From a virus, in IMG/VR virus record IMGVR_UViG_3300029931_000011: a DNA stretch of 64,000 nucleotides; one strand, written 5' to 3'. Shown one piece after another: positions 1 through 64,000 of the stretch. Made by a program: the position numbers and the translations under genes. The notes beneath the pieces are model-generated. The model was given only the letters and a program-made list of their open reading frames with translations. It was not told where the DNA came from and did no database searches. Each line of letters starts with the position of its first letter. Within the stretch, counting starts at the first letter, position 1.

Positions 1-218
1 TTCCAGAAGCCACGCTCGTCTCCGAACCGCTCCCCATACCGTGCACCGAGGTCGAACGACGCGGTCAGCGCCCCAGCCATGGCGAGGTTGCGGCCGAGGC
101 AGGCCATCGAATCCATGAACCGCACAGCGATGGCGCGAGCGTGGGTCGGGTACTGCCGCTCGTACTCATCAGGCACGAACATGAACGCCACATTCCACCA
201 GTTGACGAGACCGCTCAC
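1..218 (-). CDS. hypothetical protein, partial (3' part leaves window)
   Basis: Own translation from GTG 218 (1 nt after upstream stop 220-222) stays open to position 1: VSGLVNWWNVAFMFVPDEYERQYPTHARAIAVRFMDSMACLGRNLAMAGALTASFDLGARYGERFGDERGFW. It is not in the ORF track because it runs off the window. Confidence 0.5.
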   Translation of the reverse strand, partial: MSGLVNWWNVAFMFVPDEYERQYPTHARAIAVRFMDSMACLGRNLAMAGALTASFDLGARYGERFGDERGFW

Positions 219-219
219 G

Positions 220-960
220 TCACCCCTCCCCCGGCAGGCTCTCGGCCTTGCCCTCTGGTGGGGTGGCATCCCCTGGTCTCACCTCGATCACGGTGACGCC
301 CGCAGCACGGATCGCGTGCATCACGTGGCGCAGGCGCTCGCGCAGCCCACGCATGATGTCGGCATCGGCGTGGCCGAACCGAAGGCATGAGCATCCCATC
401 GGGACGAACGGGTGGCCGCTGTGGTAGCCGTGCCCCTCGCCACGCTCGCCGCACCCGCACGTGTCCGGGTCGATCTCCTTACCGCAGCCGTCGCAGAACG
501 ATGTCAGTTCCACCGCCATCACCCGGTCCCCTGCGGGTGGGGTGGCGGGCTCGCTGAGTCGGCGAAGCGTGTCGATGGCCAATCGGCAGTCGGCCACGGT
601 GACTTCGCAGCGCGCCCCGTGCGACGCGCGCGATACGATGCGCAAGGCCACGCGCAGGGCTCTTTGTTCCTCCTCGGTCAGCCCTACGGCGGGCTGCGCG
701 AGGAGGCGGTCGATAGTGTCGGTCACCCACGGCCAGTCGTGGTGCTGGTACACGCACTCGCGCGCGCGCAGCAGGTTGGCGCGGTCTTCGGCGGTCAGAC
801 CTACGGCGGGAGGTGGGGTGACCAGCATCCGACGGATCGCGGCCTCCTTCTCGCGGCAGTCGCGAGCAGTTGGATGGTCGCCGTCGCCGTCACGCTCGCA
901 AAGCAGCGCCCGGTTGATGAGGTCGTGACAGACCTCCACGATCAGGTCGCGGTCGCTCAT
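220..960 (-). CDS. hypothetical Cys/His-rich (zinc-binding-like) early protein
   Basis: ORF 220..1470 trimmed to ATG 960 (MSDRDLIVEV...), where the translation stops being Arg/Pro/Ser shadow. Cys/His cluster CDGCGKEIDPDTCGCGERGEGHGYHSGHPF. The start abuts the upstream stop at 962. Confidence 0.75.
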   Translation of the reverse strand: MSDRDLIVEVCHDLINRALLCERDGDGDHPTARDCREKEAAIRRMLVTPPPAVGLTAEDRANLLRARECVYQHHDWPWVTDTIDRLLAQPAVGLTEEEQRALRVALRIVSRASHGARCEVTVADCRLAIDTLRRLSEPATPPAGDRVMAVELTSFCDGCGKEIDPDTCGCGERGEGHGYHSGHPFVPMGCSCLRFGHADADIMRGLRERLRHVMHAIRAAGVTVIEVRPGDATPPEGKAESLPGEG

Positions 961-961
961 C

Positions 962-1474
962 TCATCCCTCCCCGCCCGTCGGGGTGCCCGAGCGGTATGC
1001 GTCCACGGCGCGGTCCGTTTCGCAGATGGCGTCTTCGTACTCGCTGAACGTGTAGCGGCTGCCGTCGCTGCGTTCGCGCTGCCGCTCTGCCGCTTCCACC
1101 ACCGCCCGCATCCGCTCACACCTCTCTGCCAGTGCGTCCCGCTCGTCCTTGACTGCTCGGCACTCGTCCGCCATCTCCCGGATGGAAGCGGCGGCCATGT
1201 CCAGTTCGGCGCGGGCGGCGTCGCGCTCGCGATGGACCTCGGCGAAGTCTCGCCCCCACTTCTCGGCGGCTGCTTTCGCCTCATCCCTCTCCCTGGCCAG
1301 GCGCTCGTTGTCGGCCCGGAGGCGGGCGATCTCGGCGGCGCTGCCGTCGTCGTCCTCGGAGGGGAGGGAGAGGATGCCGATGCGCGGAATTGACCGGGGC
1401 GCCTTGCCCATCGTCGCCTCGGCGTGCGCGAGGTACTCGGCTTCGAGGTCAGGCGGTAGCTTGTCGTCACTCAT
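962..1474 (-). CDS. hypothetical coiled-coil protein
   Basis: Full ORF of 170 aa. Glu/Arg/Ala-rich heptad-like sequence (ARLRADNERLARERDEAKAAAEKW...). Overlaps its neighbours by a few nt. Confidence 0.8.
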   Translation of the reverse strand: MSDDKLPPDLEAEYLAHAEATMGKAPRSIPRIGILSLPSEDDDGSAAEIARLRADNERLARERDEAKAAAEKWGRDFAEVHRERDAARAELDMAAASIREMADECRAVKDERDALAERCERMRAVVEAAERQRERSDGSRYTFSEYEDAICETDRAVDAYRSGTPTGGEG

Positions 1475-1793
1475 TGGCTTCCTCCTCTATCGTCATCACC
1501 AGCCGGGTTAGCTGGTCACGCAGCCAGCGAACCTCCACCGTCGTGAGCCAGCCCAGCCCGCGACGCTCCATCACGCGATTGGCCTTCGGGTCGGCGACCT
1601 TCTCCGGCAGAACGCGCTCCAGGGTTATCTGCGTCAGTTCGCCGGGCTCGCGGAAGATGTGCAGCCGCCATCCGGGGTCGGCCTTGGGGTCGGGGTCGGG
1701 TAACACGACGTCGAAAGCGCGGTCCGGCTCCTCCTCGTCGGGGGTGCCCGCGCCCATTGCGCAGTAGCGATCGTAGTCGTCGGACTCGCTCAC
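1467..1793 (-). CDS. hypothetical protein
   Basis: Full ORF of 108 aa with balanced composition. Has a 4-nt overlap with the upstream gene and an 8-nt overlap with the downstream gene. Confidence 0.75.
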   Translation of the reverse strand: MSESDDYDRYCAMGAGTPDEEEPDRAFDVVLPDPDPKADPGWRLHIFREPGELTQITLERVLPEKVADPKANRVMERRGLGWLTTVEVRWLRDQLTRLVMTIEEEANE

Positions 1794-2197
1794 TTCGACC
1801 CCTCACCATCCCTGGGAGCCTCTGGAGCGAGGAGCAGGCGGAGCCTGTCAGCCCGTTCGTTGCTCTCCCACTTGTCGCGGAAGTACGGCGTGGCGTAGCC
1901 CCACCCCTCCTCCGCAAGATCGATCGCCTCCCTCAGCCACGCCTCCAGCTCCTCGAGCCTGGAGAGCAGGGCGTCGGCCGAGTTGCGCAGGGCGACGATG
2001 CCGGCGGCGTCGGGGTCGCCAGTCGTGGGGCCATTCTCGACGGTGCCCATCGTGGCGATGTGCGGCTCCCAGTCGTCACCCTCGTCGTCGGTGGACTGGT
2101 AGATGCTGACGGTCGGCCACGGACCGCAAACCTTCCATGGCCCCGGGCTCATCTTCGCCAGCACCTCGCGCAGTCCCTTCAGGTCTAGGTCACCCAT
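1790..2197 (-). CDS. hypothetical protein
   Basis: Full ORF of 135 aa (MGDLDLKGLREVLAKMSPGPWKV...), coupled to neighbours by short overlaps. Confidence 0.75.
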   Translation of the reverse strand: MGDLDLKGLREVLAKMSPGPWKVCGPWPTVSIYQSTDDEGDDWEPHIATMGTVENGPTTGDPDAAGIVALRNSADALLSRLEELEAWLREAIDLAEEGWGYATPYFRDKWESNERADRLRLLLAPEAPRDGEGSK

Positions 2198-2924
2198 TGC
2201 TCTCCTCCTTGGCCTTGAGTGCGGCGATGCCCGCCATCACCAGGGCAATGCCCAGGTCGATGGCAGCCGCGGGGTCATCTGGCGCTGTCACCCCTTTCCA
2301 GTTGCGACCAGAGATGGCGGCCTCAAGCGTCTGAAGGGGGACACCGAGAACTCGGGCGAGGTAGCTCGTGGATGCGCCGTGTGACTTCATCAAGAGCGCG
2401 TCGCTGACGATCTTCTCGGTGAGCGTGTTGCGTCTCGTGTTTCGGCTTTGCTCGTCGCGCGTCGCCCACCGGCAGTTTCCCGGCTCGTAACCCTTGTCGT
2501 TGTCGATGCGGTCAAGGGAGTGCACCGGGGAGGGCTTCGGCCCCATGTCCGCCAGAAACGACTCAAAGGAACCGGACCACCGGTCACAGACCGCAATTCC
2601 GCGTCCCACATAGTTGTGCGCGCCCCTCCTCGTCGACCGTCCGCATCGATCCTTCATGTTCATCCACGCCTGGTACTCGCTCTTGTGCATGGACCGGAGA
2701 ACGCTCGCTTCCTTGCGAGCGCATCCGCAACTCGGGGCCCCGCCACCGCGCGCGACCTGACGTGGACTGGCATCGTCGCGCTCGACGGCCCTTCCGCAAT
2801 CGCACTGGAACATCCAGAACCACGAGTGGCCGACCTTGCGTGTCCGCTCCCTCGCCACTAGTCGCCCGTATCTCGTACCCGGAGACGTGGGCGCCAGCAC
2901 CGGCTCGTCGCTACGCCGCGTCAT
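2190..2924 (-). CDS. HNH-like (His-Me finger-like) protein with C-terminal HTH, paralog 1 of 4
   Basis: ORF trimmed to ATG 2924, preceded by GGAGG. Motifs: CDCG...CGC zinc ribbon, YVGRGIAVCDRW, HSLDRIDNDKGYEPGNCRWAT, and HTH-like SYLARVLGVPLQTLEAAISG. Paralogs are at 13956, 26239 and 59604. Confidence 0.85.
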   Translation of the reverse strand: MTRRSDEPVLAPTSPGTRYGRLVARERTRKVGHSWFWMFQCDCGRAVERDDASPRQVARGGGAPSCGCARKEASVLRSMHKSEYQAWMNMKDRCGRSTRRGAHNYVGRGIAVCDRWSGSFESFLADMGPKPSPVHSLDRIDNDKGYEPGNCRWATRDEQSRNTRRNTLTEKIVSDALLMKSHGASTSYLARVLGVPLQTLEAAISGRNWKGVTAPDDPAAAIDLGIALVMAGIAALKAKEESNG

Positions 2925-3146
2925 CGCTTGCCTCCATCTCGGGTCTCGGTCTGCATCGCGTCTCCCTCGGTTGCTCTCGTGGTGAGCCGACGACGTGTCA
3001 CCGTCGCCGGCCCGGGCCGCCACGCTCGACATGGGCGGCCTTGTCGCCGTGCCTACGTTGAGGCGCGCGCACCGCGCTGCGGTACTGACGAGTCGGGACC
3101 GAGCCCGACCTCCTCGATTTGGTTCGAGTCGTCCATGGTGGTCACC

Positions 3147-3800
3147 TCAGAAGCGACGAAGCGCGCGAGCGATCGGCGACGGCTCGTGCGCGAGATCGGC
3201 GGTCGCGAACGGGATGTCGTCGTCGGGCCCGCCCCCGCCGTAGCTCGAGCCGGGCGCGTTCGGGTGCGCGTCGCGGCGCGGCGGCGGCGCGGTGCGGTTG
3301 GGCGGCGGCGCCGCCGACCGCTGCTGCTGGCCGCCTCCGTTGCCGCCGATCTTGCTCTTCATCTTGCGCGCGAAGTCGAGCACCTCAGCATCCGTCATCG
3401 CATTGCCCTTGAGGTCGACCTTCACCGCCCCGATGCGATTCACCCACTTCACCTTCGACCGCCACTTGCCGTCGTTGCCGAGCTTGAACTCGCGCACGAG
3501 CGACACCTCGCTGGCGCACGCACCGCCGTCGACGATCGCGGGGAGCTCGGAGAGGTCGTCTCCGGTCCACCCGCACGTGCGGAGACCGTCGATCGTGTAC
3601 TCGTAGAACGAACGGCCCTTGCTGCTGACGTCGTCCGAGAGCGAGGCGAACCACGTCTCGTACTTGCCGGCGTCCTCGCCGTCGAGGATCTTGAAGCGGC
3701 CGACGAGCTGCGGACGACGCACGCCCTCGTACTCGTCCCAGCCGAACTGGACGCCGCGCAGAACGCCGCGGCAGCGGATCTCGTAGGTGTCATTGCTCAT
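3147..3800 (-). CDS. SSB-like single-strand DNA-binding protein (recombination module)
   Basis: Trimmed to ATG 3800 (ATGA overlap with upstream stop 3797). A Gly/Pro-rich linker is followed by DDDIPF, the acidic tip motif of bacterial SSB, here followed by 24 more residues. Adjacent to the Sak4-like ATPase and the exonuclease. Confidence 0.75.
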   Translation of the reverse strand: MSNDTYEIRCRGVLRGVQFGWDEYEGVRRPQLVGRFKILDGEDAGKYETWFASLSDDVSSKGRSFYEYTIDGLRTCGWTGDDLSELPAIVDGGACASEVSLVREFKLGNDGKWRSKVKWVNRIGAVKVDLKGNAMTDAEVLDFARKMKSKIGGNGGGQQQRSAAPPPNRTAPPPRRDAHPNAPGSSYGGGGPDDDIPFATADLAHEPSPIARALRRF

Positions 3801-4966
3801 GGCGCGGTCTCCTCGGTGCTGGTCTCGGTCTCGGGGTTGCTGGTGTCGGTGTTGTTCGCGGTGGTCTCGATCGGCGTCGACTGCTGGAGGCCGACGAGGT
3901 AGCGGTGCAGCGCGCTGGTGTCGTCGCCGGCGCGGGCCACGGCCTTGCGCATGGCCTCGACGTGGACCGGGCGCTCGTCGGCGGACATGAACAGCGTGCC
4001 GAGCCGGTCGAGCTCGGCCTCGATGCTCTTGCGCAGGCCGTCGGGGCTCATCGAGTAGAGCGCCTCGAGTGCGTCTGCGAACGGTGCCCACTGCGCCTCG
4101 CTGGCCAGATCGATCTCCGACGGCATCGGCAGCGAGCACTTCGCCGCCCAGGTCGTCTTGCGCTGGAGGTGGATGATGCGGTTGCCCGAAACGCCGATCG
4201 CCTTACGGCCGATCTTCCGCACCGAGTCGTCGTAGGTGATGAACCCCACGACGTCGCACTTCTCGAGGAGCACGCCGGCGGCCTTCTCGTCGAGGCGCGG
4301 GCGGAAGATGTCGAAATCCTCGGCGAGCACCGACTTGTACTTGGCCACCACGGCGTGACCGAGGAGGATGACGTGCATCCCGGCCTTGAACCGGACGTCG
4401 TCGAGGCGCCGCACGAGGACGCGCCACATCTGGACGGCGATCTTCTGGCCGCTCGAGTAGCCGAAGTCCTCGATGTTCTCGATCTCCTTCCCCTCCTTGT
4501 TGCGGTGCCCGCGGGCCCGAGCGTCCTCGACGATGCGGTCGAAGATGAGCTGCTCGAGCGCGGCCACGCCGTCGAGCACGACGGTCTTGTAGCCGTACTG
4601 CTTCGCGTTCACGACGAGGTCGTCGAGCGCGTCTTCGACCTCGGTGAGCGTGCGCGCCACCGTGCCCTCGTCGCCCTCGGCGGGGCGGAACGGGTAGCGA
4701 GTCACGTGGAGATGGCGGGTGCGGCCCTCGATGTCGAGGAAGATCGGAGACGGCGCGTCGGCAGCGAGGCTCGACTTGCCGATGCCCTCGTCGCCGTAGA
4801 ACCAGAACAGCTTCGGATCGCGTCGGGCGCCGGCCACGACGGCGCCGAGCTTGGACGCCTTCACGGGTGCCGGGGCCGCCGGCTTGGCGGTCTGCGTCGT
4901 GCCGGACGCAGGGCGGGCGCCGTTGGCGGGCGCGGGACGAGGGACGGGTGCGGTGTTGGTCGCCAT
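3797..4966 (-). CDS. Sak4-like RecA-fold ATPase (AAA_24-type)
   Basis: Trimmed to ATG 4966 (GGAGG upstream). Walker A GDEGIGKS and Walker B-like KTVVLDG. Family resemblance is from memory only. Confidence 0.8.
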   Translation of the reverse strand: MATNTAPVPRPAPANGARPASGTTQTAKPAAPAPVKASKLGAVVAGARRDPKLFWFYGDEGIGKSSLAADAPSPIFLDIEGRTRHLHVTRYPFRPAEGDEGTVARTLTEVEDALDDLVVNAKQYGYKTVVLDGVAALEQLIFDRIVEDARARGHRNKEGKEIENIEDFGYSSGQKIAVQMWRVLVRRLDDVRFKAGMHVILLGHAVVAKYKSVLAEDFDIFRPRLDEKAAGVLLEKCDVVGFITYDDSVRKIGRKAIGVSGNRIIHLQRKTTWAAKCSLPMPSEIDLASEAQWAPFADALEALYSMSPDGLRKSIEAELDRLGTLFMSADERPVHVEAMRKAVARAGDDTSALHRYLVGLQQSTPIETTANNTDTSNPETETSTEETAP

Positions 4967-4989
4967 GCGATCGCTCCTCCTTCGAGCGG

Positions 4990-6027
4990 TCAGGGCTGCG
5001 CCGTGCGGCGCGGAAATCGCGTCTCGTCGGTTATGTCCGCCGAGCCGGTGCACAGGGGGATGAAGGCGCACGCGGCGCCGAACGAACGGCAGGCGTGCGT
5101 GTTGCCGCGGGGCCACATGTCGAGCACCTCGCACATGCGGGCCAGGCGGATCGTTTCGAGCAGATCGCTCCGCATCTTGGGGAGCTCGTCGTCGGTGCGC
5201 ACGATCGTCGCGCGCTGGTAGAACTTCTCCGGCGCGGATGCGATGGCGGCGCGCACGCGAGCGTCGAACGCCTCGGGGCTCTCGTCCTCGGCGCGCTGGT
5301 CCTCGTGGAGTCGCGGCTCCTCGAACCAGCCCGTCTGGTTGCAGGTCGCGCAGCCCTCGCCGCGCTTGATGCCACCCTTGCCGCCGTGCGTGCCGCCGCA
5401 GAGCTTGCAGCCCTTGCCCTTCGTGTACTTGCGATTCTCCTCGGGCGTGGCGAGGAGCCGGTCGTGCTTGGGCTTGCCGATCGCGTCGTAGATAACGCCG
5501 GCGATCTCGTAGCCGAGCATCGCGGCCCCGTCGACGTAGATCGAGACCTGTCGATCGATGGTGAGCATGTCCCAGTAGCCGGTCCCGGGCGCGATGTCGC
5601 TCACCGTGTTCTTGTGCTCGATGACGTAGATGCGGCCATCGGTCTCGTCCTGGATGATCCCGTCGATCACGCCCATGAGGACGTGGCCGCCGAGCTCGTA
5701 GCGGAAGCCGATCTCGGCGGCGAGCACGCGCCACGCGACGCCGCCCCAGCGCAGCTCGTAGCCGTCGATCACGGCGTGCGCCTTGATGGCGTCGACGGGC
5801 GACAGGTTCGCTTCGATGATGCGCGCGTGCGCGATCGCGAGCCGCGCTTCGGGGCCCTGGTCGTGGGCGAGCAGCCACGCCTCGAGCCCGGCGTGTACGC
5901 CCTTGCCGTACGCCTGCGCGTCGGTACCGGGCTCGATGAGCCGGTCGACGTACTTGTACTTGTACTTGCGCAAGCACGTGTGCAGCGTCGCAAGGCGCGA
6001 CGAGCTGTACTCGGTGAGGTCCTGCAT
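4990..6027 (-). CDS. PD-(D/E)XK exonuclease, Cas4/RecB-like with Fe-S-type Cys set
   Basis: Full ORF with AGGAG upstream. Motifs: GVIDGII..D, YVIEHK (ExK) and QVSIYVDG (QxxxY). One N-terminal Cys plus CRSFGAACAFIPLC. Carries an inserted CKLCGG...CATC zinc ribbon. Confidence 0.85.
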   Translation of the reverse strand: MQDLTEYSSSRLATLHTCLRKYKYKYVDRLIEPGTDAQAYGKGVHAGLEAWLLAHDQGPEARLAIAHARIIEANLSPVDAIKAHAVIDGYELRWGGVAWRVLAAEIGFRYELGGHVLMGVIDGIIQDETDGRIYVIEHKNTVSDIAPGTGYWDMLTIDRQVSIYVDGAAMLGYEIAGVIYDAIGKPKHDRLLATPEENRKYTKGKGCKLCGGTHGGKGGIKRGEGCATCNQTGWFEEPRLHEDQRAEDESPEAFDARVRAAIASAPEKFYQRATIVRTDDELPKMRSDLLETIRLARMCEVLDMWPRGNTHACRSFGAACAFIPLCTGSADITDETRFPRRTAQP

Positions 6028-6063
6028 GGAGTCTCCTGCGCACCCTCGGGCGCGCGGCTGGGG

Positions 6064-6270
6064 TCAGTGGGTGGCGAACGGCTCGCTCGTGAGCAGCTGG
6101 GCGGCCGCGTCGCTGGACAGGGTCAGGCACAGGTCCACGCGGTAGCCCTGCTCCGTGCTCGCCACGGCGAGCGTGCCGACGATCGGCGCCTGCGACTTGG
6201 CGAGGAGGGCGTCGAGCTCGCGCTGGAACGAGCGGATGAGGAGCGCGACGGTGTGGGCATTGCCGGTCAC
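6064..6270 (-). CDS. hypothetical small protein
   Basis: GTG 6270 forms a GTGA overlap with upstream stop 6267-6269. Translation: VTGNAHTVALLIRSFQRELDALLAKSQAPIVGTLAVASTEQGYRVDLCLTLSSDAAAQLLTSEPFATH. Confidence 0.5.
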   Translation of the reverse strand: MTGNAHTVALLIRSFQRELDALLAKSQAPIVGTLAVASTEQGYRVDLCLTLSSDAAAQLLTSEPFATH

Positions 6271-6629
6271 GGCAACCGCCTGGCAGCGGCCAGCCCGCGC
6301 TCCAGCTTGGCGATGCGCACGGCCTGCGCGAGCGGCACGGTCCCGGCGACACCCACGAGGAGCCGCGCCTGCATCCGGGCGTCGCCGAGGCGGCGCTCGT
6401 AGTGGGCGACGAGGACCTCGCGCATCTCGCGCCTGGTCTCGGGATCGAGGTCGCGCCACTCGGTGTGGCCGGCGCACGCGGCGAGGTCGCGGCCGAGATC
6501 GGCGGTGGCGCGGCGGATGACGGCGGGCGTCTCGAGGTCCTCCGGCGTCAGCGCCGACGTCTCGCGGGCGAAACGCGGGCGCTCGATGGCGCCGAAGGGC
6601 GGGGCGAGGGCTTCGCTGCGGGCGCGCAT
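6267..6629 (-). CDS. hypothetical protein
   Basis: ORF 6267..6674 trimmed to ATG 6629 (ATGA overlap with the upstream stop). Translation starts MRARSEALAPPFGAIERPRFARETSALTPEDLE... Confidence 0.7.
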   Translation of the reverse strand: MRARSEALAPPFGAIERPRFARETSALTPEDLETPAVIRRATADLGRDLAACAGHTEWRDLDPETRREMREVLVAHYERRLGDARMQARLLVGVAGTVPLAQAVRIAKLERGLAAARRLP

Positions 6630-6835
6630 CACGCAGCCGCCTTGATCGTCGAGACGCCCTTGCCGCGGAGCCACTCTCGCGCGGCCTGCACGAGCATCTC
6701 GCGTGACGGCGGCATCAGGCTCGCCTCGGCGTTCGGCGTCAGCGCCAGCGAGCGCGCGTACGAGCGCAGCGGGGTCTTCGGGCAGTCGCGGCGGTGCGCC
6801 GACTTGAGGCGCTTGCGCGGGCGGAACTTCTCCAT
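6629..6835 (-). CDS. hypothetical small basic protein
   Basis: ORF 6629..7075 trimmed to ATG 6835. Translation: MEKFRPRKRLKSAHRRDCPKTPLRSYARSLALTPNAEASLMPPSREMLVQAAREWLRGKGVSTIKAAA. Confidence 0.6.
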   Translation of the reverse strand: MEKFRPRKRLKSAHRRDCPKTPLRSYARSLALTPNAEASLMPPSREMLVQAAREWLRGKGVSTIKAAA

Positions 6836-6837
6836 GG

Positions 6838-7692
6838 TCAGGCCCCCTCCGTCGAAGCCGTCTGCTCGGCCGCGCACCTCTCGATGTCCTCCATCGCGCG
6901 CTCGTCGGTGGCGAAGAAGTGCGGCACGCGACCGGTGCTCGCGCGGTAGATCATCGCGCCCGCTTGCTGCGATCCGCACTCGCGCTCCAGCGCGGCGCCG
7001 GCCGGGCCGGCGAAGTGGATCGCCCAGCCAGCGCGGCAGTGCGTCGTACCGCACACGCCGCCCGAACCGTGCCACTGCGACATGTCGAGCACGCCGCCCT
7101 TGACGGTGACGGCGTCGAGGATACGAGCGTCGAGATTCTCGACGACGGGAACGTTCGGGTGGCGCTCACGGTACCGCCGCGCACGCTCGGCGAGCACTTC
7201 GCGCGTCGGCTCCTGGCGCACGTACGGCTCGGGCGGATCCGTCTTGTCGACGCCGCCTGGCAAGTTGATCGCGTCCGCGAGGTTGGCGTCCGCGAGGTTG
7301 GCGCCCGCGAGGTTGGCGCCCGCGAGGTCGGCGCGCGCGAGGTTGGCGTCCGCGAGGTCGGCGCCCGCGAGGTTGGCGCGCGCGAGGTTGGCGCCCGCGA
7401 GGTCGGCGCGCGCGAGGTTGGCGTCCGCGAGGTCGGCGCCCGCGAGGTTGGCGCCCGCGAGGTCGGCGCGCGCGAGGTTGGCGCCCGCGAGGTCGGCGCC
7501 CGCGAGGTTGGCGCCCGCGAGGTCGGCGCCCGCGAGGTCGGCGCCCGCGAGGTTGGCGCGCGATCCATCACCCTCGCCGTAGCGCCACGCTCGGTGCCTG
7601 GCTAGCACCTCGCTCAGCGCCTCGGCGAGTGAGGTGGCCGTATCGCTAGTGTAGAGCGCGACGTTCGTGAATCGGTTGCGGATGACGTACAT
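6838..7692 (-). CDS. pentapeptide-repeat protein with C-terminal Cys-containing domain
   Basis: Trimmed to ATG 7692 (MYVIRNRF). About 20 tandem A(D/N)LxG/A pentapeptides (ANLAGADLAGADLAGANLAGADL...). C-terminal domain contains CGTTHCRAGWAIHF. Confidence 0.9.
   Translation of the reverse strand: MYVIRNRFTNVALYTSDTATSLAEALSEVLARHRAWRYGEGDGSRANLAGADLAGADLAGANLAGADLAGANLARADLAGANLAGADLADANLARADLAGANLARANLAGADLADANLARADLAGANLAGANLADANLADAINLPGGVDKTDPPEPYVRQEPTREVLAERARRYRERHPNVPVVENLDARILDAVTVKGGVLDMSQWHGSGGVCGTTHCRAGWAIHFAGPAGAALERECGSQQAGAMIYRASTGRVPHFFATDERAMEDIERCAAEQTASTEGA
7271..7560. repeat. 15-bp tandem DNA repeat (cgcgaggtYggcgYc) encoding the pentapeptide repeats
   Basis: About 19 near-identical 15-bp units are visible directly in lines 7261-7560. 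They lie entirely inside CDS 6838..7692. Confidence 0.9.
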
Positions 7693-7694
7693 GA

Positions 7695-8237
7695 CTAGGC
7701 TGCCCCCTTCGGCGGAATCGGTCGGTCGTCGGCGCGCATCTCGTCGGCGATCTCGCCCAGGACGTTGCGCGCGTCGTTCACGTTGATCGATCGCTGGATG
7801 TGGTCGGCGAGCGCCTCGGGCGTCTCGCAGGTCGAGGCGGCTGCGGCGCGCTTGGCGTCGCGGGCGGCCATCGACTCGGCGATGTGGCGCCGCTGGCGAG
7901 CGAGTCGCGTGTCCAGCGGGATGACGTCGGCGCCGGCGGCCGTGACGCACGGGCACCTCGCCCCCGCCTCACCGTCCCCGACCGACCGCTGCCGCGTGTA
8001 CGGCCGCCCGTTGTCGTGCCACGTGATGAGCCCACGGTCCTCGAGCGCCGCCCACGTCTCGAACACCGTGAGCACGCCGAGGTTGCAGCCGGCGGGGTCG
8101 TAGATGGCACCATCGACACGACGCCAGCCGAGGCGGGTGAGCACGTCGGGGAGGAGGTCGACGCTGGCGTTGACGGCGAGCGGGATCGTGGGGACGCCGC
8201 GGGGCGGCGCCGTCTTGCGCGTGCGGGTGCGGGTCAC
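7695..8237 (-). CDS. hypothetical protein
   Basis: ORF 7695..8369 trimmed to GTG 8237 (GTGA overlap with upstream stop 8234). The protein-like part starts VTRTRTRKTAPPRGVPTIPLAVNASVDLLPDVLTRLGW... Confidence 0.65.
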   Translation of the reverse strand: MTRTRTRKTAPPRGVPTIPLAVNASVDLLPDVLTRLGWRRVDGAIYDPAGCNLGVLTVFETWAALEDRGLITWHDNGRPYTRQRSVGDGEAGARCPCVTAAGADVIPLDTRLARQRRHIAESMAARDAKRAAAASTCETPEALADHIQRSINVNDARNVLGEIADEMRADDRPIPPKGAA

Positions 8238-8770
8238 GACGCCTTCGCCTCGCGCTCGACGACCGCATCCGGCAGCCGCGTGATCCGTCGCTGGTAGTGG
8301 TCGCGGTCGTGGACCGTCTCGCTCTCGCCGACCTCCAGGCCGCTCACGTCGTCGTACCCGATCCCCCACCGAGCGCCGTCGCCGCGGAGGAACTGGCCGA
8401 GCGTCGTTTCGTACGTCTCGATCGACTCGTTCGCCTTGGGGTCGCCGGTCATGAGGGCGACCTCGATGCGAACGGCCAGATCGCGATCGATCTCGTCAGC
8501 CCTGCGCTCGTACCGCTCGATGTCGGCGCGGTCATCGTCCTTGAGCCGCTCGATCACCTCGGCGTCGGGCTGCGTGATGCACGCCAGCGCGCGATCGACG
8601 TGCGCACGGAGGTCGGACTCGCTCACCGCGTACCTGGACGAGCGGAGGATCTCGGTGGTGCCGCCGATACGGCGCGACATCACGAGCGACGACGGGTACT
8701 GGCCCGACGCCACGCGGTCGCGCAGGCGCGCCGCCATGCGGCGGTAGGTGTCGGCGTCGATCGCCGCCAT
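8234..8770 (-). CDS. hypothetical protein
   Basis: ORF 8234..8809 trimmed to ATG 8770 (ATGA overlap). Translation starts MAAIDADTYRRMAARLRDRVASGQYPSS... Confidence 0.75.
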   Translation of the reverse strand: MAAIDADTYRRMAARLRDRVASGQYPSSLVMSRRIGGTTEILRSSRYAVSESDLRAHVDRALACITQPDAEVIERLKDDDRADIERYERRADEIDRDLAVRIEVALMTGDPKANESIETYETTLGQFLRGDGARWGIGYDDVSGLEVGESETVHDRDHYQRRITRLPDAVVEREAKAS

Positions 8771-9378
8771 CACACGCCTCCCTGCCGCATCGACTGCTCG
8801 CGGAGCCACTCGTCAGCGACCTCGCGGAGCGAGAGCACCGGGATCTTGATCGTCGTCGGCTCCGTCGCGCCCTCGCGGAACGCCAGCCACTCGCGGGCCC
8901 TCGTCAGGTTCTCGGCGGCGACCGTGGCGACATCGCGCCCCTCGACCTCCTCCGTGATGATCTCGGCGAGCTCGCCGAACGCGAAGTGTGACTCGGCGAG
9001 CTCCTGCCCGCCGACCACCGACCAGTCGTCGTGGCGTCCCTGGCGGGCGAACTCGGTGACGCGCACCGTGGCGCCGTCGAGCGAGTAGGCGACGCGGTAG
9101 CTGTGGCCGTAGGTGTCGCAGTAGTCCGGCTCGATCGAGAGGATGTGGAGGCCCTCGGCCTCGTCGGCGTCCTCGATCTCGCCGCAGCCATCTTTGTGGA
9201 ACGCGACGCCGCCGCACTCACTGCACGCCGGCCCCCAATGCGAGGCGCCGCAGGTGGTGCAGCAGCAGTAGCAGGGGAAGGGTGAGACGGACTGCCCGAC
9301 GCCGCCCGGCGAAGGCTCGGAGGGGGTTGCCGTTGACCCGGCCGAGACCGGGGAACCTGCGAGCGGGGCGTCGAGCAT
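8770..9378 (-). CDS. hypothetical Cys-rich protein, first gene of the early-left operon
   Basis: Full ORF of 202 aa with N-terminal CYCCCTTCGASHWGPACSECGG. The ATG lies 6 nt after the -10 box of a TTGACA-17-TACTGT promoter. Confidence 0.75.
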   Translation of the reverse strand: MLDAPLAGSPVSAGSTATPSEPSPGGVGQSVSPFPCYCCCTTCGASHWGPACSECGGVAFHKDGCGEIEDADEAEGLHILSIEPDYCDTYGHSYRVAYSLDGATVRVTEFARQGRHDDWSVVGGQELAESHFAFGELAEIITEEVEGRDVATVAAENLTRAREWLAFREGATEPTTIKIPVLSLREVADEWLREQSMRQGGV

Positions 9379-9397
9379 GTCCGCACAGTATGCGGAC
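9379..9397. promoter_or_regulatory. operator O1, perfect 19-bp palindrome GTCCGCA-CAGTA-TGCGGAC
   Basis: Read directly from the sequence. Overlaps the -10 box of the leftward promoter. Same half-sites as the sites at 9420, 10167 and 10211. Confidence 0.75.
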
Positions 9398-9413
9398 TCG
9401 ACTCGTATGTCAA
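9385..9413 (-). promoter_or_regulatory. early-left promoter (TTGACA - 17 nt - TACTGT), predicted leaderless
   Basis: The minus strand reads TTGACAtacgagtcgagtccgcaTACTGTgcggacATG. The -35 box is at 9413-9408 and the -10 box at 9390-9385. The ATG at 9378 falls where a transcription start is expected. Confidence 0.65.
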
Positions 9414-9419
9414 CTCGAA

Positions 9420-9438
9420 ATCCGCACAGAGTGCGGAT
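9420..9438. promoter_or_regulatory. operator O2, perfect 19-bp palindrome ATCCGCA-CAGAG-TGCGGAT
   Basis: Read directly from the sequence. Lies just upstream of the -35 box of the leftward promoter. Confidence 0.75.
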
Positions 9439-9447
9439 TGCCGAATG

Positions 9448-9693
9448 CTAGGCTGACCCCCTGGTGACGCGGCGGCTGAAGAGTGCCTTGAGGGCCGGCA
9501 CCTTGCGCGGGGCTGTCCGTCGCACGCTCTCCGCCATCCTCCTCACCACCGCCAACGCCTCATCGTGAAGCTCAGGGTTTGCGTCGCGAATCTCGCGGGC
9601 GAGCTCGCGCCATTCGACGCTGTCTCCGCTACCGCCGAGACTGAGAGTGTCGCTGCTTTCCTCTGGGGGTGGTGGCTGGTCCGGGCTGTTCAT
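9448..9693 (-). CDS. hypothetical small protein downstream of the CI-like gene
   Basis: Full ORF of 81 aa (MNSPDQPPPPEESSDTLSLGGSGDSVEWRELAREIRDANPELHDEALAVVRRMAES...). Its first 65 nt overlap the end of ORF 9629..10141 in another frame, so the start or the neighbour's end is uncertain. Confidence 0.45.
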   Translation of the reverse strand: MNSPDQPPPPEESSDTLSLGGSGDSVEWRELAREIRDANPELHDEALAVVRRMAESVRRTAPRKVPALKALFSRRVTRGSA

Positions 9694-10141
9694 CGTCTGC
9701 CGATGTTACCGGCGCGGACTGACTGAGATGCGCTCGAAGCAGGGCTGTGAGATCTCGCAGTTCGGCCACTCCCGGCGAGGTTTCGGCAGCTTCGAGCCGA
9801 CGACGAAAGACAGAGGCGTCTTCGGGGCCATCGAACACCACGTAGAAGCCCGGCGGCTCGATCTCCAGGGCTTCCGAGACGGCTAGTGCAACATCCCACA
9901 CGACGTTCTTCCCATCGAGGCACCTCTGGATCCGCTCATCATTCACGAGCGGCCACTGCTGATGGTCGACAAGGGAGTCGAGGTAGCGCCAGCCCGGCTT
10001 GCGGGCGCCGGCCTTCTGTCGCTTCTCCTCTAGGCGTTCGCGGGCGAGCTTCACCCACCAGTGGCTGAGAAGATCCTCGGCGCCCTCCGGTTTTTTTATC
10101 GGCACGGCGGCCTCGCGCGAACCGTCGGATCTCGCTGGCAT
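9629..10141 (-). CDS. CI-like repressor candidate (HTH)
   Basis: ORF 9629..10600 trimmed to ATG 10141 (MPARSDGSREAAVPIKKPEG). Divergent from the Cro-like gene across a 98-bp operator region. The segment NDERIQRCLDGKNVVWDVALAVSEALEIE resembles the Cro-like HTH segment. Confidence 0.65.
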   Translation of the reverse strand: MPARSDGSREAAVPIKKPEGAEDLLSHWWVKLARERLEEKRQKAGARKPGWRYLDSLVDHQQWPLVNDERIQRCLDGKNVVWDVALAVSEALEIEPPGFYVVFDGPEDASVFRRRLEAAETSPGVAELRDLTALLRAHLSQSAPVTSADDEQPGPATTPRGKQRHSQSRR

Positions 10142-10166
10142 TCGCAGCCACGGTAGCAGTGACGAC

Positions 10167-10185
10167 GTCCGCACTGGATGCGGAT
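10167..10185. promoter_or_regulatory. operator O3, GTCCGCA-CTGGA-TGCGGAT
   Basis: Read directly from the sequence in the divergent CI-like/Cro-like intergenic region. Confidence 0.7.
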
Positions 10186-10201
10186 TCGAGGCTCGTGCGA
10201 C

Positions 10202-10230
10202 TTGACGCGAATCCGCACATAGTGCAGAGT
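10202..10230 (+). promoter_or_regulatory. early-right promoter candidate (TTGACG - 17 nt - CAGAGT), near-leaderless
   Basis: TTGACG is at 10202-10207 and CAGAGT at 10225-10230. The ATG of the Cro-like gene lies 9 nt after the -10 box. The -10 box is weak. Confidence 0.5.
10211..10229. promoter_or_regulatory. operator O4, ATCCGCA-CATAG-TGCAGAG (right half degenerate)
   Basis: The left half is identical to O2 and the right half matches 4 of 7 positions. Fills the spacer and -10 box of the rightward promoter. Confidence 0.55.
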
Positions 10231-10239
10231 CGTCACGCC

Positions 10240-10449
10240 ATGTCCAAGCCGATTCATCGTCAGCTCCTAGAGGCGGTCGAAGCGCAGGGGTTGACCTGGG
10301 ATCAGGTGATTCGCCTGGCTGCGCTGAAGTGCTCGGCGGACTCCATCTCGCGAAAGCTGCGCGGGAAGCAGTCGCTCCGAGCGAAGGAGATCGAGTCGCT
10401 CGCGAAGGCATTGAGGATCCAGGTCGTCGCCGGCCGCGAGGCGGCCTGA
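10240..10449 (+). CDS. Cro-like small HTH regulator
   Basis: ORF 10159..10449 trimmed to ATG 10240. 69 aa: MSKPIHRQLLEAVEAQGLTWDQVIRLAALKCSADSISRKLRGKQSLRAKEIESLAKALRIQ... Confidence 0.75.
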   Translation: MSKPIHRQLLEAVEAQGLTWDQVIRLAALKCSADSISRKLRGKQSLRAKEIESLAKALRIQVVAGREAA

Positions 10450-10454
10450 TGCGC

Positions 10455-11042
10455 TCACCTTCGCTCGCACTTCCCGATCCCCTCGTACCCGAGGTCTGCC
10501 CGCATTTTCTCGCACCGCTCCAGGGTGGAAAAGCAGTTGGGCGCCCCATCCTCGATGCGGAAGCAGAACTCTTCGAGGGGTTCGGGGGACGGCGGTGCAA
10601 CGGACGGGGCGGGATCGGGCGTGCGAGTGCCCGCCGCTACCTCGGCCGCGATGGCCTCGGCCGTTGCGCTGAGACCGGCCTCTTGCTGTTCGCAGCGTCG
10701 GATGGTCGGCTGGCCGGGCTTCGTCGAGGCGCCGTACTTCGGCACGACAACCTCGCGGCACACGCTGTCAACGACGACGTCGCCATTGACGTAGAACACG
10801 GCCCATCGGACGGCCTGCCCGTTCCACTGGCGCCACGCCGTGATGATCGGCGCGGTCGCGCCGTACGCGGCGCCAGCGCCGGGATCGATGACGGGCTCGA
10901 GCCCCTGCTCGACCATGGCCTGGTAGGCGCGTCGCATCCCGTCGGGGTCGGCGGATCGCCGGGCTGGCGTGAACGGCTCCGTCTTCGGTGGCGTCGCGCA
11001 GGCGCACGTCGCTACCACGATCAGCATCGCGGTCTTCCCCAT
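10455..11042 (-). CDS. lipoprotein (signal peptide + Cys), candidate lysogeny-expressed exclusion factor
   Basis: ORF 10455..11255 trimmed to ATG 11042 (GGAG upstream). N-terminus MGKTAMLIVVATCACATPP. Four Cys near the C-terminus. Convergent with the Cro-like gene. Confidence 0.7.
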   Translation of the reverse strand: MGKTAMLIVVATCACATPPKTEPFTPARRSADPDGMRRAYQAMVEQGLEPVIDPGAGAAYGATAPIITAWRQWNGQAVRWAVFYVNGDVVVDSVCREVVVPKYGASTKPGQPTIRRCEQQEAGLSATAEAIAAEVAAGTRTPDPAPSVAPPSPEPLEEFCFRIEDGAPNCFSTLERCEKMRADLGYEGIGKCERR

Positions 11043-11275
11043 GTCTCCATCCTCGCCGACCTCGGCGCCGTCGTCGAGGCTCACACCGGGCGGGTGAACC
11101 AGCTCGCGCTCCTCTCTCCAGTCGAGGCAGCCCCAGATATCGCTGCCCACGAGGGCATCGAAACTCTCGGCGCTGATTCGTTCGCTGCTCACGAATCCAC
11201 AGTCTGTCCTCAGGCCGCCGGTGTCACCGAACATCGCGGAACGGTCGCTTATCACCTCTGTTCGGCGGTGCGCGC

Positions 11276-11683
11276 ATGACCCGAGAGTTGTTCGAGAAGA
11301 ACACGGATCCGGTCGTCCGCCGTCACAACCACGACGAGGCCGAGCGGAAGTGTCTCCGCGTCCTGTCGGACATCGCCGATCAGCAGGGGCTCGACGTCTG
11401 CGCGGCAGCAGCGGGGATGGCCGGGCCGAACTTGCGCCAGGCGCTCGACGCCAAGCCCGGCCGCCACCTCGGCCAGCGCCAGCGCGTCGCGATCCTCGAC
11501 CTCGGCAGCGACGAGCAGCGCACCGCGTACGCCAACCTGATGCTGCGCGCGTGGGCGAAGAAGACCGCGCCGCTTCGTGAGCGGACGGTCGAGGAGCGGC
11601 TGCGGGATTTGGAGTTCGCCGTCGCCGCCCGCTTCGGCGAGGCCGGCGTCGAGCTCGTCGAGCAGGAGAGGAGCCGGCCGTGA
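11276..11683 (+). CDS. hypothetical protein
   Basis: Full ORF of 135 aa, protein-like, with a 4-nt overlap with the next gene. Confidence 0.75.
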   Translation: MTRELFEKNTDPVVRRHNHDEAERKCLRVLSDIADQQGLDVCAAAAGMAGPNLRQALDAKPGRHLGQRQRVAILDLGSDEQRTAYANLMLRAWAKKTAPLRERTVEERLRDLEFAVAARFGEAGVELVEQERSRP

Positions 11684-12318
11684 CCCGGCCCTTCTTCTTC
11701 GTCCCCGGCGCCTACGCACGGTCGGCGCCGTTCGCTGACGAACCGTACAGCGACGGGCTGCTAGCGATCGACGCGGACATCGCTGACGTTGCGCTCGCGT
11801 GCGATGCGGCCCCTGTCGGGGTTGAGCCGGCCGAGCCTCCCGAGGTCCCCGACGTGACGGCGTACGCGGCGATCACCGTCGCCGTGCGCGAGTGCCTCAA
11901 ACCGCGCGCCCGAGCGATACTGCTTCTCTACTTCGTCCACGGCGTCGGCGCAGTCGAGATCGCCAAGCGGTTCGGCATCTCCCATCAAGCGGTGCGCATG
12001 TCACTCGACGCCTCCATCGCGAAGCTGCGCCGTCACCGTGCCGTGGCAGCCGTACGTCGCGGTCATCCGCTGTCGCGTGTGCGCCCATGTCGCCCGAGCG
12101 CGATGACTCGCGAGCAGGTGCGATCCATCAACGAGCGGATCGCGCGCGTCCTCGGCCCGACGCCGCGATACGCGATGTCGGCATACCAGCACTACGTCTC
12201 GGACGAGGCCCGCACAGATCGCCCGCGCTGGAAGTTTCAGCGCGAGAAGGCACGCCAGCGGAAGCAGGATCGCGTGCGGCAGGTCATCGAGCGGCATCTC
12301 GCGCAGAGGGCCGTTTGA
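11680..12318 (+). CDS. sigma-70 region-4/LuxR-type HTH protein
   Basis: Full ORF of 212 aa. Motif LKPRARAILLLYFVHGVGAVEIAKRFGISHQAVRMSLDASIAKLRR. Confidence 0.8.
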   Translation: MTRPFFFVPGAYARSAPFADEPYSDGLLAIDADIADVALACDAAPVGVEPAEPPEVPDVTAYAAITVAVRECLKPRARAILLLYFVHGVGAVEIAKRFGISHQAVRMSLDASIAKLRRHRAVAAVRRGHPLSRVRPCRPSAMTREQVRSINERIARVLGPTPRYAMSAYQHYVSDEARTDRPRWKFQREKARQRKQDRVRQVIERHLAQRAV

Positions 12319-12716
12319 TGTCCAAGCTCTCGCGCCACTCCTCGCGGAACGTGCCGCTGGCGAAGCCGCGCGCGTGCGCCAAGTGCGGCAGCCCGTTCCA
12401 CAGCCTGTGCCCGCGCGACCGCACGCCGATCGAGCGAACCACCCGCGTGAACCCTCGGCGTGAGGAGCCCCGACGCTCCGAGCGCGAGCGCAACGCCAAC
12501 TACCTCGCGTGGGTCCACACGCAGCCGTGCTGCGCCGTCGGCCTACCGGGCCACGTCTGCGGCGGCCGCATCGAGGCCGACCACGCGGGCGAGCGTCCGC
12601 TCGGGCGCAAGGCCGACGACGACACGTGCATCGCGATTTGCAGCCAGGGGCACCGCGAGCGCACCGACTTCTCGGGACCGTTCAAGACGTGGAGCCGCGA
12701 CGAGATGCGCGCGTGA
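12318..12716 (+). CDS. Cys/His zinc-nuclease-like protein (HNH/DUF968-like)
   Basis: ORF 11892..12716 trimmed to ATG 12318 (TGATG junction). Motifs CAKCG, HTQPCCAVG, CGGRIEADHAG and DDDTCIAICSQGH. Family assignment is from memory only. Confidence 0.65.
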   Translation: MSKLSRHSSRNVPLAKPRACAKCGSPFHSLCPRDRTPIERTTRVNPRREEPRRSERERNANYLAWVHTQPCCAVGLPGHVCGGRIEADHAGERPLGRKADDDTCIAICSQGHRERTDFSGPFKTWSRDEMRA

Positions 12717-12862
12717 TCGTCCTCGCCGTCTCGCTCCTCATCGCCGTCATGAGCTCGCCCCACAGCCGCGAGCAGACGCCCTGGCCGTGGTTCGCGTGGG
12801 CGCTCGCCATCACGGCGGTCGTCACGGGGATCGTGATGCTCGAGAGGGGTGCGCCGTGGTGA
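12713..12862 (+). CDS. small membrane protein
   Basis: GTG 12713 in a GTGA overlap. Translation VIVLAVSLLIAVMSSPHSREQTPWPWFAWALAITAVVTGIVMLERGAPW has two hydrophobic spans. Confidence 0.5.
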   Translation: MIVLAVSLLIAVMSSPHSREQTPWPWFAWALAITAVVTGIVMLERGAPW

Positions 12863-13044
12863 CCGCCGCCCTTCTCGTCATCCTCTTCGCCGCCGTCTGG
12901 CGCGTCCCGCGTCTCACGGTGCAGCGTGGAGTCGAGCTGCGCGCACCTGGCGCCGTCGCCGCCCTCGCGCTGTTTCTCGGGTGGGCGCTCGTCTGCGCGT
13001 CGATCGCCGGCGCCGCCGTCGTCTGCGCGGAGGGATGGCCATGA
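12859..13044 (+). CDS. small membrane protein
   Basis: GTG 12859 in a GTGA overlap. Translation: VVTAALLVILFAAVWRVPRLTVQRGVELRAPGAVAALALFLGWALVCASIAGAAVVCAEGWP. Confidence 0.5.
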   Translation: MTAALLVILFAAVWRVPRLTVQRGVELRAPGAVAALALFLGWALVCASIAGAAVVCAEGWP

Positions 13045-13355
13045 CCGCGCTCGTCGTCACCTTCGCCATCCTCATCGCGATCGCCATGAGCGGGTACGCG
13101 CTCTGGTGCATGGTCCGCCATCATCGGACGAGGACCGACTGGAATCCGCTCGGGCGCGACCGCGCCGCGCGCATGTCGCTCCTCGGCACGATGCCGTGCG
13201 TCGACTGCCTCGGCGACCTCGGCCAGTGCCGGCCGTGGTGCGTGCGCGCCGGCGGACGCGGCGACAACCTGCAGGGCGACCGCGACTCGAGGCGCGTTGA
13301 CGACCAGGATCGCCAGGTCGCGCGCCGCACGCGGCGCAGGGCGGTGGCGGCGTGA
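13041..13355 (+). CDS. membrane-anchored Cys-containing protein
   Basis: ATG 13041 in an ATGA overlap. Starts MTALVVTFAILIAIAMSGYALWCMV, followed by CVDCLGDLGQCRPWC. Confidence 0.6.
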   Translation: MTALVVTFAILIAIAMSGYALWCMVRHHRTRTDWNPLGRDRAARMSLLGTMPCVDCLGDLGQCRPWCVRAGGRGDNLQGDRDSRRVDDQDRQVARRTRRRAVAA

Positions 13356-13963
13356 CCCGCCCCATCGTCCTCCTCGATGTCGACGGCCCGCTCGCGCTGT
13401 TCGTCGAGGCGTGCCAGGCCGAGCTCGCCGGCCACGGCGTCTACCGCGAGGCTGCCGCCGTCAAAACGTTCCGTCTCGAGGAGGCGTGGAGCCTGTCGCC
13501 CGACCAGAAGCAGATCCTCGCGCGCGCCTACAAGCGTCCAGGGTTCTGCGCTGGCATCGCGCCGCGCGAGAAAGCGCGAGAAGCCGTCGAGCGCCTGCGC
13601 GGCATCGCCGACGTCTACGCGGTCACCGCGCCGATGTGGAGCGGGCCGACGTGGCAGCACGAGCGCACCGAGTGGCTCGTCGATCACTTCGGGTTCCAGC
13701 GCGACCACGTCGTTTCGACGTCGGCAAAGTACCTCGTCGGCGGCGACGTGCTCGTCGACGATCGCGCCGAGACGCTGGTGATGTGGGAGCGACACGGGCG
13801 GGCGTCTGGTGTCGGCGTGCTGTGGGCGATGCCGCACAACTTCAACGCGTGGGCCAACGGCGAGTGGGACGGCGACCGGACTAGCGACTGGCAGGTCGTG
13901 ATCAACCTGGCCGAGCGACTGGCAGGCGCGCGCGATCCGCAGGAGGCGACGCGTCGTGCGTGA
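13352..13963 (+). CDS. HAD-family 5'(3')-deoxyribonucleotidase-like (NT5C-type)
   Basis: GTG start in a GTGA overlap. HAD motif I is LLDVDGPLA. Overall resemblance to the NT5C family is from memory. Confidence 0.8.
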   Translation: MTRPIVLLDVDGPLALFVEACQAELAGHGVYREAAAVKTFRLEEAWSLSPDQKQILARAYKRPGFCAGIAPREKAREAVERLRGIADVYAVTAPMWSGPTWQHERTEWLVDHFGFQRDHVVSTSAKYLVGGDVLVDDRAETLVMWERHGRASGVGVLWAMPHNFNAWANGEWDGDRTSDWQVVINLAERLAGARDPQEATRRA

Positions 13964-14468
13964 TCGCCCCGGCGTCATGGTGGTCAACGTCGCCACCGGC
14001 GAGACCCGTCCGCGCGCGCGGAAGGGTCCGCTCAAGCACGGTCTCTCGCGGACGCCCGAGTACCGCGCGTGGCAGACGATGCGGCACCGGTGCACCCGGC
14101 CGACAAGCCCAAGCTGGCCCGACTACGGCGGACGCGGCATCACCGTCGCCGCCGAGTGGCTCAATGACCCACGAGCCTTCATCGCCCACATCGGGCCGCG
14201 CCCATCTCCGAAGCATGAGGTCGACCGCATCGACAACGAGCGGGGCTACGAACCAGGCAATGTTCGATGGGTCACGCGCCCGGTCAACGACCGCAACCGA
14301 CGGAGCAACAACCTCCAGACGTTCAACGGCGAGACCCTGACGATCGCCGAGTGGGCGGAACGCACCGGCATCAGCGCCGACACGCTCTACGACCGCATCA
14401 CCCGGCGAGGTTGGTCAATCGAGAGGGCACTGACGACTCCGGTGCGCGCAAAGGCGAGGGCGGCGTAG
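13956..14468 (+). CDS. HNH-like protein with C-terminal HTH, paralog 2 of 4 (lacks N-terminal zinc ribbon)
   Basis: Full ORF. Motifs PEYRAWQTMRHRC, YGGRGITVAAEW, HEVDRIDNERGYEPGNVRWVT and HTH-like LTIAEWAERTGISADTLYDRITRRGW. Confidence 0.85.
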   Translation: MRDRPGVMVVNVATGETRPRARKGPLKHGLSRTPEYRAWQTMRHRCTRPTSPSWPDYGGRGITVAAEWLNDPRAFIAHIGPRPSPKHEVDRIDNERGYEPGNVRWVTRPVNDRNRRSNNLQTFNGETLTIAEWAERTGISADTLYDRITRRGWSIERALTTPVRAKARAA

Positions 14469-14532
14469 CCGCCGCGCAAGTTCCCCGCGCGCTCGGCGCG
14501 CTGACGTTTCCAACCCCAGCACACAGGAACCC

Positions 14533-14901
14533 ATGTCCAACAAGTATTTCAGTGAGATCGTGGCGGGCCTCGCCGAGGGCGACCTCGACGAGCGCGTCAC
14601 CAAGCGGCTCTCCGAGCTGGCGCAGAAGGTCGAAGAGACCGGCGGCACCGGGAAGCTCACCCTGACGCTGACGGTCAAGAAACAGAACCGTCAGGTCGTC
14701 TTCAAGCCGACTTTCAAGGCGCAACTGCCCGAGCCGGCGCTCGACGACACGATGTTCTTCGTCGACGCGAACGGTCAGCTCACGCGCGACGACCCGAAGC
14801 AGCTCCGGCTGCCGCGGGTCGCGAAGGAGGCGCGCGTCGTCTCCCTCGACGGCGGGAAGGCGAAGGACCCCAAGGACTCCAACGACAAGGACGGTGACTG
14901 A
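14533..14901 (+). CDS. hypothetical protein
   Basis: Full ORF of 122 aa with AGGA upstream. Has a Lys/Asp-rich tail. Confidence 0.8.
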   Translation: MSNKYFSEIVAGLAEGDLDERVTKRLSELAQKVEETGGTGKLTLTLTVKKQNRQVVFKPTFKAQLPEPALDDTMFFVDANGQLTRDDPKQLRLPRVAKEARVVSLDGGKAKDPKDSNDKDGD

Positions 14902-14903
14902 CC

Positions 14904-15830
14904 ATGCGTGACGACGAGAACAGCGAAAACGGCCCCATCCTCTCCAACAACGAGTCGATCCACGCGCTGCGCCAAGGCGTCAGCGTCGAGATGCGCACCT
15001 GCGACATCGAGATGGCGAGCAACGAGGGCAAGGACGTCTCCGTGCCCGTGCGCCTGGTCGAGCGCGGCCCCGGGCAGATCACGGTCGAGGTCATGCGCGA
15101 CGTGATCGACGAGGCCGAGCGCCAGTCGGCCGGGCCGCGCCGCCGCGCCGGGACCGTCGAGATCGGCGCACTCGACTCGCTCATCGACTACGTCAACCGC
15201 TTCAAGGCGACAGCGGACGACGAGACGGTCGCCTTCGCGCCGATCAACCCGCCCGGCGTCACCGTGATCTTCGACTACCACGCGCACGGCGGCGGCGCGC
15301 CGGGCTGGTGCGGTGACCGCGCGGTGTACCGCTGCCCGCTCTCGCGCCAGTGGCAGCTCTGGTGCAAGGCCGAGGGCGTCGGGTACTCGCAACTCCATTT
15401 CGGCGAGCTCATCGAGACCAACGAGGTCGACCTCTACGGCGACGACGAGATCGGCCTCGCGAGCGCCAGCCGGATGCTCGAGACGGCGCGCAACCTCATC
15501 ATCCGCCAGGCCGGGAAGTACGAGCGGAAGATCAACCCGACCACGGGCGAGGGAACGCTCGTATCGGTCGAGGAGCACGGCAGCGAGTCGACGAAGATCC
15601 CGAAGGCCTTCGGCCTCGCCATCCCGGTCTTCGAGGGCTCGGACGTGAAGTACCCGGTCGAGTGCCGTCTGCGGTTCTCGATGGTCGAGGGCAAGGTCCC
15701 GCAGTTCTCGTTCGTCATGCAGAACCGGCAGGACGTGTTCGACAAGGCGCTCACCGAGCTGCGCCAGACCGTCGCCGAGAAGTGCGGCATCCCGGTCTTC
15801 GTCGGCAACCCGCCGGCCGCCGCCAAGTAG
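14904..15830 (+). CDS. DUF2303 (YfdQ)-like prophage protein
   Basis: Full ORF of 308 aa. The block FDYHAHGGGAPGWCGDRAVYRCPLSRQWQLWCKAEG...QLHFGELIETN recalls the DUF2303 family (from memory). Confidence 0.75.
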   Translation: MRDDENSENGPILSNNESIHALRQGVSVEMRTCDIEMASNEGKDVSVPVRLVERGPGQITVEVMRDVIDEAERQSAGPRRRAGTVEIGALDSLIDYVNRFKATADDETVAFAPINPPGVTVIFDYHAHGGGAPGWCGDRAVYRCPLSRQWQLWCKAEGVGYSQLHFGELIETNEVDLYGDDEIGLASASRMLETARNLIIRQAGKYERKINPTTGEGTLVSVEEHGSESTKIPKAFGLAIPVFEGSDVKYPVECRLRFSMVEGKVPQFSFVMQNRQDVFDKALTELRQTVAEKCGIPVFVGNPPAAAK

Positions 15831-15970
15831 CTCGAGCTCGACCACGGCGCCCGGAGAGAGCACGCGACATGCCGCCCAGCCTCTACGCGATCTCGAACCG
15901 TTACCTCAGGGGAACCCGTGCGAACGGGCACCTTGGGCGAAGCCGCACGTGCGTGGAGGCGCGGTAGCGC

Positions 15971-16951
15971 ATGGCGGCAGCGGTCACCCTCTCGGCCGAG
16001 TTCTTCGACGACCCATCGTTCGATCACCTCGGCGTGCTGCTCGGCATCGACCCCGATCTCGCTCGCATGAAGGTCGCGCGGCTGTGGTCGTGGCAGACCG
16101 AGCACTACAGCGAGGAGCGGCCGACGTACGTGATCCCGGAGGGGTTCGTGATCGGCAAGCTCGGGGCGAAGGGGCCGGCGGCCATGATCGAAGCCGGTCT
16201 CGCCGAGCGCCGCGATGGCGGCCTCTTCCTGCGCGGCACCGACAAGCTCACGAGCACCGGCGACACGCGCATCGGGTGGCTCGGGTCACGGCGAGCCGAC
16301 AAGGTCGCCGGCGGCAAGGCGCGGGCGGCACAGGCAGAGAAGATCGGAAGGGTCGGCGGCCGATTCACCAGCGGCGCACCAGCGGCGCACCAGCATGGCG
16401 CTGCTGGTCCAGCGGCGCACCAGCAGGCACCAGCAGGCACCAGCGGAACACCAGCGGCGACCACCAGCAGCGGCCAGCGGCCACCAGCTATCAGGGATCA
16501 GGGATCAGGATCTTCTTCTGGTTCTACGCGCGATCCTGGCGTGTACGCCTCCATCGCCGAGCTCGTGACGCTCGCCTATGCGCGCATGGGCGCGGCCAGG
16601 GAATCCATCGAGCCCGGCGCGCCTGCACTCCCACGCCTCAGCGAGCGCCCGCTCGTGGACCGCTTGCGCGCCACGCCGCCGGAACGCCGCGAGCGCGACC
16701 TCGTGCACTGCCTCGACGTTCTGATCGCCGAGGCGGAGCGCGACCGCTCGGTCAACAACCTCCGCATGGGCTACCTGGGCGGCGACCTCGCCTGGCCCGG
16801 ACTGCTCTCGAAGACCGTCGCCAGCGTTCGCGGACGCGACGGCCCCGGCGGTGACCGCTCATCGCGCTCATCACGCCAGCCCACGGGTGCCGCAGCCGGC
16901 GCCGACGCCCTCGAGATCCTCCGACGCCGCAAACAAGGCCAACCGCCATGA
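15971..16951 (+). CDS. putative replication initiator (O-like) with low-complexity linker
   Basis: Full ORF of 326 aa with GGAGG upstream. N- and C-terminal domains flank the linker APAAHQHGAAGPAAHQQAPAGTSGTPAATTSSG, whose DNA is an iteron-like array. Followed by a loader-like gene. The function is inferred. Confidence 0.6.
   Translation: MAAAVTLSAEFFDDPSFDHLGVLLGIDPDLARMKVARLWSWQTEHYSEERPTYVIPEGFVIGKLGAKGPAAMIEAGLAERRDGGLFLRGTDKLTSTGDTRIGWLGSRRADKVAGGKARAAQAEKIGRVGGRFTSGAPAAHQHGAAGPAAHQQAPAGTSGTPAATTSSGQRPPAIRDQGSGSSSGSTRDPGVYASIAELVTLAYARMGAARESIEPGAPALPRLSERPLVDRLRATPPERRERDLVHCLDVLIAEAERDRSVNNLRMGYLGGDLAWPGLLSKTVASVRGRDGPGGDRSSRSSRQPTGAAAGADALEILRRRKQGQPP
16366..16488. repeat. iteron-like array: 9 direct CACCAGC cores, mostly 10-11 bp apart
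   Basis: Cores start at 16366, 16377, 16388, 16418, 16428, 16438, 16449, 16462 and 16482. One inverted copy (GCTGGT) lies near 16404. Confidence 0.7.
16496..16512. other. three GATC sites within 17 bp, next to a relatively AT-rich stretch
   Basis: The sequence ggGATCagggGATCagGATCttcttctggttc was read directly. It lies immediately right of the iteron-like array. Confidence 0.6.
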
Positions 16952-17526
16952 CCGACGAAGAAGCCGTCAAGATCATCACGCTCGCGCTCGCTGCCCTGCC
17001 GCAGCAGTCCGCGCGCATGACCGCGGACAACATCGCCAACGCAGCGCAGGTCTGGGCCGAGCTGATGCCGGACCACGACCGCGAGGAGGTGTGGTCGGCG
17101 GTGAAGCGGCTGCTGGTCACGAGCAAGTGGCTGCCGACGCCGGCCGAGATCCTCGCCGTGATCGACGCCGCCCGTCATGGCCGCCGCCCCGGCGGCGCCG
17201 AGCAGTGGTCGCGGGTGTGCGACGCGATCGGCGCCGTGGGTCGCTTCCGCCCGGCGCCGGCGTTCCGTGACCCGGTGACAGCGCGCGTGGTCGACGCGCT
17301 CGGGTGGCGCGAGTTGTGCGAGTCCGAGAACCAGGTCGCCGACCGCGCGCGCTTCATCGAGCTCTACGACCGGCTCGCCACCGAGGCCGTCGAGGATCGC
17401 GCGGTCGCTGAGGTGCCTGGCATCGCGCGCCCGGCGCTCACCGGCCCGCGCGGCCGCGTCGGCGAGATGCACCGGCTTGACGTGTCCGCGTTTCCCGGTC
17501 TGCCGCCGGCGAAGGAGGGCAACTGA
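16948..17526 (+). CDS. hypothetical protein, possible helicase-loader-like (G39P-like N-terminus)
   Basis: Full ORF of 192 aa with an ATGA overlap with the putative initiator. The loader assignment is weak and rests on position plus vague N-terminal resemblance. Confidence 0.6.
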   Translation: MTDEEAVKIITLALAALPQQSARMTADNIANAAQVWAELMPDHDREEVWSAVKRLLVTSKWLPTPAEILAVIDAARHGRRPGGAEQWSRVCDAIGAVGRFRPAPAFRDPVTARVVDALGWRELCESENQVADRARFIELYDRLATEAVEDRAVAEVPGIARPALTGPRGRVGEMHRLDVSAFPGLPPAKEGN

Positions 17527-17858
17527 TGGGCGACGACGACGACATCGACGACTCGATGGGCGCCAACCCCGAGCCCGTTCGCGAGGACGCGCGCGCCGAC
17601 CTCGGCTACCAGGAGACGCTGGCCCCGCGCTCGAGGAAGCCGCGCGGCGACCGCGCCGGCCGGTGGGTGGTCGAGTTCCGTGAGGGGGCCGAGGAGCCGG
17701 CGGCGCCGGCGGCAACGCCGACGTGCCGCGTGTGCGGTCCGGTGCCGGCGGGGACGATCCTGCACTCGCACGGCGACGACTGCAGGCGGAACGTGTGCGG
17801 TCCGTGCCAGGGGAAGCTGAACCGGCAGCGGATGGGCGGCACTGGAGGTAGCTGGTGA
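17526..17858 (+). CDS. hypothetical acidic/Cys protein
   Basis: Full ORF of 110 aa. Contains CRVCGP...CRRNVCGPC. Confidence 0.7.
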   Translation: MGDDDDIDDSMGANPEPVREDARADLGYQETLAPRSRKPRGDRAGRWVVEFREGAEEPAAPAATPTCRVCGPVPAGTILHSHGDDCRRNVCGPCQGKLNRQRMGGTGGSW

Positions 17859-18689
17859 GCGCCGCGCACGTCGAACGCGGCGACGGCTGGGAGTTGCATC
17901 TCGGCGACTGTCTGAACGGTCTCTCGCTCCTCAACGACAGGAGCGTGACCGTGACGATCACGGATCCGCCGTACGAGGCTGAGGCGCACACCGAGGGCCG
18001 GCGCCAACTCGGCAAGGATCGCGCCGGCACGCACAAGGGAAGCGGCGGTCGATATCGCAAGGTGCTAGAGACGCCGCTGGCCTTCGCGCCGATCGCGAAC
18101 GTCGATCGCGTGGCTGTTGCTGCACAGATCGCGCGCGTCACGCAGCATCGTGCGCTCGCGTTCTGTCAGGCCGAGGCCGTCGCGGACTGGCGCGATGCCT
18201 TCAACGCAGGCGGCATCCCGTATCGACGGGCGATGCCGTGGGTGAAGCCCGACGCGATGCCGTCGCTCCATGGACGGTGGCCGGGACAGTCGTACGAGTC
18301 GATCGTGCTCGCGATGCACCCGTCGGCGCCGCCGTGCCCGGTGGGGGGGCGCCTCGCGACGCTACGAGTTCACGCGCGACGCGGCGCTCTACCGCCGGCA
18401 CGGCGAGAAGAAGACCGGCGAGGCCGCGCCGCACCCGACGATGAAGCCGCTCGACCTGATGCTACAGCTGGTCCTGGACTTCACCGAGCCCGGTGATCTC
18501 GTGCTCGACCCGTTCGCGGGCAGCGGAACCACCGGCGTGGCGTGTCTCTCGCTTGGTCGCCGTTTCGTCGGCTGGGAGATCGACGAGGCGTTCTTCGAGG
18601 TCGCGTGTCGTCGGCTCCGTGGCGAGCGCGCTGTGCCGCGGCCCGAGCAGCCAGACCTGTTCGCATCCACGCCAACGGAGGCCGCATGA
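17855..18689 (+). pseudogene. beta-class N6A/N4C DNA methyltransferase interrupted by a +1 frame change at a G7 run
   Basis: ORF 17855..18496 carries TDPPY (motif IV). ORF 18270..18689 carries HPTMKP and DPFAGSGTT (motif I). Removing one G of 18343-18349 joins ...PPCPVGG to ASRRYEFTRD... into a single 277-aa ORF. Confidence 0.8.
18343..18349 (+). repeat. G7 homopolymer at the methyltransferase frame break
   Basis: gtgggggggc read directly from the sequence. Confidence 0.95.
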
Positions 18690-19036
18690 ACCCGTACGCC
18701 GACGTCGACGACCTCTTCGCCTGGGCGGATGCGAACGGCAGCCCGGCGGCCGCCGAGGAGCAGGCGACGAGCGACAAGCGCGACCACGAGGCCCGCTGGC
18801 GCCAGTTCCGCGCCGATCACCCCGAGGCGTGGCCCGCAATCCTCGAGTACCTCCGTGGCGAGCGCGAGCGGGGCGAGCGGCGGCTGTCGATGGCCCGCTG
18901 TTGGGAGGTGCTGCGCGGCCGGTTCGGCAAGGGCGTGAGGTTCGATAATTCGTGGCGCGCCATCGCAGCGCGGGATGTGGCCGCGGCGGACCCTGATCTC
19001 GGCGCGCTGATCGAGACGCGCAGGAGGAAGGCGTGA
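18686..19036 (+). CDS. hypothetical protein
   Basis: ORF 18542..19036 trimmed to ATG 18686 (ATGA overlap). Translation starts MNPYADVDDLFAWADANGSPAAAEEQ... Confidence 0.7.
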   Translation: MNPYADVDDLFAWADANGSPAAAEEQATSDKRDHEARWRQFRADHPEAWPAILEYLRGERERGERRLSMARCWEVLRGRFGKGVRFDNSWRAIAARDVAAADPDLGALIETRRRKA

Positions 19037-19710
19037 GCGCCGAGCATTGCACCCGATGCCGCGGCGCGATGCTGCCAGAGTGGGGCGGGTATCGCTGGTG
19101 CCCGACGTGCCGCGAGGAGGGAGCGAAGCGCCAGCGCGCCCGCACCAAGACGGCGAAGGGGCGCGCGCTCCACGCGAAGCACTGCGCGACGTGGAGGGGC
19201 AAGAACCGCGAGGACTACAACGCCGGCCGGATGGACGACTACTACGCGCGCCGCGAGCGGAAGCAGTGCATTGCCTGCAGCGAGCCGGCGCTGCCAACGG
19301 GGCCGCGGTGTCAGAAGCATCGCGACGCGCACGTGCAAGCGCAGCGCGAGTATCGCGCTCGGCGCGCCGGGGGCCAGCAGCGGCTGATCAAGCCGCTGAT
19401 CAAGCCGCTGCCACGAAAGCGGCCAGCGAAGATGCCCGCACCGGTTCGGCGCGCGGCCGCGACCGAGCCCGCCCCGCACGAGCAGCTCGAGCTTCCGCTC
19501 CGCGTCCGCATCCTGCGCGTCGTCCGCTTCTATGACGCCGCCACCGGCGAGGACATCCGCGAGCACCTCGGGCTCGGCGATGACGCGCGCGACGCCGTGT
19601 CGGCGCACCTCTCGCGCCTGACGAAGCGCGGGCTCCTCGCCCGCCTCCCCGACCGCAGCCGCGCCGAGGCCGCGTACCGCCTCACCGACGAAGGAAGGAG
19701 GGCCGCCTGA
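19033..19710 (+). CDS. zinc-ribbon + winged-helix-like DNA-binding protein
   Basis: Full ORF of 225 aa. Motifs CTRCRG...CPTC and CIAC...CQKH. C-terminal EDIREHLGLGDDARDAVSAHLSRLTKRGLLARL. Confidence 0.75.
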   Translation: MSAEHCTRCRGAMLPEWGGYRWCPTCREEGAKRQRARTKTAKGRALHAKHCATWRGKNREDYNAGRMDDYYARRERKQCIACSEPALPTGPRCQKHRDAHVQAQREYRARRAGGQQRLIKPLIKPLPRKRPAKMPAPVRRAAATEPAPHEQLELPLRVRILRVVRFYDAATGEDIREHLGLGDDARDAVSAHLSRLTKRGLLARLPDRSRAEAAYRLTDEGRRAA

Positions 19711-20012
19711 TGCGCACGTACAAGCCGACGGGTCGACCGGTGGGACGACCGAAGGCCCCGCGGAGCTCGACGACGACACCGATCGCCGACTGGCGCCTGG
19801 GTGAGCTTTCGCTCCGCGAGGCCGCCGTGCGCTTCGTCGAGCTGTGCAACGGCGTCGACGCGGCGACCGTCTGCGAGGAGTTCGGCGCCGACACAAGGGA
19901 AGGCCAGACGATCCGCGCCGCCCTAAATGGGGCTGCGAAGAGCGGAGAGCGCATCGTCAAGCACGATGGCGCGTTCTACCCGGCGCGCCGCGCTTCCCGG
20001 AGAGCCGCATGA
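19710..20012 (+). CDS. hypothetical protein
   Basis: Full ORF of 100 aa with a TGATG junction. Confidence 0.7.
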   Translation: MRTYKPTGRPVGRPKAPRSSTTTPIADWRLGELSLREAAVRFVELCNGVDAATVCEEFGADTREGQTIRAALNGAAKSGERIVKHDGAFYPARRASRRAA

Positions 20013-20215
20013 CGCGAACGCTGTCGATCAACGGCTCGGTGCACATCGAGACCGATGCCGGCCACACCCTGCAGCACGCGGGGAAGGGGAAGCCGCGGCA
20101 GCTCATCTGCCATCGCTGCGACGAGCGGCTCTTCATCGAGGGCGAGACGTTCGACGATCGAGTCGAGCACCTCAGGCAGATCATCGCGGAGCACGGAGGT
20201 GCGTCGTGCCCGTGA
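20009..20215 (+). CDS. hypothetical small protein
   Basis: ORF 19844..20215 trimmed to ATG 20009 (ATGA overlap). Translation starts MTRTLSINGSVHIETDAGHTLQHAGKGKPRQLICHRCDERLF... Confidence 0.65.
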   Translation: MTRTLSINGSVHIETDAGHTLQHAGKGKPRQLICHRCDERLFIEGETFDDRVEHLRQIIAEHGGASCP

Positions 20216-20520
20216 GGCGAGCTGCGCGACGAGATGCGAACGAGGACGAGATCGTCCGCGCACTGCGCGCCGCCGGCGCGTCGGTGTGTCTCCTCAGCAT
20301 GAAGGACGTGCCCGATCTTCTCGTCGGGTTCCGTGGCGCGAACTTTCTGCTCGAGGTGAAGCAGGAAGGGCGCCGCGGGGCATCCATCAAGAGCATCCAC
20401 GCCGAGCTCAGTGACGACCAGGCGGCGTGGCACGAGACCTGGCGCGGTCTCACGCCGGTCGTTGTTCGTAACACAGCCGAGGCGCTCGCCGCCATCGGCG
20501 CGACCACAGGAGCACCGTGA
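20206..20520 (+). CDS. VRR-NUC-type PD-(D/E)xK nuclease
   Basis: Motif IVRALRAAGASVCLLSMKDVPDLLVGFRGANFLLEVKQE...LSDDQAAWHETWRG. GTG 20206 was chosen because GGAGG lies 6 nt upstream. GTG 20212 (GTGA overlap) is equally possible. Confidence 0.8.
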   Translation: MPVRRAARRDANEDEIVRALRAAGASVCLLSMKDVPDLLVGFRGANFLLEVKQEGRRGASIKSIHAELSDDQAAWHETWRGLTPVVVRNTAEALAAIGATTGAP

Positions 20521-20813
20521 GCACCGAAGACCGCGACGTGTACCCCGCCGTCGTCCTCAACCCCGAGGCGATCGGCGAACCCAACCAGACGCCGGAGGTG
20601 CAACTCTCGCCGGCGCTGGTCGCCCTCGCGCGGGGCGAGTCCGCGGAGTCGGGCCCGTGCCGGAAGTGCAAGCGCGACGCACCGCCGAGCGCCGACGCCC
20701 TGGCCGCCAAGCTCGCGCGCGAGGACACGGGCGGCCCGATCGAATGGCTGTCGTACGAGGAGCAGGAGCGGTGGCGCCGGATCGCGCGGCACGCGCTCGA
20801 GGTGATCGGGTGA
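20517..20813 (+). CDS. hypothetical protein
   Basis: Full ORF of 98 aa with a GTGA overlap. Confidence 0.7.
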   Translation: MSTEDRDVYPAVVLNPEAIGEPNQTPEVQLSPALVALARGESAESGPCRKCKRDAPPSADALAAKLAREDTGGPIEWLSYEEQERWRRIARHALEVIG

Positions 20814-21364
20814 GCGCCTCCGACGACACCACGCCGACCGTTGAGGTCGTCGACTACTCCGACCTGCGGCCCTGCCCGCCGCTCCCCGGGCCGTTGTACG
20901 TCGACGACGAGCGCCTACCGCCGAACTTCTGGTCCAAGGTGACGCCCGAGCCGAATACTGGCTGCTGGCTGTGGTTTGCCTGTGGTTCTGCTGATGGGTA
21001 CGGGCAGTCGTTCGTGACGGGGAGGCAAGTGTACGCGCACAGGCTGGCGTACATCGTTCTTACCGGTCACGACCCGGGCGCGCTCCAGTTGGACCACCTG
21101 TGCCGCACGCGCTGCTGCGTAAACCCGGCACACCTCGAGCCGGTGACGAACGCCGAAAACTCGCGCCGGGGGCGCATTCGCCAGGTCACGAAGGAACGAC
21201 ACGCGGCCAAGACGCATTGCGTGAACGGGCACCCGTTCACCGACGAGAACACCCTCGTCCGCACAGAGCAGGGGCGCTCTGGCGTCTACGGCATCCGACG
21301 TTGCCGAGCGTGCAACCGGGAACGGATGCGGAAGCTTCGTAAGCTACGAAGGGAGTCGGCATGA
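20810..21364 (+). CDS. HNH endonuclease (HNH_3-type) with a 30-aa N-terminal extension
   Basis: ORF 20411..21364 trimmed to GTG 20810 (GTGA overlap). Motif CWLWFACGSADGYGQ...AHRLAYIV...LDHLCRTRCCVNPAHLEPVTNAENS. The N-terminal VVDYSDLRPCPPLPGP repeats the start of the next gene. Confidence 0.9.
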   Translation: MSASDDTTPTVEVVDYSDLRPCPPLPGPLYVDDERLPPNFWSKVTPEPNTGCWLWFACGSADGYGQSFVTGRQVYAHRLAYIVLTGHDPGALQLDHLCRTRCCVNPAHLEPVTNAENSRRGRIRQVTKERHAAKTHCVNGHPFTDENTLVRTEQGRSGVYGIRRCRACNRERMRKLRKLRRESA

Positions 21365-21810
21365 GGGACGAATTTCAAGACGAGGGGCTCGTTGTCGACA
21401 TTTCCGATCTTCGACCATGCCCATTCCTGCCTGGACCCTTCCCGGAACGCTGCACCGCTCGCTGCGTGTGCTGTGACGACCGCATGGAGGTGTTCATCGA
21501 CCAGCGTGTGAGCCTGGATGCCGACAGCACCGGCGACACCGCCCGGCTCGTGCCCGCGATCCCCGTCGACCAGCACGCTCGGTTGCTCGCGATGTCGGCG
21601 AGCGCGGTGGGCCGCGATGGCGTCGGCGGGTGGCTGCTCATCCCGGATCCGAAGCGGGGCATCGAATGGGTGTGCCGCGAGTGCGCGAAGGTGGCGATCG
21701 ACTTCACTGCCGACGAGGTGCAGAAGGCCGTCGCGATGTGGCTGCGGTGGTCGCGGATCGAGGTGGAGGACAGGACGGCGGGCGCGCCGAGGCGTTGGGG
21801 GCGGCGATGA
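21361..21810 (+). CDS. hypothetical Cys-containing protein
   Basis: Full ORF of 149 aa. The first ~30 codons are A/T3-rich and encode VVDISDLRPCPFLPGP. Confidence 0.7.
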   Translation: MRDEFQDEGLVVDISDLRPCPFLPGPFPERCTARCVCCDDRMEVFIDQRVSLDADSTGDTARLVPAIPVDQHARLLAMSASAVGRDGVGGWLLIPDPKRGIEWVCRECAKVAIDFTADEVQKAVAMWLRWSRIEVEDRTAGAPRRWGRR

Positions 21811-22061
21811 AGTACAGCGAGCGCGACCGCGACCTCGCAGCGAAGGTGTGCTCGATCGCGGCCTGCGGCGAGGCCGGTGGCGAGCACCAGTGCTACCAGT
21901 TCATCGCCGAGGAGATCTGCGACACAGCCCGCCACTCGAAGCGCGTGGCGACCTTGGCGCTCAAAGCATGGGCCGAGGTCCCGGACAACGTCGTCGAGTT
22001 GAACATGGCCGAACACGACGCGTGGGCTGAGGCGATGCTGCGAACGGGATGGGAGCCATGA
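21807..22061 (+). CDS. hypothetical protein
   Basis: ORF 21630..22061 trimmed to ATG 21807 (ATGA overlap). Translation starts MKYSERDRDLAAKVCSIAACGEAGGEHQCYQF... Confidence 0.65.
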   Translation: MKYSERDRDLAAKVCSIAACGEAGGEHQCYQFIAEEICDTARHSKRVATLALKAWAEVPDNVVELNMAEHDAWAEAMLRTGWEP

Positions 22062-22459
22062 ACCCGATCCCTCTCACCGGTCCCGACGGCACGGTCTACT
22101 GCTTCGCCTGCTCGACGTGCGGCAAGCCGTGGTCGTCCATCGATCTGGTCTACGTGCCGTCGCCGGTCGAGCGCGCGGAGCACATCGCCCGCTATCGCGA
22201 CGAATCGCGCTGGCGCGCCGAGAGGTGCTGCCACTGCATGGACTGCGGCGACCCGCTCGTTCCGACGGAGGCGGATGCCGACGGGATGGTCTCGCTCTGG
22301 TCGAAGTCGATGTGCAGGCGCTGCATCGCGAAGGCCGAGGAGAAGCGTCGCTGGAATCGGTTCGGGTGGGCATGGGGTCAGATCGCCGACGCCATCGCGC
22401 GCGGCATCACGACGGAAGCCGAGTGGAATGCTCAGTTCCCAGAGGAGGAGGACGAATGA
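22058..22459 (+). CDS. hypothetical zinc-ribbon protein
   Basis: ORF 22049..22459 with ATG 22058 in an ATGA overlap. Motifs CFACSTCG...CCHCMDCG...CRRC. Confidence 0.7.
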   Translation: MNPIPLTGPDGTVYCFACSTCGKPWSSIDLVYVPSPVERAEHIARYRDESRWRAERCCHCMDCGDPLVPTEADADGMVSLWSKSMCRRCIAKAEEKRRWNRFGWAWGQIADAIARGITTEAEWNAQFPEEEDE

Positions 22460-22605
22460 CCGCCAACGACGTCGCCGCCCTCGCTGTCGCGGTCGCGCTC
22501 ATCCTCATCGGCCCACGCCTCGATCCCGGCCGACGCGGCAACGTGCAGCTCGTCGTCTGGCTCGCCTGCATCGCGGCCCTGTTCATCGATTGGAACCGCC
22601 TATGA
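22456..22605 (+). CDS. small membrane protein
   Basis: ATG 22456 in an ATGA overlap. Translation: MTANDVAALAVAVALILIGPRLDPGRRGNVQLVVWLACIAALFIDWNRL. Confidence 0.5.
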   Translation: MTANDVAALAVAVALILIGPRLDPGRRGNVQLVVWLACIAALFIDWNRL

Positions 22606-22886
22606 CCGCCCGCCACACCCCCGACGGACAGATCGCCCCGCCCGAGCGCACCGCTGACGGCACCGGCGCCCGCCGCTACGCCCCGATCCCCGGTGACCTC
22701 GTCGAGGTCCGTGCGGGCGCTCTCGTCGCGTACTTCAAGGCGCACGGTGTCCGCCTCGGATCCATCGATCGAGAGGCTGGCCCCGGCGCCGTCTACGTCG
22801 CACTGCCGGGCTACCGGGCATCGATCCGCCTGGAGGTGGAGGACCTGACGCTGGTGTGGCGCCGGCCGCAGGAGTCGACGCCATGA
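22602..22886 (+). CDS. hypothetical protein
   Basis: ATG 22602 in an ATGA overlap. 94 aa. Confidence 0.65.
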   Translation: MTARHTPDGQIAPPERTADGTGARRYAPIPGDLVEVRAGALVAYFKAHGVRLGSIDREAGPGAVYVALPGYRASIRLEVEDLTLVWRRPQESTP

Positions 22887-23119
22887 CGCGCGAGGAGTGG
22901 CTGGCGCTCGAGGTCGGCGACGTGATCATCGACCACAAGTGCGGCGGCGCGCGGCGGGTAGTTCGCGAGATCAGGCGCGTGACCAGCACGCGCGGCCAGC
23001 GCACCGGCGCCACCCGCACGGTGATCCGCGTCGACAACCTCAAGAGCCCGGGCGCGCTGACGGTGATCTTCTCGACCGACGACTCGCCGGCCTACACGCG
23101 GTTCTCGAGGGCTCCATGA
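22883..23119 (+). CDS. hypothetical protein
   Basis: ATG 22883 in an ATGA overlap. Translation starts MTREEWLALEVGDVIIDHKCGGARRVVREI... Confidence 0.65.
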   Translation: MTREEWLALEVGDVIIDHKCGGARRVVREIRRVTSTRGQRTGATRTVIRVDNLKSPGALTVIFSTDDSPAYTRFSRAP

Positions 23120-23385
23120 GGCAGGCGCTCAACCGCATCGACGTGCACAACCCGCTCGTCGAGCCCGAGCGCCCGGGCTACGCCGTCCGCCACAAGCTCC
23201 ACGGCTGGTGGTGGACCGACAAGGGCTGGCAGTCGAAGCACGAGCACGTGAAGGTCTACGGCTCCCTTTCCGCCGCCGCCTACGCCGCCGGGATGCTCGC
23301 GGGCGCGCAGGTGACCAGCGTGCCGCGGGTGATCGGCGAGATGAGCGTCGGCCCGCTCGTGGTGTGGACGGAGGTGTCGACGTGA
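23116..23385 (+). CDS. hypothetical protein
   Basis: ATG 23116 in an ATGA overlap. Translation starts MRQALNRIDVHNPLVEPERPGYAVRHKLHGWWWTDKGW... Confidence 0.65.
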   Translation: MRQALNRIDVHNPLVEPERPGYAVRHKLHGWWWTDKGWQSKHEHVKVYGSLSAAAYAAGMLAGAQVTSVPRVIGEMSVGPLVVWTEVST

Positions 23386-23513
23386 GCCGCATGACGCCCG
23401 AGATGCTGGCGCTCTGCTACGGCTCGCTCATCGCGTACCTCGCCGACTTCGCGTTCGCGTTCACGAGGCGCGTCGCGTGGTCGCCGAGGATGGCACCGGA
23501 GGGATGGGAATGA
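23382..23513 (+). CDS. hypothetical small hydrophobic protein
   Basis: GTG 23382 in a GTGA overlap. 43 aa. Supported mainly by the unbroken coupling pattern. Confidence 0.4.
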   Translation: MSRMTPEMLALCYGSLIAYLADFAFAFTRRVAWSPRMAPEGWE

Positions 23514-23938
23514 ACCCCGCGATGCAGCACATCGGCCTGCCCGACATCGACTTCTGGCACACCGACGAGTCGGACTGGCGCCGCGAGGCCGCGTGGCACC
23601 TCTGCGCGCAGATGGGCGCGCACAGCGAGGACGTCTACTGCGCCTCGTGGCTGCTCGATCTCGAGTACGAGCTGTGGGCAATCGGCGCGGGCGAGGCTTC
23701 GCCCGGGCTGTTCGACGAGCGCCTGTGTCGCGACCTCGTGGCGCTCGCGCGGCTCGTCGACTGCTGGTGGTTCTGCCCGCACTTCGCGCGCGACCGGCCG
23801 AACTTCACCCCGCACGACCGCCACATCGGCCAGCGACGGCCCGTCGACCTCGCGACGTGGGAGCGGATGCGGCAGTGCCGCCGCGCGCTCGACAAGGCGT
23901 CCCGCTGCCCTGGATGCGGACGGAGGTGGCTGGCATGA
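23510..23938 (+). CDS. hypothetical Trp/Cys-rich protein
   Basis: ATG 23510 in an ATGA overlap. Translation starts MNPAMQHIGLPDIDFWHTDESDWRREAAWHLCAQ... Confidence 0.7.
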   Translation: MNPAMQHIGLPDIDFWHTDESDWRREAAWHLCAQMGAHSEDVYCASWLLDLEYELWAIGAGEASPGLFDERLCRDLVALARLVDCWWFCPHFARDRPNFTPHDRHIGQRRPVDLATWERMRQCRRALDKASRCPGCGRRWLA

Positions 23939-24474
23939 CCCGTCTCATCCCCGGCGAGAAGCTCGACGAGGCGACGCGGAAGCGGATCCGCGATCTCATC
24001 AAGGCGGTGAGCGGGGACGGCGACCGCGGAAACGCGTCGCGCATCGCGGCCGAGCGCCTGCTTGTACTCGCGCCGAACAACGCCGTCACTGCTGAACTGG
24101 TCGTGTTCGTCGAGAGGGTGCTGGCGATCGCGGTGTCTCACTGCCCTCGATGCCTTGACCCGAGCGTGGGTCTCTGTACGCCGTGTCGCGCAGCGCACGC
24201 GATCGAGTTCTCGGAGGCGACGCGGGTGCGACAAGGGCGCGTGACGCTGGCGCCCGTTCCCCAGGTGGCTCGGTCGCGCGGTGCGCTCGCCGACCGCGAC
24301 CTCGACGAACTGATCGCCGAGTGCACGCGGAAGAAGCGGTACGTCAGCCAGATCGACGCTGACCGCGTGGCGGCGAAGCGGGGTGCGTTGAGCGGCGTGG
24401 CGCTGCGGTCGTACTCATGCACCGCTGGCTGCGGTGGCTGGCACATCACCCACAAGCCCCAAAGGGCATCATGA
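23935..24474 (+). CDS. hypothetical protein with Cys motifs
   Basis: ATG 23935 in an ATGA overlap. Motifs CPRCLDPSVGLCTPC and CTAGCGGWH. Confidence 0.7.
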   Translation: MTRLIPGEKLDEATRKRIRDLIKAVSGDGDRGNASRIAAERLLVLAPNNAVTAELVVFVERVLAIAVSHCPRCLDPSVGLCTPCRAAHAIEFSEATRVRQGRVTLAPVPQVARSRGALADRDLDELIAECTRKKRYVSQIDADRVAAKRGALSGVALRSYSCTAGCGGWHITHKPQRAS

Positions 24475-25274
24475 CCGGCGCCGCGCAGATCGCGCTCCTC
24501 GCCGACTGCCCGCCGGTGCCGGCGGCCCGGTCCGACGACGAGGAGATCGCCCGGGGCGTGGTGGCGTTCGTGACGTGGCTCGTGTCGCTCGTCGATCACG
24601 AGGAGCAGCGTGAGCGCGCCGCCGCCGCCCGCCGGCAACGTATCGCCGCGAAGGCCAGTCAGCGCAGCCTCGACGGCAGAACCGGATCGTCGTGGTGGTT
24701 GCCGGGCGACGACCGGGTTCATCTTCCCGTGCTCGTCCCGAATTCGGACCACTGCGGCGAGGATATCGACTGCGAGAGGTACACGTGCCCGTGGCACACG
24801 TCGCTTGAGCTTGGCGAGCCCGAGGTGGTCGACGGCTCGGTCTGGCGGCGAGCAACGATCAACACGGGGTGGCGCGAGGAAGGCGACCCGGTCCGTGGAC
24901 GCCGGCCGTCATTCAACGTCGAGGACCAGGCGGACGAGCGAAACTGGCCGCCCTTCGAGGCCGCGCTCCGCGAGGAACGGCGGGCGATGCGCGAGGCCGG
25001 TCACGATCCATGTGGCGACCGCTTCAGCAAGAGGGTGCGCGCGGCGCGCGAAGAAGCCGAGGACAGCGTCAACCCGCTCGCACCGCAGGAGATCGACGAC
25101 ATCACGGTGGTCGCCGTTGGGCGCATGATCGGCACCAGCGACGAATCGATCCGGCTCACCACCAACGACGCGTTCGCCAAGCTGCGGAACATGGCTCGCG
25201 ACGGGGGCTACGGAGAGACTGGCGACGTGGACGACCTGATCGAAGCTCTCGCGTTCGGCGCCGGGGTCGAGTAG
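24471..25274 (+). CDS. protein with C-terminal sigma region-4-like HTH
   Basis: ATG 24471 in an ATGA overlap. C-terminal EIDDITVVAVGRMIGTSDESIRLTTNDAFAKLRNMA. Confidence 0.7.
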   Translation: MTGAAQIALLADCPPVPAARSDDEEIARGVVAFVTWLVSLVDHEEQRERAAAARRQRIAAKASQRSLDGRTGSSWWLPGDDRVHLPVLVPNSDHCGEDIDCERYTCPWHTSLELGEPEVVDGSVWRRATINTGWREEGDPVRGRRPSFNVEDQADERNWPPFEAALREERRAMREAGHDPCGDRFSKRVRAAREEAEDSVNPLAPQEIDDITVVAVGRMIGTSDESIRLTTNDAFAKLRNMARDGGYGETGDVDDLIEALAFGAGVE

Positions 25275-25280
25275 GCCGCG

Positions 25281-25772
25281 ATGCTCATGGTCGAGCGCCG
25301 GCTCGCGCGCGAGCTCCGGGCAAAGAGCCGCAACCGGCACCGGAAGCGCAAGGAGCTCGGCGCGCGCGCCACCACAGAGCGGTCGAGGAAGCTCACCGAC
25401 GAGGAGCGGCGCTACGGCGAGATGCTCGACGAGCTACCGCCGACGCCGCGCCCGCGCACGCGCGGCGAGTGCCGGGACATGGAGCGGCCGTGCCCGTACG
25501 TCGGCTGCCGGCACCACCTGTATCTCGAGGTCCTGCCGAGCGGCTCGATCAAGTTCAACCACCCTGGGCTGGAGCTCCACCAGATGCGCGAAACGTGCTC
25601 CCTGGACGCCGCCGAGCGCGAGCCGTCGTCGCAGGAGTGGACCGGCGTGCTGCTCAACCTGACGCACACCCGCGTCGAGCAGATCGAGATCGAGGCGTTG
25701 GCGAAGCTGCGAGGACGGTCGAACGAGCCCGAGCAGATCGGCGCGGCGCTGATCAGGAAGCCGCGTGAATGA
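25281..25772 (+). CDS. sigma-70 region-4-like DNA-binding protein, last gene of the early-right operon (candidate late activator)
   Basis: Full ORF of 163 aa. Motifs RPCPYVGCRHHLYLEV and LLNLTHTRVEQIEIEALAKLR. The late-activator role is inferred from position only. Confidence 0.75.
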   Translation: MLMVERRLARELRAKSRNRHRKRKELGARATTERSRKLTDEERRYGEMLDELPPTPRPRTRGECRDMERPCPYVGCRHHLYLEVLPSGSIKFNHPGLELHQMRETCSLDAAEREPSSQEWTGVLLNLTHTRVEQIEIEALAKLRGRSNEPEQIGAALIRKPRE

Positions 25773-26113
25773 CGAGGGAATCGCGCCCTTGGGAGTTTTT
25801 TCTTGCGTGGGGCCGCCAGACCCCTGACTCTCCTCTCGCGCGCCCGGTCAGAGCGAAGGATCTCTGCTCCCACTTCTTCCGCCGAAGGCGCTCTCCCAAA
25901 AAAGAAGCGTGTCGGCGGCGAAGCCGCCTCTCAGCGGGGCTGGCGCTCCAAACGAGGAGCGGTGCCGGGCAAAGGCCGGCGAGACAAGATCTTTTGGTGA
26001 GAGGCCTGTCCGCGCGTCGGACCTCGCGAGCCCGCTGTCGCCTCACCCTCCCCGGGCGATGTGGCGCCAGCGCGACACTTGCGCCCTGGCCGGACCGTGG
26101 GCACGATCCCTCC

Positions 26114-26239
26114 ATGACCCCGATCCGCGCCCTCGCCGCCATCCTGACCGCCATGCTCGTCCTGGGGGCGTGCGGGGACTCAGGCCCCGGGGAGGACGGC
26201 GAGCTGCCGGCGGCGTTCACCGTGATGGAGGTACACTGA
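26114..26239 (+). pseudogene. orphan 5' stub of a lipoprotein gene (41 codons)
   Basis: MTPIRALAAILTAMLVLGACGDSGPGEDGELPAAFTVMEVH*. G/C3-rich. Shares the lipobox and the GEDGELPA.F.V block with the lipoprotein at 26883. Its TGA overlaps the ATG of the HNH-like gene. Confidence 0.55.
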
Positions 26240-26883
26240 TGCCCCCGTTCGTCGACTACACCGGGAAGCGATTCGGAGCCCTGGTCGTTGAAGGGAAGGC
26301 GGCGCAGACTGCCCACGGCAAGTTCCGCTGGTCGTGCCTGTGCGACTGCGGCGCCCGGACCATCGTGGAGGGGCGGTGCCTGAAGAGCGGCGGCGTGAGC
26401 TCCTGTGGATGCCAGCGGCGTGCGCGAATCAGCGCGAAGGCACGGGCGCGCTGGGGTGACCCGCTTGCGCTCAAGGAGAACAACCCGGTCGAATACAATG
26501 CGTGGGCGAACATGATCAATCGCTGCGAGAACCCACGTAACAAGTTCTTCTCGAACTACGGCGGTCGAGGCATCAAGGTCTGCGCCGAGTGGCGTGAGAG
26601 CTTCGCGCGCTTTCTTTCCGACATGGGCAAGCGCCCATCGCCGGGGCACTCCCTCGATCGCATCAAGGGCGACGGGAACTACACGCCGCTCAACTGCCGA
26701 TGGGCGACCCGAGTTGAGCAGAACCGAAACCGACGCAACTGCCTCGAGCCCCACGAGCCTGACCAGATCCGGTGGCTTCGCGCCAGTGGGTACACGAATC
26801 GTGAGATCGCCTGCTTCTTCGATGTGCACTATTCCTCGGTCGCCCGCATTGCCCAGGGGCGTACATGGACGGAGGCTGCGTGA
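26239..26883 (+). CDS. HNH-like protein with zinc ribbon and C-terminal HTH, paralog 3 of 4
   Basis: ORF 25909..26883 trimmed to ATG 26239. Motifs CLCDCG...CGC, YGGRGIKVCAEW, HSLDRIKGDGNYTPLNCRWAT and HTH-like YTNREIACFFDVHYSSVARIAQGRTW. Confidence 0.85.
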   Translation: MPPFVDYTGKRFGALVVEGKAAQTAHGKFRWSCLCDCGARTIVEGRCLKSGGVSSCGCQRRARISAKARARWGDPLALKENNPVEYNAWANMINRCENPRNKFFSNYGGRGIKVCAEWRESFARFLSDMGKRPSPGHSLDRIKGDGNYTPLNCRWATRVEQNRNRRNCLEPHEPDQIRWLRASGYTNREIACFFDVHYSSVARIAQGRTWTEAA

Positions 26884-27326
26884 TGCGTACATGGTTGGCT
26901 GCGGTCGCGGTCGCGGTGATCGCCGCGTGTGGTGGTGGCGGCGGGGGCGAGGATGGGGAGCTGCCGGCGGGCTTTGAGGTCAACGCGACACGAACGGATG
27001 GCGGTGGACCCGTCGTGAGCTGTCCGTCCACGCCGTCTTGGCGTGCGTGGTTCGAGGATGTGTCCTCCACCGGCGCGACCCTCACGCCGAATGGCGCCAG
27101 TGGGCCTGGGGCATGGGTGTGCGGGGCGCCGATGCGCGTCGACGGCGCGTGGGTCGTAGGCTGCGAGGCGAATACCGGAAGCGTCACGGTTTCGTCGGTG
27201 TTCACCTTCGCCGACGCTGGCGGAGGAGTGATCGATCACGTCGGAACCTTCAACGCTGACGGGAGCGCCGCCTGCGCCTCGTCGTACCGCATCGACTCCA
27301 TCGTCGAGGACCTCGACGGCCCGTGA
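26883..27326 (+). CDS. lipoprotein
   Basis: ORF 26865..27326 trimmed to ATG 26883 (TGATG junction). N-terminus MRTWLAAVAVAVIAACGGGGGGEDGELPAGFEV. Many A/T-ending codons. Confidence 0.75.
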   Translation: MRTWLAAVAVAVIAACGGGGGGEDGELPAGFEVNATRTDGGGPVVSCPSTPSWRAWFEDVSSTGATLTPNGASGPGAWVCGAPMRVDGAWVVGCEANTGSVTVSSVFTFADAGGGVIDHVGTFNADGSAACASSYRIDSIVEDLDGP

Positions 27327-27364
27327 ATGTGGGGACATGTCACGCGCACGCCTAGCGTGCTGCG

Positions 27365-28189
27365 GTGGCGTTCGCTGACGACGAAATCTCGCCCCATGAC
27401 GGCGACACGGTAGAGCTCTACGAGTTCATCGGCCCGCAGATCGCGTATCGCTACACGAGCTGCGAGCGCCAGATCGTCCTGAACGGGAACGTGTACACGC
27501 CCGTGGCGGGGCTCGTGCGCACGGCTATCGGGGCCAACTCGACAGGTGACACGGCCGCCTTGGCGGTGTCGCTGCCCGTGACCACGCAGGTTATCCGGGA
27601 CTACGGGCTCGACGACGTCCCTCCTCGGTCACTGTTGCTCCGAGTCTACCGACGACAGGAGCGTAGCGCCGAGTACGTCGAGATCTGGATCGGAAGCGTC
27701 AACAGCATCCAGCCCATGGGGCGCATGGCCGAAGTCCGGTCGATCTCGCAGCTCGGCGAGCGGCTCGACATGGTCCTGCCGTCGGTGTCGGTGCAGAGGC
27801 TCTGCAACCATTTCCTCTTTGATCGACGGTGCAGAGTCGACCGCCTGACCTACGACTTCGAGACAGTCGTGACGAATGTGAGCGGAGCGACGGTCACGCT
27901 GGCGTCGATCGGCATCGCCCCGGACCAGTGGTTCCGCGCCGGCGAGATCGTGCGCAACGTTGACGGGGAGCGGCGTGCGATCGTCGACCAGGCCGGCGCC
28001 GTTCTCACGCTCGCACACCCGTTCCGAACGCTCTTGAACGGCAACGGGGTGACGCTCTACGCGGGGTGTGACCACACGCTCGCGACCTGCTCCGACAAGT
28101 TCAACAACGCGGTGAACTTCGGCGGGCACCCGACGGTGCCATCGAGCAACCCGTTCCTGACCCCGATCCGCCTCACGAGGGGGAGCTGA
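27365..28189 (+). CDS. tail hub protein, DUF2163 / phage BR0599-like (RcGTA g13-type)
   Basis: Full ORF of 274 aa. The C-terminal CDHTLATCSDKFNNAVNFGGHPTVPS matches my memory of the BR0599 family signature. Confidence 0.8.
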   Translation: MAFADDEISPHDGDTVELYEFIGPQIAYRYTSCERQIVLNGNVYTPVAGLVRTAIGANSTGDTAALAVSLPVTTQVIRDYGLDDVPPRSLLLRVYRRQERSAEYVEIWIGSVNSIQPMGRMAEVRSISQLGERLDMVLPSVSVQRLCNHFLFDRRCRVDRLTYDFETVVTNVSGATVTLASIGIAPDQWFRAGEIVRNVDGERRAIVDQAGAVLTLAHPFRTLLNGNGVTLYAGCDHTLATCSDKFNNAVNFGGHPTVPSSNPFLTPIRLTRGS

Positions 28190-31100
28190 TGGCGTTCTGG
28201 ACCATCGTGCAGCTCGGCTACCTGGCTGGCTACTACGGCTGGCAGATGTACAAGCATCACCAGGCGAAGAAGGAGGTCCCGCGGGCGGCCTCGCTCGATG
28301 AGTTCACCTACCCGCGCGCGACCGAGGGCGATCCCGTCCCGCTGATCTACGGGACCGTTCGCGTCCGCTCCCCGGTGGTCTTGTGGGTCGGCGATCTGGA
28401 GCCGTTCCCGCAGGTGGTCAACGGCGTCACGGTCGGTTACCAGTATCGCATCGGGATGCGGCTGCTACTCGGCCGCGGGAACACGGACGTTGGGGCAACG
28501 TCCGGCTTCGCGACGCTGCAAGGCATGTACATCGGCGACGTGCAGCCGCCGAGCTTCGCGGGCCCCTTCTCTCCGACGGCGCACGCCGGCTACTACCAGG
28601 TCAACGCGGACGATTTCGACCCGGGCAACTTCAACGTCGGGACCAACGGGCGCCTCGTGTTCTACGACGGCTCGTGGGATCTCGAGCGGTACGCGCTCGT
28701 GGCGTCTGCGTCGGAGCCGCTGAACCCGCCGTATCGCGGTCAGATCACCGTGCTCCTCCAGAACTGGTCCGTCGGCACCGCGCCGACGATGCCCTCATAC
28801 AGCTTCATCGTCCACAACCCGGTCTACATCCCAGGCTACGAGTCGGTGTCGGGGCCGATCGCCAACGGCGCGGCCAACCCGGCATCCGTGCTCTACGACC
28901 TGCTGACGAATGAGTGGGGCTGCGTCGCGAACGCCGCGCCGCTCGTGGATGTCGCCAGCTTCGCAGCGTGCGCGGCAACCTTGCAGGACGAGCAGCACGG
29001 CTTCTCGGCGATCATCAACGACTCGCGCGACGCGAGGAGCGTGGTGGAGCAGGTGCTTCGCCAGATCGACGGGGTTCTCTACGAGGACCCGCAAACGCGC
29101 CGCTACGTGCTCAAGCTCATCCGCGAGGACTACGACCCGAACACGTTGCCGGTGTTCGACCCGAGCAACGTCGTCGGCCAGCCGAAGAAGCCGACGAAGC
29201 TGTGGGACGAGGCAGTGAACGAGGTGCGGGTGATCTTCACGAACCCAGTCTCGGGCTACGGGGAGGGTGTCGCCGTCGAGCAGGATCTGTCGATCATCAG
29301 CTACAACGGCGGACGCCGCCGCTCGGCCGAGTTCCGCTTCCTCGGCGTCACGCACGCGCAGCTCGCTCAGGAGTTGGCGGCGCGCGAGCTCAACTTCCTT
29401 TCGCGCCCAATCTCTCGCCTCCGCATGACGGTCAACCGCGAGGCGTTCGACCTCAAGCCGGGCGACGTCTTCCGCTTCAACTGGCCCGAGTGGAACGGGT
29501 ACACCCAGGTCTTCCGCCTCGGCGAGATCGACTACGGCGACCTGGAGGACGGGAAGATCACGATCACGGCCGTACAGGATCGCTTCGCCATCCAGGGCAC
29601 CGTCTTCGACCCGCCCGACGACGAGATCGGGCCGACCCGGCCGGTCGCCGACCCGATCCATGTCAGCCACATCACCGAGGCGCCGCGGTGGATCATGCTC
29701 AAGGCCTACGAGCAGGGTCACATCGCCAACGTCGACGCGCAGCGGGGCTACTTCCTGGCCAAGCCGGAGGGGTCCGACTCGCGCTACCAGGTCCAGTCCG
29801 GCTGGTCGACGGCGCTGCAGGAGGTCGACATGCCCGGCCGGGTCTTCCCGGGCACGTTCACCGTGGAGACGGAGTACGCGAAGACGACCTCGGCCTACGA
29901 CACGTCGACCCATCTGCGGATCGAGAACGTCGTGGGGTGGACGCCGGGCGTCGTGACCACGACGCAGATCCAGGTCGAGGGGCGCAACGTGATCGGTGTG
30001 CTCGATGCCAACGGCGCCCTCGAGATCATGGCCTACGAGGACGTGATCGACCTCGGCGGCGGCGTGTACCGGCTCCTGAACGTCTGGCGCGGCCTGCTGG
30101 ACACGGTTCCGGCCACGCACGCCGTCGGGGCGCAGGGCTTCGTGCTGCCCGGCAGCTACCTCGCCGCCGGCATGGGGCGCCGCGTGTACACGCATGGGAC
30201 GGCGATCACGGCGTACACCCAGGGCGCCGCCGGCTCCTCGGTGGTGCCGGTCGAGGACAGCCCCGAGGACACCTTCACCGCCCGCTCGCGCTCTCTCCTG
30301 CCGTACCCGGGCAGCGACCTGCTCGTGAACGGAACGAAGGCGCCCGTGGCGCTCGAGGAGGGCGGCGTCACCCTTCAGTGGAATACCCGCGACCGCCTCA
30401 AGACGACGATCACCCGGGGCAACGCGAGCGCCGAGACGCCCGAGGCGAACACGACCTACGACGCCGTGGCCGTGAAGGGCGACCCGGTGACGCCGGGCTC
30501 CGAGGTGAGCCTCGCGTCCGGCGTGACGACCTCGAGCACGACGCAGCACCCACTCGGCGCCGCCGGCCACGGCGCGCTCCAGGTCGGCGTCCGCACGAAG
30601 CGCACGGGCGTCGCGCTCTCCGACGGCACGACGCCGATCGGCGGTGTCTTCAACTGGCAGACCCCGCTCCTCGACATCCAGGCGCACCACTGGCGCAACC
30701 TGCTCTTGAACCCGCGCTTCGCTTCGGGCCTTGGGCTCAACCATTGGGACGCGGTCACCGGCGTCGCGACGACCTCGAACAGCGGCGGTCTCGGCAACAA
30801 CAGCTTCTACGTCACGGGGCAGAGCGGCACGACGGTCGAGATCCGCCAGACGCTCGACCTCACCGGGTACAACCCGAAGAACTACAGCGCCGCCCTCGAC
30901 TTCTACGTTCACAACGGCGGCGACTCCGGCGACACGGTGCAGGTCGAGCTCATCTCGCTCGACGCGGCGACCTCCGTGCTCCAGACGCAGACCTACGGCG
31001 CGAGCGACCCTGGCAACGCCTGGGTGAAGCAGACGCTCTCGATCGCAGACCTGCACGACGATACGAAGTACCTACGCGTGCGCATCATCCTCAACGCGGT

Positions 31101-33537
31101 CGGCGAGCTGGACAGCGTCGCCTCGTGCCGCGTCACCGAACTGTGCCTGCGCGTCGGGCAGGTGTCGGCGCAGCTGCTCCTCAACCCGAGCTTCGAGGCC
31201 GGGCTCACGTCATGGACGGCCGGCGGCTCGGGGATGCAGGTCCTCACCACGACGCCCTACGAGCTGACGAACTACGTCCGGCCGCAGGACGGCGCCTCGT
31301 CGACGCTCTCGCAGACGGTCGCGCTGCCGACGGGCTACGAGGATGGAGTCGTTGTGTGCGAGTGCGCGCGGATGAACGACGCGGCCGACGACACCGGCAC
31401 CGTGCTGGTGGAGTGCCTGGACGGTGGCGCCGCGACGGTGGCCTCGGCGACGACCGGGGCCGAGGCGATCTCGCCGACGAACGCGTGGGTGCGGCGCCGG
31501 CTGGTCATCGACCCGATCCCGCCAACCACCGTGAACATCCGCGTCACCTTCACCGGCACGCGGGTCACCGGCACGCCGAACAACTCGTGCGTCGACGACT
31601 TCGACCTCCGCGTCCACAAGCACCTCGATCCCGACGAGGAGACGCACCTCCTCGACGGCATGGACTTCGTCGAGCAGCCCTTGCCGCGCACGCTGACCGA
31701 CTGGAAGCAGCACTTCCCGGCGGTGCCGCCGCCCGACTACGCGATCTACGACGGCGGGCTCGTCGGCCGCCTCGGCATCGAGCCCCTTCTGGAGGCCGGC
31801 GCCGGCTGCTTCGCGGGCGGCAAGGCGGTCGCCGTCGGGCCCGAGGGCGACGCGACGACCTGCTACGAGTCGACGGGGCGCTCCGACGTCGCCGACGAGG
31901 ACATCCACACGGCGCCGGTCGGGGATGCATTCGCGAACTTCGGCACCGCTGACCCGTTCACGGCGATCGCCTTCTGGAAGCTGACGGAAGGGTTCACCGA
32001 CCCCGCCGGGCTCATGGGGCGCGTCGTCGGCTCGCGCGGCTGGGCCTTCGACCTCGACAGCGACTCCATCCCGCGCGTGCGCCTCTTCGGCGCCAGCGCG
32101 ACCATCGCGCAGGGCGGCAACAACCGGACCGACGACGGCTCGCTCCACGGCGCCGCGATGATCTACGACCAGGCCAACAGCCTCTTGCGGTCGGTAGATC
32201 CGTCGGGCAGCTTCTCGGCCTCGACTGCGGGCATGGGGGAGATCCGCGCGACCTCGCCGGGGAAGTTCCGGCTGATGGCGACGGGCGAGGCGGGTGTCGA
32301 CCGGCTCCCAGGGCAGGTGGTGCGCGCGTACCTGTGGCGTCAGGCCCTCACGGTGGCGCAGGCGCAGGAGGTCATCCGGTACGCGGAGTCACCGGTGGCA
32401 GGGCTCGATCCGAACGAGCAGACCCGCGGCGGCACCATCGTGTGCGTCGTCGGCAGCGACAGCGAGGGTGTGCTCGTCGAGAAGTTCGGGCCGCTGCGGC
32501 CGGCGCTCTCCGTCGACCCGGGCTCTGGTCGCGTCGGGCTCGTCGGGATGCCTGCGCTGACGAACCTGGCGCCGGACACGTTCGACCCGGGGAGCGGATG
32601 GGATGCAGCAGGCTCGGGAGGCGCGGCCGCGGTCACGCTCGACGTCGCGGCGGACCCGACCGGACACAGGGTCGCGGCGCGCATCGTCGGCGACGACGTT
32701 CAAGAGTGGACGTTCGGGTACGCCAGCCCGCTCACCTTCGGCAGCGCCGGGACCCGCCACCTGCACTTCTTCGCGCGCGCCGACGACACGCACACGATGG
32801 CGGTCGCGCTGATGAACGCGGGCGATGGCATGGTCGACTCCGACGGCTTCGTGGTCACGCCGCAGTGGCAGCTGTTCACCTTCGCCATGGCCTGGGATGG
32901 CTCCTCGAGCGGAGAAGGCTATCTCTCGTTCCGGGCGTCGAACGACGGCACGGAGCGCACCATCTACCTGTCGCCGGTCATGTTCCTGGGCGGCACCGCG
33001 GCGAGCCCTTGGCCCGGCACGATCCCGATCGGAACCCCCGGCGCGACGTCACCGCTCCTCACGATCGCGCCCTCGGCGCAGTTCAACCGCGAGGGCGAGA
33101 TCGAGGTCGAGCTGGTCAACTACGACGAGGCGGGCGTCATCGCCAACGCGCACAACGACGCGGACGACGACGACCGGCGGCGCATCACCTGGCCGACGAC
33201 CGGGGGCGGGGACGTCGGCAGCGAGCACTACGACGGGTCAGGCTCGGACGACTCGTCGGCGCTGGTCGCGAACACGACCGTCGACATCGCCCAGCCCTGG
33301 AAGGCGCGGCTGCGGTGGAACCGGGCCGGGCTGGTCGACGGCGTGGCGTCGGCGTTCGTCGTGCTGCGGGCCGAGCAGGGCGCCACGGTCGAGCAGGACG
33401 GCGGGCGGGCGTCGGCGTTCTCGGCCTCGACGACGGCGCTGACGCGGCTGGCGCTGCTGCACGAGGCGGGCGCCACGAGCGCCATGGCAGGGCTCGTGTT
33501 CTCGGCGAGGATCAGCGCGAGGGAGCGGAAGGTGTAA
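28189..33537 (+). CDS. host-specificity / central tail fibre protein (lambda J / GTA g15-like), 1782 aa
   Basis: Full ORF. N-terminal PVPLIYGTVRVRSPVVLW. Repeated LLNP(R/S)F..GL..W modules (CBM-like) and a LamG-like block (FTAIAFWKL...VRAYLWRQALT). TGATG junction with the hub gene. Confidence 0.9.
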   Translation: MAFWTIVQLGYLAGYYGWQMYKHHQAKKEVPRAASLDEFTYPRATEGDPVPLIYGTVRVRSPVVLWVGDLEPFPQVVNGVTVGYQYRIGMRLLLGRGNTDVGATSGFATLQGMYIGDVQPPSFAGPFSPTAHAGYYQVNADDFDPGNFNVGTNGRLVFYDGSWDLERYALVASASEPLNPPYRGQITVLLQNWSVGTAPTMPSYSFIVHNPVYIPGYESVSGPIANGAANPASVLYDLLTNEWGCVANAAPLVDVASFAACAATLQDEQHGFSAIINDSRDARSVVEQVLRQIDGVLYEDPQTRRYVLKLIREDYDPNTLPVFDPSNVVGQPKKPTKLWDEAVNEVRVIFTNPVSGYGEGVAVEQDLSIISYNGGRRRSAEFRFLGVTHAQLAQELAARELNFLSRPISRLRMTVNREAFDLKPGDVFRFNWPEWNGYTQVFRLGEIDYGDLEDGKITITAVQDRFAIQGTVFDPPDDEIGPTRPVADPIHVSHITEAPRWIMLKAYEQGHIANVDAQRGYFLAKPEGSDSRYQVQSGWSTALQEVDMPGRVFPGTFTVETEYAKTTSAYDTSTHLRIENVVGWTPGVVTTTQIQVEGRNVIGVLDANGALEIMAYEDVIDLGGGVYRLLNVWRGLLDTVPATHAVGAQGFVLPGSYLAAGMGRRVYTHGTAITAYTQGAAGSSVVPVEDSPEDTFTARSRSLLPYPGSDLLVNGTKAPVALEEGGVTLQWNTRDRLKTTITRGNASAETPEANTTYDAVAVKGDPVTPGSEVSLASGVTTSSTTQHPLGAAGHGALQVGVRTKRTGVALSDGTTPIGGVFNWQTPLLDIQAHHWRNLLLNPRFASGLGLNHWDAVTGVATTSNSGGLGNNSFYVTGQSGTTVEIRQTLDLTGYNPKNYSAALDFYVHNGGDSGDTVQVELISLDAATSVLQTQTYGASDPGNAWVKQTLSIADLHDDTKYLRVRIILNAVGELDSVASCRVTELCLRVGQVSAQLLLNPSFEAGLTSWTAGGSGMQVLTTTPYELTNYVRPQDGASSTLSQTVALPTGYEDGVVVCECARMNDAADDTGTVLVECLDGGAATVASATTGAEAISPTNAWVRRRLVIDPIPPTTVNIRVTFTGTRVTGTPNNSCVDDFDLRVHKHLDPDEETHLLDGMDFVEQPLPRTLTDWKQHFPAVPPPDYAIYDGGLVGRLGIEPLLEAGAGCFAGGKAVAVGPEGDATTCYESTGRSDVADEDIHTAPVGDAFANFGTADPFTAIAFWKLTEGFTDPAGLMGRVVGSRGWAFDLDSDSIPRVRLFGASATIAQGGNNRTDDGSLHGAAMIYDQANSLLRSVDPSGSFSASTAGMGEIRATSPGKFRLMATGEAGVDRLPGQVVRAYLWRQALTVAQAQEVIRYAESPVAGLDPNEQTRGGTIVCVVGSDSEGVLVEKFGPLRPALSVDPGSGRVGLVGMPALTNLAPDTFDPGSGWDAAGSGGAAAVTLDVAADPTGHRVAARIVGDDVQEWTFGYASPLTFGSAGTRHLHFFARADDTHTMAVALMNAGDGMVDSDGFVVTPQWQLFTFAMAWDGSSSGEGYLSFRASNDGTERTIYLSPVMFLGGTAASPWPGTIPIGTPGATSPLLTIAPSAQFNREGEIEVELVNYDEAGVIANAHNDADDDDRRRITWPTTGGGDVGSEHYDGSGSDDSSALVANTTVDIAQPWKARLRWNRAGLVDGVASAFVVLRAEQGATVEQDGGRASAFSASTTALTRLALLHEAGATSAMAGLVFSARISARERKV

Positions 33538-33540
33538 TGC

Positions 33541-35019
33541 TCAAGGCTCCGGCCAGTCAACCCCGCTCGCCGCGGCGGCGATGGTGGATTGCAGCCCCGG
33601 CGATGGCTCGTTCGCGTACCCGCTCGACGGGTCCGCGACGTGCGGGGTGACGCCGATGAATACCGGAAACCGGAACGGATGACCGTTCGTCGCGTGCTTC
33701 TTCCGGTAGTAGAGGATGCGGAGGTACCCGTTGCTGCCGTCGCTCACCTGCGCCGACTGCACGAGCATCGGGTAGCGGAGCACCATGTAGACGCAGTAAG
33801 GGATCGACGGCGAAGCGTTGATCGCAGCGACGGCCCACGGGCCTGTCGTCGGCCGGTACGGGAACAGCGCGTGCTGTGTTGCGCGTACGGTTGCATTGGC
33901 CCAGTACGTCGGCTGATACGTGCCGTCGGGATCGTAGATCCCCATGTTCGCGGCGTGGTCGGCGATGTTCCCAACGGCCGCCTCGGCCGCTGCCCACCGC
34001 GCGTCGGATCCGAACGCGGGATGACGCGCCGTCGCGATCAGTGAACCGGCCACCATGGAGAACGCCACAGCGACGTCGGACCCCGGACCGATCTCGATCT
34101 CCCCGTAGTCCGGCACGTCGTTGTAGCTCGGGACGTGGGAGTTGCCGGGAAGAATGTCGGGATAGAACGAGTAGCCGACGAAGTACCCGGGCACCCCGCG
34201 CTCGACACGGATCGTCTTGACGAACGCGACCACGGTGTCGCTCTTGGCCGTTGAGCTGTTGATCGGGTAGTCGAGCGCCTCGTTGGCATCGTCTCGACGC
34301 CGAACCCCGAGCCCACCGAATGCCGATGAGAGACTATAGGCGTCAACCTGGAACGCCACCTCGATGGCGTCCTGCGTTGCCTGGCGAACGGTGGCACGAT
34401 TGTACGGCACGGTGGCGCCGACCACGGGATACGTCCAGTCTCCGTACTGCGCGCTCATCACACGCGTGTACGCGCCTGACTCGTCAACGGCCCAGAGGTA
34501 GTGGGCGAGCGTCTCGGCTCCTGGGATCGATGGAGTCCCGTGGGTGACTTTTATCTCCCCATTACTAATAACAATGGCGCGGATGTTGGCCTCGCCGGTC
34601 ACCACCTGCCCGGCGGACAGTTCGACGCCTCCGGCTCCCGTGATCGACAAGACACGTGCCCCCGGTCCACCTGCAACCGGTAGCCTCATCTTCACGGTCT
34701 CGGTGGCGCCGTCCGCATCGATCACCGTGATCCATGCCCAATAAGCGGCGTTGCCGGCGAGCGGGACAAGGAGATCCGCTTGCTCCTCGGTGAGAGTGTA
34801 CTCGAAGAGGCCGGCCGACGCGTCGGCGATCGCGCCGCTCACCGCGAACAGATTGGTGGACGCGTCGGCTGGGTTCTCGTTCGGGTCCACTGTTAGCGTT
34901 GACTCGTAGCCGGTTATGTCGATGGCTGCGCCGGTGGCATCGGTGTATGTCAGTCGGATCGGAGCAGTGTCGCCGGTGATCCGCGTTCGCAAGTTGCCGC
35001 CGTCGAGCACCAGCATCAT
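33541..35019 (-). CDS. tail fibre / receptor-binding protein candidate (BppU-like N-terminus)
   Basis: Full ORF of 492 aa with GAGGAG upstream. The N-terminus LRLTYTDATGAAIDITGYESTLTVDP... is Ig-like. Last gene of the minus-strand tail operon. Confidence 0.75.
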   Translation of the reverse strand: MMLVLDGGNLRTRITGDTAPIRLTYTDATGAAIDITGYESTLTVDPNENPADASTNLFAVSGAIADASAGLFEYTLTEEQADLLVPLAGNAAYWAWITVIDADGATETVKMRLPVAGGPGARVLSITGAGGVELSAGQVVTGEANIRAIVISNGEIKVTHGTPSIPGAETLAHYLWAVDESGAYTRVMSAQYGDWTYPVVGATVPYNRATVRQATQDAIEVAFQVDAYSLSSAFGGLGVRRRDDANEALDYPINSSTAKSDTVVAFVKTIRVERGVPGYFVGYSFYPDILPGNSHVPSYNDVPDYGEIEIGPGSDVAVAFSMVAGSLIATARHPAFGSDARWAAAEAAVGNIADHAANMGIYDPDGTYQPTYWANATVRATQHALFPYRPTTGPWAVAAINASPSIPYCVYMVLRYPMLVQSAQVSDGSNGYLRILYYRKKHATNGHPFRFPVFIGVTPHVADPSSGYANEPSPGLQSTIAAAASGVDWPEP

Positions 35020-35171
35020 CTACTCCTCGCGCACGCGACGGATCGCGTTACCGGTAATGAGCCTGGCGGATGCGACCTCGACGAGGCACCGAATCGAACT
35101 CGCGTCTCGGAGAACGTGTCGGATGGCCATGGCGCGACCAGTGTGCGCATCCTCGAATGGTCAACCCACAT

Positions 35172-37211
35172 TCAGGCGCGCCCGGTGAAACGTCGGATGT
35201 TCGCAATGGGCACCGCCGCCGCCGCTCGCAGCTCACCCACCCCCGCATCGGCGACTGCTGCGAACGCGTAGATCGGAGCGTTCGCGGCGACCACTAGCCC
35301 GAAGCGAAATACGCCCGTGCCTGACATGGACAGTGCTGATGCGATGCTCGTCTCCGACGAAACCCCCAGGCTGGTCACAAGCCGCTGCGCACCGCCGTCG
35401 CGATCGACGATCGCGAGCACGTCGACGAAGGAGCCATTCGCATGGTTGACACTGACGGATGACGTCCGAAGTGTCGACCCGTCCCACGTCTCCAGGTGCA
35501 AGAACCCGGACGCATCGAGGCGCACGGCATAGTAGCCACCGGAGCCGCCGTGCTTCCCGATGATGTAGTCGGCCTGCGCTGCTGGGAACTTCACACAGGC
35601 GTAGAAGGCGACCTGTCCGGTGGTCGTGATCAGATAGCTCGACGAAGACAGGGCCAAGAAATCATCCGATGATGTCCCGGCCGTGACGGCGTAGTCGCTC
35701 GCAAGTGCTCCGGTCTGGCGGTAGAGGGGGGAGCCGACGCGCGAAAGCGGGACCCCGCCGATCGAGTCCGACAGGTTGCCCAGTTCCTCGTCGCACAGCC
35801 ACGCGCTCGCCCACGTCCCGAACCCGAATGCGGCACGCAGCGCCGCCGCAGTCGACGGCCACGCGAACGACCGCACGTTGCTCTCCTGCACGACGATCGC
35901 CGGTGGCGACACCTTCGCCTTCCACCCGCCGCCGTACTCGATCGCCACCTCGTCGGTGTCCAGCCGCGCCGTCTCGAGGAACGAGACGCGGGTGACGCCG
36001 CCCGTCGGGATCGGGTTGGCGAGCGTCGGCACGAGCGTGATCTCCTGGTAGCCCGAGCCCTGCGACGTGGAGTGGACGTAGTGGTGCGACACCGAGCGGT
36101 CGGCGTATTCGATCTGCAGGCGGCGATGAGCAAGCGACGGGTACCAGTTGTTGATGTAGTCGGTCGTCACGCGGATCGCCGACGCGCCGGCGGCGGGCTG
36201 CTCGTGCAGCACGAGGTCGGGCCGCCAGGTCGGGAAGAGGAAGGGCTGCCAGCGACCGCGGCGCTCGGTCAGAAAGGCCTTCCACCACTGGCGGTCCGAC
36301 GGCGAGTCGATGCGCCACGTCCCCATCCGTCGATGCTTCGCCCGCCCCCACGCCGTGTCGCTCGTCATGGTCGCCCCGTTGTCGAGGAACTCGACGCCGG
36401 CGCCGAACACCTCGGGCGTCTCCTTCTCCTGGAACGGCCGCCGGTCGAGCACGGTGTACCCGTCGAACGTCGTCAGGGCCGGGGCGCCCGCCCCCCCGAG
36501 CGCACGCGCCCCGGCCCGAGCCGTGAACCGCCACCGGGAAGCGTTCACCGGATAGCGGCCGATCGTCTGCCCGTCCTCGAAGCGCACCGTCTCCACGGGG
36601 AAGATCAGCGTCGTGTGGGCCGGGAAGTAGCCGCCGACCGGCGGCGAGCTGACGACGTTGATGGTGCCGCCCGATGAGCCCGTGATCGTCGTCGTGTACG
36701 CCGATCCCGACGGGCCCCGCACGTAGATCCGCCGCCCGTTCTCGATCCAGTCGGACTTCGACGCGGCGTCCGCGCTGATGTAGATGGTCCCGCCGGTCAG
36801 CTCGACGATCGCCGCGACCGCCTCGTGAGGGAGCGGCAGTTCGTAGGTGCCATCGGCCGAGGCGCTGAGGAGCTGGCGGATAGTGCGCGTGTCGGCGTCG
36901 TCGAGGAGGAACGAGCCGTCGAACTTCTGCCGCGGGTGCGTGAGCGTGGCCCGACGCTGCTCGGTCCCGTCGTAGGCCACAAGCACGTCGGTGCGGTAGG
37001 AGAGCGTCCAGCGGAAGCCGGTGGCGGCGTCGGGGATGCGCGAGGTGCCGAGCTCGGCCGGAGCCGGTTGCTCGTCGAGGCCGAAGAGGTAGTCGCCGAC
37101 GGCGAGAGCGACCTGCTGCGAGTCGCGGCCGGAGCCCGGACGAGGGATCGCCGCGCGGGCGAAGCGTCGCCCACCGAGCAGCGGCCAGCGTCCGAGGGTC
37201 GACGAGGCCAC
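35172..37211 (-). CDS. tail protein with DUF2460-like repeats and C-terminal LamG/ConA-like domain
   Basis: Full ORF of 679 aa. Segments YDGTEQRRATLTHPRQKFDGSFLL and RRGRWQPFLFPTW recall GTA g12-type proteins. The lectin-like tail is ...YYAVRLDASGFLHLETWDG.... Family call is from memory. Confidence 0.7.
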   Translation of the reverse strand: MASSTLGRWPLLGGRRFARAAIPRPGSGRDSQQVALAVGDYLFGLDEQPAPAELGTSRIPDAATGFRWTLSYRTDVLVAYDGTEQRRATLTHPRQKFDGSFLLDDADTRTIRQLLSASADGTYELPLPHEAVAAIVELTGGTIYISADAASKSDWIENGRRIYVRGPSGSAYTTTITGSSGGTINVVSSPPVGGYFPAHTTLIFPVETVRFEDGQTIGRYPVNASRWRFTARAGARALGGAGAPALTTFDGYTVLDRRPFQEKETPEVFGAGVEFLDNGATMTSDTAWGRAKHRRMGTWRIDSPSDRQWWKAFLTERRGRWQPFLFPTWRPDLVLHEQPAAGASAIRVTTDYINNWYPSLAHRRLQIEYADRSVSHHYVHSTSQGSGYQEITLVPTLANPIPTGGVTRVSFLETARLDTDEVAIEYGGGWKAKVSPPAIVVQESNVRSFAWPSTAAALRAAFGFGTWASAWLCDEELGNLSDSIGGVPLSRVGSPLYRQTGALASDYAVTAGTSSDDFLALSSSSYLITTTGQVAFYACVKFPAAQADYIIGKHGGSGGYYAVRLDASGFLHLETWDGSTLRTSSVSVNHANGSFVDVLAIVDRDGGAQRLVTSLGVSSETSIASALSMSGTGVFRFGLVVAANAPIYAFAAVADAGVGELRAAAAVPIANIRRFTGRA

Positions 37212-37215
37212 CGGG

Positions 37216-38052
37216 TCACCGCTCGATGTACTGGACGTTCCCGCCCGACACGTTCACGGCGGTCGTGCCCTGCGGCTGCCAGGCGAGGAAGGGCACGGAG
37301 CCGTCGAACAGCCGCGGGATGCCGAGCTGGTCCCACGCCGCCTCGACACGCCCCGAGGCAACGAACGGCAGCGAGGCGAGGTGGCGAAGGAGGAGGAGGT
37401 GGACGGTGCCCGAGACGAGCGAGGTGCCCAGCGTGATCGACTGGATCGATCGCACGCCCCGGTCGCCGGCCTGGAGCATGAACGGCACGAGGGTCCCGGC
37501 GGCGGCGGTGGCCGGGAAGCTCGGGATCGTGCCGGTGCGGCCGGCGGTGCCGTCGCTGTTCGTGTAGCTGATGGTGCAGTTCGTGATGGCGCCGCCGTTG
37601 CCCGTCGACGACGACACCTCGAGCGCGGCGAAGACGCCTTCGCCGAGGGCCGCGCCGTTCACGTCGCGCGGCGGCGCGGCCGCCGGCGTGATCGCCTGCG
37701 CGCCCGTGGTCGTCGAGACGATGGAGCTGTTGTGCCAGAGGCGATCGAGCAGGAGGAGGGCGCCGGCCTGGTCGCACGCCGCGGCGAACCGGCCCAGCCG
37801 CTTCACGTTGCCGGCCGCCGCCTTCACGAACGGGATCTGACCCGTCACCTGCGTCGGGTCGCTCGAGAGCGCGGCGCCGTTGAGGCCGGGCGAGGGCGCG
37901 GCGCCGGCGCCGGGCATCCCGGCCGAGTACCAGAACGAGTGGAACCAGTGCCCGACGCCCTCCATGGTGCCGCCGACCTTGGAGACGGGCAGAGGGCCGC
38001 CGCCGGCCGCGAGGCCGTATGCGATGTCGTCGACGGTGAGAACGTCAGCCAT
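37216..38052 (-). CDS. tail protein, function unknown
   Basis: Full ORF of 278 aa, directly downstream of the tape measure gene. Confidence 0.75.
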   Translation of the reverse strand: MADVLTVDDIAYGLAAGGGPLPVSKVGGTMEGVGHWFHSFWYSAGMPGAGAAPSPGLNGAALSSDPTQVTGQIPFVKAAAGNVKRLGRFAAACDQAGALLLLDRLWHNSSIVSTTTGAQAITPAAAPPRDVNGAALGEGVFAALEVSSSTGNGGAITNCTISYTNSDGTAGRTGTIPSFPATAAAGTLVPFMLQAGDRGVRSIQSITLGTSLVSGTVHLLLLRHLASLPFVASGRVEAAWDQLGIPRLFDGSVPFLAWQPQGTTAVNVSGGNVQYIER

Positions 38053-38065
38053 GGTGGGTCTCCTG

Positions 38066-40480
38066 TCAGCGGGCGAGGGCGCCGCGCAGCTTGCCGGTGT
38101 GCTTGGCGAAGATGTCGATCACGACCTGCTCGCCCTCGGACGAGCGGAGGAACGTCGCCACGAGCGCGTTCGGGTCGCCGGCGAGCGTGATGGAGAGCGG
38201 CACCGAGACGCCGCCGCTGGGCGCGTTGCTGTTGGCGGCGAGGCCCGGGTTCGTGACGGTCACGATCTCGCCGGGGGTCGCGCGGAAGAAGACGCCCTGC
38301 GAGTCGGGGCCGCCGGTGCCGCCGACCCGGAATTGACCGCCGCCGGCGAAGTTGCCGCCGGTGATCAAGCCGGCCAGTAGCCCGCCCATCGACGTGAGAG
38401 CAGGTTGCCCGCCGGCACCAGTCGTGCCGAACCCGGCCTGCACCGCCTGGAGGAGCAGCATCTTCGCGATCAGGAGGGCGATCTCCTTGAGCAGGTTCTG
38501 CACGATCTGGCTGAAGTTGTTCTCGAAGGCGATGGCCGAGCGCAGCGCCTCATCGAAGGCGCCCGCGAACTCGTTCTTCATCGCGCCCTCGAGCTCCATC
38601 ATCGGACGCTCGAAGTCTTCCTTGGCCTTGGCGGCGACCTCGCGTTCGACCTCGGCCAGCGCACGCATCTTCTCGCGCACGTCCTGCAGGAGCTCGAAGC
38701 GTTCCTGCGCCGCGTTGGCGGCCTTTGCCTCTGCCTCGGCGCGCTGGTCGGCCGCCCTGGCCGCCGCTTCCTCCGCCCGCACAAGCTCGTCGAGCTGGCC
38801 CCACTGCTCGGAGGTCAGCTCGACGCCCTTGCCGCGCAGGTCGTTCTCGATCTCGAGGAGCCGGGTCGTTCGATTCCGAACCTCCTCGCTCTGTCCGAGT
38901 AGGACGATCTCGCGCTCGATCTCGCGCACCACGGCCGCGTAGGGATCCAACTGGTCGCGGAGCATCTCCTCGCGCTGCGCCATCAGCGCGTTCGCCTCCT
39001 CCTGGGTCGTCAGGTGCGCGCGCACGGCGCGGTCGAGGAGCCTCTGGGCCTTCTCTAGCTCCTGCTCCGCGGCGGTGACGTCGGAGAGCGAGCCGAGGAA
39101 CGAGTTGTACTCGTCACGCAGCCGCTTCATCGCGTCGGCTGCGTCCTTGTCGCGCTTCATCTGCGCCTGTCGACTCTTGGCGCCGTCGCCGACGCCCTGG
39201 ATCATGGCGCGCGTGGCGATCGGGATGAGCGCCGCCGCCTGCTGCTCGGCGACGAACTTCGCCACCGCATCCTTCTGCTCGAGCCGCTGCGCCATCCCGG
39301 CGAAGCCGCCGAACTCGGTGTTCTTGGCGACGTCCGCGAGGAGCCCCTTCATGCCCTCGGTGTGGCGCGAAATCTCCTTGAGGGTGTCGACCAGATCGCC
39401 GACCCGCGACCCCTTGCCCGAATCCTGGACGGCGCCGTAGATGTCGCTCGCGGCGTTGTAGCTGCCCGTGATCGGGTTGAGGTAACGACGCGCCGTGCTG
39501 ACCCCGCGCCAGAGCGCACCCCCGTCGAGCTGGTAGCCGCCGATCGAGATGTCGCCCAGCTCTCCGACGGCCTTCGATGCCATCGCGCCGACGCTGGCCA
39601 CCATGCGGAGGCTGTCCGCGAGTCCGGCCAGCGCAGAGCCGAGGAGCTCGACGGCGCGGGTGTTCTGCGCGAACTCCGAGAGCGACTTCGACGCCTCGTT
39701 GCGAAACTTCGTCCACTGCTCGGCGAACGTCGGTAGGCGCTCCGCGTACTGGTCGAGCACCTCCTGACGCTGCGACTTGAGCGCGCTGATGACGACCTGC
39801 GAGGTGAGCTTGCCCTCGTTGGCCATCGCGCGCATCTCGCCGCGAGTCTTCCCGAGGCTCTTCGCGATCAGGTCGATGATGATCGGCGCCTGCTCGAGGA
39901 CGCTGTTGAACTCCTCGCCGCGAAGCGCACCAGCGCCGAGACCCTGAGAGAGCTGGGTGAGCGCAGCGTCGGCGCTGGCACCGGAGGCACCGCTCGCCTT
40001 GATCGCCTTCGTGAGCGTATCGACGGTCTCGATCGCCTGCCGCTGCGAGCCGCCCATGTCGGTGACGGCCTTGCCCACCTGACGGTAAAGGCCGACGACG
40101 GAGCCGAACTCCGACCCGGTCTCCTGCGCCGACTTGAACAGCTCGCGCTGCGCGATGATCTGCGCCTGGGTCGCCCCGTGCATCGCGCGAAGCTGGCTGG
40201 TAGCGTTCGTGTAGGCGTCGGCCATGTCCATGGCCTCGCGCGCGCCGAACGCGGTCGCCAACCCAGCCACAGATCGCCCGACCGCCCCGGCGAGGTCGCT
40301 GCGCCGGGCGTCGCTGGCTGCCTTGCGCATCCCGTCGCCGATCGACTTCGACATCGCCTCCGACGACTTCTTCGCCTGGCGCTCCATGCCGATGAGCTCG
40401 CGATCGATCACGTCCGCCCCACGCTTTCCCTGCGTGGGGTCGATCGTCACGACGATCTCGAAGTCTTCATCGTTCGCCAT
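38066..40480 (-). CDS. tape measure protein
   Basis: Full ORF of 804 aa. Motif LSQGLGAGALRGEEFNSVLEQAPIIIDLIAKSLGKTRGEMRAMANEGKLTS, long coiled coils, and a Gly-rich C-terminus. Lies downstream of the G/G-T chaperone. Confidence 0.9.
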   Translation of the reverse strand: MANDEDFEIVVTIDPTQGKRGADVIDRELIGMERQAKKSSEAMSKSIGDGMRKAASDARRSDLAGAVGRSVAGLATAFGAREAMDMADAYTNATSQLRAMHGATQAQIIAQRELFKSAQETGSEFGSVVGLYRQVGKAVTDMGGSQRQAIETVDTLTKAIKASGASGASADAALTQLSQGLGAGALRGEEFNSVLEQAPIIIDLIAKSLGKTRGEMRAMANEGKLTSQVVISALKSQRQEVLDQYAERLPTFAEQWTKFRNEASKSLSEFAQNTRAVELLGSALAGLADSLRMVASVGAMASKAVGELGDISIGGYQLDGGALWRGVSTARRYLNPITGSYNAASDIYGAVQDSGKGSRVGDLVDTLKEISRHTEGMKGLLADVAKNTEFGGFAGMAQRLEQKDAVAKFVAEQQAAALIPIATRAMIQGVGDGAKSRQAQMKRDKDAADAMKRLRDEYNSFLGSLSDVTAAEQELEKAQRLLDRAVRAHLTTQEEANALMAQREEMLRDQLDPYAAVVREIEREIVLLGQSEEVRNRTTRLLEIENDLRGKGVELTSEQWGQLDELVRAEEAAARAADQRAEAEAKAANAAQERFELLQDVREKMRALAEVEREVAAKAKEDFERPMMELEGAMKNEFAGAFDEALRSAIAFENNFSQIVQNLLKEIALLIAKMLLLQAVQAGFGTTGAGGQPALTSMGGLLAGLITGGNFAGGGQFRVGGTGGPDSQGVFFRATPGEIVTVTNPGLAANSNAPSGGVSVPLSITLAGDPNALVATFLRSSEGEQVVIDIFAKHTGKLRGALAR

Positions 40481-40483
40481 GGC

Positions 40484-41292
40484 TCACTTCTTCCTGGCCG
40501 CCTCGGCGGCTCGCTGCTTTGCTTCCTGCTCCTCGCGCTGCCACTTCAACCACGCCGCGTCCATCGCGCGGATGATGTCGTAGAAGGCGAGGAGTACCCG
40601 CCGAGAGCGCAGGCCCCACCGCTCGCCGTAGGCGAAGATCGTCGACTCCGGGATGGGCCCGATCCCGAAACCGATCGAGCGGTTCGTGCTCAGATCCCAG
40701 AACGCCTTGAGGCAGAAGGACTGCGCCAGCGACGTGACGGGCGGTTCGATGGCCTCGGGTGGTAGCGGCCGACCTTCGAGCGGGTACTGCCTCCACGCAG
40801 CCCCGTCGCGCTGCTCGCGCAGCTGCCAGGTCAGCCGCTCGACGAGTTTCCCGCGGCGGACTCCACATCGGCCGGGGTCACGTCGTCGGGCCCGGGGCGC
40901 GCCATCTTGACGACCTCCTGCTCGATCGCGATGAACAACCCCAGGCCGACCTGCGGGGCCTCGATGAGCTTGACCAGGAAGTCGCGCCCCTTCCTCGGGG
41001 TGTACTCGAGCGCCACCCACTGCCCATCGCGCTCGACCTCCCACCCGACGATCGCCGACGACGCGATGGCGCGGGCGCTGTCGCGAAGCTGCTGCATCCG
41101 GATCTCGTCGGGCGCCGTCTCTTCCTGCCGCTGACTCTCGAGGAAGTGCCGGAAGCCGGCCTCCATCAGGAGCGGGTTGTCGGGCGTCATCGGCACGAGG
41201 CCGAGTCGCCGGCGAGGCCGGATACTCTCGATCACGTGGTGCGCCGTGGCCTCGGGCAGCACGAACTCGAAGTCCTCGAACGATTCGCTCAT
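40484..41292 (-). CDS. tail assembly chaperone, -1 frameshift fusion product (G-T-like)
   Basis: The zero frame 41292..40831 shifts at G GGA AAC into the frame that stays open to 40484 (...ESAAGKLVERLTWQLREQRDG...). The downstream frame has no plausible start of its own. Confidence 0.7.
40831..41292 (-). CDS. tail assembly chaperone (G-like)
   Basis: Full ORF of 153 aa between the major tail and tape measure genes. Confidence 0.85.
   Translation of the reverse strand: MSESFEDFEFVLPEATAHHVIESIRPRRRLGLVPMTPDNPLLMEAGFRHFLESQRQEETAPDEIRMQQLRDSARAIASSAIVGWEVERDGQWVALEYTPRKGRDFLVKLIEAPQVGLGLFIAIEQEVVKMARPGPDDVTPADVESAAGNSSSG
40846..40852 (-). promoter_or_regulatory. -1 programmed frameshift slippery heptamer G GGA AAC
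   Basis: The minus strand reads ...GCC GCG GGA AAC TCG..., 5 codons before the G stop. The plus strand shows gtttccc. Confidence 0.7.
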
Positions 41293-41336
41293 CGTCGAGC
41301 ACCGTGCGCCCGCGTCCGTCGAGGATCCACATTCGG

Positions 41337-41408
41337 TAGCAGGGGCGAGAATCGAACTCGCTTCTGCTCGGGTATGAGCCGAGCGCGCAGCCGGAGCGCC
41401 TCCCTGCA
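41337..41408 (-). tRNA. tRNA with CAU anticodon (Met, or Ile2 if lysidine-modified), 72 nt
   Basis: Hand-folded cloverleaf: TGCAGGG AG GCGC TCCGGCT GCGC G CTCGG CTCATAC CCGAG CAGAA GCGAG TTCGATT CTCGC CCCTGCT A. All stems are Watson-Crick except position 1-72 (T-T). U33, A37 and G53-C61 are present. Position 8 is A, not U. Confidence 0.75.
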
Positions 41409-41416
41409 GGAAGCCG

Positions 41417-42904
41417 TTACGCCGTCGGGCAGTAGGGGAAGAGGCTGACGATCAGCGTCGAGCCGAAGATGTCGTCCTCGTGCGCGTCGGCGCCGAGCGC
41501 GATCCGCACCGTCTGGTTCGTCGGGGTCTCGGGCATCCCGTTCGACAGGCAGCACGACGGCATGTCGAAGCACGCCGCGCCGTCGCCGTTGTTGATGAAC
41601 CAGTCGCAGCCGACCGCGTCACCGGCCTCGAGCGCCGCGATCACCTCGGGCACGGTGAAGTGCGCGCCGACCTCGACACCCACGTTGACGGGGCCGGCGG
41701 TGTTGGTCACCGAGCCCATCACGCCGTGGCCGCCGTTGCGCTGGACGTCGGCCTCGAGGTTGAGCGCGACGCTCGTGATGATGCCGGTGAACGCCGTCCC
41801 GGCGACCTTCGCGCGGATGCGCCCCCGGTAGATGTGCGACGTGGTGTTCACCATCGTCTTCTGGAGCGTCTTGACCGGCGCGTTGAAGTTCGTCGCGCGG
41901 CTCGTCGTCGGGCCCGACGTCGTGGTGCCGCGCATCGCCACCGAGAGCGTGGCCTTCGTCTTCTCCGGCATCGAGATCGTGCCGCGGACGACCTGCATCC
42001 CGTGGGCGTAGAGGTACGAGGCGGCGTCGCCGGCGCCGAGCTTGTTGAACACGCGCTCGGTGCGCCAGTAGGGCAGGAGGAAGTTCGCGTCCGTCAGGTA
42101 GCGGACCCGGACGCGCTGGCCGTAGAAGACGTCGATCAGCTTCGAGGAGCCGTTGTCGACGGTGAACGGCGCGGTGGTGTTCTCGATCCGCATCAGGTTC
42201 GCGGTCGGCGTCGCCGCGATGCGCGCGGGGCCGCGGTTGGCCGCGACCGCGAAGGTCTGCGCCGCCGCGACGCCGCCCACCCAGATGGTGTCGCCAGCCT
42301 CGAGCCCGAGCTGGGTCAGGTTCTTCGTCGTGGTGATCAGGTTGCCGTCGCTGTTGACCTGGAGGTCGCCGGATGCGAACCGGAAGCCGCACACCTCGAC
42401 CGTCGCGCCCTCGGCGGCGGCGAAGGTCTCGGCGACGAGGCCTCCGACGATCGGGATCTGGGTGGTGGTGCCGCCCGAGTCGACGACCTTGAAGCCGTTG
42501 TTCGCGGCGATCTTCGCACCACGCACGAACACCAGCGTGTTCGCCGGAAGCGCCGCGCTCATGGTCGGCACGACGAAGTGCGCCGTGGTGCAGCTCGTCG
42601 GGAAGTTCGGCGCCGGGCCGGTGAACGCCGCATGGAGCAGGCCCTCCGCGAACTCGCGAAAGGTCGACCAGGTCAGGTCGGTCTCGATCGACCCCTCGAC
42701 CATCTTGTCGACCGGCATCCCGCGCTGCCGCTGGTTCGCCGGCGAGACCGGCTCGCGCTCGACGCTCTCGATCTGCGGCGCGAACCCGGTGAGCCCGCCC
42801 GGGTTGTACTCGTAGGCGTGGACGACCGGGGAGCCGGGGAGCGCGCCCTCGCTCGACTCACGCGCGACCTGCAGGAAGGATCGGTTGCTCTCGCTGTAGC
42901 CCAT
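41417..42904 (-). CDS. major tail (tube) protein candidate
   Basis: Full ORF of 495 aa, immediately upstream of the chaperone genes. Assigned by position. Confidence 0.75.
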   Translation of the reverse strand: MGYSESNRSFLQVARESSEGALPGSPVVHAYEYNPGGLTGFAPQIESVEREPVSPANQRQRGMPVDKMVEGSIETDLTWSTFREFAEGLLHAAFTGPAPNFPTSCTTAHFVVPTMSAALPANTLVFVRGAKIAANNGFKVVDSGGTTTQIPIVGGLVAETFAAAEGATVEVCGFRFASGDLQVNSDGNLITTTKNLTQLGLEAGDTIWVGGVAAAQTFAVAANRGPARIAATPTANLMRIENTTAPFTVDNGSSKLIDVFYGQRVRVRYLTDANFLLPYWRTERVFNKLGAGDAASYLYAHGMQVVRGTISMPEKTKATLSVAMRGTTTSGPTTSRATNFNAPVKTLQKTMVNTTSHIYRGRIRAKVAGTAFTGIITSVALNLEADVQRNGGHGVMGSVTNTAGPVNVGVEVGAHFTVPEVIAALEAGDAVGCDWFINNGDGAACFDMPSCCLSNGMPETPTNQTVRIALGADAHEDDIFGSTLIVSLFPYCPTA

Positions 42905-42919
42905 GGTCGTGCTCCTCGG

Positions 42920-43357
42920 TCAGAAGGTCTCGTGGAAGGCGAAGCGCGCGCTGACGTTCACCTGGTAGTAGGTCGATGGCCCGGCGTCGCCGTCGACGCC
43001 GATGCGCCGGATGTCGGCGCCCATGAAGGTGACGGTGTCACCGGCGGTGCCCAGGTCGAGCCCGCGGAACACCTCGCGAACCTGCTGCGCCAGGGTCATC
43101 GCGCCGGCCTGGCCGTCGTCGGGGATGAGCGGGGCGAAGCACTGCGCGATCACGTCGGCGCGCTGGCGCTCGACGCGGTGGCCGACGGGGCCGTGGCCCG
43201 AGGGGTCCGGCGGCAGGTCGCGCACCGAGACGCGCACCCATGCCGTGTCGGCCGGCGGCTCGTACCGCTCGCCGTCGATCGTGAAGGCGACCGGCAGCGA
43301 GTCGAGCCGATCCTTCACGGCGGCGAGCACGAGCTCGGTGGCGGCGAGCGGCGTCAT
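42920..43357 (-). CDS. tail terminator / tail completion-like protein
   Basis: ORF 42920..43849 trimmed to ATG 43357 (ATGA overlap). 145 aa. Assigned by position. Confidence 0.65.
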   Translation of the reverse strand: MTPLAATELVLAAVKDRLDSLPVAFTIDGERYEPPADTAWVRVSVRDLPPDPSGHGPVGHRVERQRADVIAQCFAPLIPDDGQAGAMTLAQQVREVFRGLDLGTAGDTVTFMGADIRRIGVDGDAGPSTYYQVNVSARFAFHETF

Positions 43358-43710
43358 GCGGCCCTCGATTCGGCAACGCCCTTGGCGACCGCGTACTCGA
43401 CGAACGCGGCCGGCGCCTGCTTCGAGTGCCCGGCGTTGAGCCGACGGATGTAGGGCACGTTGTTCGACACGAACGCCTTCCCGTGCTCGAGCCGGAACGC
43501 CACGACCTCGGCGAGCCCGGCCGCCTGCCGCGACGTGCCGGTGCCCCGCGCCGGCTGACCGACCGCGGGGACCCAGTTCGCGCGCGCCCAGCCCGTGTCG
43601 ACCGGCGTGATCGCGACGAGCTCGTGCGTCACGTTGACGGCGATGCGCGCGACCGCCTGCTCGATCCGGCGGTCGAGGGCGGCGCGGATCTTGGCCCGCG
43701 ACGAGGCCAC
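43354..43710 (-). CDS. HK97 gp10-like head-tail protein
   Basis: Full ORF of 118 aa. The motif ITPVDTGWARANW is typical of the gp10 family (from memory). Confidence 0.75.
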   Translation of the reverse strand: MASSRAKIRAALDRRIEQAVARIAVNVTHELVAITPVDTGWARANWVPAVGQPARGTGTSRQAAGLAEVVAFRLEHGKAFVSNNVPYIRRLNAGHSKQAPAAFVEYAVAKGVAESRAA

Positions 43711-43713
43711 GGG

Positions 43714-43995
43714 TCAGCTCCTCGCGGAGCTGCGGCGCTCGGCGCGGGTCGGCTTGATGCGCGCGGCGGTCTCGGCCTGCGGCTGCGCGGGCGAGGACGG
43801 TTCCGGCCCGGGCACCAGCGGCGCACGCTCGTTGTCGATGTACGCGCACTGCCAGAGGTTCAGGACGCGATGGCGCGGCACGCCGAGCGACTGCCAGTCG
43901 AAGGGCGCACCCGCCTCGATCTGCCGCCCGTCGAAGACGAAGGCATGTCGCGCCACGAATGGCGCGTCGAGGTTGAAGGGCGGCCGGTTCGACAT
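43714..43995 (-). CDS. hypothetical head-tail module protein
   Basis: ORF 43714..44925 trimmed to ATG 43995. Translation starts MSNRPPFNLDAPFVARHAFVFDGRQIEAGAPFDWQSLG... Confidence 0.6.
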   Translation of the reverse strand: MSNRPPFNLDAPFVARHAFVFDGRQIEAGAPFDWQSLGVPRHRVLNLWQCAYIDNERAPLVPGPEPSSPAQPQAETAARIKPTRAERRSSARS

Positions 43996-44009
43996 GGTCA
44001 GGGGCTCGA

Positions 44010-45071
44010 TCAGGGCAGCATCGTCTTGAACAGCACGCCCATCTTCGAGTTGACGAGCGTGAAGTCGTGCGCCGAGTCGCAGACGGTCTTCTGCGAGCCG
44101 CCGGGGCCGGCGTCCTCGTCGCGAATCGAGCGGAGGCGGAATCCCTCGGTGTTGCCGACGGCCTCCTCCCACTGCGCGCGCGCCATCGCGCACGGCGCCT
44201 CGGGGTTGAACACGCCGGCGTCGTCGGCCACCGCGCTGGCGGCCTCGCCCTGCATCGCCGGGAAGCGGCGGTAGAGCAGCATCCCGTCGCTGGGGACGAT
44301 GCGCGAGTTGGTCGCCGTCTCGCCCTCGAGCGCCGTGTTGTAGATGGCGCTCGCGACGCCGACCCACTTCACGCCGCAGAGGCGGGCGATCTCCGACTCG
44401 TTGGCCGGGGCGTCCCGGAGGATCGGGTTCGACCCGTTCGTGAGCGTGGCGCGCACGAGAGGGTGCATCGCCACGGCCTCGAAGAGGTCGGCGCCGAAGA
44501 TGATGGCGTCGCCCTTCCAGCCGGTCGCGAGCTCGATGTCGTTGCGCTCCTCGCGGATCGCCTTGATCGGGTCGGTGTTCGCGTCCGAGAAGTGGATGCG
44601 CGTTCCCGTCGCGGTGGTGCGCGCCGGCGCCGCGCCCGACGACACGCCGGTGACGACGCGGAACCAGGTCGTGTCGGCGAACGCGAACGCCGAGAAGAGG
44701 AGCTCGAGGCTCAGGCTCGCCTTGTAGGCGAGGAGCTGCGGGATGATCTGCGACGGATCGATCGCGACGTCGCTGGCCCGCTTGAGCCAGTCGTTCAGGT
44801 TGTACCCGAGCGACCGCGCGTTGATCTCGAACATCGCGGTCTCCTTGCCGAAGGCCGCGATCGGGGTGGGCGAGTTGTAGCCGCGGACGACCATCTCGTT
44901 GCGGTTCAGGTCGCCCTGCTTCCACTTGTAGTAGGTGCCCGAGAGCTTCTTGACCGGCATCCGCGGGGCCGCCTTGCGCGCCACGAAGCCCTCGCCGGAC
45001 TGGAAGAGCTTGATCGCCGCCTGGGTGAGCGGGACGTTGGTGTACACGTCGCCTGGGGTGAACGTCGGCAT
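44010..45071 (-). CDS. major capsid protein (lambda gpE-like family)
   Basis: Full ORF of 353 aa, following the decoration and scaffold genes. Resemblance to the gpE-type family is from memory. Confidence 0.85.
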   Translation of the reverse strand: MPTFTPGDVYTNVPLTQAAIKLFQSGEGFVARKAAPRMPVKKLSGTYYKWKQGDLNRNEMVVRGYNSPTPIAAFGKETAMFEINARSLGYNLNDWLKRASDVAIDPSQIIPQLLAYKASLSLELLFSAFAFADTTWFRVVTGVSSGAAPARTTATGTRIHFSDANTDPIKAIREERNDIELATGWKGDAIIFGADLFEAVAMHPLVRATLTNGSNPILRDAPANESEIARLCGVKWVGVASAIYNTALEGETATNSRIVPSDGMLLYRRFPAMQGEAASAVADDAGVFNPEAPCAMARAQWEEAVGNTEGFRLRSIRDEDAGPGGSQKTVCDSAHDFTLVNSKMGVLFKTMLP

Positions 45072-45108
45072 GGTCGGGCTCCTGCTGGTCGGTGTCGGTC
45101 GAGAGGGC

Positions 45109-45124
45109 GAGCCCCGAAGGGCTC
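45109..45124 (-). other. GC hairpin with UUCG tetraloop between decoration and capsid genes
   Basis: The minus strand reads GAGCCC-TTCG-GGGCTC. There is no U-tract, so it is not a canonical terminator. Confidence 0.5.
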
Positions 45125-45141
45125 AGGGATGAAGCGATGGA

Positions 45142-46134
45142 TCAGGCGAGAGCGAGGCCCGTCGCCGTGACCTGCTGCCACGCGGCCCCGTTCCAGCGGA
45201 GCTGCATGTGGTGCGCGGTCGTGCCGTTGATGTCGTCGATCTTCGTCGCCGCGGCGCCGTCGAGCGTCTCGGCGGTGATGTCGATCTCGCCGTCGGGCGT
45301 GCCGCCGGCGACCGTCACCTGCACGTCGATGAACTCGCCATCGACCTGGCCGTTCGGGATGTTGAACCCGCCGGCCGCGGCGCCCGTGACCGTGCCGGTG
45401 ACCGACAGGTTGTAGCGAGCGACCATGTCGTGGCCGGTGAGGACGTCGGTGCCGACGACCACGGTGCGCGCGCCAGCGCGGCGCTTGCCGACGACCTTCC
45501 AGCCGGTCGCGTGCATCCGCAGGCGCAGCGACTGGCCGGCGGCGGTGAAGACGTGGGTGGCCGACTCGGTGCCGGCCGGGCCGAGCGCGCCGTTGAGGGT
45601 GACCGTGCCGAGCGGCGTGCCGCTGACGGCGACGCAGTCGATCTCGATCTCGTGGCCGAGCTCGCCGTCGTCGAGCGTGTACGCCTTGGTGTCGGCGACG
45701 GTGAGCGCGATGTGGCTCGCGCTCGGCGGGATGGCGCCAGCCGCGGCGACCGCCACCGAGGACGCCGCGGCGTGCGGCTGCACCAGCGGGCGGAGCACCG
45801 ACACGAGACGGCCGGTCGCGCCGGCGCCGAGCGCCACGGCGTTGACGTGTTGGCCGGCGCCCGCGACGATCGCCCGGCCGACGGAGTCGGTCGTGAGATC
45901 GGCGCCCGCGTCGAACGAACCGCCGGCCTCGACCTTCATCACGCGCTCGATGAATGCGTCGACGCCCTTGCCTGCGGCGTCGGGCTCGCTGCCGATGACG
46001 AGGTCCGCTCGCTCTCCGGCGACCGAACACGCGACGACCCGGCCGGTGTTGTCGACCTTGCCGAAGCGGTTCTTGCGCGCGCTGAGGTCCGCGCCGCTGA
46101 CGAGGCTGACCGGGGTGCTGTCGATGGTGGCCAT
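45142..46134 (-). CDS. head decoration protein (DUF2190-like N-terminus) with extended C-terminal domain
   Basis: Full ORF of 330 aa. The Gly/Ala/Val-rich N-terminal ~110 aa resemble DUF2190 (from memory). Lies between the scaffold and capsid genes. Confidence 0.7.
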   Translation of the reverse strand: MATIDSTPVSLVSGADLSARKNRFGKVDNTGRVVACSVAGERADLVIGSEPDAAGKGVDAFIERVMKVEAGGSFDAGADLTTDSVGRAIVAGAGQHVNAVALGAGATGRLVSVLRPLVQPHAAASSVAVAAAGAIPPSASHIALTVADTKAYTLDDGELGHEIEIDCVAVSGTPLGTVTLNGALGPAGTESATHVFTAAGQSLRLRMHATGWKVVGKRRAGARTVVVGTDVLTGHDMVARYNLSVTGTVTGAAAGGFNIPNGQVDGEFIDVQVTVAGGTPDGEIDITAETLDGAAATKIDDINGTTAHHMQLRWNGAAWQQVTATGLALA

Positions 46135-46183
46135 GGTGTGTCTCCGTGGTTCGGTTCGTCGGTGGCGAAGGGGTGGTCAGCGG

Positions 46184-47740
46184 TCAGTTGCGCGGACCGC
46201 CGGGGAGCTCGCGCTCGTAGGCGGCGTACCGGGCCTTGCCGTCGTCGGTGGTGAGGTACTCGAGCGCGACGTCGTCGGGCTTCGCGTTCCGCGACTTCGC
46301 GAACTCGGCGAGGCCGGCGTTGTAGTGGGCGAGCGCGCCGGTCTCGGGCACGCCGCCGCCGGCGACGCCGACGCGCTTGGTGACCGACTCGAACGCGGTG
46401 TTGGCCGCGCGCAGGGTCTCGAGCGCCTCCTTGCGGAGCTCCTCGGGCAGCGCCTCGACGGCGCGCATGATGGCGACCTTGACGGCGTCCGAGCCCTTCA
46501 CGAAGGGGATGACCTCGCGCGCCGACTTCTCGATGCGGGCGGTCTCGTTCGCCTCGCGCGCCTTCGCGAGCTCGACGGCGTTGGAGTCGAGCTCCTTGGC
46601 CATCTCGACCAGCGACTCCTCGCCGGCGTAGTAGCAGCGCCCGGTGCGCTCGCTCTTGTGGATCGGCTTCGCGAGCGCGGCGCGGTCCGCCTCGGGCTTG
46701 CCGAGGAACTGCTCGAGCTCGTCGCCCTTGAGGCGCTTCGCGAACGCCGCCTGGTCGGCGGGCAGGTTGCGGAGCGTGTCGAGCGCCTTCGCGAAGGTCT
46801 CCTTCGCCTTGGCGAAGTCCGCCTTGAGAGCGGTGATGTCGGCCTGGGCCTTGGCGATGTCGGTCGGGTTGCTCATGGCGATGGTCTCCGTGGCGAGGGT
46901 GTGCGTGTGGCCGTCGGCCGCGAGCACGGTGAGGGTTCCGTCGGCGCCGCGAATCCAGTTGTGGGAGTGCCCGTACTGGAATCCGTCGGCGCGGTCGTAG
47001 GACGTGACGCCGTCCTTCTCGTCGGCGTCGTAGATGAGGTGCTGGTGACCCAGCTCGTACGACGTCGCGGCGGGGGTGCGCTTCTCGATCGGCGTGACGA
47101 GCCCTGCGACGAGCGCGGCGTGCTTCACGAGCGAGACGGCGTGCGCGACCTTGGCCTCCGCGCTGACCTCGACCGTCGGCTCGCCGACATCGGCACGCTT
47201 GATGAGCGCGACCTTCGCGCCCTCGTGCGCGCCGAGCTTGACGACGCTGATCTCGTGGATCGAGACCTTGCGAAGCACCCGCTTGCGCTTCTCGACCTTC
47301 GCGGCCTTCGACTTCTCGATGACCTCGGGGTCGTGGCTCACGCCGCCGATCGACAGGCAGAACGCCTCGCCGCTCTCGATGCTCTTGAGCAGCTCCTCGT
47401 CGGGCTTGAACGCGACGAGGATGCCGGCGGTGCCGTGGGTGTCGACATCGCACGCCTTGGCGATGTCCTCGGTCATGCCCCAGCACGACACGATCGAGCC
47501 ACGAGCGCCACCGGAGTGGTTCGCCTTGATCGTGCGGTCCTCGACCGGCAGTGCCGAGAGCTCGAGCGCCGCGAGGAGGATGTCGTCCTCGGGGATGTGG
47601 TCGCCGTGGCTGTCTTCGTAGGCCTCGCCGTCCTTCTTGGCGAAGCACGACCAGCCGAAGCACATGCCGAGCTTCTTGTCGAAGCGCAGCGGCTCGGGCG
47701 AGGTCTTCGCGAAGGCGAGAGGCTTGCTCACGAGCGCCAA
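46184..47740 (-). CDS. prohead protease (XkdF-like) fused to scaffold-like coiled coil
   Basis: ORF of 518 aa. N-terminal FGWSCFAKKDGEAYEDSHGDHIPEDDILLAA. The C-terminal half is Ala/Lys/Glu-rich. The start is uncertain (TTG 47740, GTG 47731 or ATG 47665). Confidence 0.75.
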   Translation of the reverse strand: MALVSKPLAFAKTSPEPLRFDKKLGMCFGWSCFAKKDGEAYEDSHGDHIPEDDILLAALELSALPVEDRTIKANHSGGARGSIVSCWGMTEDIAKACDVDTHGTAGILVAFKPDEELLKSIESGEAFCLSIGGVSHDPEVIEKSKAAKVEKRKRVLRKVSIHEISVVKLGAHEGAKVALIKRADVGEPTVEVSAEAKVAHAVSLVKHAALVAGLVTPIEKRTPAATSYELGHQHLIYDADEKDGVTSYDRADGFQYGHSHNWIRGADGTLTVLAADGHTHTLATETIAMSNPTDIAKAQADITALKADFAKAKETFAKALDTLRNLPADQAAFAKRLKGDELEQFLGKPEADRAALAKPIHKSERTGRCYYAGEESLVEMAKELDSNAVELAKAREANETARIEKSAREVIPFVKGSDAVKVAIMRAVEALPEELRKEALETLRAANTAFESVTKRVGVAGGGVPETGALAHYNAGLAEFAKSRNAKPDDVALEYLTTDDGKARYAAYERELPGGPRN

Positions 47741-47746
47741 CTTGCG

Positions 47747-47760
47747 GCACGCGCGCGTGC
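47747..47760. promoter_or_regulatory. perfect 14-bp palindrome GCACGCGCGCGTGC in the divergent intergenic region
   Basis: Read directly from the sequence. Lies between the protease/scaffold start and the plus-strand cassette. Function unknown. Confidence 0.4.
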
Positions 47761-47824
47761 GAGACCAAGAAACGAATTTGGAACCCGACAGCGAGCGTCG
47801 CTAGCGTCGACGTCGTTGCAGATC

Positions 47825-48049
47825 GTGACACTCAACGACGACGAGCGGCCGAAGAGCGCGCGCCAGATCGAAGAGCACTTCGGCTGGCGGCCGGGAATGA
47901 TCCGCGCGTGGCGACACCGCGGCGTCGGCCCGCCGGTGTTCGCACAGCCCACGCCGCGGGGCTACATGTACCGGATCCGCGACGTGCTCGCGTGGCTGGT
48001 CAGCACAGGACGCGCGGCGAACGCAGCGCCCGAGGAGAAGCAGACATGA
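47825..48049 (+). CDS. excisionase/AlpA-type HTH protein (HTH_17-like)
   Basis: Last 74 codons of shadow ORF 45425..48049, starting at GTG 47825. Translation: VTLNDDERPKSARQIEEHFGWRPGMIRAWRHRGVGPPVFAQPTPRGYMYRIRDVLAWLVSTG. Confidence 0.65.
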   Translation: MTLNDDERPKSARQIEEHFGWRPGMIRAWRHRGVGPPVFAQPTPRGYMYRIRDVLAWLVSTGRAANAAPEEKQT

Positions 48050-48276
48050 CCGAGGACTCCAAACGATGGGCCGACACTGCGACGAGCCCGGTCGCCGACA
48101 TCAAGGCCGAAGCCGAGCGGCTGCTCGGGAAGCCGCTGCGCATCGCGGCCGGGCCGCCCGAGGCTGTGCGCTTCCGCGCGACGCCGTGCGAACGCATCGT
48201 CATCGAGCGTTCGCCTGCCCAGCTCGGCGTCGAAGGCTGCCGGTGCGGGTGCAGCGATGGGAGGCGGGTGCGATGA
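48046..48276 (+). CDS. hypothetical protein
   Basis: ATG 48046 in an ATGA overlap. Translation starts MTEDSKRWADTATSPVADIKAEAERLLGKPLRIAAGPPEAVRFRATPCERIVIERSP... Confidence 0.55.
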   Translation: MTEDSKRWADTATSPVADIKAEAERLLGKPLRIAAGPPEAVRFRATPCERIVIERSPAQLGVEGCRCGCSDGRRVR

Positions 48277-48557
48277 GCGCCGCGATCGTTCGCACGATCG
48301 GCCCGAACGTGAAGCAGCTCATTGCGATGCGCGCCTCGGTGCTCGCCATCCCGAGTGGGACGCAGAACCCGCTGGCTGTCGGCCTCGGCGTGTTGCTCGA
48401 TCCCGCCACGATGAAAGCGCATCTCGCCGCCGCGCAGAGTGAGATCCTGGCTGCAGTCGATGCCGTAAAGGCGGCGCCCGACAACCGCTGGGGCGACGAC
48501 GACGAGGCGATCGCTGGGGAACTGCTGCGCCGGGCAAAGGAGAGACGTCCCCGATGA
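48273..48557 (+). CDS. hypothetical protein
   Basis: ATG 48273 in an ATGA overlap. 94 aa. Confidence 0.6.
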   Translation: MSAAIVRTIGPNVKQLIAMRASVLAIPSGTQNPLAVGLGVLLDPATMKAHLAAAQSEILAAVDAVKAAPDNRWGDDDEAIAGELLRRAKERRPR

Positions 48558-48772
48558 TCGACCTCGGCGCCATCACGATTACGTGCGACCACGAAGGCTG
48601 CGCGGCGCGCCTCAAGACCTCGACGTCGAGCCCGCACGCTGCGCGCGACAGGGCGCGTCGCGAGGGCTGGGCAACGCGCCTGACGCGAGACGCTTTCGCG
48701 CGTGCCCTCGAATACTGCCCCGACCACGCAGCGGCGCACGAGGCTGACACGATCGACGGGCGAGCGTTCTAG
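48554..48772 (+). CDS. hypothetical Cys/His protein
   Basis: Full ORF of 72 aa (CDHEGC...CPDH). Its TAG shares the tetranucleotide CTAG with the stop of the convergent MuF gene. Confidence 0.6.
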   Translation: MIDLGAITITCDHEGCAARLKTSTSSPHAARDRARREGWATRLTRDAFARALEYCPDHAAAHEADTIDGRAF

Positions 48773-49746
48773 GCCGCCGCCGGTGCCGCCGTGCCGTCGA
48801 GGTAGGCCTGCGCGGCCTCCTTCGAGGCGAAGACCTTCACCGAGCGTCCACACCGGCAGTTCGCTAGTTCCTCGACGGGCGCATCGCGGTCGCCGGGGTG
48901 CTTGAGCAGGTTGCCGAGCCCGCTGCGAAACAACTCGCCCCACCGCTTCCGCTGCCCGTTCATCGACGAGTGCCAGTGCCGCGAGCGCGGCGGGCCGCCG
49001 GCGTGCCACGTCTGGATCGCGAGGTCGGCGTCGAGCGTGCCGTCGTCGATCGCCTGCTGATACGCCTCGTGCTGGCCGGCGTGCACGGCCGACATCGTCT
49101 CCGTGCGCGAGATGACCTCCGCTCGGTACCGCAGCGCGCGCTGGTAGTACCGCTCGACGAGCTTGTCGATCTGCTTCGCCGTGAGCGGCTTCGCCTCATC
49201 GATCGCGCGGCGGACCGTGCCGTCGTACCGGGCGTCGCGGAGCTCCATGCCGAGCGCGCCGCGATCGAGCGTCTCCAGCCGGCGGCGGTACGAGCGCACC
49301 CATTCGGCCTGCTTCGGCGTGAGGCCGATCGAGTCGCGTATAGCACGCGCCTGTTCGCGTGGGTTCGTGCCCGACTTGATCCCGTCGGCCATCACCTCCC
49401 ACGCCTCTTCGCGCATCGCGTGAATGACGCGCTGTCGGTTCGATCGGAGCTGCGCGACGGCGCGCTCGTTCGTGCCGTCGTAGGTCACCACGACGTCGAG
49501 CTTCTTCGAGAGCTGCTCGGCGACCTCGTTGGCGACGAGCGCGGTGACGGCCTCGGTCTGGGCGGCGAACAGCGCGGCCCCGCGCTCGACCTCGTCGAGC
49601 ACGGTGGCGATGGTGCCCGATTCGAGCGCGTCCTCGAGCTTGGCGAGGGTGGCACGCGATCGAACGCGCTGCATGGCGGCCAGGTAGCGGCGGCGAACAC
49701 GCGGGGTCTGGCGGTCGAGAAGCTCCTGCAGGCGCTTGCGGGTCAT
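48769..49746 (-). CDS. minor head protein, Mu F / SPP1 gp7-like
   Basis: Full ORF of 325 aa. Motifs RTETMSAVHAG, PRSRHWHSSMNGQ and ELANCRCG. Confidence 0.9.
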   Translation of the reverse strand: MTRKRLQELLDRQTPRVRRRYLAAMQRVRSRATLAKLEDALESGTIATVLDEVERGAALFAAQTEAVTALVANEVAEQLSKKLDVVVTYDGTNERAVAQLRSNRQRVIHAMREEAWEVMADGIKSGTNPREQARAIRDSIGLTPKQAEWVRSYRRRLETLDRGALGMELRDARYDGTVRRAIDEAKPLTAKQIDKLVERYYQRALRYRAEVISRTETMSAVHAGQHEAYQQAIDDGTLDADLAIQTWHAGGPPRSRHWHSSMNGQRKRWGELFRSGLGNLLKHPGDRDAPVEELANCRCGRSVKVFASKEAAQAYLDGTAAPAAA

Positions 49747-50219
49747 CCGGGCCTCGGGACGCCGGGACCCGGCATCGCGGTGGGCGGAGGCCGCCCGTCA
49801 GCGCGCGCAACCTCATCGACTCGATCGCACCATCCCTGGTACGGCGTCTCGTTGCGCACCTCGATGACGCGTTCGAGCAACGCGCGATGAGAGCACCCGC
49901 GCTCGTGCTGACGATGCGCCGGGCAGGTGCACCCGACAGCGGTGGCGCCGAACGAGCACGCCCCGCGACATGACGCGCAACCGCACTCGACGCACACCGG
50001 CGTCGGCGCGCCGCGCCACCACGCAAGGAGTCGCCGCCACCACGGCGCGCGTACGCGAGCGACAGGCAGCGGCGCGCACCAGCACGGCGCACGACCGTCC
50101 CACGCGCAGTGAAACCCGTGCGCCTCGTCGAATGCGTCCGCCTCGTGGCGGGGACAGATCGGCCGGCCGAGCATGGACACGTCAACAGTCTCGTCGTCTG
50201 CCGAGTAGCGCCTGATCAT
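49743..50219 (-). CDS. hypothetical Cys/Trp-rich protein
   Basis: ORF 49743..50642 trimmed to ATG 50219, with ATGA overlaps at both ends. 17 Cys (VCVECGCASCRGACSFGATAVGCTCPAH). Noticeably more A/T-ending codons than its neighbours. Confidence 0.55.
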   Translation of the reverse strand: MIRRYSADDETVDVSMLGRPICPRHEADAFDEAHGFHCAWDGRAPCWCAPLPVARVRAPWWRRLLAWWRGAPTPVCVECGCASCRGACSFGATAVGCTCPAHRQHERGCSHRALLERVIEVRNETPYQGWCDRVDEVARADGRPPPTAMPGPGVPRPG

Positions 50220-50605
50220 GCCGCCGGCTCCTGCACCACGACCACGCCGAGCGCCTGCAACTCGCCGAGGATCTCGTCGAGCACCGTGTCGATGCCGCTC
50301 GCCATCACACGCTGGCCCTCGGTCTGCTCGACCTTCGGCACGATCAGGATCACGAGCCGATCGACCGGCCGCTCCTCGGGGCGGTCTCGCAGCGCCTTGC
50401 GTAGCACCCGCGCCACAGCCACGCCCTCGACCACGCGCGGCGCGCCGTCGGCGAGCATATCGGCGACGTGCTGCGATGCCTGCGACCAGCCCATGCCGAT
50501 GAAGTCGTCGGTCGACACGAGCGGCAGGCCAAGGGCGAGCGCCACGGCGCGCGCCGAGCTCGACTTGCCCGTGCGCGGGCCGCCGACGATCGCGATGCGC
50601 ATCAC
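50216..50605 (-). CDS. small P-loop NTPase/kinase-like protein
   Basis: Full ORF of 129 aa. Walker A IAIVGGPRTGKSS and Walker B-like RLVILIV. Confidence 0.8.
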   Translation of the reverse strand: MMRIAIVGGPRTGKSSSARAVALALGLPLVSTDDFIGMGWSQASQHVADMLADGAPRVVEGVAVARVLRKALRDRPEERPVDRLVILIVPKVEQTEGQRVMASGIDTVLDEILGELQALGVVVVQEPAA

Positions 50606-50979
50606 CGCACCGCCAGCGAAAACGTCGCGGCCGCTGCGTCACGGTCCACGATCGTGACCACCGCCCGCGTCACCCCGCCCGCCACCTGGACGCGGTCACC
50701 AGCGCGTGGCTCTATCGCCCCGCCACTGATCGTGTCGCCCAGGAGCACGACCATCACGTCGGTGCGCTTTACCAACGTGCCGTCGATGTGCCGTTGCTCG
50801 AGTGCCGCCTCGAAGCCCTTGCACGGGTAGGTTGCGGTCACCGGCTGCGTGCCGCCGGCGAGGTTGCCGGGCTCGCGAGTGGTGCCGGTGACGCGGGTGA
50901 GGGTGCAGTCGAGGAGGCCGGGCCCGATCTTCTGCGCGACGATCTTCGCGATGTCGACGCCGAACAGCTTCACGCCCAT
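50602..50979 (-). CDS. head-tail joining/head closure-like protein
   Basis: ORF 50602..51156 trimmed to ATG 50979. 125 aa. Assignment is weak and rests on position and size. Confidence 0.6.
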   Translation of the reverse strand: MGVKLFGVDIAKIVAQKIGPGLLDCTLTRVTGTTREPGNLAGGTQPVTATYPCKGFEAALEQRHIDGTLVKRTDVMVVLLGDTISGGAIEPRAGDRVQVAGGVTRAVVTIVDRDAAAATFSLAVR

Positions 50980-50981
50980 GG

Positions 50982-51518
50982 TCAGCCCCCGCCGTTGATG
51001 CCGAACTCGTCGCACGCATCGAACGCCGACTCGCCGTCGACGCCCGCCGCGTAGCTGCCGGCGCCCACGCCGCTCGACGACGTGCCCGCAAGGTACGGCG
51101 CGAGCAGCTCGGCGACGCGGCCAGGTAGCCGTCCACCGTCGCGCGGGCCGAACCACTCCACGTTGACGCCCTTCGCGTCCACACGCTTGATCTTGTCCTC
51201 GGTGGTGGTCGTCGTGAAGATCGACGAGTCGGCGAGGCCGGCGAGCGCGAGTTCGTAGGCGGCGTCGATGATCGCCTGCGGCAGACCGGCCGTCGTCGGG
51301 TCGGCGTGGGTCTCGTCGGCGAAGTCGAGCCCGGAGATTACGCGCGTCGCGCTGACGAGCGCCTGCTTCTGTCGCTTGCCGCTGCTGGCTGTGTTCTCCG
51401 ACGAGTTGTAGATCGGTTCGCGAGCGAGATCGCCGAGCGCGTACTCCTCGAGCGAATCAGCGCCCGTGTGCGTGCCGTACACCGAGTAGTCGACCGCGGA
51501 GATGGTGACCGTGCCCAT
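50982..51518 (-). CDS. head-tail connector/adaptor-like protein (gp6 / DnaT_2-like)
   Basis: Full ORF of 178 aa. The segment KQALVSATRVISGLDF and the position after the portal gene recall the gp6-like connector family (from memory). Confidence 0.65.
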   Translation of the reverse strand: MGTVTISAVDYSVYGTHTGADSLEEYALGDLAREPIYNSSENTASSGKRQKQALVSATRVISGLDFADETHADPTTAGLPQAIIDAAYELALAGLADSSIFTTTTTEDKIKRVDAKGVNVEWFGPRDGGRLPGRVAELLAPYLAGTSSSGVGAGSYAAGVDGESAFDACDEFGINGGG

Positions 51519-51521
51519 GGC

Positions 51522-53120
51522 TTACTCCTCCTCCTCGGGGTCGTCGTCCTCGTCAGGATCTTCCTTGCCGAGCTTGGCCATCTCGGCCGCGACTGCGCGC
51601 TCCTCCTCACGCCGCAGCACGAGGTCTGCGTCGTCGTGGGCCCTCATCGGCGGCGCGCCGAGGTGCTCGAGGAAGAAGTTGACGATCTCCTCGACGCGGT
51701 CGGGCGAGGCGCCGGCCTTCTGGAGGAAGTCGCCGACGGCCGCCATCGCGCTCGGGATGTCCTGGAGCTCGATCGCGGCCCACGTGAGCGTCGGCGCCGT
51801 CTCCGGGTCCCAGCCGTTCCACGCCCAGAGGGGCATGACGAGGTCGCGGCGGAAGGTCTCCGCGATGCGGTTGAGCACCGACGTCACCGTGCGAATCGCC
51901 GCCGCCATCTTGCTCGCGTGCATCGCGTCGGAGCCGCGACCCTCCTGGCCGAGGAGCAGGTACTCGAAGCCGAGCAGCGCGAGCAGCTGCCACGTGAGCC
52001 GATCGATCCGCCGCTCGAGCGCGTCGAAGCTCGAGGCCTGCGAGGCGAGCACCTCGGCGTGCCACCGCCGCACCGGCGACGGGCTCTGATCGGTCGACGG
52101 GTAGGTGCTCGAGTCGAGGATGAGCCCGCCACCCTTGCGCACCTTGGCGTCGACGAAGTTCTTGACCGGCTGGAACTCGGCGTCGAAGTCGGTCGCCGTG
52201 TAGCCGCTGTCCTTCTGCGCGACCTTCCCCTTCCGCTCCATCACCGGCCCGTACACGATCGGGACGCCGTTCACGTCCTTCTCGAAGGCGCGGTTCTGGT
52301 AGCGGACGAGCTCCTGCATCTGCCGCACCGCCTCGGCGAGCTGGCGCATGACGCCGCAACCCTCCGGGTGGTCCGTGATCGGGATGTCCTTCGTCCACAC
52401 CAGGCGGCCGCGCTCGATCGGGTGCTCGGTGCCGTCGTTCGGATCGCGCTGCACGATCCCGACGACCTGGCCGCGCTCGTGCTCCCACCGCTCGACGGTG
52501 TGCGGCGACAGCTTCATCAAGTCGAGCAGACCAAAGCGGCCGTCGGCGAGCCGCTTGAACGTCCACGCCTGCAGCGCGTAGCCGTCGAGCGTGGACATCG
52601 CCGCCGACATCACGGCGTCGGCCCACTGCGTGTCCATGGAGCCGATCTGCTTCTGCAGCCAGGCCGCGCGCTCCTGATCCTCGGGCGTCGCCTCCTCGGC
52701 GGCGTCGGCCTTGTACGGCTCGACGGTCCACGTCGGCGAGCCCGCGAGCGTCAGGTACGCGCGCACGCCGAGCCCGACCGGGATGACGTTGCGCTTCCAC
52801 TCGTCGAAGTTCCTCCACCTCGACGCGCCCACCATCTCGCCGTTCTTCTCGTTCGACTGCGGATAGCCGCCGTACCACGAGTAGCCCGGCACGCCCGCGC
52901 GCTCGGTCGGGCCGGCCGCCTTCTCGACCGCCGCCGCCTCGGTCGCCGACGAGGCCCGCTGCCCATGCAACGGCTCCTCCGACACGGGGTGGTAGTCGTC
53001 GAGCGCGTTACGCACAGGTTCCGGCGGCGGCATCGACGCGACGCCGAGCCAGGACGTGAAGCGAGAGAGCGCACGCATGGTCGGGGCCATGCTGCGGCCG
53101 CGATGGCGCGCGCCCCACAT
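51522..53120 (-). CDS. portal protein
   Basis: ORF of 532 aa directly downstream of terL, with an acidic C-terminus (EDPDEDDDPEEEE). Assigned by size and position. An alternative start is ATG 53090. Confidence 0.8.
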   Translation of the reverse strand: MWGARHRGRSMAPTMRALSRFTSWLGVASMPPPEPVRNALDDYHPVSEEPLHGQRASSATEAAAVEKAAGPTERAGVPGYSWYGGYPQSNEKNGEMVGASRWRNFDEWKRNVIPVGLGVRAYLTLAGSPTWTVEPYKADAAEEATPEDQERAAWLQKQIGSMDTQWADAVMSAAMSTLDGYALQAWTFKRLADGRFGLLDLMKLSPHTVERWEHERGQVVGIVQRDPNDGTEHPIERGRLVWTKDIPITDHPEGCGVMRQLAEAVRQMQELVRYQNRAFEKDVNGVPIVYGPVMERKGKVAQKDSGYTATDFDAEFQPVKNFVDAKVRKGGGLILDSSTYPSTDQSPSPVRRWHAEVLASQASSFDALERRIDRLTWQLLALLGFEYLLLGQEGRGSDAMHASKMAAAIRTVTSVLNRIAETFRRDLVMPLWAWNGWDPETAPTLTWAAIELQDIPSAMAAVGDFLQKAGASPDRVEEIVNFFLEHLGAPPMRAHDDADLVLRREEERAVAAEMAKLGKEDPDEDDDPEEEE

Positions 53121-54680
53121 TCACTCGTCGTACGTGCCGGCATCCGACGGCGCCCAGGTTCCGACCTGGTTCGTGTCGATCCCGCCGCCGCCGCGGTGGA
53201 GCAGGTTGAAGGCGTGCCGCGCCCAATCGACCTGATCGTCGTGCGGGTCATCGAGGCCGGTGAACTCGCGGTGCTCCTCGATGAAGTCGTGCCAGTCGTC
53301 GAGCGGGTCGTCCGGGTCGGAGAGCGGCACCTCGACGCGCGCCTGGTTCCATGCGTCGGCGTAGGGCGTCGCGCCCTCCATCTTGCCGCCCTTCGTGAAC
53401 GCCGCCGGCAGCGGGAAGACCTGCACCTCGCCATCGAGCGCGCGGATCACGTCGGGCATCGCCGAGAAGCCGCCCACCGCTTCGACGTAGATCGGTAGCC
53501 CGTACTCCTTGGCCATCGGCTTCACGTGCTCGCGAAGGAACGCTGGCACCGAGGCCTGCGCGCGCTTGTTGCGGAGGATGCGCGCGCGCTCGTTCTCGCC
53601 GATGCCGATCATTCCCATGACGCCGGCGGCCTGGTAGTCGCTCGAGGTCTTCTTCGTGCCCGCCGGATCCCACACGAGCGCGAGGCGCCACGCCTGCCCG
53701 TCGAGGCCAAGCCCCTCGAGCTTGTAGCGTTGCGGCTCGTCCTGGAAGAGCTTCGAGTCGCGCGGCCGCGGCTCCTGCTGGTAGAGCGACCACCAGCGAT
53801 AGGCGCCCTTCGCGCGCTGCTTCCGCGCCCACTCGATGTCGTAGCCCGCCTCGGGCCAGAGCGCGATGTGGATGTCGGGGTCGAAGTCCTGCCCCCGCGC
53901 ACCACCGTCGACGGGTTCGCCGGTGCGCGCGTCGACGACCGCGGCGAGCTTGATGTGCTCCCACGTCTCGCCGAGCCCGTCGCGCATGATACGGCCGAGC
54001 GGGTCGTCGAGGTGCCATCGTGTGCCGACGAGGAAGTTGCTCGCGCCGCGCTCCATGCGCGTCATGACGTCGTCGAGCAGGTACTCGAAGGTCTTGTCGC
54101 GGATGAGGCGCGACTCGGCCGCGATGCGGCCCTTGAGCATGTCGTCGTTCACGATCGCGCCGCTGTTGCAGCCGCGCCCGGTGATGTCGCCGCCGACGCT
54201 CGTGGACTTGAGCCCGCCGTCGAAGGTCGTTGCCCAATCGTGCACGTTGGCGCGGTCGTCGGCGATCGGGACGCCGGCCTTGCGCGCGAGCTTGCGCGTC
54301 TTGTACGAGAAGTCGGTCGCGAGCGAGTCGCCGAAGGTGACGTAGAAGTTGAGGCACGCCGGATCGCGAAGAAGTCGCCACGCGAGGTACTGGCGCAGCG
54401 ACGTCGACTTCCCGAAGCGCGGCGGCATCGAGCAAGTGACGTGCACCGGCCGAATGCGGCTCTCCTGGAACAGCGCGTAGAGCCGACGCAGGTGCCGCGG
54501 CACGACGCGTCCGAGCTCGGGCGAGTGCTGGTGCACGAAGTCGACGAAGGACAGCCCGCCGTGCTGCGCTTCGTACAGCGTCCGGTACCGCTCCTGGTCG
54601 GCGGGCGACAGCCGCGCCAGCTCAGCCGGCGTCAGCGCCACCAGTCGGCTCGCTCGGTGCGGACGCCGCCTCGCGCGCAC
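53121..54680 (-). CDS. terL: terminase large subunit
   Basis: ORF of 519 aa. Walker A-like MPPRFGKST, Walker B-like GAIVNDDM and TRWHLDDP. The start is uncertain (GTG 54641 is possible). Overlaps the terS end. Confidence 0.9.
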   Translation of the reverse strand: MRARRRPHRASRLVALTPAELARLSPADQERYRTLYEAQHGGLSFVDFVHQHSPELGRVVPRHLRRLYALFQESRIRPVHVTCSMPPRFGKSTSLRQYLAWRLLRDPACLNFYVTFGDSLATDFSYKTRKLARKAGVPIADDRANVHDWATTFDGGLKSTSVGGDITGRGCNSGAIVNDDMLKGRIAAESRLIRDKTFEYLLDDVMTRMERGASNFLVGTRWHLDDPLGRIMRDGLGETWEHIKLAAVVDARTGEPVDGGARGQDFDPDIHIALWPEAGYDIEWARKQRAKGAYRWWSLYQQEPRPRDSKLFQDEPQRYKLEGLGLDGQAWRLALVWDPAGTKKTSSDYQAAGVMGMIGIGENERARILRNKRAQASVPAFLREHVKPMAKEYGLPIYVEAVGGFSAMPDVIRALDGEVQVFPLPAAFTKGGKMEGATPYADAWNQARVEVPLSDPDDPLDDWHDFIEEHREFTGLDDPHDDQVDWARHAFNLLHRGGGGIDTNQVGTWAPSDAGTYDE

Positions 54681-55209
54681 GGCGCTCGAGCTCGGCCAGC
54701 TCGTCGAGACGCGTCGCCGGCGTCGCCTTGATGGCCGCGATCACCGCGTCGAGGCCTCCGGTGCCCACCTCGACCTTCGTGAGCTTCAAGCCGAGGAGGT
54801 CCATGATCTTCCCGGCCGCGGCGATCGCGTTCTTCCGGTCCTTGGCCTCGCGGCACTCGAGCAGGAGGTCCTCGAGGATGCGGAGCAGCCGCGCGCGCTC
54901 GAAGGGTGCGGCGTCCTTGTCGATCTCGGCCCACCGCTCCGAGATGGCTTGCTTGTAGCGCCAGACGTGTCGCTCGGTCAGGCCAAACTGGCGAGCGATC
55001 TCCTCGACAGCGAGCCCCGGCGACTTCCCGCGCGAGAGCAACTCGGAGAGCGCGCGTCGGACCTCAACCCGCCCGAGTTGCGCGTCCGCCTGCTCCTGCT
55101 CCTCGGGCGTGAACGTGGTGACGGTCGCGCCTTCGGCGTCTCGTCGCTTCCGCGGGCGGCCGAGCGGCTTGCGCGTGGTCCGTGGCTTGGTCTTCGGCTT
55201 CGGGGGCAT
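54622..55209 (-). CDS. terS: terminase small subunit
   Basis: ORF 54622..55485 trimmed to ATG 55209. Basic N-terminus and HTH-like LAVEEIARQFGLTERHVWRYKQ. Lies immediately upstream of terL. Confidence 0.75.
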   Translation of the reverse strand: MPPKPKTKPRTTRKPLGRPRKRRDAEGATVTTFTPEEQEQADAQLGRVEVRRALSELLSRGKSPGLAVEEIARQFGLTERHVWRYKQAISERWAEIDKDAAPFERARLLRILEDLLLECREAKDRKNAIAAAGKIMDLLGLKLTKVEVGTGGLDAVIAAIKATPATRLDELAELERRAREAASAPSEPTGGADAG

Positions 55210-55257
55210 GGCGTGCGCCTGTCCACGATTGACACCAACTGACGCGACTTCCCCAAT

Positions 55258-55953
55258 TTGGGTTCGCGCTCGCACCTCGGTGACGGTGCCGTGGTGCCCG
55301 ACGACCGCGACCGGCGCCGAGAGGCGGACCCGCTCCACGACACGGTGGACGAGTCGACGGGCGTGGTGCGCGACGCGGTCGACCCGGACAACACGCCGAT
55401 CGACAAGCTGATCGCGCTCATCCGCGAGGACGTGGGCCTCCTGTCGGCGCGGGACGAGCGCCTCATCCGTGCCGTGGAGGCGCACCGGGAACGGGCGCAG
55501 GAGCGCAGCGAGAAGCGCCGCCCGCAGCCCGCGTCACCCGAGGTCGATCGCGCCCAGCTCGTGTCGCTGCTCGCCGAGGACATGGCGCAGTGGGAGCCGT
55601 TCCAGCACCTCCACGCGAAGGCCGAAGCCGCGCACAAGCTCGCCGAGAAGGCGGAGGCGCGGTGGAAGTGGCCGATGCGGATCGCCTCGATGCTCGCCGC
55701 CGGCGCGCTCGGCGTGGTGGGCTGGGTGCTCTCGGAGACGCGCTCGAGCGGCTACGAGGCGCGCACGACCGAGGTGTACCGAGCGCAGGTCGACGCGAAC
55801 GCCAAGGCGATCTTGGTGCTCGACGACGCGCTCGACGATGTTCTGCGAGAGCTGGCCGAGATCCGTGGGCGGATGTCCCGCGGCGGCTACCCGATTCGCA
55901 TGGTGCCGGTCACCGGCCCACGCACCGAACCCGATGACGACGATGGAGAGTGA
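55258..55953 (+). CDS. membrane-anchored coiled-coil protein, first gene of the lysis-side operon
   Basis: ORF of 231 aa with one TM segment (MRIASMLAAGALGVVGWVL). The TTG start from the track is doubtful. An internal GTG at 55291/55294 is possible. Confidence 0.65.
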   Translation: MGSRSHLGDGAVVPDDRDRRREADPLHDTVDESTGVVRDAVDPDNTPIDKLIALIREDVGLLSARDERLIRAVEAHRERAQERSEKRRPQPASPEVDRAQLVSLLAEDMAQWEPFQHLHAKAEAAHKLAEKAEARWKWPMRIASMLAAGALGVVGWVLSETRSSGYEARTTEVYRAQVDANAKAILVLDDALDDVLRELAEIRGRMSRGGYPIRMVPVTGPRTEPDDDDGE

Positions 55954-55956
55954 CCG

Positions 55957-56529
55957 ATGAAGAAGATCCTGTTCCCGCTCATGATCGTGTGTGCCGTGGC
56001 CCTCGGCTACGGCTCGATGTTCGCCGCCAACGCGATCGGCGAGGCCGAGGCGCCGGCGCCGGTGGCGCTGATGGTCGATGCCGGACCGGCGGCGGAGCCG
56101 GGCCCGGGGCCCGCGGCGGCAGCCGTGGGGGTCGAGCCGACGCAGCCGAGCATCGTCGCGCCCTCGGGGCCCTGCATCGATCGAGACGGGCCGGGGCCGG
56201 CGCCGTGCATCGCGACGCCTCTCGACGCCCACGGCGAGTCGCTGGATACCGCGCGCGCAGCGCAGAAGGTCGGATGGCCGCTGCTCGTGCTCGTGCTGGC
56301 GTTCGGCCTGCTGACGGCGCTCGCCGGGCGGATCAAGTGGCTCGGCGAGGGGTATCGAGCCCTGGCGTCCGCCGGGCTGATCGCCGGGTTGGCGGCGGCG
56401 GCGAACGCGAGCTTCGCCGGCGGCTCCTACTACGCGATGGCCACGGCGGCGGCGGGTGCCGTGCTGCTCGCCCTGCAAGGCAACCGGACCGTCGCCGAGC
56501 TGGTGAAGTCGGCGAAGGGCGGGGCGTGA
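55957..56529 (+). CDS. secreted/multi-pass membrane protein
   Basis: Full ORF of 190 aa. Signal-like MKKILFPLMIVCAVALGYGSMFA and later hydrophobic spans. Confidence 0.75.
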   Translation: MKKILFPLMIVCAVALGYGSMFAANAIGEAEAPAPVALMVDAGPAAEPGPGPAAAAVGVEPTQPSIVAPSGPCIDRDGPGPAPCIATPLDAHGESLDTARAAQKVGWPLLVLVLAFGLLTALAGRIKWLGEGYRALASAGLIAGLAAAANASFAGGSYYAMATAAAGAVLLALQGNRTVAELVKSAKGGA

Positions 56530-56765
56530 TGGAGCCCCGCGAGCTGACGGTCCTGCGCGAGAGCGGCGAGCACATCGCGCAGTTCTTCTCCTACGCCCAC
56601 CTACCCGAGAAGATGCAGGCGGTCTCGCGGCCGTTCGCCGAGCTGGCGGCCACGGTCATCGAGACGTGCCCGCGGAACCCGGAGCGCACGGTGGCGCTGC
56701 GGAAGCTCCTCGAGGCCAAGGACGCAGCGGTGCGGGCGTTCATCGCGAAGGACGTGCCGCGGTGA
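56529..56765 (+). CDS. hypothetical protein
   Basis: ATG 56529 at a TGATG junction. Translation: MEPRELTVLRESGEHIAQFFSYAHLPEKMQAVSRPFAELAATVIETCPRNPERTVALRKLLEAKDAAVRAF. Confidence 0.7.
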   Translation: MEPRELTVLRESGEHIAQFFSYAHLPEKMQAVSRPFAELAATVIETCPRNPERTVALRKLLEAKDAAVRAFIAKDVPR

Positions 56766-57250
56766 GCGACCTGCCCGAGTACAAGCTCGAGGGCTACGCG
56801 TCCGCCGGTGACGTGCTGCAGCTGCACCCGGATGGCGTGCTGCGCCGCAAGCCGCCGACCCCTCCGCCTGTGCGCGAGGACCTCGGCACGCACACGTGCG
56901 GGCGCCGCACCGAGGACGGTGTGCCGCCAGACGGGCGGCCGGGGCCCGACACGTGGCGCGAGCGCCCGGGTGAGCTGCCGTCCTGCTCGTACTGCGGCTC
57001 GATGCACCCGAACGAATTCATGCGCATCGCCGAGGGCGGCGTGCATGAGCTCGGCCCCACCGACAAGAGCTACAAGGTCTACGTCGATAGCCACCGGCCG
57101 TCGAAGTTCTACTTCCAGCACCTCACGCTCGAGCAGCGGCACCGGTTCATCGAGCTGCTGAACGCGGGCACGATGAAGATCGGCTTCCCGGGCCGGTTCT
57201 ACTCGCGACCGTTCTTCGTGCAGTACTCGAAGCCGGCCGAGGGCGCCTAA
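56762..57250 (+). CDS. hypothetical protein
   Basis: GTG 56762 in a GTGA overlap. 162 aa. Contains CSYCGSMHPNEF. Confidence 0.7.
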   Translation: MSDLPEYKLEGYASAGDVLQLHPDGVLRRKPPTPPPVREDLGTHTCGRRTEDGVPPDGRPGPDTWRERPGELPSCSYCGSMHPNEFMRIAEGGVHELGPTDKSYKVYVDSHRPSKFYFQHLTLEQRHRFIELLNAGTMKIGFPGRFYSRPFFVQYSKPAEGA

Positions 57251-57352
57251 CGTGCTGACCGCGGCCATCATGCTCGGTGCGGCAGCAGGTGACCGCGGCT
57301 GCGCGGTGGCGCTGGTGATGGCCGTCGTGATGGTCATGGCGCTGGAGGTGCG

Positions 57353-57748
57353 GTGATGGAGGCGGTCGCCGGTCTCGTCGTCCTCGCGGTCATCCTCGGC
57401 GGCACCGTCACCGCGGTGGTGCTCGCGTACCGCCAGGCGCTCGCCGACCGGGACGCGCGCCGGGTGGCCGAGGTCGAGCGCGCAGAGATCGCTGGCGAGT
57501 TGCGCCTCACCGAAGCCGCCCTGGAGACGAGCGAACGCTTCCGCCTCGCGGAGAAGTCCCGAGGCGACGCACTGGAGGAGGAGCTTGCCGATGCTGACCG
57601 TGCTGCGATTGCCGATCCTGACCCTGGTGCTCGTCGTCGCGTGCTCGCGCGGTGGAGGGCGTCCCTCGACACCGCAGCCGCCTCGGCCCGTGCTGGTCGA
57701 GACGCCGGGCCTGTGTCTGACCCAGCAGCCGCCGATGCCGACCCCTGA
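57353..57748 (+). CDS. i-spanin (Rz-like)
   Basis: Full ORF of 131 aa. N-terminal TM segment EAVAGLVVLAVILGGTVTAVVLAY, then a charged coiled coil. Contains the o-spanin gene start in another frame. Confidence 0.75.
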   Translation: MMEAVAGLVVLAVILGGTVTAVVLAYRQALADRDARRVAEVERAEIAGELRLTEAALETSERFRLAEKSRGDALEEELADADRAAIADPDPGARRRVLARWRASLDTAAASARAGRDAGPVSDPAAADADP

Positions 57749-57881
57749 GCTACTTGCCATCGCCGACGAAGGGACGCCGACCCCGGACCAGGAGGCGCTC
57801 TTGTGGACGTACCTGGAGGCGGTGGAGTCGTACGCATGGCGGGCGTGGAAGCTCTGCGGGCGAAGGGCGGTGGAGAGGTGA
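57591..57881 (+). CDS. o-spanin (Rz1-like lipoprotein), overlapping the i-spanin gene
   Basis: ATG 57591 with GGAGGAGGAG upstream. MLTVLRLPILTLVLVVAC lipobox, Pro-rich mature part. Confidence 0.75.
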   Translation: MLTVLRLPILTLVLVVACSRGGGRPSTPQPPRPVLVETPGLCLTQQPPMPTPELLAIADEGTPTPDQEALLWTYLEAVESYAWRAWKLCGRRAVER

Positions 57882-58228
57882 GAGACGCCGTCGAGGCCAT
57901 GGTGGGCACGGTACTCGTCATCCTGCTCCTGCTCGAGATGATCGCGGTCGCGTCGTGGCTGGGCGCCTGCAACCGCACCGTCGAGTACCCGGAGCCGCAA
58001 CCGTGCCCCGCGCTCGCCAAGCTACCGACCGGCGAATTGGTTCGGGTCCCCGCTGAACCGTCATGCCCGCTGCCGGGTCCGAGACCGGAGCCCACGCTGG
58101 CGGCATCAGTCGAGCCGGCGGACGTGATCTACGCGGCGACGATGACCGTGCTGGACCTCTCGCGATGGGGAGACGAGGTCGAGCTCTACGCCGGGTGTGT
58201 GGCGGCGCTGCCGGAGGGTGAGCCGTGA
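57878..58228 (+). CDS. second proline-rich lipoprotein
   Basis: GTG 57878 (GTGA overlap) or ATG 57899. Lipobox in MVGTVLVILLLLEMIAVASWLGAC, then PEPQPCPALAKLPTG... Confidence 0.6.
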   Translation: MRDAVEAMVGTVLVILLLLEMIAVASWLGACNRTVEYPEPQPCPALAKLPTGELVRVPAEPSCPLPGPRPEPTLAASVEPADVIYAATMTVLDLSRWGDEVELYAGCVAALPEGEP

Positions 58229-58362
58229 CGATCGGGCTTTTCATCGTCGGCGCTATCGCCTTCGTCGTGATGCTCGGCGCTGGCGGCTACTGGCTCGTGC
58301 GCACGATCGCCGGCCCGAACGATGTGATGGACCGCGATCGGGATGGGGACATCTACGAATGA
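58225..58362 (+). CDS. small single-TM protein (holin/antiholin-class candidate)
   Basis: Own translation from GTG 58225 (GTGA overlap): VTIGLFIVGAIAFVVMLGAGGYWLVRTIAGPNDVMDRDRDGDIYE*. Confidence 0.45.
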   Translation: MTIGLFIVGAIAFVVMLGAGGYWLVRTIAGPNDVMDRDRDGDIYE

Positions 58363-58583
58363 TGGCCCCGCGCGCGACCGCCCGCTTCCTCCTCGCGCTG
58401 ACCGCGTCCTCGGTCGTGTGGACCGCGCTGCTCGCGTGCCTCGGGTGGACCGCCGCCGCCGGGCTCTGCGCGGCCGGCGGCGTCTGCTCGCTCGTGGCCG
58501 CTCTCGTCCTGTGGCGCTGGGTGATGCCCTGGTGGTGGGGGATCGCCGCGGCGGGCGCGCTGTTCGACCGGAGGCGCAAGTGA
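58359..58583 (+). CDS. small multi-TM protein (holin candidate)
   Basis: ORF 58197..58583 trimmed to ATG 58359. Translation: MMAPRATARFLLALTASSVVWTALLACLGWTAAAGLCAAGGVCSLVAALVLWRWVMPWWWGIAAAGALF. Confidence 0.6.
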   Translation: MMAPRATARFLLALTASSVVWTALLACLGWTAAAGLCAAGGVCSLVAALVLWRWVMPWWWGIAAAGALFDRRRK

Positions 58584-58840
58584 CCGCCATCAAGCCCCGC
58601 AGCCACGCCGTCAACCCCACCGCCGAGGTGCAGTCGTTCCGCGTGCAGCAGAGCGCGCTGGCGACGCAGATCGCGATCGTCGAGGGGCGCGCGATGATCT
58701 GCGGCCACGACCCGATCGCCGGCCGCGACTTCACGATCACCATGACGCGGTTCTACGTGGATCGTCGCCCCGTCGAGGACGGCTTCGCGCCGGCCGACGA
58801 CGACCCGTTCACGTTCGACCTCAGCGACACGAAGGAGTAG
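58580..58840 (+). CDS. hypothetical protein
   Basis: GTG 58580 in a GTGA overlap. 86 aa. Confidence 0.6.
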   Translation: MTAIKPRSHAVNPTAEVQSFRVQQSALATQIAIVEGRAMICGHDPIAGRDFTITMTRFYVDRRPVEDGFAPADDDPFTFDLSDTKE

Positions 58841-58843
58841 CCC

Positions 58844-59638
58844 ATGCCCTCGTTCCTCTCCCGCCTTCTCGCGCCCTTCCTCGCGACGTGGCGCCAGCTC
58901 CTCACGCCGCCCGCCATCCCGTCCACCGACGTGCTGATGAGCGAGACGGAGTCCGAGATCGATGCCGACGTGATCGAGGCATGCGGCAAGCTGGCGATGG
59001 CACGCCTGACCGAACTGTGGCGGCAGGATATCTACGACCCTCGCCACACCGAGACGAGCGAGAACGCCGAGCGGTGCCGCGCTGCGATCCTCGACATCAT
59101 CCACAACGGCGGCGGGTGGCGGTGGATCAAGCGATACGGCGGCGACGGCGCACCCGCGGCAGAGCACGCCGAGTGGTGCGGCTTCACGCAGGCGTGGGCG
59201 TGGGCGCCGTGGATCCCCGAGGAGACGCGGAAGACGTGGTGGGCGTCGACGTACCGGCTCGATGCGTGGGCGCGCTATGCGGCGCTCGACATGAGCGGGA
59301 AGACCACGCCGAACCCGAAGCCGGCGCGCGGGCCCTTCCGCCTCTACGTCAAGCTCGACGAGCACTCGACGAAGCTTCCATTCCAGCCGCAGGCCGGTGA
59401 CATCCTGCTCGTGGGCGACGGGAAGCCTGACTACGGCGACCACGTCTGCGGCGTGCTCGGGTACGACGAGAAGCGGCGGATGTTTTCTACGTTAGAAGGA
59501 AACGGCGGCGGCCTAGGGCCAGATGGAAAGAAGCAGCACGGTCTAGTGAAGGCCGAACGCCCCCTTGGGGCGACGTCCGGTCACTCGTACCACGCGCGGC
59601 GCCTCATCCGGCTTTCGCCGTCGGACCTGATTCCGTAG
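58844..59638 (+). CDS. endolysin, CHAP/NlpC-P60-like cysteine peptidase/amidase
   Basis: Full ORF of 264 aa. Candidate catalytic residues are Cys (EHAEWCGFTQAW) and His (GDHVCGVLGY), then STLEGNGGG. The last ~50 codons are A/T3-rich. Confidence 0.75.
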   Translation: MPSFLSRLLAPFLATWRQLLTPPAIPSTDVLMSETESEIDADVIEACGKLAMARLTELWRQDIYDPRHTETSENAERCRAAILDIIHNGGGWRWIKRYGGDGAPAAEHAEWCGFTQAWAWAPWIPEETRKTWWASTYRLDAWARYAALDMSGKTTPNPKPARGPFRLYVKLDEHSTKLPFQPQAGDILLVGDGKPDYGDHVCGVLGYDEKRRMFSTLEGNGGGLGPDGKKQHGLVKAERPLGATSGHSYHARRLIRLSPSDLIP

Positions 59639-60310
59639 CCCACGCGCCGTCGTTGAGTACGTGGCTGACGGCTGACTCCGAGCAGCCGACCGCGTCGGAG
59701 ATGGCCTTGTAGCTGTTGCCTTCTGACCGCAGCGCGCGAATGCGTTCCGCCTTCTCCGGGGTGAGAACGACACCGCGACGATTCCTCGCCTGTGTCGTCG
59801 GCAGCGCCCACCGGCAGTTGCCCGGCTCGTAACCCTTGGTGCCGTCGACGCGATCGATGGAGTGACGCTTCGACGGGCGCGGGCCCATGTCGGCGAGGAA
59901 CGCCGCGAAGCTCTCGCGCCAGCGGTCGCACACGGTGATTCCGCGGCCGCCATAGTCCGCGTAGTCGCCGCAGTTCGTGTCGGCGCACCGCTGGCGCATC
60001 CGCTTCCACAGGCCGAAGTCCGGGTGGCGTCGCTCGTCAGCGCGAGCGAGCCCATGCCTGAACTTGACCCTCGAGATACGCTCAGCCGCGCCCTCGCGCT
60101 GAAAGCATCCGCACGAGCGGGTCTTGCCGTTGCGAAGGGTTCCTGCGCGGACCACTAGTTCGCCGCCGCAGTCGCAGCGGCAGTGCCATGCAGCGTCTTT
60201 CCACTCGGGCTTGGCGACGCGCTCGATGACGAGAAGCCGCCCGAACCGCTGACCGCGCAAGTCAATGAATGCCGGCATGTGACATCGATAGTCACGAATA
60301 CCGGCGGCGC
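59480..60310. mobile_element. putative homing cassette: recoded endolysin 3' end plus HNH-like gene
   Basis: Compositionally atypical (A/T-ending codons). Bounded on the right by the orphan native endolysin tail at 60311-60400. Boundaries are approximate. Confidence 0.5.
59604..60278 (-). CDS. HNH-like protein with zinc ribbon and C-terminal HTH, paralog 4 of 4
   Basis: Full ORF of 224 aa. Motifs CRCDCG...CGC, YGGRGITVCDRW, HSIDRVDGTKGYEPGNCRWAL and HTH-like SYKAISDAVGCSESAVSHVLNDGAW. Confidence 0.85.
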   Translation of the reverse strand: MPAFIDLRGQRFGRLLVIERVAKPEWKDAAWHCRCDCGGELVVRAGTLRNGKTRSCGCFQREGAAERISRVKFRHGLARADERRHPDFGLWKRMRQRCADTNCGDYADYGGRGITVCDRWRESFAAFLADMGPRPSKRHSIDRVDGTKGYEPGNCRWALPTTQARNRRGVVLTPEKAERIRALRSEGNSYKAISDAVGCSESAVSHVLNDGAWATESGPTAKAG

Positions 60311-60400
60311 AAGGCCGAGCGACCGCTGGGCGCGCGCTCGGGCCACGGCTACCACGCGCGACGGCTGATCCGCGTGGCCCCGCACGACCTTATCGGGTAG
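60311..60400 (+). pseudogene. orphan 3' end of the endolysin gene (29 codons + TAG)
   Basis: Translates KAERPLGARSGHGYHARRLIRVAPHDLIG*, against the endolysin C-terminus KAERPLGATSGHSYHARRLIRLSPSDLIP*. No start codon or upstream coding context. Confidence 0.7.
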
Positions 60401-60646
60401 CTAGCGCGCGTCGAAACAGCCGCGCGGGCACTCGTAGCCATCCTCGTACACCGTGCCGCAGCGGCCACACGTGACCATGCCGTGGTCGCGGCAGCGCGCG
60501 CAGAGGCGCGGCTCGGAGCCGAGGTGGACAGCCAGGAACTGCGGCCCTTCGATGCTGGGATCGGGCGCGGCCGCCGGGTTGTCGCGCCGCTCGCCGCAGG
60601 ACGGGCAGTGGAAGGAAACGGGGACGATCACGTTTCGCGCTCCCAT
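60401..60646 (-). CDS. hypothetical zinc-ribbon protein
   Basis: Full ORF of 81 aa. Motifs CPSCG...CARC...CGRCG...CPRGC. Confidence 0.65.
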   Translation of the reverse strand: MGARNVIVPVSFHCPSCGERRDNPAAAPDPSIEGPQFLAVHLGSEPRLCARCRDHGMVTCGRCGTVYEDGYECPRGCFDAR

Positions 60647-60987
60647 GATGCTGGCTGCGGTCGCGCGGCTGTGTCGAGGTCGATGTTCTCGAATGCCGTG
60701 TGCTCCTCGGGACGGATGAGTACCTGCACGAAGTCATCGTCGACGTCCTCGGGCTCGATCGCGGCGCGCACTACAGCGACAAGGTTCTCGACGTCGAGGT
60801 GATTGACGGCACCGACGAGAACGCGCCCGTTCATGATCTTCGACCCGTCGTGTGCATGGTCGGCGACGGCGAAGAGGCGAACGCTTTGGCTCTCCCACAG
60901 CGCGGTGTTGATGCGATCGATCATCCGCTGCTCGACCTCGGGGTCGCCGGACGGGATCGCGACGATGACGTCGGTGACGCGGCTCAT
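60628..60987 (-). CDS. hypothetical protein
   Basis: ORF 60628..61197 trimmed to ATG 60987 (ATGA overlap). 119 aa. Confidence 0.7.
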   Translation of the reverse strand: MSRVTDVIVAIPSGDPEVEQRMIDRINTALWESQSVRLFAVADHAHDGSKIMNGRVLVGAVNHLDVENLVAVVRAAIEPEDVDDDFVQVLIRPEEHTAFENIDLDTAARPQPASWERET

Positions 60988-61535
60988 CGCTCCCTCGGTG
61001 GTAGCACGGCGCCCTGGCGTACGACGGCGCGCGGCCGCTGCCATGTCCACGGCACGTGAGCGTGCCGCTCCACGAGACCCATGATCTCGAGCTGGGACAG
61101 GGCATCCATGAGGGCGTCCGTGGACGGCCGCTCGGATTCGACGAAGCGGTCGGCGATCTCGTCGAGACCGAAGGCGAAGTCGCCGAGAATGAACCACACC
61201 TCGAAGACGATGCCGCCCTTCGCCTTCAGGCGTTCCGCGATCTCGCGATCCCGGCTGCGGTCCGGGCGGTTGCCGCGCACGAGCCTCGGCGGCCCTGGCG
61301 GCTCCACCTCATCGACCGCCGCCTGCAGCGCCGCGATCACCTCGCGGGCCTTGGCGGGGGAGAGCCACACGCCAGCGGCCTCGTAGTCCTCGTGCACGCT
61401 CAGCATGATCGGAGACGACGGCCCAGGGCAGTCGCGCGCGCGAGGCTCGCCAGCCGCGAAGTCGGCGAGCGTCTCGACCGTCACCTCATGCTCGTGGTCG
61501 GCGGGGCGGCCGTCGGGGATCTTGATGGTGGTCAT
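60984..61535 (-). CDS. hypothetical protein with winged-helix-like C-terminus
   Basis: Full ORF of 183 aa. C-terminal STDALMDALSQLEIMGLVERH. Confidence 0.75.
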   Translation of the reverse strand: MTTIKIPDGRPADHEHEVTVETLADFAAGEPRARDCPGPSSPIMLSVHEDYEAAGVWLSPAKAREVIAALQAAVDEVEPPGPPRLVRGNRPDRSRDREIAERLKAKGGIVFEVWFILGDFAFGLDEIADRFVESERPSTDALMDALSQLEIMGLVERHAHVPWTWQRPRAVVRQGAVLPPRER

Positions 61536-61897
61536 GCTGGCGCTCCTCGGTACGTGTCGAATCCCTCGAACCCTCGATCACGCAGCCTGTTCACGACGAG
61601 CTTCTCGATCGCGGCCTCGTGCGCAGCTCGGCTGTCGGTGAGCTGCCCGAGCAGCGTGGGCACGGTGTCGAGGTTGATCGTCTCGGCGGCCCGCTGGCCT
61701 GCGAAGCAGCCGTGCGCCTCGACGGTGAGCACGGAGGTGCGGCGCGCGATCTCGCCCCGCTCGGGGTCGCCGGGCTCGGAGTAGATAACGCCGCTCACCT
61801 CGCAGTACGCGCCGCACGCGCGGCACCGGGTGTAGGCGGTCGGGCCTTGGACCTCGATGGTGTCGGGGATCTGGATCGCGTCGTCGGGCATGGTCAT
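61532..61897 (-). CDS. hypothetical protein
   Basis: Full ORF of 121 aa with an ATGA overlap with the next gene. Confidence 0.75.
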   Translation of the reverse strand: MTMPDDAIQIPDTIEVQGPTAYTRCRACGAYCEVSGVIYSEPGDPERGEIARRTSVLTVEAHGCFAGQRAAETINLDTVPTLLGQLTDSRAAHEAAIEKLVVNRLRDRGFEGFDTYRGAPA

Positions 61898-61902
61898 CCT
61901 CC

Positions 61903-62127
61903 TCAGTCAAGCGTCAGCGTCTTCAGGTCGAGTCGCACCGCTTCCCGCGCGACGGCGTAGCGTTCGGCATGGAACGGCGGCTCGGTTGGCGACGGCATGT
62001 TCTTCACGAACCACGTGCAGCGTACCGCTACGGCGGCAGAGCACGTCGGGCACTCGACACCGAGCGCCGCCATCGGCGTCAGAATCTCGGTGAGGCGCGC
62101 GAGGGCGCGGTCTTTTGCATCTGCCAT
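61903..62127 (-). CDS. hypothetical small Cys protein
   Basis: ORF 61903..62244 trimmed to ATG 62127 (AGGAG 5 nt upstream). Translation starts MADAKDRALARLTEILTPMAALGVECPTCSAAVAVRCTW... Confidence 0.6.
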   Translation of the reverse strand: MADAKDRALARLTEILTPMAALGVECPTCSAAVAVRCTWFVKNMPSPTEPPFHAERYAVAREAVRLDLKTLTLD

Positions 62128-62153
62128 GAGGGCTCCTGTTGTAGCGTGTCGGG

Positions 62154-62567
62154 GTGAGAACGTGCTCGACCTGCGGCTGCCGCGCGCCGCTCTGCCGTGA
62201 GTGCTGCGATGCCGCGCTCGACCAGTTCCGAGGCGTCGCGGCACTGCGCGGGCTGCTCCTCGGCGAGTCCGCGCGTACGCGTCGCCCGAGCAGCCCGCCG
62301 ACGGAGGCCGAAGCCCGCGAGAAGGTCCGCGACCTCGCCGCCGGCGACGAGCGCCTGGTCGAGCTGCTCGCGCGCGTCTGCGCCGACGCGGCCGCGCTCG
62401 AGTACGCCGAGCCGACGCAGCGGCCGGGCGGGGTGGCGTTCACCGTCGGGTGCGAGGCGTCGCATCAGCTGACCAGCGGCAGGAAGGTGCGCGCGGATCT
62501 GTCGCCGAGTTGGCGCGGCGAGAAGCGAGCGCCCGCCCACTCCGCCCATGGGATGCGCTTGTCGTAG
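62154..62567 (+). CDS. hypothetical Cys-rich protein on the opposite strand
   Basis: ORF of 137 aa from GTG 62154 (CSTCGCRAPLCRECC...). More protein-like than the two minus-strand shadow frames. No clear RBS. The last ~100 nt overlap the radical SAM gene end. Confidence 0.5.
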   Translation: MRTCSTCGCRAPLCRECCDAALDQFRGVAALRGLLLGESARTRRPSSPPTEAEAREKVRDLAAGDERLVELLARVCADAAALEYAEPTQRPGGVAFTVGCEASHQLTSGRKVRADLSPSWRGEKRAPAHSAHGMRLS

Positions 62568-63454
62568 GCGCCCACCACCCACCGTTGGAAGCCGACGAGC
62601 TCGGGCGTCCGAACAAATGGCATCGGGTAGGGTCGAGCTCCGAACTCGCGAAGCCTCGCCCGACGGTGATCGCGATCCTCGTGCGTCTCGCCCGGCCAGT
62701 AGCCGACGAGCATGTAGACCATGATGTGGTCAGGCTTCACGCCGTGCTTCACTAGCGCCTCGAGGCCGGCGAAGAGCCGCGCCTCGTCCTTGCGGTTGTC
62801 CCAGGCGGTGTAGATGCGGCGCACCTTCATCGAATCGTCGCGGTAGTCGACGCTCGCGATCGCGGCCGCCGCCTCGTCGTTGAGGACGCGCGCGTTGATG
62901 CCCTGCGAGAAGCACACCTTGAAGCGCCCGGCGCGGAGCTCGTCGATGCGCGCGGGCCAGTCGGGGTTGCCGAAGAAGTCGTTGTCGAGGAGCACGACCT
63001 CGCGCGGCGCGTCTCCGCCGCGCCAGATGTCGGCGATGCTGGCGGCGGACCGGATCGCGCCTTCCTTGCGAGGTACGACGCAGAACGGGCACCGCAGGCG
63101 GCAACCACGCTGCGTGAAGCCGATCGACTGCCGGTACTTCGGGTACACGCTGTAGTCGGGCGCAGCCGCGACGCCGAGCTGCTCGACCGTGGTGGTGAAG
63201 TCCCAGCCGGTTCCGCCAAGAACCGCGCCGGGGTAGATGCACGCGACGCGCTCGCCCAGCGCCCGCGTGCGTTCGAAGATCAGGGAGCCGTAGACACGGT
63301 CCCACTTCGGGTCGCCGAGCTCGGGCTCGACCGCGGCGGCGTTGCCGGCGTGCCGGAGCACGACGTCATCCCCGGCGGCGCGGTGGTGCGCGGCGAGCCG
63401 CATCAGGGCGAGGTTCGGAAGCCGCCCGTCGAGGTGGAGGAGCAGGACCTTCAC
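62465..63454 (-). CDS. radical SAM enzyme with N-terminal B12-binding-like domain
   Basis: Full ORF of 329 aa. CX3CX2C cluster in TQRGCRLRCPFCVVPRKEG. N-terminus MKVLLLHLDGRLPNLALMRLAAHHRAAGDDVVL. The GTG start forms a GTGA overlap with the int stop. Confidence 0.85.
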   Translation of the reverse strand: MKVLLLHLDGRLPNLALMRLAAHHRAAGDDVVLRHAGNAAAVEPELGDPKWDRVYGSLIFERTRALGERVACIYPGAVLGGTGWDFTTTVEQLGVAAAPDYSVYPKYRQSIGFTQRGCRLRCPFCVVPRKEGAIRSAASIADIWRGGDAPREVVLLDNDFFGNPDWPARIDELRAGRFKVCFSQGINARVLNDEAAAAIASVDYRDDSMKVRRIYTAWDNRKDEARLFAGLEALVKHGVKPDHIMVYMLVGYWPGETHEDRDHRRARLREFGARPYPMPFVRTPELVGFQRWVVGAYDKRIPWAEWAGARFSPRQLGDRSARTFLPLVS

Positions 63455-64000
63455 GATTCCTCGGCGGCGCGCATGACGGCGAGCCCGAGATCGCAGGCCG
63501 ATCGGACTGCACCAAGTCTTGGTGCAGCACCGCCGTCGTCGGCGGATGTCCCTGGATCCGGTGCGCCGTGACCACGTGGGGTTGCGGTCGGCGATGAGCC
63601 GCCGAGAACCGAGGGTCGTTCCTTCGAACCCCTCCTCCGGAGCCCATCACCACCAGTCATTGCGGGCGCTTCCGACGACTGCACCATGACTGCACCAAAC
63701 CGCGCCGCCGCGACGGCCGGCAGCGGGATGATCTCGCCGCCGCTCGACCGGTGCAGGCGCAGCTTCGCGAGCTCGCGGCAGACGATCTCCCACTGCCGCC
63801 CGCGGTTGTAACCGTCGAAGGCCGAGCGCGACTTCTTCGTGTGCGTCACGCGCGTCTCGAGGATGTGCTCGTCGGCGCCGTCCTCGAGCGCCAGGGTGAT
63901 GAACGTCGCCCGCATGTCGTAGTGCCGCCGCGGCCGGAAGCCGAGCGCCGGCAGGTCCTCGTCGCGCCAGCGGCGCGCCGAGTAGTAGGTCGGCCGGAAC
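63451..64000 (-). CDS. int: tyrosine integrase, C-terminal part (5' end beyond window)
   Basis: The frame is open to position 64000. Motifs ...RRHYDMRATFITLALEDGA... and VTHTKKSRSAFDGY (catalytic Tyr region). A ~119-codon low-complexity extension follows before the stop at 63451. Confidence 0.85.
   Translation of the reverse strand, partial: FRPTYYSARRWRDEDLPALGFRPRRHYDMRATFITLALEDGADEHILETRVTHTKKSRSAFDGYNRGRQWEIVCRELAKLRLHRSSGGEIIPLPAVAAARFGAVMVQSSEAPAMTGGDGLRRRGSKERPSVLGGSSPTATPRGHGAPDPGTSADDGGAAPRLGAVRSACDLGLAVMRAAEES
63507..63527. repeat. palindrome CTGCACCAAG-T-CTTGGTGCAG (two inverted ACTGCACCA-type sites)
   Basis: Read directly from the sequence. The same motif recurs as a tandem at 63677-63698. 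Confidence 0.7.
63611..63646 (+). other. tRNA 3'-end-like segment, candidate attP core
   Basis: GAGGGtcgttccTTCGAACCCCTCCTCCGGAGccca. TTCGAAC resembles a T-loop, CCCTC a 3' T-stem, CTCCGGA a 3' acceptor strand, and G a discriminator. No complete cloverleaf can be drawn. Confidence 0.4.
63677..63698. repeat. tandem direct repeat GACTGCACCA x2 (arm-type site candidates)
   Basis: gactgcaccatgactgcaccaa read directly from the sequence. Confidence 0.65.

Follow-up and report, generated by a model that had tools for sequence, protein, structure and literature searches.

The stretch of viral DNA analysed here (the window; 64,000 nucleotides of the IMG/VR record IMGVR_UViG_3300029931_000011) carries on its plus strand an HNH endonuclease gene that overlaps the genes on both of its sides. 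The HNH open reading frame extends from a GTG codon at 20810, which overlaps the stop codon of the upstream gene (GTGA), to a TGA at 21362-21364. The downstream gene, hereafter called the target gene, extends from an ATG at 21361 to 21810 and shares an ATGA junction with the nuclease stop codon. The gene content and coordinates of 20810-21450 (HNH gene 20810-21364, next gene 21361-21810, ATGA) are as described in the initial annotation of this DNA. The target gene encodes a Cys-rich product of 149 amino acids with no assigned function, for which Pfam and PHROG searches returned no match; its alleles range from 145 to 150 codons.

A GAGGTGA motif at 20799-20805 was read from the sequence as the ribosome-binding site that originally belonged to the target gene. 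The GAGG core of this motif precedes the GTG at 20810 by 7 nt, and the nuclease-free allele L007 has GGAGGTG in the equivalent place before a GTG start. Judged from these motifs, the site now appears to be used by the nuclease open reading frame. The adjoining segment 20810-20894 (start codon, codons 2-28 and one further nucleotide) was assigned as the displaced native 5' end of the target gene, in frame with the nuclease, based on its nucleotide identity to L007 and L001, the position of the breakpoint, and GC3. Since the native start (ribosome-binding site, GTG and 28 codons) is in frame with the nuclease, ribosomes loading there translate the nuclease; an internal TTG at 20894 may serve as an alternative nuclease start. 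This TTG is the first codon of the HNH_3 homing-endonuclease body (LYVDDERLPPNFWSKV), which occupies 20894-21364 and was delimited by its matches to PF13392 and phrog_826, its invariant residues, the N-termini of its relatives and its GC3 of 0.81. Within the 3' coding end of the nuclease, a new Shine-Dalgarno motif for the restored target gene (AGGGAG, 21350-21355, likewise read from the sequence) lies 5 nt ahead of the ATG at 21361. The surrogate 5' end of the target gene follows at 21361-21441; it consists of the new ATG and about 26 codons and nearly re-encodes the displaced peptide by different codons. Its assignment is based on 59% identity to L007 and a GC3 of 0.56, and that of the native remainder of the gene at 21442-21810 (codon 30 to the stop) on identity to L007 and a GC3 of 0.90. 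Alignment with the empty sites of L007 and L001 delimits the whole inserted cassette (HNH open reading frame plus surrogate 5' end) as 20895-21441, approximately 547 bp placed at codon 29 of the target gene, with edges that are ambiguous by 1-3 nt. The native codon 29 (TGG) is replaced, and the surrogate codons join in frame to native codon 30. Nuclease and target thus are separate open reading frames with an ATGA overlap, and no splicing element surrounds the nuclease open reading frame: an Rfam scan of the whole window detected no intron family and no family at gathering score, and no intein domain was matched in the Pfam search. No promoter or terminator was found inside the cassette.

The nuclease matched PF13392 (HNH_3) over residues 74-119 with 36.7 bits (cut-off 24.8) and phrog_826, 'HNH endonuclease', over residues 34-182 (1e-46). 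Eleven of its residues are invariant in a 79-sequence alignment (D95, H96, C98, C103, N105, H108, N117, C137, H141, C165 and C168), and the catalytic D-H...N...H/N motif and the zinc-binding cysteines are present. In the predicted structure, block-mean pLDDT values of the core were 86-98 (at least 90 for most of it), and the N-terminal extension was unstructured (pLDDT 65-76). The best fold matches of the core model were I-PpoI and I-HmuI, both weak (E about 0.06), and a PDB sequence search gave no match. From its conserved residues and its model the nuclease looks intact. Free-standing relatives start 6-12 residues ahead of RLPxRFWxKV, i.e. at the left edge of the cassette.

The nuclease extension and the target gene start spell nearly the same peptide in two ways. 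Positions 20846-20893 encode VVDYSDLRPCPPLPGP and positions 21391-21438 encode VVDISDLRPCPFLPGP, with 14/16 amino acids and 32/48 nucleotides alike (31/48 by the earlier hand count). Differences restricted to the third base in 10 of the 14 conserved codons, as also reported earlier, were found again, and 8 of these 10 codons are A/T-ending in the downstream copy. GC3 was 0.96 (27/28) in the upstream fragment and 0.81 (125/155) in the HNH body. In the target gene it was 0.56 (15/27) over the first 27 codons and 0.90 (110/122) over the remainder, in agreement with the observation that the low GC3 is limited to the first ~90 nt. In GC3 the surrogate falls below both the native fragment (p = 0.0004) and the HNH body (p = 0.011).

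All-against-all BLASTP of six-frame open reading frames and a first Smith-Waterman screen were dominated by low-complexity matches (for BLASTP, from high-GC non-coding frames), and an identity-window scan combined with a short N-terminal screen was used in their place. When both strands of the window were scanned for peptide pairs having at least 11 of 14 residues in common within 4 kb, nothing emerged except the 20846/21391 pair, two further pairs that flank nucleases and a tandem repeat. For a null distribution, the region upstream of the nuclease at one locus was compared with the start of the downstream gene at another, using 67 HNH loci. The Smith-Waterman score of the window pair was 75, versus a 99.9th percentile of 52 and a maximum of 55 for the null. 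Together with the recurrence of the same design described below, this score favours a mechanism over chance, as had been proposed.

Nuclease-free versions of the target gene show which of the two copies is native. Five such alleles were available (P0002/L007, P0003/L001-L006, P0004/L009 and L082), and their 5' ends match the nuclease extension and not the present 5' end of the downstream gene. Positions 20810-20894 are 94% identical in nucleotide sequence to L007 544-628, and positions 20834-20894 are 96.7% identical to L001 5844-5904; the match begins with the start codon itself. The comparison of nuclease-lacking homologs with 20810-20900 that the initial annotation had called for thus yields 94-97% nucleotide identity to the extension, and this identity, in a continuous reading frame, confirms that the native 5' end of the target gene has been fused in frame to the nuclease. 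The surrogate, on the other hand, matches L007 at only 46/78 nt (59%) over the first 28 aligned codons. At 21442, the right edge, identity to L007 rises from 19/30 to 28/30; the block after that is again 28/30 (~93% or more), and later blocks range from 26/30 to 30/30, with 18/21 and 14/15 at the 3' end and one variable stretch excepted. In the alignment with the empty sites the left breakpoint falls after 20894, so that both edges lie at the same codon, in a stretch that ranks among the most conserved when the nuclease-free alleles are compared (invariant at 20-22 of 30 positions). The data therefore describe a presence/absence polymorphism at one precise site, with five empty alleles versus one occupied genotype and both junctions mapped.

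Extra DNA-binding modules are common in homing nucleases and some HNH_3 homologs are 200-290 amino acids long, which would suit an extension that is a true module of the nuclease family, or a paralogous motif common to nuclease and neighbour gene. We regard this as extremely improbable, since the segment matches nuclease-free starts of the neighbour gene at the nucleotide level from the start codon onwards and is predicted to be unstructured. Moreover, among 2361 HNH homologs the extension occurred only in an identical protein (P0005), the only one aligning over residues 1-30; the other homologs listed are at most 59% identical and align with the core alone (57-88% of the query). Homologs carrying the extension in unrelated contexts, which were expected if it belonged to the nuclease family, thus were absent from this set.

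At least 24 contigs, obtained from independent samples and with different assemblers, encode the identical fusion protein. All are of one genotype, and the cassette of the window is known in one genomic background only. Searches of isolated phages gave neither near-identical DNA for 19700-22500 nor a protein match to the target gene. Given a metagenomic window with no near match among isolated phages, a chimeric assembly joining two alleles of one gene might be suspected. The chance of this is negligible, as the identical arrangement recurs on contigs from different samples and assemblers that reach 65-67 kb, and the design recurs in a complete genome, that of the cultured phage Malisha.

The insertion is flanked by direct repeats, and some HNH enzymes, e.g. 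I-HmuI, nick DNA. Widely staggered nicks that were filled in could accordingly have produced a target-site duplication, with initially identical copies that diverged later. Such an origin is very unlikely: the upstream copy is 94-100% identical to empty alleles, the downstream copy 59-63%, and the rest of the gene about 90-95%; over its first 9-10 residues the surrogate is of another allele class and has indels; and the duplicated length ranges from 7 to 31 codons across cases. Indeed, the surrogate N-terminus is closer to a MAREIHDDG-type allele class than to the native MSASDD type. Most likely, as these N-termini suggest, the cassette brought the replacement 5' end with it from another allele class. 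The earlier proposal of a short recoded replacement therefore stands insofar as a replacement 5' end restores the gene, and gives way on recoding in place, for which import is the more likely alternative. A donor lineage with a native 5' end of the surrogate type, which begins MRDEFQDEGLVVDISDL, was not found among alleles searched for in IMG/VR, GTDB and JGI metagenomes. The JGI metagenome scan provided one additional empty-site allele; the search for further target-gene alleles in IMG/VR gave no relatives, and GTDB genomes gave none either and hence no prophage or host clue.

Two other junctions of the same design are present in the window, at 26114-26981 and 59483-60400. The latter is of a 3' type, unlike the 5' replacement at 20810-21810. 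The three junctions of one pattern that had been noted earlier are thus real and agree in their polarity relative to the nuclease, but in-frame fusion is not universal among them: at 26239, and also in the IMG/VR phage L048, the native fragment is a short open reading frame with overlapping stop and start codons between it and the nuclease. No empty sites were found for these two other window junctions (no homolog of the lysin-like gene exceeds 74% identity, and the lipoprotein gene has no close homolog), so that the distinction of native and surrogate ends at them is drawn from GC3 alone.

Beyond the window, the same design was found in four IMG/VR phages (L048, L025, L046 and L042) and in a cultured phage. 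In L048 the target is a methyltransferase gene whose two copies share 23/30 amino acids, with 18/23 identical-residue codons differing and GC3 values of 0.97 versus 0.52; here too the surrogate is more A/T-ending than the nuclease (p = 0.017). The target in L025 is SSB. In the cultured Gordonia phage Malisha (gp29/gp30) the HNH gene lies inside lysin B. The upstream copy is identical to lysin B of phage Spooky at 81/81 nt, and the downstream copy matches it at 49/78 (63%) and then at 86/96 (90%). The layout comprises an ATGA overlap and an AGGAGG Shine-Dalgarno motif inside the HNH 3' end. The nuclease is missing from 38 phage records related to Malisha, and the region upstream of the Malisha locus is homologous to that of its relatives, the native fragment being kept nonetheless. 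In total, this design was seen at no fewer than eight independent junctions, which differ in target and involve two nuclease families; the duplicated lengths are 7 to 31 codons. The duplication is missing from most relatives, occurring at about 5 of 68 IMG/VR HNH_3 loci and in 1 of 14 cultured phages; for the second nuclease family it was seen only in the window's own phage. Thirteen other cultured actinobacteriophages with related HNH genes had no duplication, and in GageAP the HNH protein and the DNA polymerase are alike in the first three residues only. Apparent duplications in L020, L022 and L109 were rejected as coiled-coil similarity or tandem paralogs.

Based on these data, we think it probable that the locus harbours a free-standing HNH_3 homing cassette that resides within a coding sequence, is free of intron and intein, and replaces the gene end that it displaces. 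By analogy with known end-replacing elements, the mobile unit would be the nuclease together with the surrogate gene start. Taking the WHO elements of yeasts as a guide, the nuclease would, upon co-infection, cut nuclease-free alleles at or near codon 29, and repair of the break from the nuclease-carrying genome would copy the cassette in, with the retained native 5' fragment as the left homology arm and the gene body as the right one. Genes upstream of the target are unrelated among the window, L001/L004, L007 and L082, and because of this the retained native fragment of 61-85 bp may be the only left-hand homology with those relatives. Carriers would be immune, as the left junction would interrupt the recognition site and the right junction would contain it in altered spelling. 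The low nucleotide identity between the copies would in addition keep the nuclease from being lost by recombination between these repeats. On the same analogy, cleavage, immunity and biased inheritance are expected here.

The most serious competitor of a homing cassette, which we still judge unlikely, is the scar of a single one-sided repair event. In a donor phage, the nuclease would at first have been intergenic, just upstream of a diverged ortholog; after a cut in the recipient, homologous recombination within the gene on the right would have introduced the donor 5' end, and on the left, where the upstream genes differ, the joining would have been illegitimate. The native fragment and the respelling would then be functionless, and the in-frame fusion would have survived only by keeping the nuclease expressed. 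Such an event would fit the unrelated upstream neighbours, which offer no left homology among relatives, the resemblance of the surrogate to a different natural allele class, and the lack of duplication in most nuclease relatives; untidy HNH acquisitions that create new gene ends are known from cluster J mycobacteriophages (PMC3706429). In L025 and Malisha, furthermore, surrogate GC3 equals that of the nuclease and is no lower, so that donor codon usage could explain the respelling without selection. It would not account for the same geometry at the at least eight independent junctions in different targets and two nuclease families, nor for the fragment kept in Malisha despite a homologous upstream region, and in the window (p = 0.011) and L048 (p = 0.017) the surrogate is more A/T-ending than the nuclease. 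One-sided repair is a possible origin of the arrangement and is compatible with its later spread by homing.

A broader form of the homing reading is that actinobacteriophages possess a hitherto unrecognised class of HNH homing elements, which need neither intron nor intein to enter coding sequences and in which the respelled end is selected against self-cleavage and repeat loss, the target start is taken over, and the displaced fragment acts as a portable homology arm. To this we give slightly less than an even chance. If true, such elements would be natural 'home-and-rescue' gene drives and would continually give rise to chimeric gene ends and mosaic boundaries in phage genomes.

In our best explanation, the element is the counterpart, in a phage, of the WHO elements of yeasts and the mobile ORFs of fungal mitochondria, but with an HNH-family enzyme and at a 5' end. 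WHO elements of Torulaspora and Lachancea are relatives of the HO endonuclease (Coughlan et al. 2020, PMC7282813; 2026 preprint 10.64898/2026.08.13.744650) that replace the 3' end of FBA1, the retained fragment being a homology arm and the carried end giving resistance; their cleavage and resistance have been shown experimentally (PMC7282813). As in the window, an endonuclease gene adjoins a full-length host gene whose end has been swapped, without splicing, for the element's own divergent copy, and the displaced native end is kept on the other side of the nuclease as the proposed homology arm. The carried end and the rest of the gene are 85% and 99% identical, respectively, for WHO and FBA1, and 59% and about 93% for the window cassette. 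Both the window and Malisha thus have a divergent end next to the nuclease (59% versus at least 93%, and 63% versus 90%) and a native end on its far side (94-97%, and 81/81 nt). The window element differs in replacing a 5' rather than a 3' end, and must therefore supply a new Shine-Dalgarno motif and start codon. Unlike in WHO, the nuclease is fused or translationally coupled to the native fragment, which drives nuclease translation. WHO proteins are intein-like LAGLIDADG enzymes with a zinc finger, related to HO and VDE, whereas the window enzyme is of the HNH_3 type and outside the WHO family; and WHO acts in meiosis on nuclear chromosomes, whereas the window element would act in phage co-infection.

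Mobile ORF elements (mORFs) in fungal mitochondria are described for atp6, atp9, cox2 and nad3 of Glomus (Beaudet et al. 2013, PMC3630166) and, as cited there, for atp6 of Allomyces (Paquin et al. 1994). They likewise consist of an endonuclease open reading frame that has entered a protein gene and brought along a foreign copy of the end it displaced. The open reading frame is sometimes in phase with the host gene; the native duplicate is 91-98% identical to related species and the carried end 64-81% (PMC3630166). In mORFs the C-terminal end is replaced, the enzymes are LAGLIDADG or GIY-YIG, and the genomes are those of organelles, whereas the window element concerns an N-terminal end, an HNH enzyme and a bacteriophage.

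Free-standing homing endonucleases of phages (T4 seg/mob; ICP1 nucleases, PMC10448857; cluster J mycobacteriophage HNH genes, PMC3706429) resemble the window element in enzyme superfamily, in presence/absence polymorphism and in sites at boundaries of genetic exchange, but those described are intergenic, split genes, or leave an untidy new gene end. Nucleases of introns and inteins share insertion inside a recognition sequence in a coding gene, and as with them occupied alleles would be immune and host function kept; they restore that function by RNA or protein splicing, and the window element by a duplicate gene start. A full-text literature search found no phage case of a carried, respelled gene-end replacement or of target start-codon capture, the precedents being from yeasts and fungi only. 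Engineered home-and-rescue (HomeR) and cleave-and-rescue gene drives (PMC7968924) similarly link a gene-targeting nuclease to a rescue copy of the part that it targets, recoded so as to resist cleavage. These are man-made, Cas9-based and used in insects and plants; the window element would be an apparent natural phage counterpart, with a resistance that is presumed by analogy.

Phage homing nucleases would therewith have a third, splicing-free route into coding sequences beside the intergenic and the intron/intein routes, one so far known from the nuclei of yeasts and the mitochondria of fungi alone. In actinobacteriophage genomes, it would explain why annotated 'HNH endonucleases' can be extended at the N-terminus without apparent reason, why short orphan ORFs can precede HNH genes, and why gene starts can have odd codon usage. 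It would also be a concrete route to chimeric gene ends and to mosaic boundaries exactly at start codons, and a natural parallel to engineered recoded-rescue gene drives.

Malisha, in which the site is occupied, and Spooky or Squiddly, in which it is unoccupied (92% identical), have the same laboratory host, Gordonia terrae 3612, which makes the system testable.

The window has a G+C content of about 70% and encodes a tailed phage, with genes on the minus strand for the large terminase (53121-54680), the portal protein (51522-53120) and, among the structural genes, a single tRNA-Met (CAT; 41335-41408); no near match to it was found among isolated phages. On the plus strand, a 98-codon gene (20517-20813) is followed by an HNH endonuclease gene (20810-21364, starting with GTG within a GTGA overlap), by a 149-codon target gene (21361-21810, starting with ATG within an ATGA overlap) and by more small overlapping genes. 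The initial annotation had described the N-terminal extension of the nuclease as a copy of the start of the downstream gene, and this observation was confirmed: VVDYSDLRPCPPLPGP (20846-20893) and VVDISDLRPCPFLPGP (21391-21438) are identical at 32 of 48 nucleotides and 14 of 16 residues. As also reported there, 10 of the 14 conserved codons differ only at the third base, the downstream copy is the A/T-ending one (eight of these ten in the present count), and low GC3 is confined to the beginning of the target gene (0.56 in the first 27 codons vs 0.90 in the remainder). For the nuclease ORF, GC3 was 0.96 in the first 28 codons and 0.81 thereafter. Chance similarity of the two motifs was ruled out, as a scan of the whole window for such peptide pairs returned three pairs and one tandem repeat and nothing else, and the pair scored 75 against a maximum of 55 in a null of mismatched locus pairs. 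Elsewhere in the window (7271-7559), a 15-nt unit (GCGCCCGCGAGGTTG) stands in 19 tandem copies with 90% matches, read on the minus strand as PTSRA repeats.

A search with the target protein returned four homologs. One (P0001, 99% identical) shares its N-terminus with the window target and likewise lies behind this HNH gene, in the same arrangement. The others start with MSASDDTASTVEVVDCSDLRPCPPLPGPW (P0002), MAREIHDDGPTVEVVDYSDLRPCPPLPGPW (P0003) or a close variant of the latter (P0004), in agreement with the nuclease extension (VSASDDTTPTVEVVDYSDLRPCPPLPGP, continued by LYVDDE), and their contigs (up to 35.9 kb) have no nuclease ahead of the target gene; a JGI metagenome yielded a fifth nuclease-free allele. 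At the nucleotide level, 20810-20894 matches the opening 85 nt of the nuclease-free gene at locus L007 with 94% identity, and 20834-20894 matches that at L001 with 96.7%, which bears out the proposal that the extension is the native 5' end of the target. One part of the empty-site gene aligns both with this upstream fragment and with the window from 21391 onward. When both junctions were aligned with two empty sites, the left break fell after 20894 (...GGGCCGT/TGTACG...). Compared with L007, the target gene is 59% identical over the first 28 aligned codons (12/24, 15/24 and 19/30 nt) vs 28/30, 28/30 and then about 95% past codon 28. Codon 29 (TGG/TTC) is thus the end point of the native fragment and of the foreign stretch alike, and approximately 547 bp (20895-21441) are present as one discrete insertion. 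We regard it as very likely that the anatomy consists of this insertion, the native fragment (20810-20894) and an imported surrogate gene end (21361-21441). The four phage lineages (window, 20810; L007, 544; L001, 5817; L082, 666) have unrelated genes immediately ahead of the target, and nucleotide homology among them starts precisely at the target's start codon, a sharp mosaic boundary. The target gene also holds a short hypervariable stretch (21511-21560; VSLDADSTGDTARLVP vs GWRDDAGVEH or GLDLAEPSAF in other alleles) with a six-codon length difference and well-conserved flanks on both sides.

The extension is not a module of the HNH family: among 2361 homologs, residues 1-30 were covered by an identical protein only, and the remaining homologs, among the matches listed, were at most 59% identical and aligned to the core only. 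Free-standing relatives start 6-12 residues ahead of the conserved RLPxRFWxKV, exactly where the cassette, i.e. nuclease ORF plus surrogate, begins (TTG at 20894; LYVDDERLPPNFWSKV); the left edge of the cassette is thus the ancestral start of the nuclease itself. In an AlphaFold model based on 79 sequences, residues 1-30 have pLDDT values of 65-76 and no secondary structure, and the protein beyond residue 30 is confidently modelled (pLDDT at least 90 in nearly all 10-residue blocks). Structural matches were weak, the closest being to I-PpoI and I-HmuI, homing endonucleases of the His-Me finger type. The nuclease scores above the Pfam HNH_3 threshold and keeps all invariant catalytic and zinc residues. 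Eight HNH_3 homologs (P0006, P0010, P0012, P0013, P0034, P0044, P0061 and P0066) are 240-290 aa long, where 141-165 is usual; the additional residues could represent more captured gene starts or extra modules for DNA binding.

By sequence inspection, the nuclease ORF is headed by the original Shine-Dalgarno of the target (GAGGTGA) and GTG, the same signals that stand ahead of the target gene at L007. The restored target has a new Shine-Dalgarno (AGGGAG, 21350-21355) within the last codons of the nuclease, and its ATG overlaps the nuclease stop. The cassette was found free of promoter- or terminator-like sites, and the window free of intron families. This layout suggests that the nuclease would be translated by ribosomes loading at the native site of the target, and the target would be translationally coupled to the nuclease.

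The initial annotation had further spoken of a short recoded replacement 5' end. A respelled replacement is present, and the reading of a captured native start with a replacement behind it is supported; its origin, however, is most likely import together with the cassette, judging from the first nine residues (MRDEFQDEG), which are nearer, with an indel, to the natural MAREIHDDG allele class than to the MSASDD class of the window. GC3 is significantly lower in the surrogate than in the accompanying nuclease, both here (0.56 vs 0.81, p = 0.011) and in the phage locus L048 (0.52 vs 0.74, p = 0.017), a hint that selection may favour a nucleotide sequence diverged from the G/C-ending native codons. 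The A/T endings observed (8/10) compare with approximately 7/10 expected from random alternative synonymous codons (hand count from the codon table), and no A/T-ending excess was seen in the surrogates of phage Malisha and locus L025.

In its 64 kb the window contains five nuclease genes of the HNH type; the four besides that at 20810 are of a second type (phrog_374), and two of them have the same geometry. At the second junction (26114-26981, plus strand), a 41-codon ORF ending in MTPIRALAAILTAMLVLGACGDSGPGEDGELPAAFTVMEVH and a stop codon carries the native signal-peptide-coding end of a lipoprotein gene; then come TGATG, the nuclease (26239-26883), a further TGATG and the lipoprotein gene itself, whose start has diverged (MRTWLAAVAVAVIAACGGGGGGEDGELPAGF; GC3 0.76 vs 0.97 in the native start). 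No close homolog of this lipoprotein gene was found, hence no empty site for comparison. The third junction (59483-60400) is of the 3'-end type: a nuclease (59604-60278), on the strand opposite to a lysin-like gene (58844-59638, plus strand; GC3 0.69 in the last 50 or so codons), stands between that gene and a high-GC3 remnant of its 3' end (60308-60400; KAERPLGARSGHGYHARRLIRVAPHDLIG, stop codon included). Native and surrogate copies are assigned provisionally here, by GC3 alone, lysin-like homologs being at most 74% identical. As initially noted, all three junctions share one polarity, with the native remnant upstream and the surrogate downstream by the nuclease's own direction. With the thresholds applied, no peptide duplication was detected around the two other phrog_374-type genes (2190-3032, minus; 13956-14468, plus).

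Four independent cases came from the 70 IMG/VR loci that hold HNH_3 relatives; in each, the HNH_3 gene begins with, or follows, a duplicate of 7-31 codons from the start of the gene behind it: a methyltransferase in L048 (2557-3234; 30 codons, 57/90 nt, GC3 0.97 vs 0.52), an SSB in L025 (3938-4528; MAGDTVINVIGNLTADPELR fused to RFWVKV), an unassigned gene in L046 (3974-4410; seven codons) and a DNA methylase in L042 (3974-4656). Repeat signals at L022 (2226-3983) and L109 (2501-3500) were rejected as tandem paralogous genes and tandem nuclease paralogs, respectively, unrelated to gene-end duplication. Among 14 cultured actinobacteriophages examined, Gordonia phage Malisha (OP434458.1, 919-2201) carries the full design, with the nuclease inside lysin B. 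The opening 27 codons of its gp29, annotated as HNH endonuclease only, equal the lysin B start of phage Spooky (MK937597.1, 920-1543) at 81/81 nt. The respelled start of gp30 (lysin B) matches Spooky at 49/78 nt and the following 32 codons at 86/96; residues are kept at 19 of 26 positions, with changed codons in 13 of these 19. The genes overlap by ATGA, with AGGAGG within the nuclease gene. In 38 related Gordonia phage records without the nuclease, lysin B lies directly behind a membrane-protein gene; Malisha and these relatives on the same host thus offer an experimental system at hand. In Mycobacterium phage GageAP (1474 and 1934), HNH gp46 and, downstream of it, gp45 (DNA polymerase I) share the start VKQ, a match of three residues that is too short to be counted as a case. 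The design is a minority state, found in about 7% of this HNH_3 clade and, for phrog_374, in the window's own phage only.

Starting from the demonstrated insertion geometry, origin of each copy, intact nuclease and coupling signals, we propose that the nuclease would cut unoccupied alleles near codon 29, in a stretch among the best conserved of the gene (20-22 of 30 positions invariant in four alleles), and that repair from an occupied genome would copy the cassette in. Ahead of the target, the window, L001/L004, L007 and L082 carry genes unrelated to one another; because homology begins exactly at the start codon, the native fragment of 61-85 bp is the only left-hand homology with these relatives, which its retention would supply. 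The carrier would be protected by its split or respelled recognition site, and the approximately 60% identity between the repeats may prevent recombination between them. A single one-sided repair event leaving a scar without function is the main rival; such cassettes may well originate in this way, but the rival leaves unexplained both the repeated, tidy recurrence of the design and the fact that Malisha has kept the fragment despite upstream homology there. We consider the locus to be probably an end-replacing homing element that is active or was so recently.

The closest known systems are the WHO elements of yeast and the mobile ORFs of Allomyces and Glomus mitochondria (PMC7282813; PMC3630166). 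In both, it is the 3' end of the host gene that is replaced, and the nucleases belong to other families, whereas here the 5' end and an HNH enzyme are involved; the mechanism proposed for the phage cassette would mirror, at the other gene end, that of the WHO elements, which has been proposed and partly demonstrated (PMC7282813). A 2026 preprint sets WHO elements apart from inteins and introns as a category of their own and names no phage counterpart. Phage nucleases have been described between genes, in genes split into pieces and in collaborative homing, together with untidy HNH acquisitions that gave lysin A a new end (PMC10448857, PMC3706429). The phage literature searched, a non-exhaustive set with subscription journals outside its scope, contained no case of a nuclease that carries a replacement for a gene end. 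We rate the design as not categorically new; what is new is the replacement of a 5' end, a nuclease that takes over the start of its target, the HNH family and the occurrence in a phage.

Follow-up and report, generated by a model that had tools for sequence, protein, structure and literature searches.

Why does the beginning of a lipoprotein gene occur twice in a phage genome, on either side of a nuclease-like gene? The question is raised by a locus in IMG/VR record IMGVR_UViG_3300029931_000011, of which we analyzed a stretch of 64,000 nucleotides (the window, whose numbering is used throughout). The locus is probably a selfish nuclease-like gene that, along with a foreign version of the fast-evolving lipoprotein gene, has been pasted into the phage's own lipoprotein gene.

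Anatomy of the locus

Three ORFs follow one another on the + strand. The first (26114-26239, the stub) has 41 codons, including a signal peptide and a lipobox, and translates as MTPIRALAAILTAMLVLGACGDSGPGEDGELPAAFTVMEVH*. Its TGA (26237-26239) overlaps the ATG (26239-26241) of a gene for a 214-aa HNH-like protein (26239..26883), whose own TGA (26881-26883) overlaps, in a second TGATG, the ATG (26883-26885) of a complete lipoprotein gene (26883-27326; 147 aa, lipobox IAAC). The latter has no upstream region of its own. The three are separate ORFs with their own starts and stops, and do not lie inside a self-splicing intron or intein. The first-pass annotation had described the stub, both TGATG junctions, the full gene and the existence of paralogs of the HNH-like gene, and all of these statements were borne out.

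The stub can be divided into two parts of different origin. Positions 26114..26228 (+) hold codons 1-38 plus one base of a stranded native lipoprotein 5' end, of the allele type found in the related phages L022 and L025, and encode the signal peptide, the lipobox LGAC and the linker CGDSGPGEDGELPAAFTVM. The next 10 nucleotides (26229..26238, +) are a leader, AGGTACACTG, that arrived with the HNH-like gene and, according to the alignment with relatives, supplies the last three codons of the stub and its stop. A Shine-Dalgarno sequence, GGAGG (26227-26231), spans the junction. The lipopeptide predicted from the stub is CGDSGPGEDGELPAAFTVMEVH.

Upstream of the stub, region 26042..26113 (+) is the native upstream region of the lipoprotein gene and presumably acts as its promoter or leader. 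Its first 45 nucleotides (26042-26086) are identical in L022, which has no HNH gene, and it contains a box, ACACTTGCG, common to the upstream regions of L025 and L006. No sigma-70-like promoter was found, the region not matching the sigma-70 consensus, and the conserved upstream box CGACACTTGCG occurs a single time in the window, meaning that it is not a repeated promoter motif. Farther upstream, a terminator-like hairpin with a T-run (25773..25797, +; a 6-bp stem followed by TTTTTT, a pattern match only) lies just 3' of a sigma-r4-like gene (25281-25772), and may end the upstream transcription unit. No Rfam family was detected in 25500-27500 at E ≤ 1.

On the right, the stop codon of the complete lipoprotein gene is directly followed by a conserved block, GAATGTGGGG (27325..27334, +), at which homology to all relatives restarts and which marks the right edge of a variable lipoprotein cassette. 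The conserved right flank begins with a tail assembly or baseplate-hub-like gene (27365..28189, +; Pfam PF09931, PF09356).

The comparison of stub and complete gene required some care with statistics. A tblastx search of the left against the right flank was uninformative, because in this 70% GC genome off-frame translations rich in Arg, Pro and Ser score 40-60 bits at random positions. We used instead in-frame Smith-Waterman alignments with shuffles, and a SEG-filtered whole-proteome tblastn. The stub aligned with the lipoprotein with a score of 87, the shuffle mean being 24.6 (z = 14.6), and none of 5000 shuffles scored as high; the corresponding tblastn match within the window had E = 9e-6. 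The likeness of the two sequences, on which the first-pass annotation had relied, is thus significant. At the DNA level the copies form a direct repeat of 46 nt (72% identity, in frame with the coding sequence), in the same orientation and 757 nt apart. The flank-versus-flank blastn match, taken alone, ranked no higher than roughly the 92nd percentile when compared with random positions, so the statistical weight is carried by the in-frame protein match and by the relatives.

An insertion sequence or transposon with a target-site duplication was considered and rejected, the repeat being 46 nt long, only 72% identical and in frame, with no transposase match. Terminal inverted repeats were absent at both 26229 and 26883.

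The two copies also differ in composition. GC3 was 0.93 in the stub (0.97 over the homologous 37 codons), 0.81 in the HNH-like gene and 0.78 in the complete lipoprotein gene, where the first 41 codons were lowest (0.71, with 0.81 in the remainder). The genome mean was 0.94 and the first percentile of 147-codon windows 0.80. The contrast between stub and full gene that had been noted in the first-pass annotation is therefore real, but it is weaker evidence of import than was supposed: the allele of L006, which is of the same type as the full copy and has no HNH gene beside it, has a similarly low GC3 (0.81). Low GC3 is hence a property of the allele class and alone does not prove a recent import.

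Relatives lacking the HNH gene

Searching via the tail assembly gene of the right flank, we located five related phage lineages in metagenomes that have the same upstream block and tail-assembly gene, a single intact lipoprotein gene and no HNH gene. In L006, L022/L024, L025 and L026-28, one full-length lipoprotein gene occupies this position, directly upstream of the tail-assembly gene. Relatives with the lipoprotein gene and without the HNH-like gene, which the first-pass annotation had proposed to look for, thus exist, and in none of them is the stub conserved as an independent gene.

The comparison with L022 delimits the inserted sequence. L022 4449-4625 matches window 26042-26220 (blastn, 80%; 80% over 184 nt including the identical 45-nt block), L022 4959-10825 matches window 27323-33160 (blastn, 81% nucleotide identity), and between 26220 and 27323 blastn against L022 detected no homology. 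A multiple alignment placed the left junction at 26228/26229, where homology to L025 and L022 stops after ...GTGATGG; on the right, homology to L022 restarts where the full copy reaches its stop codon. In the relatives, the sequence homologous to the stub continues into a 150-aa protein.

The last observation bears on the idea that the 41-codon ORF is not a remnant, but a functional small gene encoding, for example, a small lipopeptide or a spanin-like product. Its start codon, signal peptide and lipobox are all intact, gene callers report it on several contigs, and it is identical in all sampled copies. We nevertheless consider the idea very unlikely: no such small gene exists in the relatives, whose homologous sequence runs on; the end of the ORF is supplied by the inserted leader; and the product has no family matches. 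As for the identity among copies, it is uninformative since the whole locus is invariant, at least 23 sampled copies of this phage being identical there. Within this sample there was no presence/absence polymorphism, and five 65-kb contigs showed no polymorphism in 25773-27400. Two '64-aa' lipoprotein calls, on L011 and L014, turned out to be gene-caller artifacts rather than mutations.

The relatives also reveal that the two copies belong to different alleles. Residues of the stub are identical to those of L022 at 25/38 positions, L025 at 22/38, L006 at 18/38 and the neighboring full copy at 16/38; in the mature part, 17 of the 19 residues are the same as in L022. The protein encoded by the full copy, on the other hand, is 61% identical to that of L006 and 29% identical to those of L022, L025 and L026 (its identity to P0002 is 65% by BLASTP). 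Judged by these values, the stub comes from the beginning of an L022-type allele, and the full copy represents another type, that of L006. The upstream sequences tell a compatible story: the one before the stub shares homology with the DNA preceding the HNH-less lipoprotein gene of L006 (z = 6.5), and the one before the full copy does not (z = 0.3). Flanking DNA of different lineages places a recombination boundary at the HNH-like gene. The first-pass annotation had envisaged a native 5' end stranded beside a foreign complete copy, with an exchanged unit that included the whole lipoprotein gene; the allele types of the stub and of the full copy support both.

A tandem duplication might also have come first, with the copies diverging and the HNH-like gene later entering the first of them and deleting most of it. 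Such a history would fit the arrangement of the two copies as direct repeats separated by 757 nt. Yet each of the five related lineages has just one copy, the stub is nearer to L022's gene than to its own neighbor, and the signal-peptide regions cannot be aligned as DNA although the backbone is 80% identical to L022. Furthermore, the pattern of a short duplicated terminus is repeated at two unrelated genes of the same genome (see below), and we regard a prior duplication as extremely unlikely.

The right boundary has to be read with caution. The lipoprotein body is hypervariable among all the relatives and the edges of the cassette are conserved, so that a boundary at the gene end appears in any comparison, and alone neither dates the imported tract nor gives its size. 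No donor having both the HNH gene and this lipoprotein allele was found, so we infer the direction of the exchange and the structure of the donor. A blastn search of 24000-30000 against 50,697 phage records returned no close relative, IMG/VR scans with the lipoprotein, the tail-assembly protein and the lipoprotein alignment yielded nothing beyond distant relatives and a fragment of this very phage, and a genome scan found no prophage copy of the lipoprotein. In metagenome relatives at ≤35% identity, different tail genes stand where the lipoprotein gene would be, and these relatives are uninformative on this site.

The HNH-like protein and two further sites

The HNH-like protein matched PHROG 374, 'HNH endonuclease' (E = 4e-60), and had no Pfam, NCBIfam or PDB sequence match, nor any match to a transposase family. 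From the N-terminus on, it has a CxC...CxC module, a beta-beta-alpha core predicted at residues 137-165 and, at the C-terminus, a helix-turn-helix. Its AlphaFold2 model (pLDDT 91.6) matched phage 'HNH endonuclease' and 'AP2' proteins in BFVD and gave no significant fold match in the PDB. Where the canonical general-base His of a DH motif would be expected, Arg141 is invariant in 40 homologs, and the nearby His137 is kept in only 28 of the 40.

The genome contains four diverged copies of the family, the other three in the window being at 59604-60278 (-), 2190-3032 (-) and 13956-14468 (+, truncated). Matches were found in 1143 phage records, from many hosts, and are often annotated as HNH or homing endonuclease. 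This sporadic, multi-copy and cross-host spread is the mobile-element behavior typical of homing endonuclease genes. The HNH-like gene is a putative free-standing homing endonuclease gene; the invariant Arg and the missing Pfam, NCBIfam and PDB matches speak against a site-specific nuclease.

Was the lipoprotein locus unique in having a gene end in two copies? When 132 coding-like ORFs were compared with the window, and an unmasked search with the lipoprotein was added, we found three partial gene duplications besides those of the HNH paralogs. All three bracket an HNH gene, two unrelated HNH families being involved, and in each case it is the start of the HNH gene that faces the stub.

At the second site, a single ORF (20810..21364, +) is an in-frame fusion of a native 5' stub of about 27 codons (20810-20890) with a classical HNH_3 endonuclease (PF13392, E = 3e-9). 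Its stop codon overlaps (ATGA) the start of a complete gene, here called gene X (21361-21810). Compared with the HNH-less L025, identity is 83% for the stub and 70% for the gene body; GC3 is 0.96 in the stub, 0.57 in the replaced terminus and 0.90 in the remaining gene.

At the third site, an HNH-like paralog (59604..60278, -) separates a complete 264-aa gene (58844-59638, +) from 28 stranded codons (60311-60400, +) that repeat the end of this gene. The two gene ends are 82% identical over 28 aa (E = 9e-10; z = 23). This is the site called an endolysin in the first-pass annotation, which saw the lipoprotein locus as its mirror image; the shared architecture is real, whereas the endolysin label has no Pfam or PHROG match behind it. 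Pooled GC3 was 88/93 in the stubs, and in the termini that replaced them 65/90 (Fisher p = 4e-5).

Not every member of the HNH-like family has this architecture, as no flanking gene-end duplicate was present at four HNH-like homologs in other phages (L016, L017, L019 and L021).

These data can be set against the view that co-infecting phages simply underwent ordinary mosaic recombination, the HNH-like protein being a passive DNA-binding passenger with no nuclease activity. An invariant Arg in place of the catalytic His, and the lack of a Pfam HNH match and of a PDB fold match, would suit such a passenger; moreover, a hypervariable cassette with conserved edges could be swapped by homologous recombination, with no need for a nuclease. 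What makes this view unlikely is that every one of the three partial duplications found in the window encloses an HNH gene, which in one case is a genuine HNH_3 endonuclease by Pfam, that the stub is invariably on the start side of this gene, and that the family is distributed in the manner of typical homing endonuclease genes.

A related matter is how much of the lipoprotein gene was imported. In a strict 'mobile ORF' scheme, the HNH-like gene would have arrived with a surrogate 5' end of some 33 codons only, the rest of the gene being native. The composition of gene X fits this scheme exactly, and in the lipoprotein gene, too, the first 41 codons are the lowest in GC3. In addition, the signal peptide of the full copy, MRTWLAAVAVAVIAAC, is unlike that of every HNH-less allele, nucleotide homology of the full copy to L006 begins only at 26946, and past the stop codon the window is about equally near L006 (77/97) and L022 (72/97). 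For the lipoprotein locus we still find the scheme rather unlikely. The linker of the stub, AAFTVM, is of the L022/L025 type, and the bodies of those alleles are only 29% identical to the full copy; the left flank, the stub and the tail genes over 5.9 kb all go with L022; and the gene upstream differs in L006.

A probable homing-type event and its known counterparts

We consider it probable that the locus records a homing-type recombination in which one joint was made by homologous and the other by illegitimate exchange. For this reading we draw on what the sequences show: how the locus is built, the lack of the HNH gene in relatives, the points at which homology stops on the left and restarts on the right, the types of the two alleles, and the same architecture around two further HNH genes. 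The event would have started from an L022-like backbone with one lipoprotein gene, the first of the tail operon, in the order upstream block, lipoprotein gene, GAATGTGGGG, tail assembly gene. Following a break presumably initiated by the HNH-like protein, a segment from a diverged relative (the 10-nt leader, the free-standing HNH-like gene and a complete L006-like lipoprotein gene) would have replaced the resident gene from codon 39 to the stop codon. The right crossover would be homologous, in conserved sequence at or past the end of the lipoprotein gene, and the left joint (26228/26229) illegitimate. As this joint falls within the resident gene, the first 38 codons of the latter persist as the stub, which would retain the native upstream region and start codon. 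The overlapping stops and starts, possibly translationally coupled, and the GGAGG at the joint would let the three ORFs, the stub included, be translated serially from native signals, leaving the tail operon intact.

There are precedents for such events in phages. According to PMC2988022, which cites Parker et al. 1999, homing in T4 can be one-sided, the side that lacks homology being repaired illegitimately, and phage homing endonuclease genes are known to sit at recombination boundaries (PMC10448857). As far as that account of T4 goes, the similarity lies in the geometry that a stub requires, with homology on one side and, on the other, a junction where there is hardly any homology or none. 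The T4 case is an experimental plasmid/phage system with an intron endonuclease, whereas the one-sided repair pathway proposed here would be deduced from a natural product.

More broadly, free-standing homing endonuclease genes of T4-like phages and ICP1 have been studied with regard to intronless homing, marker exclusion, co-conversion and islands of such genes (PMC2988022, PMC2790892, PMC10448857). Like our locus, they feature a free-standing nuclease gene between or within conserved genes, variably present among relatives, with flanking DNA of another lineage and several copies per genome. In the literature searched, we did not find a stranded terminus with a complete replacement copy described for them, and the putative nuclease here differs in having no canonical His.

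The closest analogue is the mobile ORF (mORF) hybrids of fungal mitochondria, known for Allomyces macrogynus atp6 and for atp6, atp9, cox2 and nad3 of Glomus sp. (PMC3630166, where Paquin et al. 1994 is cited). There, as here, an endonuclease ORF is found inside a protein-coding gene, one terminus of the gene is present twice, and the terminus of the working gene is foreign and diverged, the stranded one being native and nearer to that of relatives. Our locus is not a member of the mORF set, as it belongs to a phage genome with tail genes and not to an organelle. The endonucleases are LAGLIDADG or GIY-YIG in the mORF hybrids and HNH-type in the phage. The duplicated terminus is the 3' end in the former and, at the lipoprotein and gene X sites, the 5' end, with promoter and start kept; the endolysin-like site does duplicate a 3' end, as in mitochondria. 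The linkage at the lipoprotein site is a stop/start overlap, unlike the mORF fusions, for which gene X offers a parallel. Finally, the piece imported at the lipoprotein site is probably the whole gene, whereas mORFs replace a terminus only; allele typing favors the whole gene for the lipoprotein and composition the terminus alone for gene X. Overall, the phage locus behaves as an mORF hybrid would, a pattern known from fungal mitochondria, and full-text literature searches retrieved no phage description of a stub with a replacement copy.

The HNH-like family itself can be compared with the free-standing HNN/HNH-AP2 endonuclease genes of the Xanthomonas phages Xp10, OP1 and Xop411 (PMC2248197). 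Both groups include multiple dispersed, partly degenerate copies per genome with an H/N/N-type motif, and the BFVD matches of the HNH-like model include 'AP2 domain' phage proteins. Unlike in the Xanthomonas genes, no Pfam AP2 or HNH domain was detected in the HNH-like proteins of the window.

With regard to the lipoprotein, superinfection-exclusion lipoproteins such as Llp of T5 and Cor of phi80 and N15 are encoded next to tail or receptor-binding genes. The protein studied here is likewise small, has a lipobox, is encoded beside tail genes and is hypervariable among relatives. It had no match in Pfam, PHROG or NCBIfam, and its AlphaFold2 model, of low confidence (pLDDT 64.8), had none in the PDB; similarity to Llp or Cor was not seen in either sequence or fold.

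Whether the three sites reflect a general habit is a more tentative matter. It is possible, though we would not call it likely, that HNH-type selfish phage genes routinely invade the ends of coding genes as cassettes made of a nuclease gene plus a replacement gene end. If so, the cassettes would exploit the stranded native start, through an in-frame fusion or a stop/start overlap, and pass translation on to the replacement copy. Selfish genes could then reside inside other genes with neither intron nor intein and without killing them, as a phage counterpart of the mitochondrial mobile ORFs. HNH-type genes would also drive the exchange of alleles of a hypervariable lipoprotein in the tail operon, which may be an exclusion factor. 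As the family in which Arg stands where the catalytic His is expected leaves the same footprint, its active site would have to be non-canonical. The PHROG 374 family is very widespread and has neither a Pfam model nor the canonical His, and therefore merits biochemical study.

In practical terms, the stubs are an annotation trap, being called as genes (41-aa or 156-aa ORFs) on public contigs. Conversely, searching metagenomes for duplicated gene ends on either side of a small ORF could reveal active mobile nuclease genes and their target sites. For phage biology, the three sites, in one genome and with two unrelated HNH families, would offer natural products of homing-type recombination resolved to the base pair, with one homologous and one illegitimate junction. 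They would mean that a selfish nuclease gene can enter a coding gene without wrecking the operon, and can carry with it a whole foreign allele of a fast-evolving gene.

The stub and the complete lipoprotein gene

The window represents almost the entire genome of a tailed phage (about 65.5 kb, 70% GC), of which at least 23 near-identical contigs were recovered from several metagenomes; no close relative was found among deposited phages. A sigma-r4-like gene (25281-25772) is followed by a 340-nt non-coding gap (25773-26113, GC3 0.66), with a terminator-like hairpin 3' of that gene (25773-25797) and no match to any Rfam family. Then come the 41-codon stub (26114-26239), which reads MTPIRALAAILTAMLVLGACGDSGPGEDGELPAAFTVMEVH*, a 214-aa HNH-like ORF (26239-26883), a 147-aa lipoprotein gene (26883-27326), a tail-assembly/hub gene (27365-28189; PF09931 and PF09356) and the gene for a 1782-aa tail protein (28189-33537). 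Given this order, the lipoprotein position is that of the tail operon's first gene. The TGA of the stub (26237-26239) has one A in common with the ATG of the HNH-like ORF, as does the TGA of the latter (26881-26883) with the lipoprotein ATG. In some public contigs, gene callers lengthen the stub ORF to 156 aa (25769-26239), an extension with a non-coding-like GC3 of 0.66.

Across five 65-kb population copies, the 6.6 kb around the locus contained variable columns only at 24622-24699, 25292-25305 and 28724. Position 24622 is a single variant in one contig (L011), and 13 substitutions unique to another (L015) are clustered tightly at 24631-24699 within ORF 24417-25274, which suggests a small recombination patch. 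The alignment of 25308-33204 with a JGI contig of the same phage (L005) has 7903 columns and 4 gaps (7854 nt), and most of it lies in the 1782-aa tail protein gene.

Sequence inspection and tblastn bore out the first-pass annotation as to the 41-aa stub, both stop/start overlaps and the paralogs of the HNH-like gene. The similarity that it had noted between stub and complete gene is also beyond chance: the Smith-Waterman score was 87, against 24.6 ± 4.3 for 5000 shuffles (z = 14.6), and the mature part of the stub on its own gave z = 10.8. At the DNA level the two share a direct repeat of 46 nt with 72% identity. Flank-against-flank blastn, using DNA alone, ranked no higher than about the 92nd percentile among random positions, and tblastx is unusable as a statistic at this GC content; consequently, the weight of the evidence lies on the in-frame match and on the comparative data.

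The stub has a GC3 of 0.93, the HNH-like gene 0.81 and the lipoprotein gene 0.78, as compared with a genome mean of 0.94 and a 1st percentile of 0.80 for 147-codon windows. The lowest value in the complete gene (0.71) belongs to its first 41 codons. The proposed difference in codon usage therefore exists; as an argument for import, however, it is weakened by an allele from a relative without the HNH gene (L006), whose GC3 of 0.81 is equally low.

Relatives without the HNH gene

Among 5.8 billion proteins, only one other homolog of the lipoprotein was found (P0002, 65%). Its gene lies on L006, a 953-bp contig, with a 97-nt intergenic region before it, a tail-assembly gene after it and no HNH gene. 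By searching with the tail-assembly protein and fetching genomic contexts, we obtained four more lineages (contigs L022/L024, 76% aa; L025; L026-28), in which a single lipoprotein gene (about 150 aa) sits directly 5' of the tail-assembly gene, again without an HNH gene. Relatives of the anticipated kind, with a lipoprotein gene at the same position, do exist. The window's gap upstream of that position, at 340 nt, is longer than those of L022 (156 nt) and L006 (97 nt).

The two junctions could be located by comparison with L022. By blastn, L022 4449-4625 matches 26042-26220 (80%; upstream region and stub, of which 26042-26086 is a block of 45 identical nt), and L022 4959-10825 matches 27323-33160 (81%), with no L022 similarity detected by blastn within 26220-27323. 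In a multiple alignment the left junction falls after ...GCGTTCACCGTGATGG (26228); for the following 10 nt (AGGTACACTG) and the HNH ATG, no counterpart was found in the aligned relatives. On the right, the lipoprotein stop codon is directly followed in all lineages by GAATGTGGGG (27325-27334 in the window). The region 5' of the stub resembles the upstream region of the HNH-less genes (z = 6.5); the region 5' of the complete copy, i.e., the 3' end of the HNH-like gene, shows no such similarity (z = 0.3).

With alleles 29-61% identical, the lipoprotein gene is a hypervariable cassette (window 26883-27334; L022 4504-4968; L025 4502-4966; L026 ~4505-4966; L006 325-787), in which the conserved parts are an N-terminal linker (CG..GPGE.GELPA.F; nucleotide block GAGCTGCCGGCGG), a Cys pattern and the GAATGTGGGG element. 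The complete copy is 61% identical to the L006 protein and only 29% to those of L022, L025 and L026. Over its 38 native residues, the stub instead matches L022 best (25/38, and 17/19 after the lipobox Cys), followed by L025 (22/38), L006 (18/38) and the neighbouring complete copy (16/38). L022 is tracked alike by the left flank, the stub and the tail genes of the window, and the upstream gene of L006 differs from the window's. Most simply read, the backbone is L022-like and its resident lipoprotein gene gave way, from codon 39, to the HNH gene plus a complete L006-type gene; the L022-type stub and L006-type full copy thus support the earlier proposal that the exchanged unit includes the whole lipoprotein gene. 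Possibly, though, the lipoprotein terminus alone was imported, as the GC3 minimum in the first 41 codons would fit. Moreover, the signal peptide of the complete copy is unlike that of any HNH-less allele, and in the sequence that follows the stop codon L006 (77/97) and L022 (72/97) are equally near to the window.

The lipoprotein domain is predicted to be all-beta, in a low-confidence model (pLDDT 64.8), and matched no fold or family. Being hypervariable and encoded next to the tail genes, the lipoprotein brings to mind exclusion lipoproteins such as T5 Llp, which is a lead only; an exclusion-type role is only a guess.

The HNH-like family and two further sites

Besides the gene at 26239-26883, tblastn of the 214-aa protein found paralogs at 59604-60278 and 2190-3032 (both on the minus strand) and a truncated one at 13956-14468 (plus strand). 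The last is without the N-terminal Cys module and appears degenerate; the one at 2190-3032 has an ambiguous start codon (maximal ORF 280 aa, homology from about residue 45-52). No flanking gene-end duplicate was detected at either.

The protein matches PHROG 374, 'HNH endonuclease' (E = 4e-60), and tblastn matches occur in 1143 phage records from many hosts, often at several places per genome and frequently annotated as HNH or homing endonucleases. Pfam, NCBIfam and PDB sequence searches returned nothing but a weak C-terminal helix-turn-helix, and no Pfam or NCBIfam model of the family was found. An AlphaFold2 model (pLDDT 91.6) comprises a beta module at the N-terminus with CxC...CxC, a beta-beta-alpha element (residues 137-165) and a C-terminal three-helix module; Foldseek gave no significant match in the PDB, and in BFVD many phage proteins that bear the name HNH endonuclease or AP2-domain protein. 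Forty homologs share the motif (H)S-L-D-R-I...N-C-R-W...Q..N, with Arg141, Asn152 and Gln161 invariant, Asn164 present in 39/40 and His137 in only 28/40; Cys96, Cys115 and Cys153 are also invariant in the family alignment. Arg141 stands at what we take to be the position of the canonical general-base His of the 'DH' motif (HNH_3-type motifs), so that nuclease activity of this putative endonuclease is plausible but unproven. The case for mobility is made by the comparative footprint and not by the active site.

A duplication scan (tblastn of 132 coding-like ORFs against the window, plus an unmasked lipoprotein search) found only three partial gene duplications besides the HNH paralogs, and all three bracket an HNH gene. 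At the second site (20810-21810), the first ~27 codons of a gene at 21361-21810 (gene X) recur at 20810-20890, fused in frame to a classical HNH endonuclease (ORF 20810-21364; Pfam HNH_3, E = 3e-9; PHROG match from residue 34), whose stop overlaps the start of the complete gene (ATGA). The HNH-less L025 (601-1050) is 83% identical to this stub and 70% to the gene body, and the N-terminus of the working copy is unrelated. GC3 is 0.96 in the stub, 0.57 in the replaced terminus and 0.90 in the remaining gene; this native-like remainder implies a short imported tract.

At the third site (58844-60400), said to mirror the lipoprotein architecture at an endolysin, the last 28 codons of a 264-aa gene (58844-59638) do recur at 60311-60394 (82% aa, z = 23). 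The two copies are separated by an HNH-like paralog on the minus strand; the endolysin label itself found no Pfam or PHROG match. The 3' ends of the paralog and the 264-aa gene overlap by 35 nt (59604-59638), and the stub adjoins a convergent gene (60401-60646). The comparison with HNH-less relatives covered the lipoprotein and gene X sites.

Seen from the HNH gene, the layout is the same at each of the three sites: the stub is on the side of the start codon, and the working copy adjoins the 3' end. Pooled GC3 values are genome-like in the stubs (88/93) and lower in the replaced termini (65/90; p = 4e-5). Other phages supplied four homologs of the HNH-like gene at which no flanking gene-end duplicate was seen, so the footprint is not obligatory for the family.

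Origin, expression and known counterparts

The observation is thus confirmed, and its interpretation as a native 5' end stranded beside a foreign complete copy is supported. The resident lipoprotein gene would have suffered a double-strand break near codon 38, just 3' of GAGCTGCCGGCGG, the sole nucleotide block conserved among alleles. The right-hand end, resected through the divergent gene body, would have used conserved sequence at the gene end or past it to invade a co-infecting donor, and copying would have proceeded leftward through the donor's lipoprotein gene and then the HNH gene. The other end, without homology past the HNH gene, would have been sealed by an illegitimate joint 10 nt 5' of the HNH ATG. 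T4 provides a documented case of one-sided homing in which the second junction is illegitimate, in the account of Parker et al. 1999 given by PMC2988022, and homing endonuclease genes that border exchanged segments are documented in ICP1 and other phages (PMC10448857). We infer the protein making the break, the repair route and the translation of the stub.

Such an event would have left the native upstream region and start codon driving the 41-codon ORF. A GGAGG is formed across the joint, and the ORF's stop overlaps the HNH ATG as the HNH stop overlaps the lipoprotein ATG. By the pattern of our scan, the stretch from the 3' end of the HNH-like gene to the tail genes contains no terminator-like site; the HNH-like coding sequence itself holds one consensus match (26592-26608), and the two matches in the region are within shuffle expectation. 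With this layout, serial translational coupling is the likely means of expression.

An intron or intein is ruled out by the separate ORFs and the absence of an Rfam match, and an insertion sequence by the absence of inverted repeats and by the diverged in-frame repeats. In architecture, the locus essentially matches the mobile-ORF gene hybrids of fungal mitochondria. In those (Allomyces atp6; Glomus atp6, atp9, cox2 and nad3), a foreign terminus and an endonuclease ORF are inserted in phase and the native terminus, nearer to that of relatives, is stranded (PMC3630166). The present locus differs in that its host is a phage, its genes are HNH-type, its 5'-end stub keeps expression signals and, at the lipoprotein site, replacement of the whole gene is probable. 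No phage report of the stub architecture was found in the full-text literature searched, whose incomplete coverage makes this absence of evidence only. The mechanism belongs to a known kind: homing-type gene conversion in which one side is joined illegitimately, yielding a mORF-like hybrid. For the setting, the literature searched gave no earlier description, and the footprint is documented three times in one genome.
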